A stretch of 63,946 nt of DNA, counting the filler, from Stramenopiles sp. TOSAG23-6 (lineage: Eukaryota), in NCBI GenBank assembly GCA_900128565.1. It is 33 parts of 33 records of this genome, joined end to end, with 100 filler letters (N's around TTAATTAATTAA, not from the genome) between each part and the next. Parts side by side here need not be neighbours in the genome. Positions count along the whole stretch, not along the records: positions 29,186 to 30,544 come from LT639181.1; 32 more parts are not named here. One strand, written 5' to 3'. Below, in pieces: positions 1 through 63,946 of the stretch. The notes below the pieces were generated by a model, which was not told the origin of the DNA, did no database searches, and worked only from the letters and a program-made list of their open reading frames with translations. Position 1 is the stretch's first letter. Every line of letters begins with the position of its first letter. A program made the position numbers and the translations under genes.

Positions 1-40
<40 letters not shown>

Positions 41-96
41 GTTAGGTACAAAATTTTCTACAAAAAAAAATTGAAATTGAAATGATGAAAACAAAC

Positions 97-480
97 CTGT
101 CCAACAGCAAAACAAAACCATTCTTGGGGTTTCCATGTTATATTCTCATTATTATTCATTTCATTATGTATTTTTTCTTCTTTTTCTTCATTATGTAAAA
201 CATTTTGTATATTTGTTTTCAAATATTCATCTGTAGGGTTAGGGCTAGGGTTAGGGTTGTACTCACAAATTGGAAATTGACATTGTAATAATTCAGTTGA
301 GTTGAATGTTTCATCGTCGATTGAAATTGATGTTAAATCATTATCCTGATATATTCTACGTAATCTTCGATTAAGTTTATCTTGTTTAACAAAATAAACT
401 TTAGAAATTTTATGTATTTTGAAAAAATATTTTTTTTTTTTGTACAATTTGATTTTTTTGTTAGGTACAAAATTTCCTAC

Positions 481-523
<43 letters not shown>

Positions 524-2588
524 ATATACATAATACTATATTTGAAACAAAACATGTATACAAAAAACATTTTAAAAAATACACACTACAAAAAATGAAA
601 TAAATGATAAATTTCAAAAAAAAAACTTAAATTTGTTAGGTACAAAATTTCGTACGAAAACCAAAAAAAAAAAAAATAAAACATACATCAATTAATTGAA
701 TTTTTTCTGGATTATGCTCTCGATAAAAAAAAAGAAGTTTTTTTTTGAAATTAAACAAATTTAACGAAGTATTTGAAATTGAATTCTTCACTGCAAAATT
801 TTCAAATTGTTTTTCTGAATTTTCTGAATTTTCAAATTGTTTTTCTGAATTTTCTAAATTTTCTGATTTTACGAATTGTGCTTCTGAATTTTTTGAATTT
901 TCAGAATTTTCAGAATTTTCAAAATTTTTTTCATCATTTTCAAAATTTTCAAAATTTTTTCCATCATTTTTATAAAATTCATAATTTTTAGTAAACCCAA
1001 CCAATAGAACTTTTTTTATTGGAACAGGTAATTGAAAACGTTCTCCTATATGCCATGAATATAGTGCACTCCATTTTGTCTTTGTACCCGGTACCCAACA
1101 TGTCACTTCTCCAAAGTTATCAACTGATTGCAAAATAAATGTTTTTTTTTTTTTTTGGTTTTCGTAAAAATTTTTTTTTTTTTGGTTTTCGTAAAAAAAT
1201 TTTTTTTGTGAAAAATTACAAAAAACTGGAAGCCAACATAACGCATGTATTGTTTTTGTGTGATCAACATTAAAAGGCGTTGCAGTAAATATCCCAAATG
1301 TTTTGGGTGGACCGGGTACACCCTGAGAGAGTACACTTGACAAATTCGAAATTGATTTTTTTTTCGTAGAAAATTCCGTACCTAATTCCGTACCTAAACT
1401 ACGAAAAGTACATACACAATTACCTTGACTCAAAAACAGTGCAGTGACGTCATCACTACCATTTTTATTTTTCCATTTCGCTTGGATTTTTATTGTACGA
1501 TGATGATGTGGAGTTAGGGTTAGGGTTTCATTAGGGTTAGGGTTATAAATACTCGAAAATGCTAGAGACAATATCTTTGGAATTACCCAATGTATTTTCG
1601 TAACTCCTTTATTTGTATTTGTAGTAGGGTTAGGGTTACCTGAAAAAAAGTTTGGAAATGTAAATGAAATCATAATCAGAGCATTTTTTGTATCATTAGG
1701 GTTAGGGCTTTTTGTTGTATTTTTTGTATCATTAGGGTTAGGGCTTTTTGTAGTATTTTTTGTGTCCTGTACACAAAAAAAAGGCGAACAAACTAAATTA
1801 ACAAAAGATAAATATTGACTTTTTTTTTCATAATGGTTATAATCATTTAATTTTCCAGACACCCAAAATTGATTCATATAATATAAATTGTGAAAAAAAA
1901 AATTCTAAAAAAAAAAAAATGTTTAGGTACAAAATTTTGTATGAAATTTTTTTTTACGTACAATTAGGGTTAGGGTTAAAAAATAAATGAAATTCTTTTT
2001 ATAACATACATGGAGATTTCTTTGGCAAATCACGAAATATATGAATATCTGGTAAACTACCTAAAGTATACAATTGTGTATATACTTCAGATTTACCTGA
2101 TAATTGTCTGAACACCAAATATCGTGAAAAAATATTTTCAAAAAAAAAAAATGTTAGGTACAAAATTTACTACAAAAAAAAAAAAAAAAAAAAAATTGAT
2201 AAAACATTTTTGATACTTAAAATGTACAATTCAATTAATTCAATGGTGCCATTTGGTGTATAGTCTATTCGCAATAACCAAAACCTATTTACAACTGAAG
2301 TTAACATTGTTTTATTAAGTGGTTTATTAGGGTTAGGGTTATCAATAGACGCAGCACTAGGGTTAGGGTTATCAATAGACGCAGCACTAGGGTTAGGGTT
2401 TTGTGGAGGGGACACAAATTTTTTAAATGACATGGTGGCAAAAAACGATTTGGATAGTATGTTTTTAGATGTCTTATTACGCCGAATCATATGATCCCCT
2501 GCAATACATGTATAATAAGAAAATATTTGTAAACGTTTGAAATGAGTCAAGTACAAAATTTTCTAGAAAAAAAAATTGAAAAAAACAG

Positions 2589-2629
<41 letters not shown>

Positions 2630-2694
2630 GAAAAAATTTCAAAAAAAAAAATTTTTAAAAAAAATTTTTTAAAAAAAAAAAATAAAAAAAAAAA

Positions 2695-2734
<40 letters not shown>

Positions 2735-4019
2735 GTAAAAATTTCATACAAAAAAAAAATTGATATTGAAATGATGAAAAACATACATTGTACACTTGTG
2801 CATTCTGGAATTTTTATCCAAACCAATTTTTGTGAAGATAAAGTTTCATTTTGTAACATATCTTTTGAAAAAATATTTCAAAAAAAAATCGTTAGGTACA
2901 AAATTTCGTACGAAACCNAAAAAAAAANCATTNCGAATTTGAAAAAACATAAAACATACACATAATGCATCTTAAATGTTGTATTCATTTTATCTTCTAA
3001 CCAAAAATGACACGAAAAATCAACAGATACTGTATATAACAAATTTAATAAACCCATGTATTGTGAAAAAGAATCGATTTGTTTTTTGTAAAAAAAATGT
3101 TAGGTACGAAATTTTCAAAAAAAAAAAAAATATAAAAATTTTGTATGAAAATTTTGTATGAAAATTTTGTATGAAAATTTTGTATGAAAACATATATACA
3201 AGATGGTGATTCTGGGCGCCAAGCAAAATCAATGAGAGGAAGGACGTGATATAATAAACTTAAATCCCAATTACATGAAATGTTCCATACCATTATTTCG
3301 TGTTGTCCTCGAAATGTTGCGGCTAAAAAACGATTATCGGGAGAAAACGAGAAGGATGTGCCTGCACTGTGAAAAAAAAAAAAATCGTTAGGTATGAAAT
3401 TTCGTATGAAAAAAATATAAAAAAANAAAANAAAAAAAAAAAACGTTAGGTACGAAATTTCGTATGAAAAAAATTAAAAAAAAAAAAACATACACTCTCG
3501 TTCCACAGGGGTGGAGATTTTCTTTACACATGAAAAAGAACATTTGTTATCCACTTTTTCAAGCATATTTGAACGATTTCGTTCCCATATTGACAAATTT
3601 GATAAGGAGGCTGATGCTATAAATTGTCCAGATTTTGAAGAAGATAAAGCATATGATGAATAAATTGTATCGTCTGAAGATATAATCAAAGGTCCAATCC
3701 AGTGCACATTTGGATTCCAACTAGACACTGAATTTAATTCGTTATTGTCATTGGGAGAAGCTGTCCATTGACATAGATGTATTAATATGTTTCCTAGTGA
3801 TGCAGATAAGAAATTTCCGTTGGACTGCCAATGAACAGCTGATATATCATCTGAATGATCTAAAAACCGTGCTAGTGGATATGGTGAATCACCCACACAA
3901 TGGAAAACAGTAATAATGGATCCTTCCGCAGAAAGTGCAAGGTGCAAACCACGGACGTACATATAATCCCATAGAGCAGGCACACATTTATTGGTAGCGG
4001 GGATATGTGGGACTTCCAT
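97..4019 (-). CDS. Multi-exon WD40-repeat protein, 3' end off the contig (possibly Rav1/DMXL-like)
   Basis: WD-like segments (AVHWQSNGNFLSAS, FIASASLSNLSIWE, FSFSPDNRFLA) join in frame after removing family introns 3362-3493, 2117-2227 and 1883-2009; some exon boundaries are unresolved. Confidence 0.55.
484..521. repeat. (TA)n microsatellite
   Basis: Uninterrupted TA dinucleotide run. Confidence 0.95.
2117..2227 (-). other. Family intron, GT...TT
   Basis: GAA TT|GTACAT...TTTTCACGATATTT|G GTG restores an open frame (IELIEL-VFRQ); branch motif present. Confidence 0.6.
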
Positions 4020-4323
4020 GCCTAACAACCAATCAACTTATGAATAGCATCAAACTTCAATTTGATCTCAAGAGATGCATGCAAAACAACAAGAGTAGTA
4101 TTAAAGTTCGTGCAAATCAATCTAAATCTCCAAAAATCCTCAAAATCATTCAATTCAAATCCGTCAGTCATTTTAAACCCTAACCCTAGAAAAATCAAAT
4201 TCAAACTTCAAATTTCAAGAAATTTCAAATTTCAAATGCCAAAAAATGCAAACGGAAAAAAACAAGCGAAAACCAAACAAACAGAAAAAAATAAATCCTT
4301 AAAGATAGATTGGAAGAAGAAAT

Positions 4324-5193
4324 ATGTCAGAAAGTAAAAAAGAACAATTGAGCATTGCAAAAGTATATGCTGAGACTTTTGCAAAGAGTTCACTTGTTCA
4401 CGCTATCTCTATACCTTTTGTTCTCCGCAAGATGAACCTTCAACTTTCTCCATTTCTACACGAAGAATTTCGAAAGACCCAAGACCCTCTTTCTCCTTAT
4501 TTCAATGAATATTTCTACTCGAATCCTTTAAACTGGTTTCTCTACGATGTCGCTAAGATCCCTAATAGACTTATTTGCGATAAAGTTAAGGCTCCTATCA
4601 ATGATTTATGCAAAAGTATAATCTATCAAGAAAATAAATCGATACAAAAAAAGACAAAGGAGAAGACAACAACACCTTCCTTTGGCAAGAGGCTACTTTT
4701 CAAAGTAGTTTCAGAAACACTTGCTGCTACAAGCGCTCTCTTAATCACATATCCTATCGATACCATTCGACTTAGGAAAGCGGTAGGAAGCGAAGATTTT
4801 TCTAAACTTTATTCTGGTTTCGGAACTGGAATTGTTAGATTGGCTTCATATCGTTTAGCTCATGTTTTGTTGTATGAGACTGTTATTCTTCGAATGAAAA
4901 CAAAAAGTAATATTCAAAAAAAAATTAGTTTTGTTATCCTTATGGCACTTTCTACATTATTCGCGTATCCATTGGACACTATTGTCCAAGCACAACGGCT
5001 ACATCCAGACGTTGACATTAGCAAAATTGTTAATGAAAAAGGTCTGGGTACACTCTATGGTGGCTGGGCTTGGGCATTGATACCAAAACTCACAGGAACT
5101 CTAACTCTTGTGGTGTATAATCAATTGAAGGTAGCTTATATAGACTGGATGTATGGTAGTGGTGAAGAGGAAAAAAAAGAAAAAGTGGAGTGA
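4324..5193 (+). CDS. Divergent mitochondrial carrier (SLC25) protein
   Basis: Two PX[DE]XX[KR]-type motifs (YPIDTIRLR, YPLDTIVQ) followed by LYSGFG and LYGGW segments; intronless. Confidence 0.8.
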   Translation: MSESKKEQLSIAKVYAETFAKSSLVHAISIPFVLRKMNLQLSPFLHEEFRKTQDPLSPYFNEYFYSNPLNWFLYDVAKIPNRLICDKVKAPINDLCKSIIYQENKSIQKKTKEKTTTPSFGKRLLFKVVSETLAATSALLITYPIDTIRLRKAVGSEDFSKLYSGFGTGIVRLASYRLAHVLLYETVILRMKTKSNIQKKISFVILMALSTLFAYPLDTIVQAQRLHPDVDISKIVNEKGLGTLYGGWAWALIPKLTGTLTLVVYNQLKVAYIDWMYGSGEEEKKEKVE

Positions 5194-5327
5194 AAAAGAC
5201 AAACAAAAACAAATAAATTTGCTATATAAAAAGAAAATTTTATTGTATTATAATTTATTTTGTCTTTTTTTTTTTTTTACATTTTTTTTCGGATGCTTTA
5301 TTTCAAAAACGTTGTGTAAAACATGTT

Positions 5328-7715
5328 TTAACGAATTCGTCTTAATTGCATAAGAAGCCCTCCTGATCTCTGTGCATTCTCATCCCCTTCGCCCAAACAG
5401 GAAATTATTTCAAAAGACTCTAAAACATTTCTTGCTCGACGTCTCCAACGCTCAGAAATAGAATCAGATGCGACTGTATCATCATATTTTTGAATAGCCT
5501 TATTTAATATCTTTTTATGTGCAGATCGATATGCATCGTCAGCTGCTTCTTCATCATCTTCATCATAATTCATTTTTAGGAGTTCATTTTCAATATCAGA
5601 ATTCTCTCTATAACCAGGATCAGGCTCCATAAAGCTACGGCCATCACCAAATGGATAAAACTCTGAACCAAAGTCATGTATATCTGAAAATTCCTTGCCT
5701 GTAATTTCCATTGTTTCACTAGTTATCGGGAAGAATAGTGAACGCAAACGGAAAGTGTTATCAAATTCACCATCAGTTTTAAACTCCAAGTCAACCATAT
5801 CAAATTTATTACACTTTTTTGGATTTACTTTCGAGTGACGCAAAAAATCTTGTTTTAAAAGCAACTTTGTTGTTTTTAAAACTAATTTTTCAAGTTCTTT
5901 TTTTAAAGCAGGGTCATTTCCAATTACTTCTAAACCTTCTACTAATATCCACAAGGCATCTTCCTGTCTATTTCTATACTGATCAAAAATTTGACTCCGA
6001 AGTATGTAAGCATCACTTGAAAAAGGGTCAATGCGAAGAGCATTATCAGCAAAGTCTTCAGCATTCATGACATCCCAAGTAGCTTCCTCAGTATCTTCAA
6101 TTTCAACTTTACTAAAGTAATCTGTAGCACATCTAGACATATGAAAAATATCTAATCGCCTTCGAGCAATGTCTACCTTATTTCTTGGAACAGATGCTAA
6201 AGTATTTCTTGCTTTAAATAAGTGGTAATCAACTTCAAATGGGTTTAACTTAATTGCTTCACAAAGTTTCGAATGAGCTTCTTCGTAAAGCTTAGACTTA
6301 GACAAATCTTTAGATTCAACATAAAGTGCATGTGCTCTATCCTTACAATCTTTACTTATATTTGCTGCGTCTTTCAGTGATTTTTGTTTTGTATCAGTTG
6401 CACCCTTGCGTCGTTTTGCTTTTCGAGTAATATTCATTCTTGAAATTTTTTTACTCAGTTCTCTTCTTTCACCACCTACTCTTTTACATTCATCAACATT
6501 TTCTTCTCTCAAAACCTTCAAAATCTCAGGATCAACCAATCCACTTATAATACGATGGTGGCCAAATTGTGCACAGCATCCTGGGCCACCATTACCAAAT
6601 TCTATAGCATATGGCAGTCTTACATGTGTTACATCAGTTAGACGTGTATACTCACCAAATGAATCAAGTCTATCCTGATATTCAAGTGATATTGAATGCA
6701 AGACATCTTGAAGTTCACAAACACTCTTGTTTTCATTCATATAATAGATAGGCAAATCGATTAATGGAAATAATTGGTTATTAATTATTCCCAAAATGCA
6801 GTCTTTACAAGACTCAGTATCCGGTAAACGTTGAATTTGCTTAAAAACTTTCACTAATAATTTTGCAAATTTCATCTGACTTGCCTGAGATAAATATTGA
6901 AAACTAATATCTTCTACAACAGATATTGCTTCGACTAGTTTTGCTTGAATTGGCAATTTCAAGCTTGAACATTCGAAAAAGTCTAACAATATGTAAAGAT
7001 CAAGAAAGGAATTGATACATTTAAAATGTTTTTGTAACTCACCATTATTTAGATTTTGGTCCGGTATATCAAAAGGACCTGGTGGTCTTTTTGGGTTGTG
7101 TACTACTGGTTCCGGAAGAAAATTTGGTTTTGCTGGTGGACTTAATGGTTTGTCTCTTGCTGGTGGTCTTAATTTGTCAGTACATACAAAATTAAGGAAC
7201 GATTCAAAAGCAGAAGATGGAATATTGTTTGGTAACTTCAATGTCAAAATAGGTAACCCATCATCTTCAGATACAGGAAGTGGCTTGAATTTTTGAATAT
7301 TCTGAAATCGACGACGGAAATACAAACTTCTCGTTGCAAGAAGACAACGTTGGGTGCGAAATTCTTTTGTTATTTTTTGTTTCTTGTGGGAATCTCCGAC
7401 GGAATCCTTTTTTTCCCCTACAATTTGAATAATTATATCATTAAGAAAGTCTAAGTGTCCTTCTTTCAAAGCTTCTGCAATATCGTCTGAAAGTAACCCG
7501 TTGCCAACACGGGTATTTTCAGGAAGTCTGAATCGACTTTCCACAACATCTGTCTTTATCTGGAAAGAAAACGCAAATTTTTTATCTGACAACTCTTCAA
7601 TGATACAGCTGTCTGGATCTCCAACTTCATCAATCATATACTCTAAAGCATCTCTTGAGCGTGCACTGGCAATAATAAACTCATCATTAGGCCATCTTAC
7701 AGCATAAACTTGCAT
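5328..7715 (-). CDS. BTB/POZ- and TPR-containing protein
   Basis: LLATRSLYFRRRF...AFESFLNFVCTD is BTB-like; AIKLNPFE and ALRIDPFSSDAYILRS are TPR-like; start placed at the second Met. Confidence 0.65.
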   Translation of the reverse strand: MQVYAVRWPNDEFIIASARSRDALEYMIDEVGDPDSCIIEELSDKKFAFSFQIKTDVVESRFRLPENTRVGNGLLSDDIAEALKEGHLDFLNDIIIQIVGEKKDSVGDSHKKQKITKEFRTQRCLLATRSLYFRRRFQNIQKFKPLPVSEDDGLPILTLKLPNNIPSSAFESFLNFVCTDKLRPPARDKPLSPPAKPNFLPEPVVHNPKRPPGPFDIPDQNLNNGELQKHFKCINSFLDLYILLDFFECSSLKLPIQAKLVEAISVVEDISFQYLSQASQMKFAKLLVKVFKQIQRLPDTESCKDCILGIINNQLFPLIDLPIYYMNENKSVCELQDVLHSISLEYQDRLDSFGEYTRLTDVTHVRLPYAIEFGNGGPGCCAQFGHHRIISGLVDPEILKVLREENVDECKRVGGERRELSKKISRMNITRKAKRRKGATDTKQKSLKDAANISKDCKDRAHALYVESKDLSKSKLYEEAHSKLCEAIKLNPFEVDYHLFKARNTLASVPRNKVDIARRRLDIFHMSRCATDYFSKVEIEDTEEATWDVMNAEDFADNALRIDPFSSDAYILRSQIFDQYRNRQEDALWILVEGLEVIGNDPALKKELEKLVLKTTKLLLKQDFLRHSKVNPKKCNKFDMVDLEFKTDGEFDNTFRLRSLFFPITSETMEITGKEFSDIHDFGSEFYPFGDGRSFMEPDPGYRENSDIENELLKMNYDEDDEEAADDAYRSAHKKILNKAIQKYDDTVASDSISERWRRRARNVLESFEIISCLGEGDENAQRSGGLLMQLRRIR

Positions 7716-7988
7716 CTTACGGTATAGACTTGTCTGAGTCGTGATGAAGAGTTTGTTGTTGTTTTCGCGAAAAAATCCGCGGTTTGGCCGTTTGTGTGTT
7801 TTGGCCGAAATCAAATCAATCAAATCAAAGTGGTCAAAGAAAGCTACAGAGGATAAAATAAATACTAAATATTGTACTATTTTTGTCATGTTGAGGTCTA
7901 GTTAGTTGATATCAACATCTTCACAAATTGCTGACAATTCATTACGCATTTAGTTTAGTTTTTGTATAATTTTTACCCGTAAACGTAT

Positions 7989-9277
7989 ATGAAATATGTT
8001 ACTGAAGCGTCGTCTCCATCCGTTGGAGGATTAGTTGTGTTGAGTGCAATTTCTCAATCTATTCGAACGTTTCTTGGCCCATGTGACTCCATAAAATGTG
8101 TTCCTGTTTCTAGTGATATACCTGAATTTGTTTGTGACCCTCTCAGTGTGATTGACAGTTTTGATTTGAAGAACCCAGTGGCAACATTGCTTCGTGACGC
8201 TTGCTTCGGTCTTTATAATCATGAAGGTTTAGGAGTCACGACATTTGTAACACTGGTGGGTTTATTGAGTGATGAGGCTATGCGGCTGTTACACAGTGGT
8301 ACATCAAAGGAACATATTTGTACAATATTTAAATCTGCCGCCGTTATCTGCAATGACGTTTGTCATCGTTCAAAAATACCCTTGGACCATTTGTTCCCAA
8401 ACAAATCTAGTTCTACACGAAATCACGTTACACTTGAAGACGATTATGATATTATTGACGATACATCATGGTTCTTTGAAGAATGTAGTAGTAGCAGTAG
8501 TGAAGAAGAAGATAAGAAAGCATCTTCTACTAATGAACAATGTATAATAAATACTATTGGTCGTTCTTTGCAACATACAATCTCCCCAAATAACTCAAAT
8601 AACTCAAATACATTAAATAACCCTAACCCTAGTACCTCAAAAACAGTAAAAACAATAAAAACAATAAAAACAGTAAACACTAAAAATACATCAAACATTA
8701 AAAATATGGAATTAGACGTTGCCATGACTCTAGCAGTCGAGGCGACACGTATTTTACTCAATATAACAAAGACAAGTACTATTGGAGATATTATGGATGT
8801 TTTATTTTTTTTCAATTTTTTATCTATATTTTTTTTTTTCGTACGAAATTTTGTACCTAACAAAAAAAAAGTTTTTTTTTTTGAAATATTTTTTCAAAAT
8901 ATATTGGTCATGATATAAATTGTAAACGAATTAGGGTTAGGAAAATAATTGGCTCTTCGTCTGTTGGACTGAATAAGGTAGGGTTAGGGTTAGGATCTTC
9001 AGTTCATGCTGAAATATTATTACCAATACATCCAACAATGTATGTTTTTTTTTTATTTTTAAATTCGAATTTAGTTTTGTTTTTCGTACGAAATTTTGTA
9101 CCTAACAAATTTTCAAATTATTTTTTTTGAAATATTTTTCTAAAATACATATCAAATACTATTAAACTTGGATTATCAAAGGCAAATACGAATGCTTTAT
9201 ACACTATTGTAGTGAATGGTGAATGTTTGTATGATAAAGGAATCCGAAGTGGTGCAGGAATATATGCAAATGAAAAT
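7989..9277 (+). CDS. Chaperonin-like protein (BBS12/CCT-like), 5' part
   Basis: IRTFLGP and NPVATLLRDAC...GLGVTTFVTL match the group II chaperonin N-terminus with a degenerate GDGTT; continues across introns at about 8795-8904 and 9040-9150. Confidence 0.65.
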
Positions 9278-9279
9278 GT

Positions 9280-9334
<55 letters not shown>

Positions 9335-9335
9335 G

Positions 9336-9370
<35 letters not shown>

Positions 9371-9386
9371 GTGATGAAAAACAAAA

Positions 9387-9487
9387 NNNNNNNNNNNNNN
9401 NNNNNNNNNNNNNNNNNNNNNNNNNNNNNNTTAATTAATTAANNNNNNNNNNNNNNNNNNNNNNNNNNNNNNNNNNNNNNNNNNNNA
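9387..9487. other. Artificial contig spacer N-TTAATTAATTAA-N (first of 32)
   Basis: The same six-frame-stop 12-mer sits inside N padding at 9431, 18908, 20369 and onward to 62542; flanking sequences are unrelated. Confidence 0.98.
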
Positions 9488-9542
9488 TTTTGTACCTAAC
9501 AAATTTAAGTTTTTTTTTTTGAAATATTTTTCCAAAATACAT

Positions 9543-12317
9543 CTGAAGCTTCTTCATGGAGTGGACAAGAGGCTGTGATGGAATCGATTAGTGCTCTTGA
9601 AGTGAAAATGTACGTTGTTTCATCATACATTTCAATTTTATTTTTATTCATACGAAATTTTATTCCTAACATAAAAAAAATCGAATTTGACATATTGTCC
9701 CAAAATACATTGTCGATGAAAAGCAATCGGCAGAAAATTCTAACAGGAATATATATATGGATATTATTCCAGAGGAAAGTGAATTGGTATCAATAAAACC
9801 TGCCAAAATCGCAAAAGTTATAGATTTCAATCTGGAAGATGGTTATGTACGTTTTCATTCTGAATTTCATTTTTTTTTGATACAAAATTTTGTACCTAAT
9901 GAATTTTTTTTGGATGTTTGTTTTCATGATGAATTTCATTTTTTTTTTTTCAAAACATTCCATACCTAACAATGTTTCTTCTTATTATTATTTTTTTCAC
10001 AAGACATGGTGGTCCGGGTGTAAATACAGACATTTTCGAAGCAATTGTCCCCGCTGCTGCCGCTGATGCAGCTGAGGAATATCACGCAAAACTTACAATT
10101 TTACTAGCAGAAAGCAGAGGTGAAGCAAATCTTCAGAGTGATCTTGCTAGAGCTCAACTTGCTTCTCTTGGTCTCCCTGCTGCAATTGAGGCTTCAAGTA
10201 CCTCCCCTGGATTACCCACAAAGACTTGGGAAAGTGTTTTTGCCTTACAATCAAAAGGCGGCCCACAAAATCTACTCCAGCAACTCAATAATGGTACGAA
10301 AAAACGTCAAAATGTCATTGGAATGCTTGACCAGGTTGATAAACTACTCGATATCGAAGCAAAGGAGGATGAATGTGCTCGTAATGAGCATGGGAAGTTA
10401 TGGCAACGTGAAAATTCATCACAAATTTCTACTCAGTATAAAGTTCAAATACAGAAGTATCGCAAATCAATAATCAAAGCAGCTTCCTCAGATGATATCA
10501 TTGCATCGAAGCTACGTCATGCAGATAGTGGTGGCGAAGGTGAAGGTTGGATGCAAATTATGTATAATAAATCTAAATTAGATTCTCTTCTACCAGGTAG
10601 TCTCGACGCAGACCAGAACTCATTTGCTGAGAAGCAAGCTCTTCAGAAGAGTTTGATTGAACTAGGCAATTTATTAAATTCTCGTGATGATTTACTTGAA
10701 AAAATGGAATCAATGGGAAAGAAAGAAGCTGCAAATATTGTCGTTACTCTTACGCGAGATAAAGAAGGTGTACGAGAGGATGGTACTGGCAAATTTAATA
10801 TTGCAGATAAAGAAGGTTTAATTATAAGGGAATTATCAAAATTTGATGAAATTTTGAAACAGATCAAAGATTCTTGTACAAGCCAAATTTCTCTTCTTTC
10901 TCAGATTTCAGAATCGAATGAACGATTTTTAAAAGCCCGTACCGCAACTGAATCAACTATACAAAGACAACGTGTTTTACAAAGTATTCAACAAGCATTG
11001 GTGTTATTTGCTGAAATAGAGGGAAACCTAAAAGAAGGAAATACATTCTACACTAACTTAGTTAACTCGACAACACAATTGCTTTCCTCTGTGTCGGATT
11101 TTTGTTCAACTCGTACATCCGAAATGAATCATTTGATTGATCAAATTGCTGAAAAGAAGAAATCAGATGCCGCTGCCTTTTACTCTGCAAAAGCTGAACA
11201 TGACAGAATGATGAAAGCTGAAGAACAAAAGCAACAACAAAAACAACAATTATCTAATACTTCACATGTGATTCAAAATCCCAGAAATCCGAGAGAAGCG
11301 TATGCAACTTTATGTAGCCCACCACCACCACCGGTGAATCAGCATAATTTTCAGAGTGGACGAGGTACATATGTGGGTCAAACTCAGTACAACAATGGTG
11401 TGTTGCCTATGAATGTTCCAGCTGCATCGGCTCCAAGAGCACCGGCTCCCAGATATAGTCATAGTCAAAATCCATCAATTGCCCCTAGCAATGTAGCAAG
11501 CCCTGCTCGACAACCTCCACCCAGTTATAATACCGTGAAACCTTTGCCTCAACAGCGTATAGCCAACAATACTCCACCTGCACCTCAATACCATGAATTT
11601 CGTCAATCGCCAACTGTTGGTCAAGCATATCAGCCCCATGTGCCTACGTCTGCTAGCAATATAGCAAGCCCTGCTCGACAACCTCCACCCAGTTATAATG
11701 CCGTGAAACCTTTGCCTCAACCGCGTACAGCCAATAATACCCCCCCTGCACCTCAATACCATGAATTTAATCAATCGCCACGTATTCGCCAGGCAACACA
11801 CACACCTTCTGGGCCTACAACACAACACCAAAATAGGCCACCTCCTGTATATCGCCCTGTAGCACCTACTGGGTTGCCAACTTATGCAGAAGCTCGACCT
11901 GTTCCAAAATCAAAACCAACATATTCTCTACATCAACCTGTAGTGAATGCCCATGCTGTTGGCACACCACTGCCTAATCATTCTTTACATCAACCTGTAG
12001 TGAGCGCCCATGCTGTTGGCACACCACCGCCTAATCAGACGAGTGTGTCAGCTCGCGTGTCTGCTGTACCTGCATATCAGACAGTAATAGCAAAACCCTT
12101 AACTAATACTGCCTCACCTGGTTATACTGCTTCAAACGTTCAATCAAATGTCGTCGTACATGCAAAGCCTATTGATGCTCCTGTACCTTCACAGTATTCT
12201 AGTCAGCTTCAATCCTTGAAACAAATGGGATTTACGAATGATACAGCTAATTGTAGAGCATTAGAGAAAGCAAAAGGAAATGTAGATGAAGCAATCGAGA
12301 TTCTTTTATCTGGTTGA
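9543..12317 (+). CDS. ALIX/Bro1-family protein (end of Bro1 domain, V domain, Pro-rich region, C-terminal UBA)
   Basis: Spliced AENSNRNIYMDIIP...DIFEAIVP, LASLGLPAAIEA, NLKEGNTFYTNL and UBA LKQMGFTNDTANCRALEKAKGNVDEAIE. Confidence 0.9.
9610..9710 (+). other. Family intron, GT...AT
   Basis: AAA AT|GTACGT...CCCAAAATACAT|T GTC restores EVKI-VDEK and the Bro1 NxxIY motif. Confidence 0.85.
9847..10007 (+). other. Family intron, GT...AT, with doubled internal modules
   Basis: GGT TAT|GTACGT...TTCACAAGACAT|GGT GGT is in frame; the AG 4 nt upstream is out of frame. Confidence 0.8.
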
Positions 12318-12360
12318 GTAAATAATAACAATAAAAATGAAATAAAGGAATTTATACCTT

Positions 12361-15300
12361 CTAAAATGTACCATTTCTCCCAGCTTCCATTTTACTACCA
12401 AGGCGGCTTTCTCTGGACGTATATGGTCTCATATAACGAGCACTCCCCGTTCTAGATTTTAACTGTAATCTTGCGTGGGATGTCATCGGTCTTCTCGATC
12501 TAGTTTTTATTACTACCGGAATGTATGGCTCTTCAATGACTTGCTTCGAGAGGCGATTCTGTTGTCGTTTGCATGTTGAACCATTCTTTTTACGTTGATC
12601 TTTACGATATCCTCGTTTTTTCATTTGGTGTTTCTTTCTTAGCTTTTTGTCCAGATATTCAACTTCTGATGCAATTGCATCGCGAGCAGTCTGCAATGCA
12701 TTGCGATGATTTTCTAACTCTTGCACAAAACTCATGGAATTTACTGTAGAATGCTTACTTGTTTGCGATATTTCCTCTTCCATTTGATCTATTTTCTTTT
12801 TGAATTCCCGACTTCGCCTGCTGGGACAACGCTTTCCATTTTTTATGCGTCGTTTTAAACTATTAGAATCCACTGGTGTTTTGGACAGAAATGCTTTATT
12901 CTTTCGACGATTATACAGTAATGCCTTTCTTTTTACCATTCTGGTTTTACCCATTTTAATATATTTGCTTGGCTTCTTTTGTCTAGTTTTTTTTTTACGA
13001 TGGATCAATATACTTTTCTCTTTTAGAAGTTGCTCAGCAGTGATTTTTCTCCTATTTTCATCAGCTGCAAACAGCTTCGTTCCTTCTTCCCCAAGGACAC
13101 ATGCAATAAAGTCATGGCGAGATACTAAACCATTATCATTTTCCAACGACCTATACAATCTTTCCATGTTTTTATCATTATATATTTCCGCTTTTCTCAT
13201 CGCAGTCTTGAAATCGTCCATTGTCAACCAATCACCCTTTGCATTTGTTTTGTGAAGGTAAACACGAAAAGGACCCCAATCGCCATCCTTGCGACCATCG
13301 ACATGATGATCTCCTCTTGGTATATTCTTGCTTACACGCCTCCGAAGGGCTTCAAGAGCTGTTTCCTCATCTACTAATAATTTCTTAATATACTCTTTTT
13401 TACTTCTACGTTCTTTCGATTTCTCCTCCAATTTTGCTGTATACCACGAAGAACTTTCTGGCATTGATTGAAAGATTTCATCACCGAAAACACTCTTAAT
13501 AAATTCTGTAAAGTTTATGTATCCGCGGCAGTCAGAGTCGTTTTGTGCAAATAGCTGGTGCATTACAACAGGTGTCAATAAAACTCCACAGCTACGCATT
13601 GCCTTATTGAATTGATCAAAATCTACATCATTTGGACTAGGTAAAGTGGAAATGCCGTGAGGACCAAAATGTCCAAATTTGTTAACAGAACGAATACGGT
13701 TATTTATGTCGGCGTGTACATCATCTTCATCATCTTCTTCAGGAAAACTCTCTGATGGTGGTTGCAAAGATTTATCAATAAATAATTTAAAAGCATATGT
13801 CATGCCTGGTGCGCCACCCTGAGTTTGCCGAATAATCTTTTCACGCAAAATATCTAACAACCCTTCATTGGGCTCTTCAGGTGGCATGTCCCATAAGTGA
13901 GTAGCTTTTGCGCTCGCAATTTTCGCAGCAGCCTTTGCAGCAGCCTCTCTTTCTTCTTCGGCTCGCGCCTCTGCCTCTGCTTCTGCGAGAAGTGCAAGCT
14001 GGTGGTTTCTATCTTGGATGGCGTTCTCTATTCCTCTCTGCTTTTTGATTCGTTCTAAAGCACGTTGCCGCCTTTGTTCTGCAAGCCAGGATTCATCATC
14101 TTCAAGTTCCGAAATGTCTTTTGGTGGAAATATTACACGCATGAATTCAGAATAGTTGATGGAGCCATCATTATTTACATCTAGTTTTCGAAAAACAATC
14201 TCCGCAAGTTCCGGAGATAAAGGTATACCACAACGATGAAGACCTGCACGAAAATGGGCAAAATCAAGATTAGCTTCCTGGTTGGTCCCATTTAAACGCG
14301 CCCTTCTACAAAGATCTCTAAATACCCGTTGCATACCTTCAGCGCCATCTCTACAACGACCACCTTGTATCAGCCGCCTCAATTTGGCAAGTGCTCCCTC
14401 GACTGAAACAATTGAACCACCTGCTCGTTTTCCCGCCCTTTGCCGCATTCTATCACGTATTGCTTTCCCTCCGTAATTGCTTGTTAACGGGTATAGTTTA
14501 CTAATAAACGTAGAATAATCTATGGCATTGGTATTTTTTCTATTTTGTTCTTTAAAAAGCTTTGATACTATAATAGGATTTACTAAACCAATACTCGCCA
14601 TAACACATCTGAAAGTTGCTTCTGTCACCCGTGTAACACCTAATTTGTTCTGTTCACTTCCTTTTAGTTTAACTCTCGCATTGATAAATCTACGGAACAC
14701 TAATGAGAGGAAATCAGATGGTGGAATTATCTTAGGAGAACGGTTGACTGCAGCTGAAATTTTACTTTTTACCATTTCTATTGGATCTATTGATACTGTG
14801 TGCTTGAGTGCCGCTTGCTTTGATTTTCTTGAAGTACTCGATGACGCCGATTCTTTTGTTACTATATTAGTAAATACAGGCCGACACTTTTTGTAGGCTT
14901 TTAACATCGACGGGTTTAATAAATTCGGATGTTTTGATAAAACAAAATCGCCATATACACCAATGAGAAACTCATCGTGGCTTATAGTGTAGCTATTATC
15001 TATATCAAAAGTGTTGAAAAGTTCTTGCAACCTCATCGCTTTGACATTAATACCACAAAATCGCAGTGCTGCTTTGAAATGAGCAAAGTCAAGCTCTCCA
15101 TCAGAACCTCTAAGCTTGCAAAATTTCTTGAAACTCTTGCTTAATGATACGGGTCCACCACTGGCTTGTAACTGAATTTTACTTCGAGTTTTTCCGAATG
15201 CACTTTTGTTCACGGAAGGATCTTCGACTCCTGCTTCTAACGCAAAGGCACTTCTCTGCGCTTTGCGTTTTCTCCGTTCGTCCATTTTTTTCTTTTCTTG

Positions 15301-15747
15301 TTCATACGCACTAAGCTCTACTACTTCTATAACTGGTGCATTCCAAATGGCATCCAAGACAGGAAGGTATTCAATAGAAGAGAAATATTTGATGCTTCCA
15401 TCTGTTTTTGTATCAAAGCCAAGAAAGAGAGTTTTCAACCACTTTGTTTGTTTCACTCCAACTTGTTTCATTATTTGCTTAAACTCATCAAACGTAACTG
15501 TCTTACCCTTTGTCCGTCTCTGAAAAAGCCCAAGAATATGTTTCCGGCCTTTTGAACCACAACAGCCAAGTACAGCTTCGCGTATTTCTGGAAGAAGGTT
15601 TTCACAATCTCTTCTAACTTTCTCTCGAAGGTCGTTCATCGCAAGAGTAGCGTCAGCCTTTTCATCTTTTGCTTTCGCTGCTGCTATATTCAAACCAGCA
15701 TCAGAAGATCTAAATTCCTTCTGGTTATTTCGAGTTACGCCATTCAT
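12361..15747 (-). CDS. Multi-EF-hand protein
   Basis: 1128-aa intronless ORF with loops DIDNSYTISHDEF, DVNNDGSINYSEF and DSDCRGYINFTEF. Confidence 0.85.
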   Translation of the reverse strand: MNGVTRNNQKEFRSSDAGLNIAAAKAKDEKADATLAMNDLREKVRRDCENLLPEIREAVLGCCGSKGRKHILGLFQRRTKGKTVTFDEFKQIMKQVGVKQTKWLKTLFLGFDTKTDGSIKYFSSIEYLPVLDAIWNAPVIEVVELSAYEQEKKKMDERRKRKAQRSAFALEAGVEDPSVNKSAFGKTRSKIQLQASGGPVSLSKSFKKFCKLRGSDGELDFAHFKAALRFCGINVKAMRLQELFNTFDIDNSYTISHDEFLIGVYGDFVLSKHPNLLNPSMLKAYKKCRPVFTNIVTKESASSSTSRKSKQAALKHTVSIDPIEMVKSKISAAVNRSPKIIPPSDFLSLVFRRFINARVKLKGSEQNKLGVTRVTEATFRCVMASIGLVNPIIVSKLFKEQNRKNTNAIDYSTFISKLYPLTSNYGGKAIRDRMRQRAGKRAGGSIVSVEGALAKLRRLIQGGRCRDGAEGMQRVFRDLCRRARLNGTNQEANLDFAHFRAGLHRCGIPLSPELAEIVFRKLDVNNDGSINYSEFMRVIFPPKDISELEDDESWLAEQRRQRALERIKKQRGIENAIQDRNHQLALLAEAEAEARAEEEREAAAKAAAKIASAKATHLWDMPPEEPNEGLLDILREKIIRQTQGGAPGMTYAFKLFIDKSLQPPSESFPEEDDEDDVHADINNRIRSVNKFGHFGPHGISTLPSPNDVDFDQFNKAMRSCGVLLTPVVMHQLFAQNDSDCRGYINFTEFIKSVFGDEIFQSMPESSSWYTAKLEEKSKERRSKKEYIKKLLVDEETALEALRRRVSKNIPRGDHHVDGRKDGDWGPFRVYLHKTNAKGDWLTMDDFKTAMRKAEIYNDKNMERLYRSLENDNGLVSRHDFIACVLGEEGTKLFAADENRRKITAEQLLKEKSILIHRKKKTRQKKPSKYIKMGKTRMVKRKALLYNRRKNKAFLSKTPVDSNSLKRRIKNGKRCPSRRSREFKKKIDQMEEEISQTSKHSTVNSMSFVQELENHRNALQTARDAIASEVEYLDKKLRKKHQMKKRGYRKDQRKKNGSTCKRQQNRLSKQVIEEPYIPVVIKTRSRRPMTSHARLQLKSRTGSARYMRPYTSRESRLGSKMEAGRNGTF

Positions 15748-16085
15748 ATTGCTATTTTACTGAATGTGGAGAATCTACTATCTGAATGGATCTTTTTGAT
15801 GATTCTCTCTGATCTTCGCATAGGGTATGATACAGTATTCTTATTAAAAAATGTAACTGTTGTTGACATCACATGATACCCGGTTCCGACAAAAAACCGT
15901 CGGTTGAATAATTTTGAAATTTGAAGAAGATCCAAGATCCTTGATCCTTAAAAGATCTCATCTAGATCTTGCATACAACTTCATATCGATCCAAAATCTA
16001 TACAGAACCTTGAAGAGTAATCAAGTAATAAAACATCATCCTACTGTCTTCAAGATACTGACGTAATTGTTATTTTGTTTGCATA

Positions 16086-18808
16086 ATGGGGAGACTCCAT
16101 GCTGCATTTTTGTACTCAGTTCTTGTTGTTCTTGTCAAGAGTGTAAAAGCTTGGGGAATCAACTCTGAGCAGGTTCCTTTCTCCGTCGAGGATTATCAAG
16201 TCCCGATTAGATTGCGTAGTGGTTTCAATGAAAGAAATGAATACAACAAGTCACTCCCAATGATGGAAGGAGCCCCAAGATTCACTCATATACAATTGGG
16301 AGAAGATGGAACAAAAAGAGGGCCCAGCCATCACCAGAAACAAAAAGGCTTGCGAAATGATTCTCAAACAGCCTACACAGTAATTCCATTATCCGAGTCA
16401 AATATGAGCAATGTTTCACCTAATACAACAAAAGAGATTGTAAAACAGTCGACGGAAGGTTTTGTTAACCCGGAAATAATGGAGGATCCTATTAATTCAA
16501 GCAAATCATCGCAGGAAGACATTGTGGAACCCAAGATTGTAAAGAGTTCAAATGAGTCGCAGGAAGACACTATGGAACCCAAGATTGTAAAGAGATCAAA
16601 NGAGTCGCAGGAAGACACTGTGGAATCAAATCAGTCGCAGGAAGTCATTGTGAAACCCGAAAAAATAAAGAAGGAAGAGAACGATACTCAATCGGAAATT
16701 CCAGTAAGCTCAAAACATGCAAAAAGATCTTCTAAAATGATTTTTGTATCATCACCAGATACGTCTGAGACACCAACAATATCTAATTTCAACGAAACGT
16801 CAAAATTTTCAAAAAGTATAGAAAAACTTGTACAGGCTTCAAGAGAAACACTTTCTCAAGTACATTCAACTTTGTCGCAATCTTCTACAGGAACAGAAAA
16901 AGAAGCATCAGCAAACAAAGTACCTTCAGAAAGTACACAAGAAGAAGCAGAGCAAGAAACACTGACTGACGAATCACCTATCGAATCATCTAGAGCACCT
17001 AAAGATTCACCTGAAGAAGCACCCCAAGAAGTACCGAAAGAAACATCTAATGAAGCGCCTAAAGCACCTAAAAAGTCATCTAAAGAAGCNCCCCAAGAAG
17101 TGCCGGAAGAAACAGCTAATGAAGCGCCTAGAGAAGCATTAAGCACCCCAAATGAGAAAGACTGCACTAATGGTGTATGTGAGTTTACACCAGAGATGGT
17201 AGATAAATATGTGAAGCCTACTGTAGTGACAATTCGAAGAACTAATGGAGAACGTCTTTGGGGCGACACTGTCGGTGGTCTAACAGCAACAGGCTTTATT
17301 GTAGACAAGAAAAGGGGAATTATTTGCACAAATCGTCATGTTGGAGGAACTGGATCACCTTCTACACAATTCAATATTTTAACTATTGCTGGTGATTACC
17401 TGAGAGCAAATCTACTTTATTATGACCCAGTTGTTGATATCTCTTTTCTGAAAGTGGACAAACCATTTTCAAAAGACGTAGAGCAAGTGAGATGGGGTAC
17501 AGCTGCTGTCGGTGATAAAGTTCTTTTAGTTGGAAACAATGAGGGCCAAGAGTTCACTACAAAAAAAGGTGTGATTATCAACGAAGCTAAAATGGACATG
17601 ACTGGAACATACGTAAATTGGCAGACTTCTTTTGATCGAACTGGTGGTTCTAGCGGAAGTCCAGTGTTCAATCAAAAGTACGAAGTCGTTGCGATTCATG
17701 GGGCGGGTTCCGATACTACAAGTTTTGAGTTTCCAGCCATGTATATTTTGCGAGTTCTAAAACAGCTTAAGCAACCTGGAGGGGCAAGTGCCATAAAACG
17801 TGGAAGAACCGGTTTATTTTTGACCCTATTACCATTAGGCAAAGCGCAAGCATATCTTCATACAACTCCAGATCAAATGGAACGCTTGAAAACAGCTTCA
17901 AACGCATATAATTGGGGTACAAGTACATCTTGTCTCTCTGTAATGGCAGTTTCTCCATTAACACCGGCTAGTAAAGTCATAAAAGCTGGTGATATAATCT
18001 ACAAAATCAATGACCAGGTTATTGGTCTTGATATTGGATTGTTTGATGAAATTGTCGATAAGGCAATGTTTTCCAAAACACAATCAGTTACGATTACTGT
18101 GTTTCGTCTAGGCAAGGAGTTGACAGTGTCTATAAAAGTTGTGAATGTAGACTTGGGGAAGCCAACTCAATACTTATCAATTGATCACGCCTTATTTCAG
18201 GAAGTAACAGATGATATGAGAGAAGAATATTATATCACTGATGATATTGGTGTTTGGACGCCATGGGCACAAGAAGGCACAAGTTTTGAGAGTCTCGCCA
18301 GCGCAGGAGGTAAAACAGGCTACCTTCGCTTACTTGTCAGGTATATCAATAATGAACCTATTCATTGTTTAGACGATCTTCGGCAGATAATGGAGAAGCT
18401 CATAAGAGCACACGAGGGAAAATATCCAATGCAAATTCAAGCCTTACTCACCATGGTAGATTTTAATGGTGTTAAAAGCATGATGGATATTGCAGTTCCA
18501 TTTTCCATTAATTTAAATACCTCATCTGACTACCAAGCTTGGAGGTATAACCCAAAGTCTTTAACTTGGGTTCAGGATCAACAAGCTCCGAAAACATGTA
18601 AAATGAAAACCATACCCAAGAAAACTAATGGTGATTCTTCTGGTGGCAATCACGAGGTTGCAGATACATTTCCATCGATGGAGAAAGTCAGATCTGTTGT
18701 CCACCATATGAATGTCTATAATAAAAATTTTAAAAATGCTGTTTCAGAGCTTTTCGATGAAAATTCAAATATGGAGCAACAAGAGGAACAAGAAAGAAAT
18801 TCACAAAT

Positions 18809-18863
<55 letters not shown>
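16086..18863 (+). CDS. HtrA/Nma111-like serine protease with PDZ domain and predicted signal peptide; 3' truncated
   Basis: TGFIVDKKRGIICTNRHV (His), YYDPVVDISF (Asp), GGSSGSPV (Ser); PDZ-like IKAGDIIYKIN; hydrophobic N-terminus. Confidence 0.85.
18810..18863 (+). repeat. (CAA)n poly-Gln tract
   Basis: Pure CAA run up to the contig end. Confidence 0.95.
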
Positions 18864-19011
18864 NNNNNNNNNNNNNNNNNNNNNNNNNNNNNNNNNNNNN
18901 NNNNNNNTTAATTAATTAANNNNNNNNNNNNNNNNNNNNNNNNNNNNNNNNNNNNNNNNNNNNAAAAAAAAAATTTCCCAAAAAAAAAAATTTTTTTTTT
19001 TTTTTTTCCCG

Positions 19012-19045
<34 letters not shown>

Positions 19046-19049
19046 ATAC

Positions 19050-20133
19050 ATATTTGCTTTAAGAATAATTGAATGGGAAAAAGCATCAATGTTCTGTTTT
19101 GAACCCAATTGATCTTTTAATTTTTTTGTAATGATTAATCCAATATGTAAAATTGTAACTCTTGAAGGATCATTCGAATAACAGTTTTGAAATGTAGTGA
19201 TACTCAATTTTCTTTTTGACTGGTGATGATCTGTTTCAATGGAATGAACATTTTATATGAAAAAATATGTCACATTTTATTTTTTATACATTTTTGTTAG
19301 GTACAAAATTTCATATGAAACATTAAATTTGAAATTCATAATGAAAACGTACTTTTGTTATATGAAGTTTATTCGACTTTTGAAGTGACCGAAAATCATA
19401 TAACTGTCCTTGCCAAGTAAAAATACCATCCAATATGGCTCCTGTACTTTCGATACTTTGGTTAGGGTTAGGGTTTTCATGAATAAAATCAGGTAATAGC
19501 ATTAATGTATTGTGAATTTTTTCTTTTTTTTTTGAAAAATTTGTTAGGTACAAAATTTCGTATGAAAAAAATAAATTCGAAATTTAAAAGCAATAATAAT
19601 GAAAACGTACATAAAGCTTTGTCTTTGTTGTTTTGCTTGTTCTGAATTGATTTTTTTACCGATGATATTGTTTTTGATGTTGTTGATTTTGTTGTGTAAT
19701 AAGGTACATCCCAAAAAATATCATTTTTATCATTTTTATCATTTTTATCATTTTCAGTAGAATGTTTTGTAAATAAAGAATGATGGTGTGTATCTTTTTG
19801 TTTATGTAATATAAAATTGACATTTTCATCATCGAGTTCTAACTGTAAATGAAGTATTTCTGCTGCTTTAACTTCCTTATGAGATAATCTCCGATGATGT
19901 CTTTTATTACCTTGAGTATACAATATATTATGTGGTTCATTAACTGGTGTTGTACCCAATTCATTCGATGTAAGTATTCGTAAATTAAATGTATTTTGAT
20001 ACGTCTGAGTATTTTCAGGTTCGGAAAAACTTTCGAGATGAATTTTTTGTAGTACATCTTTTTGTACCAAAGAGTAACACTGTATGATTTGAATACACAA
20101 CAGAATGAAAAGGAATTTCTGTGTCATTGTCAT
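19050..20133 (-). CDS. Secreted protein, 5' exons, function unknown
   Basis: Signal-peptide-like FLFILLCIQIIQC; frame stays open across GT-AT introns 19505-19610 and 19250-19352. Confidence 0.6.
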
Positions 20134-20521
20134 AGTGCAGGATCTTTTCACGAGTGGTCTTTTGTTTATTTCGTTTGTTTCGTTTCAATGGGAAGATTTT
20201 TACTACTACAACCGTTGAGGATTTGGAAAGTTTATTGGACTTACAAAAAAAAATCTTTTTTTTTTTTTTTTTGAAACTCCGAAAATATCGATATGTAACG
20301 TAAATATTCGTCGTTTCGGCGATTNNNNNNNNNNNNNNNNNNNNNNNNNNNNNNNNNNNNNNNNNNNNTTAATTAATTAANNNNNNNNNNNNNNNNNNNN
20401 NNNNNNNNNNNNNNNNNNNNNNNNTTTTATATGAATTTCTAATTTAAATTTTTTTTTCATACGAAATTTCGTACCTAACAAATTTTTTAAGATTTTTTTG
20501 AAATATTTTTTCACAATACTT

Positions 20522-21785
20522 TCCACTGCGTTCGCTCATCCGATGTATTTCAACTTGAACTTGTGGATAAAGCATTTCAAATTCTTGCATTGTCCAATTC
20601 ACAGATATATAATGCAAACGAGAGCGTTGCCATTCGATTGCGCGAATCTGCTACTTCTTTGTTAACGTCTGTCTTTGTAGAATTAGAAAGCACGTACTCA
20701 AAGATACGATTCATAGATTCAAAACGATTACTTGCAAAATCTATAGTTAGTGCAACTGATCCGACTATTGTTTCTACTTATTTAGAATCTCAGTACACAG
20801 AACATGATGCAAGAGATGTAGCTACATATTCACGCGCGATACGACTTTGCTCACAGGTTGCAATTTGCATTGGTGTCGTTCAGTACTTTCTGTCATGATT
20901 TTTGCTATGAATTCTTTATATCCACAATTAATGAGGCAAAATCTACAACTTGATGATTGTCTTGATGGGTTTGAAGATAAAAGTCATGTAAAAGTATCTC
21001 AATTTTCTCAATTTAATAATAATGGAAATGGAATGGTGATGGACAGAACTGCTCTATATGTACAATCTCTTTTTCAATATATGTTGGAGGCGACGAAGCA
21101 GCTACCTATTGAATTGTTTGAAAAAATGGTCCCTTTTTGGTCTTCAATGGCTGAACATTTTAGTGGAAATAAAAAAATAAAACAAACTGGAAAAAATGGA
21201 AAAAATGGAAAAAAGAAAAAAACTGTTGTAGTTCCTTCATCTACTGATGGGATACTAGGGTTAACCCTAGGGTTAGGGTTAGATTCGACTGTTGAAGGGA
21301 AAATTTCACCCCGTGCGAATTTAATTATGCCACATATTCTAGCAAGTGCCATCACAACATTAGCTGATAAAGTGATATACCCTATTGCTGCCGAAAATTG
21401 GACTCATGAAAAATTAGATGTATGTTTCATTTTTTTTCAATTTCAATTTCAATTTCAATTTCAATTTCGAATTTATTTATTTTTTTATTTTTTTTTTTGT
21501 AGAAAATTTCGTACCTAACAAAAATAAGAAACAAAAACATTTCACAATACAGGAATGGCAAAACTTGAGATGTTGTACTCGGCAGTGTATATCGGAAATA
21601 ATGAGCGCTTTACATCATTCTCAAAATCAACACCTAATAAATAATCTGATTTTATCTCGAATTCCGTCAAGAAACCCTAACCCTAATCAAAATAATCAAA
21701 ATAATCAAAATAATAATCAAAATAATAATCATCAAAATAATCAAAATAATACAGATATAAATACATACAAAGAAATGGTTGAAAA
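20522..21785 (+). CDS. HEAT/importin-beta-like protein fragment with an internal frameshift near 20870
   Basis: Helical composition; FWSSMAE...KVIYP...LD-EWQNLR resembles transportin/importin-13; GT-AG family intron 21420-21552. Confidence 0.4.
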
Positions 21786-21885
21786 NNNNNNNNNNNNNNN
21801 NNNNNNNNNNNNNNNNNNNNNNNNNNNNNTTAATTAATTAANNNNNNNNNNNNNNNNNNNNNNNNNNNNNNNNNNNNNNNNNNNN

Positions 21886-22786
21886 ATGCAAATCATTGAT
21901 ACATCCGAACCAACAGAACCAGCTCCATCAGANCCAGCACAATCCACAACACCTGGTTCATTTGAGGAAGCTGGGATAATGATTGATATGGCTTATAATG
22001 CTTGTATTGAAGGCGGGGAAGCTACAACAAAATCTATTGATAAAGTTTACAATGTATTAATTAAAGGCAAGAAAAATGTGTTAGAATTAGTGGGTCGAAA
22101 CTTAGATAATGCAATAGCGAGAGAAAAGGAAACAGCGGCGAAAATTAATGTAGACAATAAAGCTGCGGAGAATGCCCAAATTTTTGCAAACGAGGATGAA
22201 GCAAATGTGAAGTTGCAAGAAGATGCCAGGCGATTACGAATATTGGCTGAAGAGACTCTTTACCAGTCGTTTGCATCGGTAGATCTAAGAAAAAAACTCG
22301 TAAGAAAATCCGTTGTAATTTTAATGGCACTCACCCAAGCTTCATTCAGATCAAAAAAACTAGCAATTGCCATAGCTCATTATACAAAGTTGCTTAGAAA
22401 TGAATCTGACTATATTTTACACCAATACAATGAGGAAAGAGAAAAGATAATGTTACAGGAATATCTCCGTAGAGAGTATGTAAACCAAATATTTGGATTA
22501 CACGGTGGACATTCGATATTAAATGATGTTAGAGACAAAGAGGAGAAAAAAGAACCTTGGACAGACCCTATAATTATTGAAGATGATCAACCTATAATTG
22601 TTGACCAGGTCAATGTATGTTTTATTTTTTTTCAATTTCCAATTTATTTTTCGTACGAAATTTTGTACCTAACGATTTTTTTTGAGATATTTTTCCAAAA
22701 TACATGGAATCACTATGTCAAATAATCAGAATACACCAATGCTTCTGGTAGATCGTTCAACAACACAACCCTTTAAACACAGGTAG
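21886..22786 (+). CDS. Hypothetical coiled-coil protein, 3' part
   Basis: Open frame; GT-AT intron 22615-22705 leads to a short last exon ending in TAG. Confidence 0.6.
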
Positions 22787-23064
22787 AAAATAATATATAT
22801 ATTACTGTATATATAATCCTCAGATATAATCAAATAAATAAAAAGACAATCATATAATAAAAGTATTGTATGAAAATATTTTCAAAAATTTTGATTTTTT
22901 TTGTTAGGTACAAAATTTCGTACAAAAAAAAAAAAAAAAACGAAGAATGAAAATATTACTCAGTGTAAAACAACAGAAATTAAAATCATCACGGTGCCGT
23001 ATAGTAAACTTCATCAATTTTACTACAGATTTTATTACTTGAGAAAAATCATCGTATAAAACAT

Positions 23065-23155
23065 TTAATCGTCCTCATCATCATCAATCCCAGTCCAAGA
23101 AGAAAATGAGAGTAAAAATTCTTTAAATGTAATTCGACCGTCTTCATCCCAATCC
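23065..23155 (-). CDS. Last exon of an EF-hand protein
   Basis: DWDEDGRITFKEF followed by TAA; preceded by a family acceptor ending CCAAAACACAT. Confidence 0.7.
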
Positions 23156-23345
23156 ATGTGTTTTGGAAAAATATTTCAAAAAAAAAAAATCGTTAGGTAC
23201 AAAATTTCGTACGAAAAAAAAACGAATTTGAAAAAAAATAAAACATNNNNNNNNNNNNNNNNNNNNNNNNNNNNNNNNNNNNNNNNNNNNTTAATTAATT
23301 AANNNNNNNNNNNNNNNNNNNNNNNNNNNNNNNNNNNNNNNNNNN

Positions 23346-24706
23346 NTATGTCACATCGGTCTCGTTTTCCCGTGACGGTAAGCTCGTGGCGAGCGGGAGC
23401 TGGGACAAAACGGTGCTGATTTTTCATGCCAAGACTGGGCGGCTTCAGCAAGAACTCAAGGGGCATGGCAAGTCGGTCAACTCAGCCGCAGTTCTCCAGC
23501 TGTTGTCCGTGGGTGAATTTTACTACGTTTGCGTGATGGACTTTCGATGCGAACAAGCGACACGCCCGAATTCTGGCTGGACGTATCCCAACGACCCGCC
23601 GCCTCGGGCTGTTTACATTTGTCCACAGTGGTACTCATTACCCGAAATTGACGGAGTCGACTCAAACCACAAGGCAGCTACAATTGTACACGAGCTGCTG
23701 CACTTTTTCGGAGCACAGGACTATCCCAATGATCCCCTTGACTCTTTTGAAAACACGCGTCGTTATGCTCAACACGAGCCATGGATTGCGAAATCACGCG
23801 CAGAAAATTACGAGGACCTACTTGTTGATCCCTACACCAAAAATGAACAGTGGCCACGGGGCACGGACGAGTTTGTACCGGCTCCGTTCCATGGTAACTG
23901 CATTCGGCGCAGCCATCCAGCAAAGCGAATGGGACAACACTACATATACTTGGACCGACACAGGCCCACGTGTCCTCGTGGCTATGGTATGACCCGTGTG
24001 CAGTTGAAGCGTGCAGGTAGAACGCAGATGAGCTTCTACGAGCTTGAATGTTGTCAACCGTTGCCAGTACAAGATGGCATTCTTGACGAAAACCCTACAA
24101 CACACTTTACCGATTGGACGTCAGGACCTGTGTCATAGCTACCCGAGCCGTTGGAACTCCCACGTGACCCTTGGGCAAAAGAGCTGTCGCCTCGAGAAAT
24201 GTCATGTCGACGGGACGGAAACGGTGTACTGCACTCATTTCAGCTCCAGCGGCATGAGTCTGGAAATAAGTTTCGATACTATTTTACGTGTCAAAAAACG
24301 GCACAAGATCCTCTCACGAGGTGCCTAAGTCGCTCTACACCAGCAAACTATGGAGCAGGTTCCGGACCGTTTTCTCATCAATTGGGATTTGGGCATAATC
24401 TTGGATTTCCGACTCACTTAGAGTATGGTGCTCCCGCAGGAGTTCCCTCTTACATGCTCCTCGGCTTGCATAACATCCGGTGCTCACCTGGCAGTTTTCT
24501 TACCGAGTGAGTGACCCTTGCGCTTATTGTACGTGACACAAACCCTTACATTGCGCGCAATCCACAGGATACGCTTAGAGAGACCAACAGAAGGGACCAT
24601 ATCGTTTCGGTACACGTGTTGTGCAATTTACGAGAACACGAAAGTGATTGGTAGCACTCGGAACGTGCCTCGCGGACCCTCATTTTTATCCCTTGCGGAC
24701 GACGAT
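23346..24706 (+). CDS. WD40 fragment fused to an M35-like metalloprotease with Cys-rich repeats (probable chimera, higher GC)
   Basis: ASGSWDKTVLIF, then VYICPQW...ATIVHELLHF...AQDY...AENY; in-frame TAG at 24136-24138; canonical intron 24507-24567. Confidence 0.6.
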
Positions 24707-24898
24707 NNNNNNNNNNNNNNNNNNNNNNNNNNNNNNNNNNNNNNNNNNNNTTAATTAATTAANNNNNNNNNNNNNNNNNNNNNNNNNNNNNNNNNNNNNN
24801 NNNNNNAAAAAAATTAAATTCGAAATTTTTTAGGCACAAAATTTACTATAAAAAAAAAAAAAAAAAAAAAAAGATAAAAAATTGAAATGAAAACGTGC

Positions 24899-26166
24899 GT
24901 TCATTCATACTGTGAGAGCCAACCGATCGGTTTAATTCACCAGATCGCATAAGTGAATGAACTTCAGTTGAATTATGGACAAGAGTTTTTTTAAGTCCAG
25001 AAACACAATTTTTGCCATTTGCTGTTTTACGAATCTCCAAATTTTCAAATTTTTCACCTTTAGATCTGATTTTTAATAAATCATGGATTTGTTCATTATA
25101 AATTTCAAACATACTCATTTTAATAGTATATTTTATATCTGCTTCACGATTCGTCGATACCTCAAAAAGACGATCAATGTATTTTGGAAAAATATTTGAA
25201 AAAAAAATCGTTAGGTACAAATTTTCGTACGAAAAAATAAATTCGAAATTAAAAAAAAATAAAACATACATGGATCTATAATTTACACCAGGATCATCAG
25301 GAGGCCCTTGCATCGTATATGTTTTCCCTGATCCTGTTTGTCCATATGCAAAAATACAAACATTATGTATTTTGGAAAAATATTTCAAAATTTTCTAAAA
25401 AAAAAAATTCGTTAGGTACAAATTTTTTTTTTTCCGTAAAAAAAAAAAAAAAAATAAAACATACATAACCATCCATCACAGAAGTAATAAGTGGAGAAAC
25501 ATCCTCAAATACTTGTTTTTGTGAACTTTCTCCACTGAAAACACGATCAAACTCAAATCTTCGAACATCTTGAATAATATTCGTTTTATTCGTTTTTGTT
25601 TTATCAATATTTAAATGAACAGAAATATCATGAGGAGATGGAAAATATATACAATTTTTAGTAAATGTTGCATCATCGCGATTTTTTTCACTGTCTACAA
25701 TTGGACGAACTCTACAAAACACTCGAATGGATGTATTTTGGAAAAATATTTCAAAAAAAATCTTTAAAAATTTGTTAGGTACAAAATTTTTTTACCAAAA
25801 AAAAAAAAAAAAGATAAAAAATTGAAAAAAAAAAAACATACATCCTTGTAATTCAATCAATTTGTTATGTATTTTTCTTCTACGCATAGATTCGTCTGTA
25901 TAGAGTGAAACTGCATCGGTTACTTGTTTTTGCATTAACATTTTTGTTTCATTTACTGCTATTACTTGATTTCGTAAGCATTCTTCTGCTTTTTTAGACA
26001 CTGCAACGTCCAAAGCTTTTGCAGCCATAGATGTAGTATGAAAAATTTAAAATTAAAAAAAAATCGTTAGGTACGAAATTTCGTATGAAAAAAAAATTCG
26101 ATTTTTTTGTAAAAAAAAAAAATACAACATACATGTCATCTTGAAGAACCCAGAAAGCTTTCCACC
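24899..26166 (-). CDS. Kinesin-14 (C-terminal motor) fragment, five exons
   Basis: Spliced [42 protein letters not shown] and FEIYNEQIHDLL. Confidence 0.95.
25177..25269 (-). other. Family intron, GT...AT
   Basis: TCC AT|GTATGT...CCAAAATACAT|T GAT gives GVNYRSIDRLF; no AG in the 3' part of the intron. Confidence 0.9.
25365..25464 (-). other. Family intron, GT...AT
   Basis: GGT TAT|GTATGT...CCAAAATACAT|AAT GTT exactly restores the conserved [13 protein letters not shown]. Confidence 0.92.
25731..25841 (-). other. Family intron, GT...AT
   Basis: GGA T|GTATGT...CCAAAATACAT|CC ATT restores [14 protein letters not shown]. Confidence 0.9.
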
Positions 26167-26831
26167 NNNNNNNNNNNNNNNNNNNNNNNNNNNNNNNNNN
26201 NNNNNNNNNNTTAATTAATTAANNNNNNNNNNNNNNNNNNNNNNNNNNNNNNNNNNNNNNNNNNNNCAGAATTTTCTATGAAAAAAATGAAATTGAAAAA
26301 ATCAATGTAAAAAAAAAAAAAATGTTAGGTACAAAATTTACTATAAAAAAAGACATACATAAATAAACGCTCTTTTCCTATTGAGTAGCTACCAAACAAT
26401 ACCAAAGTATCTAAGTTGGTAGTACCTACACTAAATGCACGTAATTCTCGTAAAGTATCTGAAATAGCTATTCTTTGTGTCGGAAAGCAGTATGTATTTT
26501 GGAAAAATATTTCACAAAAAAAATCGTTAGGNNNNNNNNNNNNNNNNNNNNNNNNNNNNNNNNNNNNNNNNNNNNNNNNNNNNNNNNNNNNNNNNNNNNN
26601 NNNNNNNNNNNNNNNNNNNNNNNNNNNNNNNNNNNNNNNNNNNNNNNNNNNNNNNNNNNNNNNNNNNNNNNNNNNNNNNNNNNNNNNNNNNNNNNNNNNN
26701 NNNNNNNNNNNNNNNNNNNNNNNNNNNNNNNNNNNNNNNCAGAATTTTCTATGAAAAAAATGAAATTGAAAAAATCAATGTAAAAAAAAAAAAAATGTTA
26801 GGTACAAAATTTACTATAAAAAAAGACATAC

Positions 26832-27626
26832 ATAAATAAACGCTCTTTTCCTATTGAGTAGCTACCAAACAATACCAAAGTATCTAAGTTGGTAGTACCT
26901 ACACTAAATGCACGTAATTCTCGTAAAGTATCTGAAATAGCTATTCTTTGTGTCGGAAAGCAGTATGTATTTTGGAAAAATATTTCACAAAAAAAATCGT
27001 TAGGACGTATTTCATCACAATATCTAAAATCTCCTGTATGCAGAACGATACGACCATCATCAATACGAAACAATATGATGGCACTACCCGGACAATGATT
27101 TGCATCAATAAATAAAATTTCACATCGAGCACCAGGAATTCTGTGCCACGTATTCATTGATAAACGAATAAGATATTTTGGTGGTACTCTTAATTTTTTT
27201 TCTACCAAAGCCGCAGTTATAGCAGTACAATAAATACGCCCAGCATCAAATTTTGAGTCAAGACCTCCATAATGATCAGAATGAAAATGAGTGAGAATGT
27301 CTTGTGAAAAAATATTCCAAAATACAAATTATTTAGTATGAAAAAAAATAAACTTACAATTTGAAAAACGTAAATATGCAAAAAAAATCCTTAGGTACAA
27401 AATTTCGTAAGAAAAAAAAAATATAAATTCGAAATTGAAATAGAAAAACGTACAGATAAAAACGGCTCAATTTTGGGGATGAATAACGAAATGCATCAAC
27501 AACAAATGGAGTACCTGATATTTTCTTATAGAAAGGACATTTTTCAGGAGCAATTTTGGAAGACCAACTTGAAAAACTATTTCGACTATTTTTTATACTT
27601 TTTGATTGTTTTCTTTGAGTAGTACG
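26832..27626 (-). CDS. SNM1/PSO2-like DNA cross-link repair metallo-beta-lactamase nuclease fragment
   Basis: FVVDAFRY, LTHFHSDHYGGL, DANHCPGS, LHTGDFR, GSYSIGKERL; GT-AT intron 27297-27453; collapsed join near 27004. Confidence 0.9.
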
Positions 27627-27726
27627 NNNNNNNNNNNNNNNNNNNNNNNNNNNNNNNNNNNNNNNNNNNNTTAATTAATTAANNNNNNNNNNNNNNNNNN
27701 NNNNNNNNNNNNNNNNNNNNNNNNNN

Positions 27727-27858
27727 TGGTACAATAATGGGTATAGCTGTTGCAATTGCTCTAGTAATATTTTCAATATTTCATTTTTATTTAGTTCTTG
27801 CTGGAAAGACTACTATAGAGATTAGCTTTTATGAAGGAATACACTATTGGGATTTAGG
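27727..27858 (+). CDS. DHHC palmitoyltransferase 3' segment (continues 50292-50900)
   Basis: FHFYLVLAGKTTIE...YWDLG; the first 16 nt are identical to the end of the DHHC contig at 50885-50900. Confidence 0.85.
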
Positions 27859-27894
27859 GTAAAAGGTTAGGTTAGTAGTGTAGGGTTATTTCCT

Positions 27895-27991
27895 GGAACT
27901 TATGGTAAGTTCCAAATGCCAAATATTGCACTTGGAACTTACCATGGAACTTACGGTGAAATTTACGTAAGTTCCGAAGTCGGAACTTACG
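27895..27991. repeat. Cluster of alternating inverted GGAACTTAC/GTAAGTTCC units
   Basis: Six units at 27895, 27905, 27934, 27946, 27967 and 27982. Confidence 0.85.
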
Positions 27992-28709
27992 GGCGATGAA
28001 ACTTCACATCACTAAATAGGTGAGAAACCAAATCTGACATACTTGGATTTCGTGTTGATTTTTTTTGAAATCATAACAAAAATATCATATTTGCAAAGCT
28101 CTTTTATCTAAAGTAACAAAAATGAGAAGTACATTCTTATGCTTCTATGTCAAATATAAGTTCATATCATTAGGTACAATAATTATTACGAAATAAATAT
28201 AGGCCATTGGTGTAACCCTCAGCCTCCTATAGAAATGCGTTGTTTTTCCCACTGCTTTTTCGTGTAAGTTTTAGGGAGTCTTACTGGTGGAATCGACGCA
28301 TAAGGTGAACATATATATGAACTTAACCAATGAAATAAAATCAATAGTAAGACTCATTTATTTTTCTATTAGCATTATTCAGTTTCTTTTGAATTTTCAA
28401 TGAAAGCGTCTTTTGTTTTAATTCTTCTGTTTTAGCATTTTGTGTTTGTTGTAGTACATCGTCTGCTGTGAAGGCCCCACTACTAAAGAGTCAGTAAAAA
28501 TCAAATTATATCACTTTTTATAGTTTTTTTTGAATCCTAATATAACCACGGGTAATACTACTACTATTAGTAATACCCCGCTACGTTTGACATTGCATTA
28601 AAGGGGGCACTCAAAAGAACAAAAAATCACTCAAAAAAACAAAAAGCCTTTTTTTTCAGATTTTGTGAAAATATTGCAATATCGAAATATTGGATCACCA
28701 CCCTGGGTG

Positions 28710-29085
28710 CTAAATAGCCTCTGGGCGCAATTCCATTTTACTAGTCCCTGCTATTGCAACGGCTAGCCCCCATTTCCCGGCAAATTTTCGACCCTCCTTG
28801 AATTTCTTAGTCTTAGCATGAACTACTTTATCAAGTTTTTCAACTACTTCTGAAAGCTTTGCCTTTGTCTCTGACAATTTAGACGCATTTGTAATCGTAA
28901 CATTTGAGAAATTATCTTCAAGTTCAGACAATTTATTTGCAATCGTTAAAGATGAAGCTCGTTCATTGCTTAGCTGTGTTTCTAAATCACGAATTTGGGC
29001 CTCTGATATTTCCATGGCTTCAGCAGCAAGAGCAGTTGCACGTTTTAGAACTTCGGAATCAGCTGCATCTTTCGTGGTACCTAAA
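28710..29085 (-). CDS. Coiled-coil protein C-terminal fragment
   Basis: Open frame from the contig edge with heptad-like composition. Confidence 0.5.
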
Positions 29086-29283
29086 NNNNNNNNNNNNNNN
29101 NNNNNNNNNNNNNNNNNNNNNNNNNNNNNTTAATTAATTAANNNNNNNNNNNNNNNNNNNNNNNNNNNNNNNNNNNNNNNNNNNNTTTTTTTTTTTTTTT
29201 TTTTTTTTTTAAATCGTTAGGTACAAAATTTCGTATGAAAAAAAAATTACTAAAAAAAAAAAATTAATAATGAAAAACCTATA

Positions 29284-30149
29284 TAGGATAGAGTTGCACA
29301 CAATACCCATTGCGCGTGCCCACGAAATACTGCTATTTCTTCACCAGTAGTAACATCCCACAACCGAGCGGTATTATCATTTGATGCTGAACAAATTAGA
29401 GTCCCATCAAATTGTATAAAAAAATATTTAAAAAAAAAATTGAAATTTGTTAGGTACAAAATTACCTACGAAATATTTTTTTTAAGCTAGGGTTAGGGCT
29501 TGTACTGTTTGAATTTTAAAAGTGATTGTTGAAAAAATACTTGACTGAAACAGCAAGAATTGATTGGTTTTGAATGTCCTCTTAAAACACGAGTTGACAT
29601 CCCTCCAGATGATTGCATTTTCCCTGTTTTAGGTCTCTTTGATTTTCTTGAATGTTTTAGTCTTGCCAAATATGACATTTTGGAATCTCGATTAGATGGG
29701 GGGGTTTTCATGTCAGTTGTTTGAGAAGATATTCTTTTCATTTCTGTTGATGTTGTAATACACGATTTCTCTTTTTTTGTTTCCTTTTCATCCTCTTTAT
29801 CTTTATCGTTTACTTTATGTAATTTACATATACGTTCTCGGGACGGAAGCTTCCATAAACGAAGTGTCGCGTCTGCACTAGCAGAGACACAGAGTCCATT
29901 GATCGAAATGTCACAATCAAGAACTTTTCCTTCGTGCCCTTGTAGTTCAAGTTTAGGAATTCCAAGTTTTTGTAAAGTTTCTAGTTGTGCTTTGGCTACA
30001 GCTACAGCTTTCTTCCGGATTGCGATTTCTCGTTTTGCTTGGATGACTGCGGCGGATTGCTTTTTAGGGGGTGGAGTATAGTTAATATCTCCAAAATATT
30101 TTGCTTGTTCCGCTTTACTAAGAAAACGCTGTGCGTTTCTATGTGACAT
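29284..30149 (-). CDS. WD40-repeat protein, 5' part
   Basis: GHEGKVLDC...[11 protein letters not shown] and [31 protein letters not shown]. Confidence 0.85.
29409..29540 (-). other. Family intron, probably GT...TT
   Basis: AGT CAA|GTATTT...TTTTATACAATTT|GAT GGG restores the WD40 consensus FSxDG. Confidence 0.6.
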
Positions 30150-30644
30150 TGTACTATTGTCTTGGTGTACTTTTACTTTTAGTTGTTCATATTATACAGT
30201 AGTGTGTAATTGTGTACGACGACAATAGTGATTTGAGATTCTTTTTCAATAATTCAATGAATAATATTATATTCAATGAATAATATTATTGAAGTACAAA
30301 TTTTAAGATTGGCGATTTCTTTTATTGAAAGAGATTGAAAGGATTGAAAGTTGAAACAAATCAAATCAAATCGAAATCAAATCACAAATAAATCGGAAAT
30401 CGCCGACATCAAAAAAAATACTTAATATTTTTTATTTCTTTTTTGTACACAATATTCTTTCATAAAAAGCTTTTTATTTGATTTTTCTATTTTTTATTAT
30501 GTATCGACAACCTCCATAGCGTACATTCATTTATTTTGTCCCTANNNNNNNNNNNNNNNNNNNNNNNNNNNNNNNNNNNNNNNNNNNNTTAATTAATTAA
30601 NNNNNNNNNNNNNNNNNNNNNNNNNNNNNNNNNNNNNNNNNNNN

Positions 30645-32001
30645 ACCATGCTTTTCAGGTGGACTTGGATGGAGCAGTGGCTGTATACCAGCGGATCGAT
30701 GCCCTGGGTTTCAGGTCGCGCCTGCGTTACTCTCAGTATAGGATGTTGGAAGCGTCCGTGCGCGGCAAAGAGTCGGGCGAAACTTTGTGCCGGGCTTTGC
30801 AATTGGTTGCCGTTGACCCTGGCATTTACAACTACACCCTGTCGCGTGCAGAGGAAAAGAGCCTCCCCAAGCGCGCCTGCATACCCGATATGATTTGTCA
30901 AATGATGAGTTTGATCTTCGATGGACAGGGTCACTGGATCGCAGCTGCCCGAGACGTCTTCACGACATGGCCTGCAAAGTACCTGTCTCCACTCGTCCAA
31001 CTCCTTCAGAAAATCATCACTCGTGAGATCATGCAAGAGGCCTCGAGGAAGCCCCAGTGTAGCGTCATCTGCAAAGGCGCTGTGAAAGCTCTGGACTTGC
31101 TGTGGAGGGCCAACTGCGCCTGTACTGATGTGCGCCACGCACTGAATGAAGAAGAGTTTTACAACGAAGGAGTGAATGCAGTGGTGGACATGAGAGCCCA
31201 AGCGCCGCTCTGTTCCTGCTGTCCGCGTGAATCCAACACGTTTGACTTTTGCGCCTACCCGTTTCTCTTGGACGCCGCCTCGAAGGCGAAGATTCTCAGC
31301 ACAGTCACCCGCCACCACAAGGTACTTGCGGCGGAAAGAAGGCTTATCGAGCAATACCGACGCGGACGGCGTAACGATGGTGGGTCATCTCGTATGTTGG
31401 CAATTGGCTCCACTCACCCGTACATTTATGTAATTAATGTACGACGCGGTCACGTTGCAGAAGATGTGATGAGCATGCTCAGAAAAGCCAAATCGAAAAA
31501 GCAGCGCCGTGTATTTGCAAAAGAACTCGTGGTCAAGTTTCGGGGCGAAGATGCGGTCGATCAGGGGGGACCGGCGAAAGAGTTCTTCCAGCTGCTGATG
31601 CGTGAGCTTCTCAGCCCTGAATTTGGGCTGTTTCGGTACGAACAGGATGATGATCGTCACTGGTTTTGTGCCAGTGACCCCCGAAACACGCAAATTCAGG
31701 GGCATTACAGGGCAGCAGGCGCCGCCTTTGGCCTCGCTGTGTACAACGGTGTCCTCGTTGACGCCCGTTTTCCTCGAACCTTGTACGAGCAGCTCATCTC
31801 ATCAAGCAAACTGCCGTCTCAGGGCATTGATCAACTGGAGAAGGGCTTCCCATCGCTTGCACGTGGGTTGCGCAGGCTGCTTGACCTCGACGATGCTTCA
31901 ATCAGAGCTCTGGAGCTGACGTTTGAGGCCTCTGCGCCGGCCGCACCGGCCGGGGAAATGCGCTCCTTTGAGCTGGTTGAGGGGGGGAGCGGACAAGCCA
32001 G
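30645..32001 (+). CDS. HECT E3 ubiquitin ligase (HERC-like) fragment, GC-rich contig
   Basis: FCAYPFLLDAASKAKIL and LVVKFRGEDAVDQGGPAKEFFQLL, GLAVYNGVLVDARFP. Confidence 0.9.
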
Positions 32002-32101
32002 NNNNNNNNNNNNNNNNNNNNNNNNNNNNNNNNNNNNNNNNNNNNTTAATTAATTAANNNNNNNNNNNNNNNNNNNNNNNNNNNNNNNNNNNNNNNNNNN
32101 N

Positions 32102-33458
32102 CTGCAGCAGCTTTCTCGTTGTATGATTANAATGGTGATGGTGTCATNTCTNTNGACGAAATGACACGATATTTGACCTCCGTATTTAGAGTAATGTACG
32201 AAGCTCAGCCTGGAACTTTGGAACGTATGGGTGGAGTAGATGCAGACGAACTTGCTGACGCTACGGCACGTCAGGCATTTGCTGAAGCTGACGTTGATGA
32301 AGATGGTATGTTAACCTTTGAAGAGTTCCAAGACTGGTATTCACAGCCAACTGACAACTCATCTGGTGCATTGACTGCTGCTACTACTGCAGCTCCAGGA
32401 TGGGTATCTCTTGGCGAAGTTCGTCGTTTGACAAACTTGGGAGCATTTCGCGTCGATGAAGTACTTGAACTATTTGCTAACGCAACTGATGATGAAGGAT
32501 ACGTATCAACTGATGACTTTGCTGATTGCTTTGAAGCTCTCGTAGGCTCTGGTCCTGAACAAAGTTATGATGACCAAGAAAAGACACGACTTGTTCTCAG
32601 CCGTTTGTACGACTTGTTTGATACAAATGGTGATGGTGTAGTTGACTTTACGGAGCTTGCTACTGGTTTAACTGTCCTTTGTGGTGGTACTCGTGATCAG
32701 AAAGCTGCAGCAGCTTTCTCGTTGTATGATTACAATGGTGATGGTGTCATCTCTCTTGACGAAATGACACGATATTTGACCTCCGTATTNAAAGTNATGT
32801 ATGAAACTCAACCAGGTACATTAGAACGTATGGGTGGAGTCAGTCCAGAAGACCTCGCAGATGTTACAGCGCGACATGCATTTGCTGAAGCTGATGTTGA
32901 TGAAGATGGTATGTTAACCTTTGAAGAATTTCAAGAATGGTACGAAACACCGACGGATAATTCATCAGCAATGGATCAAGATGAATTATTATCTTCTGGG
33001 GAAGGTTGGGGATCTCTTGGCGAAGTTCGTCGTTTGACAAACTTGGGAGCATTTAGTGTCGATGAAGTACTTGAACTATTTGCTAATGCCACTGATGATG
33101 AAGGATACGTATCGACAGAAAACTTTGCAGATTGTTTTGAACTTCTCGTAGATGCTGGTCCTGATCAAACTTATGAAGACCAGGAGAAGACGCGGATGGT
33201 TTTGGGTCAATTGTATGGGTTGTTTGATACTAATGGTGATGGTGTAGTTGACTTTACTGAACTTGCTACTGGTTTGACTGTCCTTTGTGGTGGCACTCGT
33301 GATGAAAAGGCTGCAGCTGCTTTCTCGTTGTATGATTACAATGGTGATGGTGTCATCTCTCTTGACGAAATGACACGATATTTGACCTCCGTATTNAAAG
33401 TNATGTATGAAACTCAACCAGGTACATTAGAACGTATGGGTGGAGTCAGTCCAGAAGA
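32102..33458 (+). CDS. Tandem recoverin/calcineurin-B-like EF-hand repeat protein fragment
   Basis: Repeated DTNGDGVVDFTEL, DYNGDGVISLDEM and DVDEDGMLTFEEF in units of about 200 aa. Confidence 0.9.
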
Positions 33459-33963
33459 NNNNNNNNNNNNNNNNNNNNNNNNNNNNNNNNNNNNNNNNNN
33501 NNTTAATTAATTAANNNNNNNNNNNNNNNNNNNNNNNNNNNNNNNNNNNNNNNNNNNNAAAACTATATAAAGCAGTGAAACTAAAACTATATAAAGCAGT
33601 GAAACTAAAACTACGCGTATAAGAAATTTCTCTATTTATGGTGCATTCATACGACACTGTTGCTAAAACCTCTTTGATTCAATATTTTAGAACCAATCTA
33701 CTCAAATCACAAAATATACCTAGAAGAATGGTAATGTTTTATATATTTTGGCTCTATGGCTATTTTGGGGGTACTCTCTACACAGTATACAGCTAGGAAC
33801 TAGCTTGAAACAATAAGACGGATGTTTCTGTCATGACTTGATTGATAAAGACCGCGTGAGTCCGTGACACGTGTCACAAAAAAGTCAGCAAAAAAATAAA
33901 AGAAATTCCAAAAGTTACACACAAAGTCAAAGTGGGTACGTATATAAATAATTAGACAAGAAA

Positions 33964-34914
33964 ATGTCTGTATTTGGGACACAATGCTTTATTAATCCTA
34001 TACGAAAACAAATGCATTCTAATAAAAAACCATGGCTGGCATTTCAGCGTATATTTCGTCGATTTCAGAGTACATCACCGTTAAAGTTACAAGTAAGACA
34101 TACAAGGAACAAAACTGAGAAAAATGCAATAAACAAACATTTTTTTAAAGTAGCTCTAGTAGGACGTCCTAACGTTGGGAAATCAACTCTATATAACCGT
34201 CTAGTTGGTGGTAGACCAGCGATTTGTCACCGAGAACCAGGTACGACTCGAGACCGGCAAGAAGGAACTGCTTGGCTTGCAGGTCTTCAATTTACAGTCG
34301 TAGACACAGGAGGACTCGAAGAAGGTGGTGAGGAAACCATGGAAGGCAAAATTACTCGGGCAACTGAGTTAGCTATTGAAGAATGCGATGTCGCCATTTT
34401 AATGCTTGATGCTCGTGCTGGTGTAACTTCATTAGATGAACATTTTGTTCGATGGATTCGTAAACGATCGGATAAAACGCCAATGCATATGGTCCTAAAT
34501 AAAACTGAAGGTTTTTTCGATCGGGTACAAGAATATGAAGACGGTTGGATCGAACCTGAAGATTCTCGTTGGTTACAACTGAATTCTGATATTCAACGTC
34601 TTGGATTCTCTAATCCAGTGGCTATATCTGCAGAGCATGGTACTGGAATGGTGGATTTGTGGCATTTATTATACCCTCATTCTAAAATTACGTCTGAAAT
34701 GGTGAAAAGTGATGAAAAGTTTGATTTATCCTCTTCAAGTATTGAAATCAGTAATAATTTGAATAATTTAAATATGAATGTAACACTTAACGATCAAGAT
34801 GACGAATTACACGATGACTACAATTTTGAGGAATTTGAATCTCAAAATAAAAACAATGCCAATTTTGAGGAATTTGAATCTCAAAATAAAAACAATGCCA
34901 ATTTTGAGGAATTT
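33964..34914 (+). CDS. der: Organellar Der/EngA GTPase, first G domain
   Basis: VALVGRPNVGKSTLYNRL, PGTTRDRQ, DTGGL, NKTE, ISAEHGTG; basic N-terminal extension. Confidence 0.9.
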
Positions 34915-35066
34915 NNNNNNNNNNNNNNNNNNNNNNNNNNNNNNNNNNNNNNNNNNNNTTAATTAATTAANNNNNNNNNNNNNNNNNNNNNNNNNNNNNN
35001 NNNNNNNNNNNNNNAAAAAAAAAAAAAAAAAAAAAAAATTAAAAATTAAAAAAAAAAACAACATAC

Positions 35067-36241
<1,175 letters not shown>

Positions 36242-36470
36242 ATGAAGTATGAAAAAATATTTCAAAAAAAAAAAAAAAAAAAAATCGAAATTTTTTAAGA
36301 ATTTTTTGTTAGGTACGAAATTTCCTACAAAAAAAAGTTGTTGCAAAGGAATTGAAGATTGTTGCAACAGNNNNNNNNNNNNNNNNNNNNNNNNNNNNNN
36401 NNNNNNNNNNNNNNTTAATTAATTAANNNNNNNNNNNNNNNNNNNNNNNNNNNNNNNNNNNNNNNNNNNN

Positions 36471-37825
36471 GTTAGTGGAGATTTAAGTGTAACAACAGGA
36501 ACAACATCAGAAGGTAGTAGTGGATATGTTGTTCTTCGCACAGGTAGTGCCACTCTTGGTACAGGTGGAAGTATAAGTATTGTTATTGGAAGTGGGAAAA
36601 CTGGCACTGGAGGTCGTGTTGTTATGTCAGCAGGAGAGAGTACAATTCTAACTGGTGGTGCTATTTCAGTTGTATCGGGATATGGTAGTGAATCTTCTAG
36701 CGGTTCATTCAGCATTCACACTTCAAGAAGTGGAACTAATGGTGTGTCTGGAGAAATATCTTTAGTATCAGGAAGCGTAACTACAGGAGGTAGTAGTGGA
36801 TCTGTAACTCTCCGAACTGGTTCGGCAATATCAGGCACAGGTGGAAGTATTAGTCTCGTTGTTGGAAGTGGTAATACATCAGTCGGAGGACGTATTGTTA
36901 TTAGTTCTGGTGAAAGCACGAGCACAACAGGTGGTGCAATATCGATTATTTCTGGATATGGCTCATCATCATCATCTGGTAACTTTTCAATAAAAACATC
37001 AAATGGAGGTGAGTCAGGAGTTAGTGGCGATTTGAGTTTAACAAGTGGAACAACATCAGAAGGTAGCAGTGGATCCGTTGTTCTTCGCACAGGTAGTGCC
37101 ACTTTTGGTACAGGTGGAAGTATAAGTATTGTTATTGGAAGTGGGAAAACTGATACAGGAGGTCGTGTTGTTTTGTCAGCAGGAGAAAGTACAATTCTAA
37201 CAGGTGGTGCCATTTCATTTGTATCTGGATATGGTAATGAATCTTCTAGCGGTTCATTCAGCATTCGCACTTCGAGAAGTGGAACTAATGGTGTATCTGG
37301 AGAAATATCTTTTGTATCAGGAAAAGTAACTACAGGGGGTAGTAGTGGATCTATAACTCTCCGAACTGGTTCGGCAATATCAGGCGCAGGTGGAAGTATT
37401 AGTTTCGCTGTTGGAACTGGTAATACATCAGTCGGAGGACGTATTGCTATTAGTTCTGGTGAAAGCACGAGCACAACAGGTGGTGCGATATCGATTATTT
37501 CTGGTTATGGCTCATCATCATCATCTGGCAACTTTTCAATAAGAACATCAAATGGAGGTGAGTCCGGAGTTAGTGGCGATTTGAGTCTAACAAGTGGAAC
37601 AACATCAGAAGGTAGCAGTGGATCCGTTGTTCTTCGCACAGGTAGTGCCACTTTTGGTACAGGTGGAAGTATAAGTATTGTTATTGGAAGTGGGAAAACT
37701 GATACAGGAGGTCGTGTTGTTTTGTCAGCAGGAGAAAGTACAATTCTAACAGGTGGTGCCATTTCATTTGTATCTGGATATGGTAATGAATCTTCTAGCG
37801 GTTCATTCAGCATTCGCACTTCGAG
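36471..37825 (+). CDS. Ser/Gly/Thr-rich tandem-repeat protein fragment
   Basis: Open frame across the contig; 549-nt unit starting at 36471, 37020 and 37569. Confidence 0.85.
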
Positions 37826-37925
37826 NNNNNNNNNNNNNNNNNNNNNNNNNNNNNNNNNNNNNNNNNNNNTTAATTAATTAANNNNNNNNNNNNNNNNNNN
37901 NNNNNNNNNNNNNNNNNNNNNNNNN

Positions 37926-50900: not shown

Positions 50901-51479
50901 NNNNNNNNNNNNNNNNNNNNNNNNNNNNNNNNNNNNNNNNNNNNTTAATTAATTAANNNNNNNNNNNNNNNNNNNNNNNNNNNNNNNNNNNNNNNNNNNN
51001 AAATATCACTATTTTTGCTGCGATGCTTCATTGTATTGAATTATGCGTGTTGGTCATACTCGAGGAATAATATTAAATAGTCAATTATATAAGAAACCCT
51101 AATTAATACGTAATATTCTATATTTCTAAATATATTGTCTTCTCTCTCTCTCTCAAGACTTGAGTTGAGACTTCGACTCGAGCGGAAGAACAGAAGAAGT
51201 TGCGAAAACCCTAACCCTAGCTAAAACCCTAACCCTAGCTAAACCCTAATGATTTTTCGTTTTTAGTCATTTTTCAATTCAGTTACATAATCATTAATCA
51301 AGGAAGGACACCTCAAGATAGTCTCTTTTTTTACAAACGATACTACTTTTTACTGGCTAATATTACGACACTTTACACAGCTATTGTATTCATTACCATA
51401 AAATATAAAGTCATATTGAATCAATTACTGTAATTATTTAAGTTACACTTCATCGTCCGACGACAAATTCGAGCAAACA

Positions 51480-52327
51480 ATGAATAGTATATTAAACTCT
51501 GTTGAACATGAGGTCAGTGTAATGAATGAGAATATTACGAAGAAAATAACCCATGCGGAGTCTGTAATTACTCAAGAAGTAAACAATATTGAACACAAGG
51601 TCAGTGTAGTGAATGAGAATATTGCTAATCAAGTACAACTTGTTGAGTCTGTCATGACTCAAGAATTAAACAATATTGAACATGAAGCTAAAAGCATAGC
51701 ATCCACTGTGAAACATGAAATAAGCCACATTGAACAAAAGATATCTAAAGGTAAAGACAAAGAACCAATGGAAATTCAAGCCAAAGTAGATCAAAAAGTA
51801 AATACTTCAAGTGATGTTGTAGATCAAAAAGTAAATACTTCAAGTGATGTTGTAGATCAAAAACTAAATTCTACTACTGATATTATAGATCAAAAAGTAA
51901 ATACTACTACTGATATCGTAGATCAAGAAGTGGAAAAGCTCACTCTACAACTGGGCGAGATTTTCAAAGAGGTTGAACAATTAGAGAAAAAAAGTATAGA
52001 ATTAGAATCAAAAATACCTGACATCAGTAAACGAACTGCTGAAAAATTGTCATTGGAATCTTCAGAAACTAAAGAGGAGTTCACAGTATTCCTAACATCA
52101 AAAATAGATATTACTGACACTTTATACTCAACCTTGCAAAAAAAACAATATGAAAAAAACAATGAAGGGAATAATATTACATCTACACAACCCAAATCAA
52201 GCCTAGAGTATCGATATCACGTATTAAAAGAAATGATTTCCCTGGCAAATGTTCAGTTTTCACTATTACAAACATATGGAAAGACGTTATCTACAGTACA
52301 ACAACTGTCTGCTGAACACGAATGCAT
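51480..52327 (+). CDS. Hypothetical coiled-coil/repeat protein, first exon
   Basis: Long ORF with 11-aa VDQKVNTSSDV repeats, ending at a family donor site. Confidence 0.6.
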
Positions 52328-52517
52328 GTATGTTTTATTTTTTTTTTTTTNNNNNNNNNNNNNNNNNNNNNNNNNNNNNNNNNNNNNNNNNNNNTTAATT
52401 AATTAANNNNNNNNNNNNNNNNNNNNNNNNNNNNNNNNNNNNNNNNNNNNTTCGAAATTTGTTAGGTACAAAATTTCGTACGAAAAAATAAATTTGAAAT
52501 TCATAGTGAAAACGTAC

Positions 52518-53400
52518 CAGGAGCATAACCACCGGCAGACCCATCAGGAATATTATTTGGATTATTACTTGTTGCAATCTTAGTCCCACGACGCTGTGCG
52601 GTGAGTTGAATTTCTTCAGCTGATCCAACAGGATATTTCGCTCGATGTGACGCTCTGTCTGTTCTTATCCAATTACTGACAAGGCTAATCAAAGATTGAC
52701 CAGAGCAAAGCTTATTGGCATCTCCAGCACGTGTGACATTCCCTCGCCATAAGTATATGATATGGTTTGGCCAATTGTCAAGACCACCAAAAATATGAGT
52801 TGCGTATATAATTGTCACCCCACGTTCTTCAGTTTCTTGTTTTAGATAAGCAAGTAAATCCATCCGTGTTACAACGTCCAAGTCTGTAGTAATTTCGTCT
52901 AAGAGAAGAACTTCAAATGGTTTAAGAAGACCAAGCATAATTTGAACTCGTCGACGTTGACCATCAGATACCTTATGCATGCGCCACTGTGGATCTATAT
53001 CCAGTAACTCGTAAAGTCGTTCTCGTCTTTTTGGATATTTATCTTGTAAACTTTTCATCATTTCACAGCATGGAATATCCGCAGTCATAGGAACCCCGAA
53101 ACCAACAAATGCGACAGTACGTTTACCCCAATCACCACCAAGATAGGATCTNAGCTCATTGAGTTCAGAATCGAAGTCAGCGCGGCGACCTAATACAGTC
53201 ACCTGTGTACCTTGAGTCCAGTGTTTGCCACCTAATATACGAAGAAGAGTAGTCTTGCCTGCACCGTTGTCTCCCACAAGCAAACAACGACTTCCTCTCG
53301 GAATGTTAAATGATACATCTCTTAATACGAGTGGATCATTGCCATACTTGAATTCTAAATTTTTGGCGCACAATGCTGGTTCTTCTTTAGATTGAGACAT
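52518..53400 (-). CDS. Soluble ABC ATPase (Caf16/ABCI-like)
   Basis: GDNGAGKTT, VSDGQRRRVQI, LLLDEITTDLDV, IYATHIFGG. Confidence 0.9.
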
Positions 53401-53967
53401 AATTTCTGTGTATCTTAATCGAAAAACACAACAATTATTCAGACAATTGAGGTGGAACACACGAAGTAGCTAGGGCTAGCAGTGTCGGTGCCACAGTTGA
53501 TGGACTGAAACATCAAAAAAAATAATCAAATTTTTTTTTTGAAAATTTGAAACTAAAATTGAGAAATTCAAATACAGAATATAAAACAAACAATATTTTC
53601 ATATTTAATGATTCATTTCTCAACATTTAGAATAATTGGATTACCATAGATGGTTTGATTGTAGGCTAGAAAATAATATAAAAACGAAATTCCAAAGATT
53701 TGAATTGAATATGAAAACTTGAAAAGCATATTTATAGTTACTCATGAATTCTACAGCCATACTAATAACAATAATAACAATTAATTGGTTTAAGCTGGTT
53801 NNNNNNNNNNNNNNNNNNNNNNNNNNNNNNNNNNNNNNNNNNNNTTAATTAATTAANNNNNNNNNNNNNNNNNNNNNNNNNNNNNNNNNNNNNNNNNNNN
53901 TTCGAAATTTGTTAGGTACAAAATTTCGTACGAAAAAATAAATTTGAAATTCATAGTGAAAACGTAC

Positions 53968-54850
53968 CAGGAGCATAACCACCGGCAGACCCATCAGGAA
54001 TATTATTTGGATTATTACTTGTTGCAATCTTAGTCCCACGACGCTGTGCGGTGAGTTGAATTTCTTCAGCTGATCCAACAGGATATTTCGCTCGATGTGA
54101 CGCTCTGTCTGTTCTTATCCAATTACTGACAAGGCTAATCAAAGATTGACCAGAGCAAAGCTTATTGGCATCTCCAGCACGTGTGACATTCCCTCGCCAT
54201 AAGTATATGATATGGTTTGGCCAATTGTCAAGACCACCAAAAATATGAGTTGCGTATATAATTGTCACCCCACGTTCTTCAGTTTCTTGTTTTAGATAAG
54301 CAAGTAAATCCATCCGTGTTACAACGTCCAAGTCTGTAGTAATTTCGTCTAAGAGAAGAACTTCAAATGGTTTAAGAAGACCAAGCATAATTTGAACTCG
54401 TCGACGTTGACCATCAGATACCTTATGCATGCGCCACTGTGGATCTATATCCAGTAACTCGTAAAGTCGTTCTCGTCTTTTTGGATATTTATCTTGTAAA
54501 CTTTTCATCATTTCACAGCATGGAATATCCGCAGTCATAGGAACCCCGAAACCAACAAATGCGACAGTACGTTTACCCCAATCACCACCAAGATAGGATC
54601 TNAGCTCATTGAGTTCAGAATCGAAGTCAGCGCGGCGACCTAATACAGTCACCTGTGTACCTTGAGTCCAGTGTTTGCCACCTAATATACGAAGAAGAGT
54701 AGTCTTGCCTGCACCGTTGTCTCCCACAAGCAAACAACGACTTCCTCTCGGAATGTTAAATGATACATCTCTTAATACGAGTGGATCATTGCCATACTTG
54801 AATTCTAAATTTTTGGCGCACAATGCTGGTTCTTCTTTAGATTGAGACAT
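53968..54850 (-). CDS. Exact duplicate contig of the ABC ATPase
   Basis: Identical to the previous contig, including the ambiguous N, at offset 1450. Confidence 0.9.
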
Positions 54851-55350
54851 AATTTCTGTGTATCTTAATCGAAAAACACAACAATTATTCAGACAATTGA
54901 GGTGGAACACACGAAGTAGCTAGGGCTAGCAGTGTCGGTGCCACAGTTGATGGACTGAAACATCAAAAAAAATAATCAAATTTTTTTTTTGAAAATTTGA
55001 AACTAAAATTGAGAAATTCAAATACAGAATATAAAACAAACAATATTTTCATATTTAATGATTCATTTCTCAACATTTAGAATAATTGGATTACCATAGA
55101 TGGTTTGATTGTAGGCTAGAAAATAATATAAAAACGAAATTCCAAAGATTTGAATTGAATATGAAAACTTGAAAAGCATATTTATAGTTACTCATGAATT
55201 CTACAGCCATACTAATAACAATAATAACAATTAATTGGTTTAAGCTGGTTNNNNNNNNNNNNNNNNNNNNNNNNNNNNNNNNNNNNNNNNNNNNTTAATT
55301 AATTAANNNNNNNNNNNNNNNNNNNNNNNNNNNNNNNNNNNNNNNNNNNN

Positions 55351-56700
55351 TGCGTCAAACGATACCAAAAGATAAACAATTATTCAACAGTGTGCACAGC
55401 CGGGGTAAAATCCAACGTCTGTGGCATATAATCGATAACAGCAATATTGGGTATATTACACTTACTGAGGTTATAGATTTCTTGATAAATGTGAAGGAAT
55501 TTTCCCGTTTCAATAATCTTGTTGCTGTAAAGTGTGCGTTTGATTGTACTGTCCATAATATTAGTGCACGAACCGATGGCACCTTGGGAAGGCACGACTT
55601 TCCATCACTACTAAAGAACATATATTACATAGATACCCTATTCACAGTATTTGGTGTCTCGCTTAATTCCAAAATTGACTTCGATGAGTTTTCTCTAGGT
55701 CTTGAAAAACTCGGTGTATCTGCCATTCCTGTAGAGGATAGAAGAAAAATATTTTCTTCTATATCCAATAATGGTAATAGTGATTATATACTTCTTAGCA
55801 GGCTTTGTGATTATACTTGCCGTCAAGCACAATCTCTATCGAAAAATCCCCCGCGCACAAAAAATAATAAATACTTTAAAAAACATTGGGTTGCAATATT
55901 TCAGCAACCAATTTTTGACATTCAAACTATGAGTCCATTACTTGGTACGGGAAGTAAAATTTTAGTGAACAGTGAAAATAAAACCGAAGAATCCAACAAA
56001 TCCGAAGATACCACTAAAATACATAAGGTACGCGAAGAAAGGGATTCGAGGTTCGCAACGGATGATCCTTCAGATGAGAAAGTAGATTCTAAACCAATTA
56101 AAAATGAAAAAATCAGCAATAAATTGAAAAAAAGCATGAGTAAATTCAAAAATGCCAGACGTTTTGCAATAAAAGCTTCTTTATTGGCATTAGGAAACGC
56201 TAAACGAAAATTGAGTAAAACTAAACAAAAAAAGAGTAAATTTCTAAACAACGTAAAATCTACGAAACCTGAGCTTCCACAAGTTGAAGTAAAAGAAGAA
56301 TTTTCGGAGGAAAATTTGGAAGCAGATCGGCAAGCGCATAAACAGGCTTTGCGAGGTGTACTAAATCAACTACCTTGCAATGAATTATCTTTTGCAAATA
56401 GAGAAGCACATAGAATTGCAATGCTCGGTATATTGAGTAATCTTCCTTGTTCTGATATGTCAAAAGCTGACTTAATGCTACATAAACAGGCTTTGCGAGG
56501 AGTATTAAATCAACTACCTTGCAATGAATTATCTTTTGCAAATAGAGAAGCACACAGAATTGCAATGCTTGGTATATTGAGTAATCTTCCTTGTTCTGAT
56601 ATGTCAAAAGTTAACTTGATGCTACATAAACAGGCCTTGCGAGGTGTATTGAATCAACTACCTTGCAATGAATTATCTGTTGCAAATAGAGAAGCACATA
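55351..56700 (+). CDS. EF-hand-like protein with 48-aa C-terminal tandem repeats
   Basis: DNSNIGYITLTE and KIDFDEF loops; 144-nt repeat at 56337, 56481 and 56625. Confidence 0.65.
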
Positions 56701-56800
56701 NNNNNNNNNNNNNNNNNNNNNNNNNNNNNNNNNNNNNNNNNNNNTTAATTAATTAANNNNNNNNNNNNNNNNNNNNNNNNNNNNNNNNNNNNNNNNNNNN

Positions 56801-57566
56801 CTAGAAGTCCGATATATTGTGCAACTTGGTTACCCGAGACGAGAATGGAGGGGAGATATTTAATAACTGGTTCAAGTTCAGGCGAATTTACACTTTGGAA
56901 TGGTCTTATGTTTAAGTTTGAAACAATCCTCCAAGCTCATGATACAGCTGTTCGAGCAATGGTTTGGACTCACAATAATGATTATATGGTCACTGCGGAT
57001 CACGGTGGTGCTATAAAATTCTTTAGAAGGCCATGGTTGGGATGTAAAATGTGTTGCATGGCATCCTTCACGGTCTATTATAGCAAGTGGCTCAAAAGAC
57101 AATGTTGTTAAATTTTGGGATCCCAAGTCAGGTGATTGCCTGTCATCACTACACGACCATAAAAATACAATTGTTAAGATTGAATGGAATAAGAATTCAA
57201 ATTGGTTACTGACAGCTTGTCGAGATGAAAAAATTCGATTATATGATGTTCGTAAAATGAGTCAACCAGGAAAATCAGCGCCAATGCGAGTTTATCAGGG
57301 TCATACCAAGGAAGTAACGTCTATTGCATGGCATCCATACCATGAAGACTCCTTTGTTAGTGGAGATTTTATAGGTACCTTAAATTATTGGAGTGTTGAG
57401 AAAGAAAATCCGGTCGAAACAATTGAAGCCGCGCATGATAGTGGGATTTGGGCTTTAGCGTGGCATCCAGCGGGACATGTTCTTTGTACTGGTAGCAATG
57501 ATCACACAACCCGATTTTGGAGTCGTGTTCGACCTGGTTGTTCTGTTACACAACAAAGAAGTATTT
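56801..57566 (+). CDS. WDR33/Pfs2/FY polyadenylation factor fragment with internal deletion and frameshift
   Basis: [62 protein letters not shown]. Confidence 0.9.
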
Positions 57567-57723
57567 NNNNNNNNNNNNNNNNNNNNNNNNNNNNNNNNNN
57601 NNNNNNNNNNNNNNNNNNNNNNNNNNNNNNNNNNNNNNNNNNNNNNNNNNNNNNNNNNNNNNNNNNNNNNNNNNNNNNNNNNNNNNNNNNNNNNNNNNNN
57701 NNNNNNNNNNNNNNNNNNNNNNN

Positions 57724-58150
57724 GTATATCAATTCATACATCTGTACCGCTTACTACGTCGTCCTTATCAAGATTAGAGAATAATAGAGATAAACCCGAT
57801 ACTGTTCATAAACCGCCGCCTGATTCATATACTTGCAATATTTGTGGTATTAAAGGACATTGGATTCAGCAATGCCCACAGAGAAATCCAGATGGAGGAG
57901 GCGGTGCAAGTAGTAGTTTTGGCAATAATGATAATTCATATCAATTCATACATCTGTACCGCTTACTACGTCGTCCTTATCAAGATTAGAGAATAATAGA
58001 GATAAACCCGATACTGTTCATAAACCGCCGCCTGATTCATATACTTGCAATATTTGTGGTATTAAAGGACATTGGATTCAGCAATGCCCACAGAGAAATC
58101 CAGATGGAGGAGGCGGTGCAAGTAGTAGTTTTGGCAATAATGATAATTCA
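57724..58150 (+). repeat. Duplicated segment of about 210 nt encoding a CCHC zinc knuckle
   Basis: PPPDSYTCNICGIKGHWIQQCP occurs twice with identical DNA next to an N gap. Confidence 0.75.
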
Positions 58151-58402
58151 NNNNNNNNNNNNNNNNNNNNNNNNNNNNNNNNNNNNNNNNNNNNTTAATT
58201 AATTAANNNNNNNNNNNNNNNNNNNNNNNNNNNNNNNNNNNNNNNNNNNNATGTACGTTTTCATCATGAATTTCTAATTTATTTATTTTTTTCATACGAA
58301 ATTTTGTACTTAAACAAAAAANATTTTTTTTTTTTTGACATGTATGTTTTCATCATGAATTTCTAATTTATTTCGAATTTGACATATTTTTTCACAAGAC
58401 AT

Positions 58403-59316
58403 GGAGCATCTTGTCCAGTAGGCATTGGTGTAAGTTGTAGTGCCGACCGTCAAGCTTGGGGGAAGATCACTGAAGAGGGTGTGTTTATTGAAGAATTAGA
58501 ACGTGACCCTGCTAAATACTTGCCTGATATTGATGAAAAAACTTTACTTGGTGGTGGTGATGTTCACGAGGTGAATTTAAATGATGGCATGGATAAAGTA
58601 TTATTGAAACTAAATGAATTACCAGTCAAATCTAGAGTATCTCTCACAGGCACGTTAGTAGTTGCTAGAGATATTGCACATGCTAAACTTTTGGAAAGAT
58701 TAAATAAGGATGGAGAGTTGCCACAGTATATGTACGCTTTCATTATAATTTATTTTTTTCCACTAGACTTATTTTTTCATACCAAAATTTGTACCTAATA
58801 AATTCTACATTTTTTTTTTTCACAATATAGGCGTGACCATCCTGTTTATTATGCAGGCCCTGCGAAAACTCCTGAAGGAATGGCATCTGGATCATTTGGT
58901 CCAACAACTGCAGGACGCATGGATAGTTATGTTGATGCATTCCAAGCAGCTGGCGGTAGTAAAATTATGCTTGCAAAAGGAAATCGAAGTAGCCAAGTGA
59001 CTCAATCATGTTTGTTCTCTCATTATGATTTGTTTTTGAAATATTTTTTTTCATTGAAATTTTTGTACCTAACAAAAATATCATTTTTTTTGAAATATTT
59101 TTTCACAACTCATGTAAAAAGCATGGCGGATTTTATTTAGGATCTATTGGAGGACCTGCGGCAGTTTTGGCTATGAATTGTATTAAAAAAGTCGAAGTAT
59201 TGGAATATGAAGAATTAGGTATGGAGGCTGTTTGGAAGATCGAAGTAGAGAATTTTCCTGCCTTTGTCGTGGTTGACAATAAAGGAAATGATTTTTTTTC
59301 TAAATGGCAAGCGTAA
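58403..59316 (+). CDS. Class I (Fe-S) fumarate hydratase, C-terminal exons
   Basis: [50 protein letters not shown]...[22 protein letters not shown]. Confidence 0.95.
58732..58830 (+). other. Family intron, canonical GT...AG
   Basis: TAT AT|GTACGC...CACAATATAG|G CGT gives PQYMRDHP. Confidence 0.85.
59010..59113 (+). other. Family intron, GT...AT
   Basis: TCA T|GTTTGT...TTCACAACTCAT|GT AAA gives VTQSCKKHGG; the intron contains no AG at all. Confidence 0.92.
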
Positions 59317-59851
59317 AAAAATGATATAATAAAGTATTGTTGACAATATCAGATTTATTATTGAAAAGATTCAAGTACCGATGGATAAGTTTTCTATTGA
59401 CTCATAAATTTCAATACTATCGTTAGGTCCTTTCTTTATACTATTATTAGGGTTAGGATTGGCTTCTTTCTTTAAACGATTATGAATACTTTTTACATTT
59501 ATTAGTATCTCTTTTTTAGATGTATTTATAATTTTTGGATTTTTTTTTTCTATCTCTTTTTTAGATGTATTTATAATTTTTGGATTTTCTTTTTCTATCN
59601 NNNNNNNNNNNNNNNNNNNNNNNNNNNNNNNNNNNNNNNNNNNTTAATTAATTAANNNNNNNNNNNNNNNNNNNNNNNNNNNNNNNNNNNNNNNNNNNNA
59701 TGTACGTTTTCATCATGAATTTCTAATTTATTTATTTTTTTCATACGAAATTTTGTACTTAAACAAAAAANATTTTTTTTTTTTTGACATGTATGTTTTC
59801 ATCATGAATTTCTAATTTATTTCGAATTTGACATATTTTTTCACAAGACAT

Positions 59852-60765
59852 GGAGCATCTTGTCCAGTAGGCATTGGTGTAAGTTGTAGTGCCGACCGTC
59901 AAGCTTGGGGGAAGATCACTGAAGAGGGTGTGTTTATTGAAGAATTAGAACGTGACCCTGCTAAATACTTGCCTGATATTGATGAAAAAACTTTACTTGG
60001 TGGTGGTGATGTTCACGAGGTGAATTTAAATGATGGCATGGATAAAGTATTATTGAAACTAAATGAATTACCAGTCAAATCTAGAGTATCTCTCACAGGC
60101 ACGTTAGTAGTTGCTAGAGATATTGCACATGCTAAACTTTTGGAAAGATTAAATAAGGATGGAGAGTTGCCACAGTATATGTACGCTTTCATTATAATTT
60201 ATTTTTTTCCACTAGACTTATTTTTTCATACCAAAATTTGTACCTAATAAATTCTACATTTTTTTTTTTCACAATATAGGCGTGACCATCCTGTTTATTA
60301 TGCAGGCCCTGCGAAAACTCCTGAAGGAATGGCATCTGGATCATTTGGTCCAACAACTGCAGGACGCATGGATAGTTATGTTGATGCATTCCAAGCAGCT
60401 GGCGGTAGTAAAATTATGCTTGCAAAAGGAAATCGAAGTAGCCAAGTGACTCAATCATGTTTGTTCTCTCATTATGATTTGTTTTTGAAATATTTTTTTT
60501 CATTGAAATTTTTGTACCTAACAAAAATATCATTTTTTTTGAAATATTTTTTCACAACTCATGTAAAAAGCATGGCGGATTTTATTTAGGATCTATTGGA
60601 GGACCTGCGGCAGTTTTGGCTATGAATTGTATTAAAAAAGTCGAAGTATTGGAATATGAAGAATTAGGTATGGAGGCTGTTTGGAAGATCGAAGTAGAGA
60701 ATTTTCCTGCCTTTGTCGTGGTTGACAATAAAGGAAATGATTTTTTTTCTAAATGGCAAGCGTAA
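59852..60765 (+). CDS. Duplicate contig of the fumarate hydratase
   Basis: Identical copy at offset 1449. Confidence 0.9.
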
Positions 60766-61300
60766 AAAAATGATATAATAAAGTATTGTTGACAATATCA
60801 GATTTATTATTGAAAAGATTCAAGTACCGATGGATAAGTTTTCTATTGACTCATAAATTTCAATACTATCGTTAGGTCCTTTCTTTATACTATTATTAGG
60901 GTTAGGATTGGCTTCTTTCTTTAAACGATTATGAATACTTTTTACATTTATTAGTATCTCTTTTTTAGATGTATTTATAATTTTTGGATTTTTTTTTTCT
61001 ATCTCTTTTTTAGATGTATTTATAATTTTTGGATTTTCTTTTTCTATCNNNNNNNNNNNNNNNNNNNNNNNNNNNNNNNNNNNNNNNNNNNNTTAATTAA
61101 TTAANNNNNNNNNNNNNNNNNNNNNNNNNNNNNNNNNNNNNNNNNNNNATGTACGTTTTCATCATGAATTTCTAATTTATTTATTTTTTTCATACGAAAT
61201 TTTGTACTTAAACAAAAAAGATTTTTTTTTTTTTGACATGTATGTTTTCATCATGAATTTCTAATTTATTTCGAATTTGACATATTTTTTCACAAGACAT

Positions 61301-62214
61301 GGAGCATCTTGTCCAGTAGGCATTGGTGTAAGTTGTAGTGCCGACCGTCAAGCTTGGGGGAAGATCACTGAAGAGGGTGTGTTTATTGAAGAATTAGAAC
61401 GTGACCCTGCTAAATACTTGCCTGATATTGATGAAAAAACTTTACTTGGTGGTGGTGATGTTCACGAGGTGAATTTAAATGATGGCATGGATAAAGTATT
61501 ATTGAAACTAAATGAATTACCAGTCAAATCTAGAGTATCTCTCACAGGCACGTTAGTAGTTGCTAGAGATATTGCACATGCTAAACTTTTGGAAAGATTA
61601 AATAAGGATGGAGAGTTGCCACAGTATATGTACGCTTTCATTATAATTTATTTTTTTCCACTAGACTTATTTTTTCATACCAAAATTTGTACCTAATAAA
61701 TTCTACATTTTTTTTTTTCACAATATAGGCGTGACCATCCTGTTTATTATGCAGGCCCTGCGAAAACTCCTGAAGGAATGGCATCTGGATCATTTGGTCC
61801 AACAACTGCAGGACGCATGGATAGTTATGTTGATGCATTCCAAGCAGCTGGCGGTAGTAAAATTATGCTTGCAAAAGGAAATCGAAGTAGCCAAGTGACT
61901 CAATCATGTTTGTTCTCTCATTATGATTTGTTTTTGAAATATTTTTTTTCATTGAAATTTTTGTACCTAACAAAAATATCATTTTTTTTGAAATATTTTT
62001 TCACAACTCATGTAAAAAGCATGGCGGATTTTATTTAGGATCTATTGGAGGACCTGCGGCAGTTTTGGCTATGAATTGTATTAAAAAAGTCGAAGTATTG
62101 GAATATGAAGAATTAGGTATGGAGGCTGTTTGGAAGATCGAAGTAGAGAATTTTCCTGCCTTTGTCGTGGTTGACAATAAAGGAAATGATTTTTTTTCTA
62201 AATGGCAAGCGTAA
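61301..62214 (+). CDS. Third copy of the fumarate hydratase contig
   Basis: Copy at offset 2898, identical except for one N resolved to G. Confidence 0.9.
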
Positions 62215-62705
62215 AAAAATGATATAATAAAGTATTGTTGACAATATCAGATTTATTATTGAAAAGATTCAAGTACCGATGGATAAGTTTTCTATTGACT
62301 CATAAATTTCAATACTATCGTTAGGTCCTTTCTTTATACTATTATTAGGGTTAGGATTGGCTTCTTTCTTTAAACGATTATGAATACTTTTTACATTTAT
62401 TAGTATCTCTTTTTTAGATGTATTTATAATTTTTGGATTTTTTTTTTCTATCTCTTTTTTAGATGTATTTATAATTTTTGGATTTTCTTTTTCTATCNNN
62501 NNNNNNNNNNNNNNNNNNNNNNNNNNNNNNNNNNNNNNNNNTTAATTAATTAANNNNNNNNNNNNNNNNNNNNNNNNNNNNNNNNNNNNNNNNNNNNTTT
62601 TTTTTAGAAATTTTTTTTTTTAGAAATTTTTTTTTTTAGAAATTTTTTTTTTAGAATTTTTTGTACCTAACAATTTTTTTTTCTGATATATTTGTAGCAT
62701 TACAT

Positions 62706-63946
62706 GTATACAATTTTACATAGTTCACGATGTTGGACTGCGTTAACTGGACATAAAAATGGTTTTGTTCATTTACGATATCCTTCTAGTTTAACGTATT
62801 TAAAAAAAGCTGAAGAAATGTCAAGATTAGATGCATTATTTGATACTTTTGCAACTGATACGAAACCGTCATTATTATCGATTGATAATCGTGGAGCTTT
62901 ACCTGAAGAAGCATGGCAACAATTACATGAAATGATGATTTGTTCTTCTAATAATAAATCAACAAATGTTTCTGTTGATACAAAGATTATTAATGATATT
63001 ACAAATAATGATACTAATAATGATGCTAATAATGATGATACAAATAATGGTACTAATAATGGTATAAATAATGATACAATACAGTCAACATTGAATTGTC
63101 CAACTAAATATTGGTCATGGGATGATGATCGTTCTTTATTATTTGGTGTTTTAAAACATGGTCGAAATGAATGGACTTTAATATCAAATGATGCATCACT
63201 TGGATTTGAAAACAGAGCAAAACAAATTTGGTTTCAAGAAATGAAATCTACAACAAACGAAATAGTATCAAATGATCAAAATAATATGAAAAATATTGAA
63301 GAAAATACGAAAATGATACAAAATTCTCAAACCAATACAAATGATACAAAAGATACAAATGATAAAACCAATACTAATGATATAAAAGATACAAAAGATA
63401 CGAAAATTATACAAAATTCTCAAACCAATACTAATGATAAAACTAATACTAATGATACAAAAGATACAATGTGGAATAAAACATTTTGGTGGCCACATGA
63501 AACAAATAGTAAAGGTAAAATTGTTATATCATCAAAAATTTTATCACAAAGAGTTGCGAAATTACTTCGATGTGTTCAAAAACGTGATTCAATACTTGAA
63601 AAACAAAGTCGTTTATTGGAAAGAAATGCAAAAGCTGAATTAAAAAAACAAAAAATTGCAGAAAAGAAGGCGAAATATTTAGAAAATAAACGAATTCAAA
63701 TTGAAAAAAAGAAACAAATTGAAGAATTGAAACAACAAAAAGCAGAAGAAAAAGCAAAAAAAGCAGAAGAAAAAGCCAAACAAATTGAATTGAAGAAATT
63801 AAATGCTGCTGCAAAAAAAGAAAAAGAAGAAAAACGAAAGAAAAAATTGGAAGAAGAAAGAGAAAAAATTCGTTCTAATTTTTTCAAACCAAAATCTGTA
63901 TCATCTGAAACAAATGGAAAGAAAAATATTAAAAAAAAATCAAAAG
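62706..63946 (+). CDS. CHD-type chromatin remodeler C-terminal region, fragment
   Basis: WSWDDDRSLLFGVLKHGRNEWTLISNDASLGF is SLIDE-like, followed by WWP...LSQRVAKLL and a Lys/Glu-rich coil; frame is open to the window end. Confidence 0.6.

What the first reader, a model, noticed from the sequence alone, without database searches (positions are those of the whole stretch)
8835..8862. Highly conserved extended branch-site module TTTCGTACGAAATTTYGTACCTAAC
Seen roughly 60 times by eye, nearly always in the sense of the host gene and about 30-55 nt before the acceptor. The core TACCTAAC differs from both the U2 consensus TACTAAC and the U12 consensus TCCTTAAC. The variant GTACGAAATTTCGTAC is a perfect palindrome directly upstream of CTAAC, although the left arm varies more than the right. 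Inference: a long branch signal could compensate for the lost AG, through extended pairing to a variant U2-like snRNA or through a hairpin or protein site.
Basis: partly seen in the sequence, partly recalled or inferred. Interest (0 to 1): 0.85.

Follow-up and report, generated by a model that had tools for sequence, protein, structure and literature searches.

The report
Branch-site box of copied introns
A 25-letter motif seen about 60 times is the middle of a family of near-identical short introns that has spread through the genes of an uncultured marine protist; its last six to eight letters behave as the branch site, and the rest looks like inherited family sequence.

Summary
GTACCTAAC occurs 47 times against 0.19 expected. 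A sequence-only model finds 63 non-redundant copies of the module.

Each copy lies inside a 90-190 nt, about 16% G+C intron. The intron starts GTATGT or GTACGT. The module is followed by a T-run and a conserved 10-nt end block. The branch A sits a median 40 nt before the intron end.

Removing the 31 complete introns restores the longest reading frame in 25. Kinesin and fumarase homology is seamless across three of them. 24 of 31 end in AT, not AG.

The introns are introner-like: unrelated genes carry copies up to 92% identical, and there are tandem and antisense copies.

Only the right end of the module shows signs of selection. CTAAC is kept in 38 of 41 copies at the branch position, but in 2 of 9 extra or antisense copies. 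GTAC is kept equally in both classes.

The left arm marks subfamilies, and the hairpin shows no covariation.

A variant U2 could not be tested, because no genome is held. So this is a canonical-type CTAAC branch site inside a young family consensus. The extended-pairing and hairpin ideas are unsupported.

The parts
8837..8861 (+). The module named in the finding: the full 25-nt consensus of the most uniform subfamily
   Evidence: 0 mismatches
8853..8861 (+). Core GTACCTAAC. CTAAC is the inferred branch site, with the second A of TAAC as the inferred branch nucleotide
   Evidence: Branching itself has not been mapped
8799..8904 (+). Host intron of the finding, with a weak GTTTTA donor. The 3' border lies at 8902 or 8904 within an ATATAT run
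   Evidence: the frame test prefers the border 2 nt upstream
9040..9150 (+). Next intron of the same gene (GTATGT ... module 9082-9106 ... TACAT)
25365..25464 (-). Kinesin intron ending CAT. It bypasses a TAG that starts 16 nt after the core
   Evidence: PDB numbering is seamless: 3l1c_A 58-135 then 136-163
25177..25269 (-). Kinesin intron ending CAT. It is 92% identical to intron 22615-22705 in an unrelated gene
   Evidence: (5wde_A 81-110, then 116-195 for query residues 4-85)
22615..22705 (+). Intron of the most uniform subfamily in an unrelated gene
61908..62011 (+). Fumarate hydratase intron (GTTTGT ... CTCAT). The same contig is present three times in the window
   Evidence: homologue residues run on across the junction (q332-501, then q500-565, overlapping because TCATGT stands at both borders)
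631..659 (-). Extra upstream module in a two-module intron (412-686). The module next to the acceptor is at 457-484
1362..1390 (+). Antisense copy with two cores (CTAAT, CTAAA), inside an inferred GTAATT...CAG intron (1323-1423) of a minus-strand gene
   Evidence: The intron borders were read by eye and not frame-tested
39096..39123 (+). Antisense module inside a minus-strand intron whose own branch box is ATACCTAAC (39006-39030)
49407..49422 (+). The only perfect GTACGAAATTTCGTAC palindrome in the window

Best explanation
The module is the central part of an introner-like family of short spliceosomal introns. The family has multiplied in the genes of an AT-rich, uncultured marine protist.

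What is functional (inferred). The right end of the module, CCTAAC, usually seen as TACCTAAC, is an ordinary major-spliceosome branch site. CUAAC would pair with the GUAG of U2 snRNA with the second A bulged out as the branch nucleotide. The box lies about 40 nt upstream of the 3' splice site and a T-rich tract follows it.

What is inherited. The rest of the 25 nt is consensus sequence inherited from the source elements: the TTTCGTACGAAA left arm, the AAATTT spacer and probably GTA. The perfect or near-perfect palindrome belongs to one subfamily (the most uniform, probably the youngest) and is not a conserved RNA structure.

Shown:
- the copies are introns that are removed exactly at GT...AT or GT...AG borders;
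- they form a repeat family;
- CTAAC is kept preferentially in copies that sit at the branch position.

Inferred:
- the branch nucleotide;
- pairing with a canonical U2;
- a transposon-like mode of spread.
For: 1. The copies are introns.
- 31 complete copies start with GT (GTATGT 14, GTACGT 7) and are about 16% G+C.
- Their removal gives the longest frame across the junction in 25 of 31, plus 1 tie. Chance is 1 in 3; binomial p=9e-8.
- PDB kinesin numbering runs on without gap or overlap across two of them. Fumarase homologues do the same across a third.

2. They form a family.
- There are 63 non-redundant module copies in 64 kb.
- The best pair, in unrelated genes, is 92% identical over its full length. 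The median pairwise identity is 60%.
- There are tandem or nested copies and 2 antisense copies.

3. The anatomy is that of a branch site.
- The branch A lies a median 40 nt (26-49 in 30 of 31) from the intron end.
- T makes up 57-80% of the next 8 positions.

4. Constraint differs along the module.
- When introns are defined without using the core, the exact 9-mer is still present: in 19 of 26 by the 3' end block (23 of 26 at <=1 mismatch), and in 19 of 30 donor-like sites, repeated contigs and likely false sites included.
- The exact left arm is present in only 6 of 31, and an upstream box in 11 of 31.

5. Natural experiment.
- CTAAC is kept in 38 of 41 sense modules next to an acceptor.
- It is kept in 2 of 9 modules that cannot serve as the branch site (6 extra upstream copies, 3 antisense cores). 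Fisher p=4e-5.
- A wider curated set gives 41 of 47 against 2 of 9, p=2e-4.
- GTAC shows no such difference: 36 of 41 against 7 of 9, p=0.59.

6. Diverged introns keep CCTAAC or CTAAC while GTA changes (GTGCCTAAA, ATTCCTAAC, TTGCCTAAC, CGTCCTAAC).
Against: - No branch point has been mapped, and no spliced RNA of these genes was seen. The one read-laying run gave no clean junction.
- U2 snRNA of this organism could not be read. Pairing with a canonical GUAGUA is therefore assumed.
- TACC is invariant in all 50 copies compared. With a canonical U2 the extra C cannot pair, so something beyond CUAAC may be recognised.
- The non-functional class has only 9 members. Seven of them differ at the same last C, which stands next to an A-run or a CpG. 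Mutation bias therefore contributes.
- Module copies were selected by similarity to the core, which inflates its apparent conservation. The two independently defined sets only partly remove this.
- A transposon origin is not shown. The 2-nt direct repeat at the borders (19 of 31) is no more frequent than composition predicts (16.5). No autonomous element and no intergenic copies could be looked for in 1.3-kb contigs.
Confidence: 0.7

Rival explanations
1. First reader's model. The 8-9 nt box UACCUAAC, or a longer stretch, pairs over its whole length with a variant U2 snRNA whose branch-binding segment carries an extra G (GUAGGUA...). This strong duplex compensates for the missing AG at the 3' splice site.
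For: - TACC is invariant in all 50 cores compared.
- AAATTT just upstream is 88-98% conserved.
- With a canonical GUAGUA the extra C would have to bulge or mismatch (reasoned from the recalled textbook U2-branch pairing).
- 24 of 31 introns lack AG, and 3 of them skip a YAG downstream of the box. 3' site choice is therefore unusual in this organism.
Against: - GTAC is kept equally in copies that cannot act as branch sites (7 of 9 against 36 of 41).
- Diverged but still in-frame introns lose GTA and keep CCTAAC.
- AG-ending members carry the same box.
- The GUAGUA segment of U2 is, from recalled knowledge, invariant in eukaryotes studied so far, so the prior is low.
Confidence: 0.1
2. The module, especially its GTAC-centred palindromes, is a DNA-level signal of the mobile element, for example a binding or cleavage site for the enzyme that copies it, or a site for an RNA-binding protein. 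It is conserved because only elements that carry it multiply, not because each intron needs it for branching.
For: - TTTCGTACGAAA and GTACGAAATTTYGTAC are palindromes, as DNA-binding sites often are.
- The full module is best preserved in the most uniform, probably youngest, copies.
- GTAC is retained regardless of orientation or position.
Against: - The left arm is intact in only 6 of 31 complete introns, and several subfamilies carry different left arms.
- This model does not explain why CTAAC is lost in extra and antisense copies but kept next to acceptors.
- It does not explain the fixed distance window to the 3' end.
Confidence: 0.12
3. The palindrome forms an RNA hairpin that presents CUAAC at its 3' foot and so aids branch-site or 3' site choice.
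For: In copies with the CGTACG left arm, the minimum-energy fold contains a 5-6 bp stem ending just before CCUAAC (seen in about 9 of 31 folds).
Against: - There are 0 pairs with compensatory change.
- The closing G-C pair forms in 16 of 42 distinct sequences, and the C-G pair in 17 (19 with G-U).
- 70.6% of cells are paired, against 70.9% in shuffles and 73.4% with partners slid by 2.
- Whole-intron folding is weak: mean z is -1.15, and 8 of 31 fall below -2.
Confidence: 0.03

Closest known systems
Introner elements: transposon-derived intron families of Micromonas, Aureococcus, dinoflagellates, fungi and others (PMC9860276, seen only as a search listing with the start of the abstract; PMC12130899, passages read; Huff et al. 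2016, recalled)
   Same: - Many near-identical short introns in unrelated genes.
- Each copy carries its own splice signals.
- Copies are strongly biased to the sense strand.
- There are tandem, nested and occasional antisense copies.
- The host is aquatic.
   Different: - Most copies here end in AT rather than AG.
- No clear terminal inverted repeats were found.
- No target-site duplication beyond what composition explains.
- No autonomous partner element was seen.
- The host organism is unidentified.
Introner elements with non-canonical borders in Amoebophrya (PMC7789003, passages read)
   Same: - A marine protist.
- Repeated introns whose borders escape GT-AG.
- Short direct repeats overlap the exon-intron borders, so the exact cut is ambiguous by a few letters.
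   Different: - Amoebophrya elements have 8-20 nt inverted repeats that join the intron ends, and no fixed terminal dinucleotides.
- Here the 5' end is a classical GTATGT or GTACGT.
- The 3' end here is a fixed YAT within a 10-nt block.
- Here there is a strong internal branch box and no terminal hairpin.
Non-canonical introns of the tunicate Fritillaria borealis, recognised by divergent U2AF paralogues (PMC13326754, abstract and outline read)
   Same: A major-type spliceosome that accepts non-AG 3' ends across the genome. It offers a protein-based route (altered U2AF) to AG-independent 3' site choice, without any change in U2 snRNA.
   Different: - In Fritillaria the 5' GT is also lost, and the host is an animal.
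- No shared branch box is mentioned in the abstract.
- U2AF genes of the present organism could not be examined.
The UACUAAC branch box of budding yeast and other intron-poor species (recalled textbook knowledge)
   Same: - A near-invariant 7-8 nt box that ends in CUAAC.
- It is paired with a GUAUGU donor.
- It lies tens of nucleotides upstream of the 3' site.
   Different: - There is an extra C (UACCUAAC).
- The host genes are intron-dense, with an intron every 100-300 nt in some contigs.
- Uniformity here comes at least partly from recent copying.
U12-type (minor) intron branch site TCCTTAAC (recalled)
   Same: An 8-nt conserved box ending in AAC, and non-AG ends occur in that class.
   Different: - The donor is GTATGT or GTACGT, not the ATATCC or GTATCC type.
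- The box lies 26-49 nt from the end, not 10-26.
- The box sequence differs.

Membership tests
Major (U2-type) spliceosomal intron branch site | CURAY / yUnAy-type motif with a branch A | tested here: met
   CTAAC is present in 38 of 41 sense modules next to an acceptor, and in 41 of 47 in the wider curated set.
Major (U2-type) spliceosomal intron branch site | Position roughly 18-50 nt upstream of the 3' splice site, followed by a pyrimidine tract | tested here: met
   The distance is 26-49 nt in 30 of 31 introns, median 40. A T-rich stretch follows.
Major (U2-type) spliceosomal intron branch site | Host intron has a GT donor of the GTRNGT type and is removed precisely | tested here: met
   All 31 complete introns start with GT. 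The frame test succeeds in 25 of 31. Homology runs on seamlessly across 3 junctions.
Major (U2-type) spliceosomal intron branch site | Host intron ends in AG | tested here: not met
   Ends are AT in 24, AG in 6 and TT in 1 of 31.
Major (U2-type) spliceosomal intron branch site | 2'-5' branch forms at the A; the motif pairs with the GUAGUA segment of U2 snRNA | not testable with these tools
   No genome is held. There is no snRNA in the window. Only contigs of public runs were laid, and they gave no informative joints.
Minor (U12-type) intron | Donor /RTATCCTT and a TCCTTAAC box 10-26 nt from the 3' end | tested here: not met
   Donors are GTATGT, GTACGT and similar. The box is TACCTAAC at 26-49 nt.
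Introner (transposon-derived intron family) | Many introns in unrelated genes share sequence over their full length | tested here: met
   There are 63 copies. The best pair is 92% identical, and further pairs are 78-84%.
Introner (transposon-derived intron family) | Hallmarks of transposition: target-site duplication and terminal repeats | tested here: inconclusive
   - The exon end equals the intron end (mostly AT) in 19 of 31, against 16.5 expected from composition.
- Only about 5-6 nt of end complementarity (ATGTAT / ATACAT) is present, and it does not covary with donor type (read by eye).
Introner (transposon-derived intron family) | Copies outside genes, an autonomous partner element, presence/absence polymorphism | not testable with these tools
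   Contigs of about 1.3 kb, no whole genome.
Structured RNA element (hairpin) | Base pairs kept through compensatory change | tested here: not met
   There are 0 compensatory pairs, and pairing equals the shuffles. The second candidate stem is not significant.

The most novel reading that the evidence does not exclude
An invading intron family and the host's major spliceosome have been re-tuned to each other. The invariant UACCUAAC box would be read over its full length by a U2 snRNA (or an SF1/SF3b site) altered to fit the extra C. Together with the 10-nt end block, this would let the spliceosome choose a YAU 3' site and ignore AG. That would be the first case of a changed U2 branch-binding segment and of genome-wide GT-AT introns.
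Probability: 0.1. Interest if true: 0.9.

Novelty: new variant of a known kind. Interest (0 to 1): 0.6.

Why it matters
The family shows how an intron-generating element can carry a complete, strong set of splice signals into hundreds of genes. It also gives an internal control for telling function from recent copying: modules at the branch position against extra or antisense modules.

The branch box itself is close to ordinary. Its hosts are not: about three quarters of the introns end in AT, and some skip AG dinucleotides. The organism's rules for 3' site choice must therefore differ from the textbook.

If the genome or transcriptome of this protist is recovered, three things can be read directly: its U2 snRNA, its U2AF and SF1 genes, and its lariat reads. 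That would make testable the open question of how far the major spliceosome can drift with the introns it serves.

Tried and rejected
- **Reads.** The second (19, window 1-2917, four runs) covered the gene only in patches and gave no clean splice joint. The listed joints are cross-matches between repeat copies. It says nothing about splicing. It did show that several hundred contigs of these RNA libraries match the intron-module bins and the telomere-like bin at 90-99% likeness. DNA may be present in those libraries.
- **U2 variant.** One metagenome scan with a 20-letter pattern for a U2 with an inserted G gave a single locus (L001). It has no Rfam hit, is not AT-rich and has no TACCTAAC.
- **Module in other collections.** The 17-mer gave 6 single hits in viral contigs and 31 in prokaryote genome contigs, one per locus. 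I judged these chance matches from the size of the collections; no tool computed an expectation.
- **Rfam on the window.** There were 0 matches at gathering scores and 0 at E<=1.
- **Whole genome.** None is held.
- **Spliced ORF.** A search for a spliced fumarase ORF of the same organism among longer proteins found at best 71% identity. The homologues were used instead for the junction check.
- **Pairing of intron ends.** ATGTAT / ATACAT could pair, but GTACGT-type donors are not matched by GTAC-type ends (by eye). Rejected as a conserved helix.
- **Crude strand assignment by longest nearby ORF.** It was confounded by neighbouring contigs and dropped in favour of the frame test.
- **Earlier findings of this scan.** Nothing on this genome or motif.
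- **Literature.** Six searches were run: 'tacctaac' anywhere (377 papers, 20 listed); 'cctaac' + branch point + intron (33 papers, 20 listed); introner/stramenopile/non-canonical; telomeric repeats in coding sequence; MAST-4 introns; GT-AT introns. None of the listed titles describes this motif or family. Supplementary files were not consulted and may hold introner family lists.
- **Organism.** Not identified. The best named matches of one ABC protein (CAF16-like) are mostly stramenopiles, with a plant, a haptophyte and green algae among them, at 44-52% identity. Unnamed environmental relatives reach 62-71%.

Full report
**What the window is.** The window is not one locus. It is a chain of about 36 small contigs (9,386 and 9,377 nt, then about 1,350 nt each) joined by N...TTAATTAATTAA...N linkers, and some contigs occur twice or three times. 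The DNA is from an AT-rich eukaryote. Exons are roughly 30-45% G+C, and the 31 curated introns are 16% G+C. No whole genome is held. Words of the second contig were found only in seawater RNA libraries of four studies. One conserved ABC protein has its best named matches mostly among stramenopiles, at 44-52% identity, and unnamed environmental relatives at 62-71%. I treat the host as an unidentified, uncultured marine protist.

**The observation.**
- The title motif stands exactly at 8837-8861.
- GTACCTAAC occurs 47 times against 0.19 expected.
- The 25-mer occurs 10 times exactly and 39 times at up to 3 mismatches, against none expected.
- A sequence-only model built from 48 aligned copies finds 71 matches at E<=0.01. 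Eight lie in duplicated contigs, which leaves 63. The training copies match by construction.
- The perfect palindrome variant occurs once.

**What the copies sit in.** Each module lies in a short, T-rich segment with this layout: a GT donor (GTATGT 14, GTACGT 7, other GT-hexamers 10), a variable T-rich part, the module, a T-run, and a conserved 10-nt end block of the form CAMAAYAYAK. I curated 31 copies that have both ends within a contig. Donors were picked by a simple score with some manual offsets. Acceptors were picked by a position weight matrix of the end block that does not use reading frames.

Removing these segments gives the longest open frame across the junction in 25 of 31, plus one tie. 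Chance is 1 in 3; p=9e-8. The failures are explained as follows:
- 8799-8904: the border is probably 2 nt upstream.
- 47486-47595 and 47669-47764: these flank a short exon that is open in two frames, and a consistent alternative exists.
- 3056-3199 and 49729-49819: unresolved.

Homology settles three junctions. In the kinesin contig, three successive exons align to the same PDB chains with residue numbers that run on:
- 3l1c_A: 58-135, then 136-163.
- 5wde_A: 6-80, then 81-110, then 116-195 for query residues 4-85.

In the fumarate hydratase contig, full-length homologues run on across the third intron. All three introns end in CAT. Overall, 24 of 31 end in AT, 6 in AG and 1 in TT. Three of the non-AG introns skip a YAG that lies between the box and the true end.

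The exon usually ends in AT as well (21 of 31), so the cut could often be drawn as AT...AC. Seven introns, however, have an AT end without an AT exon end. In six of these the GT...AT border is the one in frame, so GT...AT is the consistent reading.

**A copied family.**
- Introns in unrelated genes are up to 92% identical over their full length (22615-22705 against 25177-25269). Further pairs are 78-84% identical, and the median is 60%.
- Several introns hold two modules in tandem, or a second element start.
- Two copies lie antisense to their host gene, inside introns that use other signals.
- Left-arm variants (CGTACG, CATACG, TGTAGG and others) go partly with donor type, so there are subfamilies (by eye).
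- The most uniform copies carry the CGTACG arm and the CCAAAATACAT end, and all 11 of them end in AT. The AT end therefore looks like a born feature of the element and not a decayed AG.
- This fits the introner picture (PMC9860276, listing only; PMC12130899, passages). The nearest parallel for ambiguous non-canonical borders is Amoebophrya (PMC7789003, passages).
- Hallmarks of transposition are not shown. The 2-nt border repeat is no commoner than composition predicts (19 observed, 16.5 expected), and the small contigs do not allow a search for intergenic or autonomous copies.

**Which part of the module is constrained.** Column identities in module-anchored copies (52 copies, 48) are as follows.

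| Segment | Column identity |
|---|---|
| TACCTAA | invariant, but copies were chosen at <=1 mismatch to the 9-mer |
| AAATTT | 88-98% |
| Base before G | T 75%, otherwise mostly C |
| Left arm CGTACG | 46-90% |

To limit the selection bias I defined introns without using the core:
- By the end block: 19 of 26 unique introns have the exact 9-mer and 23 of 26 have at most 1 mismatch.
- By a donor 9-mer: 19 of 30 scored sites (repeated contigs and likely false sites included) are followed by the exact 9-mer.
- In contrast, the exact left arm is present in 6 of 31 and an upstream ATTTCGAATTT box in 11 of 31.

The core is thus more conserved than the rest of the element.

**A natural experiment.** Some modules cannot be the branch site of their host intron. 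Six are extra copies far upstream of another module, and three cores are antisense. CTAAC is kept in 2 of these 9, against 38 of 41 sense modules next to an acceptor (p=4e-5). With all curated terminal modules, including weak variants, the figures are 41 of 47 against 2 of 9 (p=2e-4). With only <=1-mismatch hits they are 40 of 44 against 2 of 7 (p=1e-3). GTAC is kept alike in both classes (36 of 41 against 7 of 9, p=0.59). Diverged terminal modules keep CCTAAC or CTAAC while GTA changes.

There are caveats. The non-functional class is small. Its changes cluster at the last C, which stands next to an A-run or a CpG, so mutation bias plays a part. TACC is invariant in all 50 copies, so the test has no power there.

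**Hairpin.** The stem GTACGA / TYGTAC has no compensatory change. Its closing G-C pair forms in 16 of 42 distinct sequences. 70.6% of cells are paired, against 70.9% in shuffles and 73.4% with partners slid by two. The alternative stem within TTTCGTACGAAA is not significant. Whole introns fold weakly (mean z -1.15). The hairpin idea is rejected.

**U2.** With the textbook pairing (recalled), CUAAC gives four pairs plus the bulged A with the GUAG of U2. The extra C of UACCUAAC would mismatch, so the upstream UAC cannot extend the helix unless U2 differs. I could not read this organism's U2. There is no genome and no snRNA in the window at any threshold. A metagenome scan for a U2 with an inserted G returned one locus that is not a U2. 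The variant-U2 model therefore stays open at low probability. Fritillaria shows that non-AG ends can instead be handled by divergent U2AF proteins (PMC13326754, abstract).

**Does the box compensate for the missing AG?** AG-ending and AT-ending members carry the same box (exact core in 4 of 6 against 21 of 25, p=0.57). Within the family there is no sign of compensation. The distance from box to end varies from 26 to 49 nt with the length of the T-run, so the box is not a fixed ruler. The conserved end block is the more likely 3' site signal; A at position -2 is 97% conserved, and T at -1 is 81%.

**Verdict.** The module is real and highly non-random. It is the consensus middle of an introner-like intron family. 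Its 3' end is a canonical-type branch site, with evidence of purifying selection. The longer 'extended' signal, the hairpin and the compensation idea are not supported, and a variant U2 remains untested.

The wider system is unusual: a copied intron family with GT...AT borders in conserved genes of an uncultured protist. None of the papers listed by my six searches describes it.

Noticed in passing
whole window; for example 25365-25464(-), 25177-25269(-), 61908-62011(+): About three quarters of the family's introns (24 of 31) end in AT instead of AG, within a conserved 10-nt end block. Three skip a YAG after the branch box. Three non-AG junctions are confirmed by protein homology.
   Followed up: partly
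30 sites, for example 234-255(-), 1515-1541(-), 2328-2397(-), 8622-8631(+), 8932-8994(-), 46245-46348: Telomere-like CCTAACCCTA occurs 30 times against 0.01 expected. Many copies lie in frame inside exons in both orientations, reading NPNP or GLGLG in the ORF translations. They share CCTAAC with the branch box. Origin unknown.
   Followed up: no
window 1-63946: The window is a chain of about 36 small contigs joined by N/TTAATTAATTAA linkers. Several contigs are repeated: the fumarase contig three times (58251-62497) and the ABC-protein contig twice (52451-55250).
   Followed up: partly
window 589-686 and 2843-2917 (bins): In three seawater RNA libraries, one of them poly(A)-selected, several hundred contigs match window 1-2917 at 90-99% likeness, and the intron-module bins reach summed depths in the thousands, while the surrounding exons are barely covered. 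This could reflect many loci, retained introns, stable lariats or DNA in the libraries.
   Followed up: no
58253-58402(+) and its two repeats; 3362-3493(-); 412-686(-); 9847-10007(+); 35430-35618(-): Some introns are built from two elements or two modules in tandem. In the fumarase contig a second element start (GTATGTTTTCAT...) follows directly on a first element's ...GACAT end, as if one element had inserted at the border of another.
   Followed up: partly
all module copies, for example 8853-8861: The reverse complement of the core reads GTTAG|GTAC, which resembles this organism's own donor (AG|GTACGT). An element inserted backwards might therefore offer a donor site. The antisense copy at 1362-1390 lies in an intron with several such GT sites.
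   Followed up: no
30645-33458: Two contigs with about 45% G+C, long open frames, no family introns and many single N. They may belong to another organism in the same assembly.
   Followed up: no
L001 6241-6260: A metagenome contig holds a 20-nt stretch like the 5' part of U2 snRNA with one extra G. It has no U2 fold or Rfam match around it. It is probably a fragment or a chance match and is unrelated to this organism.
   Followed up: partly

What the first reader, a model, noticed from the sequence alone, without database searches (positions are those of the whole stretch)
29409..29540. Acceptor appears set by a ruler: GAAATATTTTT(C) box plus 9 nt, allowing AT, AG or TT
After the T-tract and a pyrimidine at -10, most introns have exactly nine more bases starting with A: AAAATACAT, ACAAGACAT, ACAACTCAT, ATACTACAT, ACTATTTAT, ATATAAAAT, ACAATATAG, ACAATACAG, ACAGTGCAG. 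The same spacing predicts TT ends that restore the frame here (ATACAATTT, giving FSQDG), at 2117-2227 (ACGATATTT) and at 38973-39145 (ACAGTACTT). Closer AGs, as in ACAAG|ACAT, are skipped. Exceptions exist (46843, 35431). Inference: the 3' site is chosen by distance or structure rather than by scanning to the first AG.
Basis: partly seen in the sequence, partly recalled or inferred. Interest (0 to 1): 0.8.

Follow-up and report, generated by a model that had tools for sequence, protein, structure and literature searches.

The report
Stereotyped introns ending in AT/TT
This is one copy of a highly uniform intron family in an AT-rich marine eukaryote whose introns mostly end in AT, sometimes TT, instead of the near-universal AG, always at the end of a rigid 22-base block, so the cell probably finds the cut site by position rather than by looking for AG.

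Summary
29409-29540 (minus strand) is a 132-nt intron in a WD40 gene. Removing exactly these bases restores the frame, makes Pfam WD40 coordinates continuous (21|22) and matches an orthologue without a gap (155|156). It starts GT and ends TT.

All 35 complete introns I could delimit in the window belong to one family: 5' GTAYGTTTT, an internal AAATTTTGTACCTAAC, a T-run, and a rigid 3' block GAAATATTTTTYC-AMAATAC-AT. They end in AT (25), AG (6) or TT (4). In 31 of 35 there is a pyrimidine at -10 and A at -9. Kinesin and fumarase Pfam coordinates confirm three GT..AT junctions to the residue. Upstream AGs and several ATs are skipped.

The "ruler" reading is only partly supported. The fixed spacing cannot be separated from conservation of the whole 22-nt block in a single, possibly introner-like, family. 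Four introns break the +9 rule while keeping AT or AG. Folding gives no support for a structure. The RNA runs I laid covered no junction.

Closest precedents are the 3'AT introns of Fritillaria tunicates and the distance-set, dinucleotide-tolerant acceptors of U12-type introns. I class it as a new variant of a known kind.

The parts
29409..29540 (-). Focal intron, 132 nt, GT..TT (the same mRNA results if read as TA..TG, slid by +1)
   Evidence: Frame ph0 with 217 open codons upstream and 52 downstream. Pfam WD40 model continuity 21|22. Orthologue P0283 contiguous at 155|156. Own WD40 profile 40.5 bits against 31.4 and 26.9.
29532..29540 (-). 5' splice-site block GTATTTTTT (family consensus GTAYGTTTT)
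   Evidence: Position table: G34, T35, A31 of 35 at +1 to +3.
29449..29463 (-). Branch-site-like block AATTTTGTACCTAAC
   Evidence: A CCTAA[CG] core is present in 33 of 35 introns, 27-95 nt from the acceptor.
29420..29430 (-). 3' box TAAATATTTTT (consensus GAAATATTTTT), starting at -22
   Evidence: The box starts at -22 in 21 of 35 introns, at -21 in 3 and at -23 in 3.
29409..29419 (-). TT (pyrimidine at -10) followed by the nine-base tail ATACAATTT, ending in TT
29470..29480 (+). Inverted copy of the box inside the intron; in the predicted fold it pairs with the 3' box
   Evidence: The 12-bp stem appears in the MFE fold, but z is only -1.1.
29488..29498 (-). Telomere-like CCCTAACCCTA inside the intron
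29541..30191 (-). Upstream exon (open-frame part) of the WD40 gene, ending ..CCFSQ
   Evidence: Pfam WD40. Orthologue alignment.
29283..29408 (-). Downstream exon, starting DGTLICSAS.. Its 3' limit is inferred from a donor-like ATAGGTTTTTCAT at 29282.
   Evidence: The 3' limit is inference only.
2117..2227 (-). Second TT intron (GTACATTTT..ACGATATTT). The upstream exon also ends in TT. An in-frame AG lies 9 nt downstream.
38973..39145 (-). Third TT intron (GTATGGTTT..ACAGTACTT). The upstream exon ends in TT. The AG 5 nt upstream is out of frame.
25365..25464 (-). Kinesin intron, GT..AT, consensus copy, confirmed by homology
   Evidence: Pfam Kinesin model 74|75 across the junction.
25177..25269 (-). 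Kinesin intron, GT..AT, confirmed by homology
   Evidence: Pfam Kinesin model 105 ..(3 residues).. 109.
59010..59113 (+). Fumarase intron, GT..AT (tail ACAACTCAT), confirmed by homology
   Evidence: Pfam Fumerase_C 141 | split codon | 143.
46843..46981 (-). Exception: the acceptor AT lies 7 nt, not 9, after the T-run/C anchor
   Evidence: Only this site fits the frame chain of four consecutive introns.
35431..35619 (-). Exception: AG acceptor, 8 nt after the nearest pyrimidine
8799..8905 (+). Exception: with a GT donor the +9 AT is out of frame. In-frame options are AT at +7 or TT at +10, or a TG..AT reading.

Best explanation
SHOWN. The window is a chain of short contigs from an AT-rich eukaryote. 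All 35 complete introns I could delimit are copies of one stereotyped, spliceosomal-looking family of 91-279 nt. Each has four parts: GTAYGTTTT at the 5' end; an internal AAATTTTGTACCTAAC that looks like a branch site; a T-run; and a rigid 22-nt 3' block GAAATATTTTT-YC-AMAATAC-AT whose last base is the last intron base. They end in AT (25), AG (6) or TT (4). The focal element is one such intron. Its terminal nine bases have drifted to ATACAATTT, yet the excised segment still ends exactly 22 nt after the start of the box.

INFERRED (most likely mechanism). The 3' cut is placed by recognition of this extended 3' block. A U-run followed by Y-A acts as the anchor, and the cut falls about 9 nt downstream. 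The identity of the last two bases is relaxed: A, less often U, at -2; U, less often G, at -1. AU is far too common in these introns to be found by scanning, so a positional cue is needed.

The cue is not a strict ruler. When the spacer length differs, the nearest AU or AG within about 7-10 nt is used. So position and terminal dinucleotide act together.

This works like the acceptor choice of U12-type introns and resembles the 3'AT introns of Fritillaria tunicates. Which factor or snRNA reads the block, and whether the branch adenosine is in CCTAAC or at -9, is unknown.
For: - One family: see the listings and the position tables.
- Non-AG ends are real. Pfam coordinate continuity across three GT..AT junctions. 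31 of 33 predicted sites are in frame. The next exon AG is out of frame or absent in 21 of 29 non-AG introns.
- A positional cue is needed. There are 3-14 internal AT (mean 5.8) between CCTAAC and the AT that is used. AG is skipped in 14 of 34 introns.
- The position survives drift of the tail. The focal intron matches the consensus tail at only 4 of 9 positions, yet Pfam WD40 (21|22), my own profile (40.5 against 31.4 and 26.9 bits) and the orthologue P0283 (155|156) all pick the site 22 nt from the box start. An AT at +7 in this intron and in 2117-2227 is not the in-frame site (sequence).
- Two other TT ends differ from ..ACAT by one base at -2 at the same position: 38973-39145, and 20522, which is only partly on its contig.
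- The CCTAAC-to-acceptor distance varies from 27 to 95 nt, while Y(-10)A(-9) is fixed in 31 of 35 introns.
- Precedent. In U12-type introns the BPS-to-3'ss distance matters (optimum 11-13 nt) and non-canonical termini work (PMC3584512, passages read). [quoted passage not shown]
Against: - No RNA evidence.
- The nine bases are themselves conserved, so a long sequence motif explains the data as well as a ruler does.
- All copies may share the spacing by descent.
- 4 of 35 introns depart from +9 while keeping AT or AG. At 8799-8905 an AT at +9 exists but is out of frame with the GT donor.
- The strong conservation of A at -2 (31 of 35) and T or G at -1 (35 of 35) shows that the terminal bases are read.
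- The case for position independent of sequence rests mainly on one intron.
- For 2117-2227 an ordinary AG acceptor 9 nt downstream is also in frame.
- The assembly is low-grade (Ns, homopolymers), so single-base errors could create or hide exceptions.
Confidence: 0.55

Rival explanations
1. The spacing is inherited and nothing is measured. The introns are recent copies of an introner-like mobile element, spread by transposition or reverse splicing, whose 3' end happens to be ..CAMAATACAT. The spliceosome reads the local end sequence (YAT or YAG followed by G). Constant spacing only reflects common descent. The TT copies are poorly spliced or defective.
For: - One family fills unrelated genes.
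- There are compound and nested copies and inverted internal copies: 412-686, 9847-10007, 3362-3493, 38973-39145.
- The ends are short inverted repeats (GTAT..ATAC).
- The last two bases of the upstream exon equal the last two of the intron in 22 of 35 introns, against 17.7 by shuffle (P=0.012). This includes TT/TT twice.
- The exceptions keep AT or AG at altered spacing.
- My rough count is 51-63 substitutions in the tail against 3-4 length variants, which is not clearly fewer indels than neutral drift would give (my estimate).
Against: - The focal intron has lost the local end sequence, yet the site that fits Pfam and the orthologue is still at the block end.
- Local YAT cannot be unique in these introns.
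- Conservation is block-wise with variable spacers (0-71 nt between CCTAAC and the box), which suggests selected signals rather than uniform recent copies.
- The direct repeat is absent in 13 of 35 introns.
Confidence: 0.3
2. The boundaries are misread. The introns are really AT..AC (cut 2 nt upstream at both ends), or they use ordinary AG acceptors with other donors.
For: - 19 of 35 introns have AT both before the donor and at the intron end, so they can be slid by 2 to read AT..AC.
- 8 of 29 non-AG introns have an in-frame AG within 60 nt downstream.
- For the focal intron, GTTTCAG..TTGTTCAG is also in frame (sequence).
Against: - 10 of the 35 introns cannot be slid left at all, including four AT-ending ones (19250-19352, 43958-44049, 45515-45628) and the focal intron.
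- Using the downstream AG would delete conserved kinesin residues (the model runs on without a break).
- The focal GT-AG alternative would delete model positions that Pfam and the orthologue both require.
Confidence: 0.07
3. The elements are not removed by the spliceosome at all. Either they are excised from DNA, like ciliate internal eliminated sequences, or they are cut out of RNA by another enzyme guided by the paired ends.
For: Short inverted ends and direct repeats. Hundreds of contigs in RNA-labelled runs still carry the element (these libraries may contain DNA).
Against: - The signal set is typically spliceosomal: GTAYGT, a CTAAC-type motif, a U-run, and CAG or TAG in 6 copies at the same position.
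- Long ORFs are open under the standard code, which is unlike most ciliates.
- Predicted structures are weak.
Confidence: 0.03

Closest known systems
Non-canonical introns of Fritillariidae tunicates (Fritillaria borealis, F. pellucida). PMC13326754: section 'Duplication of U2AF subunit genes...' and passages read. Henriet et al. 2019 is recalled only and is not held in the library.
   Same: 3'AT is the commonest intron end (44% in F. pellucida, 34% in F. borealis). The last three bases are a YAY triplet, and a YAY often precedes the 5' site. A U-rich tract is kept. The introns are removed by a U2-type spliceosome. In the window, 24 of 35 introns end in YAT and 13 of 35 upstream exons end in YAT (my count from the rows).
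   Different: The major F. borealis classes start with AG (AG/AC, AG/AT) and are very diverse. Here 34 of 35 introns start with GT and all share three long conserved blocks. A fixed box-plus-9 spacing is not mentioned in the text I read; Supplementary Fig. S1 of that paper was not visible to me. Whether the window comes from that lineage could not be tested.
U12-type (minor spliceosome) introns, including the expanded, transformed set in Physarum polycephalum. PMC3584512 and bioRxiv 10.1101/2020.10.12.336362, passages read.
   Same: The acceptor depends on a short, narrow distance from an upstream recognised element. Terminal dinucleotides are tolerant (GT-AT and AT-AT occur). The 5' and internal motifs are extended and highly conserved. 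G or A is tolerated at +1 (one ATATGTTTT donor here, at 3195).
   Different: The 5' motif here is GTAYGTTTT, not RTATCCTT. The CCTAAC block lies 27-95 nt from the acceptor. A strong U-run is present, whereas U12-type introns lack one. No minor snRNAs could be looked for.
Introner elements and transposon-derived intron families (Micromonas, Aureococcus, Amoebophrya, fungi). PMC7789003 passages read; PMC9860276 and PMC11282704 seen as search listings and abstracts only.
   Same: Many near-identical introns of about 100 nt in unrelated genes. Short inverted ends and 2-5 nt direct repeats overlap the boundaries, which makes the borders ambiguous. The organism is marine.
   Different: Most described introners carry or create GT-AG. 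Amoebophrya elements have no common dinucleotides and have long hairpins. Here there is one dominant GT..AT class with weak predicted structure. No presence/absence evidence of mobility is available.
Giardia/Trichomonas introns with the branch site fused to the acceptor in one 3' motif (recalled; no paper read for this)
   Same: The acceptor lies at a fixed short distance from a conserved upstream motif.
   Different: Those introns end in AG, and their motif contains the CTAAC branch site itself. Here CTAAC is far upstream and at a variable distance.

Membership tests
Canonical U2-type GT-AG intron | GT at the 5' end with a U1/U6-compatible extension | tested here: met
   GT in 34 of 35 introns; consensus GTAYGTTTT.
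Canonical U2-type GT-AG intron | Branch-site motif (YTRAY/CTAAC type) upstream of a pyrimidine tract | tested here: met
   A CCTAA[CG] core in 33 of 35 introns, followed by a T-run. Actual use as a branch site was not tested.
Canonical U2-type GT-AG intron | AG as the last two bases; first suitable AG after the branch site is used | tested here: not met
   AG in only 6 of 35 introns. AG is skipped in 14 of 34. Junctions confirmed by Pfam coordinates.
U12-type (minor) intron | 5' motif RTATCCTT | tested here: not met
   At +5/+6 the bases are G (30 of 35) and T (32 of 35), not CC.
U12-type (minor) intron | Branch motif TTCCTTRAC about 10-20 nt from the acceptor, with no pyrimidine tract | tested here: not met
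   CCTAAC lies 27-95 nt away and a strong T-run is present. The TTTTTCC-A of the box at -15 to -9 is only loosely similar.
U12-type (minor) intron | U11, U12, U4atac and U6atac snRNAs in the genome | not testable with these tools
   No whole genome is held. Rfam found nothing in the window.
Introner / transposon-derived intron family | Many near-identical introns in unrelated genes | tested here: met
   35 of 35 delimited introns plus partial copies share the blocks. Hundreds of contigs in two runs lie on the block.
Introner / transposon-derived intron family | Terminal inverted repeats and target-site duplications | tested here: inconclusive
   There is only a 4-6 nt GTAT/ATAC (ATGTAT/ATACAT) inversion. 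The direct-repeat excess is 22 of 35 against 17.7 (P=0.012). AT is its own complement, so the two signals are confounded.
Introner / transposon-derived intron family | Insertion polymorphism or empty sites in relatives | not testable with these tools
   The metagenome scan returned 64 loci and none carries the element.
Fritillaria-type non-canonical intron | YAY triplet as the last three intron bases, and often just before the 5' site | tested here: met
   24 of 35 introns end in YAT and 13 of 35 upstream exons end in YAT (my count).
Fritillaria-type non-canonical intron | Diverse non-GT 5' ends (AG/AC, AG/AT dominant) | tested here: not met
   GT in 34 of 35 introns.
Fritillaria-type non-canonical intron | Organism is a larvacean with duplicated or divergent U2AF | not testable with these tools
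   The lineage is not established. The best fumarase relatives are marine invertebrates and chromerids at 68-71% identity. The WD40 orthologue carries only a EukProt gene label.

The most novel reading that the evidence does not exclude
This may be a eukaryote whose whole intron complement has moved to a GT..AU class in which the 3' cut is set by a molecular ruler from a U-run/YCA element. That element could be a branch site only 9 nt upstream. If so, a transformed, minor-spliceosome-like mode of acceptor choice would have taken over all introns, with co-evolved snRNA or U2AF-type factors reading the 22-nt block. The family may have spread as an introner.
Probability: 0.2. Interest if true: 0.85.

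Novelty: new variant of a known kind. Interest (0 to 1): 0.62.

Why it matters
AG at the intron end is one of the most constant signals in eukaryotic genes, and only a few lineages are known to break it on a large scale. This window shows a cleaner case than those: a single dominant GT..AT class with long, fixed flanking signals. That would make the question "how does a spliceosome find a non-AG acceptor?" directly testable with spacer and end mutations. On the practical side, gene finders that demand AG will mis-model nearly every gene of this organism.

Tried and rejected
RNA test
- The look-up of sequencing runs gave five seawater runs.
It gave only exon pieces and pile-ups on the intron block and on the telomere-like stretch. 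The listed joints are cross-matches between intron copies. So there is no RNA verdict on any acceptor.

Searches that found nothing useful
- Whole genome: none is held.
- Metagenome scan with a 17-nt block motif: 64 loci, and 0 of 64 carry the surrounding block, so all are chance matches.
- Earlier scan notes: nothing.
- Rfam on the window: 0 families.

Lineage
- Not established.
- Diplonemid, Paramoeba and Amoebophrya intron descriptions do not match.

Models considered and rejected
- 'Cut 2 nt after TAC / target-site duplication'. It fits most copies and two TT cases. For the focal intron it predicts ..ATACAA| (one extra residue), which Pfam, my own profile and the orthologue all disfavour.
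- 'First AT' or 'first YAT', and 'first AG'.
- Structure-guided cut. Folds are weak; only a 4-bp closing stem appears, and only in consensus copies.
- Pairing between the 5' end and the tail. I saw no covariation by eye and did not test it formally.

Other
- Tra1 relatives could not fix the 43958-44049 junction because the region is variable.
- A brute-force donor/acceptor enumeration was too noisy to use.

Full report
WHAT THE WINDOW IS

The 63,946 bases are not one locus. They are 33 contigs joined by N44-TTAATTAATTAA-N44 linkers: 1-9386, 9487-18863, and then pieces of about 1,350 nt. Two contigs are exact repeats of others: 52451-53800 equals 53901-55250, and 58251-59599 occurs three times. 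I counted each repeat once.

The DNA is about 31% G+C, with G+C-richer exons. The ORFs are ordinary eukaryotic genes, including kinesin, class I fumarase, Tra1, CCT, WD40, HECT, DHHC, FYVE and protein kinase. Two seawater RNA-labelled runs hold 23-27% of the sampled words of one 7-kb contig. No whole genome is held. I could not establish the lineage.

THE OBSERVATION

On the minus strand the focal segment reads as follows. It starts GTATTTTTT at 29540. It contains AATTTTGTACCTAAC at 29463-29449. It ends with TAAATATTTTT (29430-29420), then TT, then ATACAATTT (29417-29409), and the next exon begins GATGGG.

The box with at most one mismatch occurs 58 times against 15.2 expected.

I delimited 35 non-redundant introns that have both ends on one contig.
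- 34 start with GT and 1 starts with AT.
- 25 end in AT, 6 in AG and 4 in TT.
- 31 have a pyrimidine at -10 and A at -9, against a 14% background.
- The box starts at -22 in 21 introns, at -21 in 3 and at -23 in 3.
- The distance from the CCTAAC core to the acceptor ranges from 27 to 95 nt.

Caveats. I chose donors by motif, and three of them after seeing the frames. Two introns have short flanking ORFs. Introns with an end off the contig (for example 9543, 20522, 23155, 36241, 39436, 42377, 47947, 58403) were left out of all counts.

ARE THE NON-AG ENDS REAL?

Yes, as far as protein homology can show.

I scanned single exons against Pfam and compared where each exon ends and the next begins in the model.
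- Kinesin: one exon ends at model position 74 and the next begins at 75, across 25365-25464.
- Kinesin: across 25177-25269 the model runs 105, three residues, 109.
- Fumerase_C: the model runs 141, a split codon, 143, across 59010-59113.
All three are GT..AT introns.

In 21 of 29 non-AG introns the next AG in the exon is out of frame or absent within 60 nt. In 14 of 34 introns an AG between CCTAAC and the acceptor is passed over. Four introns have an AG inside the last nine bases.

Nineteen introns could be read as AT..AC by sliding both borders 2 nt. Ten introns cannot be slid left at all. GT..AT is therefore the only reading that fits throughout.

THE FOCAL TT END

- Pfam WD40 aligns the end of the upstream exon to model position 21. 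The other two choices add a residue or lose position 22.
- A WD40 profile I built from 32 repeats of seven fetched proteins, 29 of which have the 27-residue spacing, scores the three variants 40.5, 31.4 and 26.9 bits.
- An orthologue from the representative library (P0283) is colinear from the N-terminus.

So exactly 132 nt are removed.

With a GT donor the intron ends in TT. Sliding by +1 gives the same mRNA as TA..TG. Sliding both borders left by 1-3 nt would give non-GT donors and a different residue at one position, and I cannot exclude that.

The other two TT cases rest on frame alone. For 2117-2227 an ordinary AG 9 nt downstream is also in frame.

WHAT THE INTRONS ARE

They are one family. 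Three blocks are conserved: GTAYGTTTT, often followed by CATCATTTCAAT; AAATTTTGTACCTAAC; and the 22-nt 3' block. The blocks are separated by low-complexity spacers of variable length.

Several introns are compound or carry inverted internal copies: 412-686, 9847-10007, 3362-3493 and 38973-39145.

The ends form a 4-6 nt inversion (GTAT/ATAC). Upstream exons end in AT in 24 of 35 introns, and downstream exons start with G in 23 of 35. The last two exon bases equal the last two intron bases more often than shuffling gives: 22 against 17.7, P=0.012, including TT/TT twice.

These features recall introner-type elements. However, AT is its own complement, so direct and inverted repeats are confounded, and 13 introns lack the repeat.

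The element was not found in 241 million metagenome records: 0 of 64 chance matches carry the surrounding block.

RULER OR MOTIF?

For a positional cue:
- AT is far too common to be found by scanning. There are 3-14 internal ATs before the one that is used.
- The anchor-to-end distance is fixed while the branch-like block floats.
- In the focal intron the tail has drifted (4 of 9 matches to consensus), yet the cut stays 22 nt from the box start.
- An AT at +7 in the focal intron and in 2117-2227 is not the in-frame site.

Against a strict ruler:
- The tail is itself conserved. Positions -7 to -4 are A, A, T, A in 25-30 of 35 introns. Position -2 is A in 31. Position -1 is T or G in 35.
- Four introns keep AT or AG at other distances: +7 at 46843-46981, +8 at 35431-35619, +7 or +10 at 8799-8905, and no anchor at 49729-49819.
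- All copies may share the spacing by descent.

Structure is not supported. Twelve folded introns have z-scores from -3.4 to +0.4, with only one at or below -2. Only consensus copies close with the 4-bp GUAU/AUAC stem, and the focal intron does not.

My reading is that position and terminal dinucleotide act together: an extended 3' block sets a narrow window, and within it AU or AG, and exceptionally UU, is used.

COMPARISON WITH WHAT IS KNOWN

- Fritillariidae tunicates use 3'AT as their commonest intron end, with YAY triplets at the intron end and often before the 5' site, and divergent U2AF paralogues bind non-canonical 3' ends (PMC13326754; one section and passages read). Their dominant 5' ends are AG, not GT, and no long shared blocks are described in what I read.
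- U12-type introns choose the acceptor at a short, narrow distance from the branch motif and tolerate non-canonical ends (PMC3584512). [quoted passage not shown] The motifs here do not match the U12 definitions.
- Amoebophrya introners have inverted and direct repeats at their borders but no common dinucleotides (PMC7789003).
- Hemistasiid diplonemids and Perkinsela also use non-AG acceptors, but with different, G+C-rich or trans-spliced contexts (PMC12621601, PMC5601477).
- I found no paper describing a dominant GT..AT class with this block. My searches were made, and the library lacks most subscription journals.

VERDICT

The claim 'not by scanning for AG' is well supported by homology. The claim 'by a ruler' is plausible but unproven, and at best it is a soft ruler combined with a preference for AU or AG.

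The case is a new variant of known non-canonical splicing. It is interesting mainly because it is so uniform that it could be dissected experimentally.

Noticed in passing
whole window, e.g. 9387-9486, 29086-29185: The window is a chain of 33 contigs joined by N44-TTAATTAATTAA-N44 linkers and sorted by length. Neighbouring genes in different pieces are not linked. 52451-53800 equals 53901-55250, and 58251-59599 occurs three times (one copy differs by 1 base).
   Followed up: yes
25 sites, e.g. 1515-1542, 2328-2398, 8979-8989, 29488-29498, 46244-46281, 51209-51237: The telomere-like CCCTAACCCTA occurs 25 times against 0 expected. Many copies lie inside long ORFs, where they would read N-P-N-P or G-L-G-L, and some lie inside introns. 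I have no explanation.
   Followed up: partly
3056-3195 (-); 29282 (-): One intron starts ATATGTTTT (A at +1) and ends ..ACAT, so it is AT..AT. A second donor-like ATAGGTTTTTCAT follows the focal gene's next exon. G or A at +1 is otherwise a hallmark of minor-type introns.
   Followed up: partly
412-686, 3362-3493, 9847-10007, 27297-27453, 38973-39145, 58251-58402: These are compound introns with two 5' or branch-like blocks, or with an inverted internal copy. They look like nested or tandem insertions of the same element.
   Followed up: no
589-686 and 2843-2917: In two RNA-labelled seawater runs about 500 contigs each lie on the intron block (summed depth about 1,600 and about 11,000), and several run on into unrelated downstream sequence. 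The family is therefore very numerous. These libraries hold either unspliced RNA or DNA.
   Followed up: no
proteins P0001-P0004 (relatives of 44035-45096): Four Tra1 relatives at 47-48% identity end right after ..LLPG with read-through peptides beginning M-F-S, M-S-R, M-C-L or T-R-R. This would fit donors of the type GTATGTTTTCA or GTACG in those organisms too.
   Followed up: no
e.g. 2560-2740, 9290-9380, 35500-35850: There are very long A and T homopolymer runs and A/T low-complexity tracts in introns and between genes. Single Ns inside contigs suggest a low-grade assembly.
   Followed up: no
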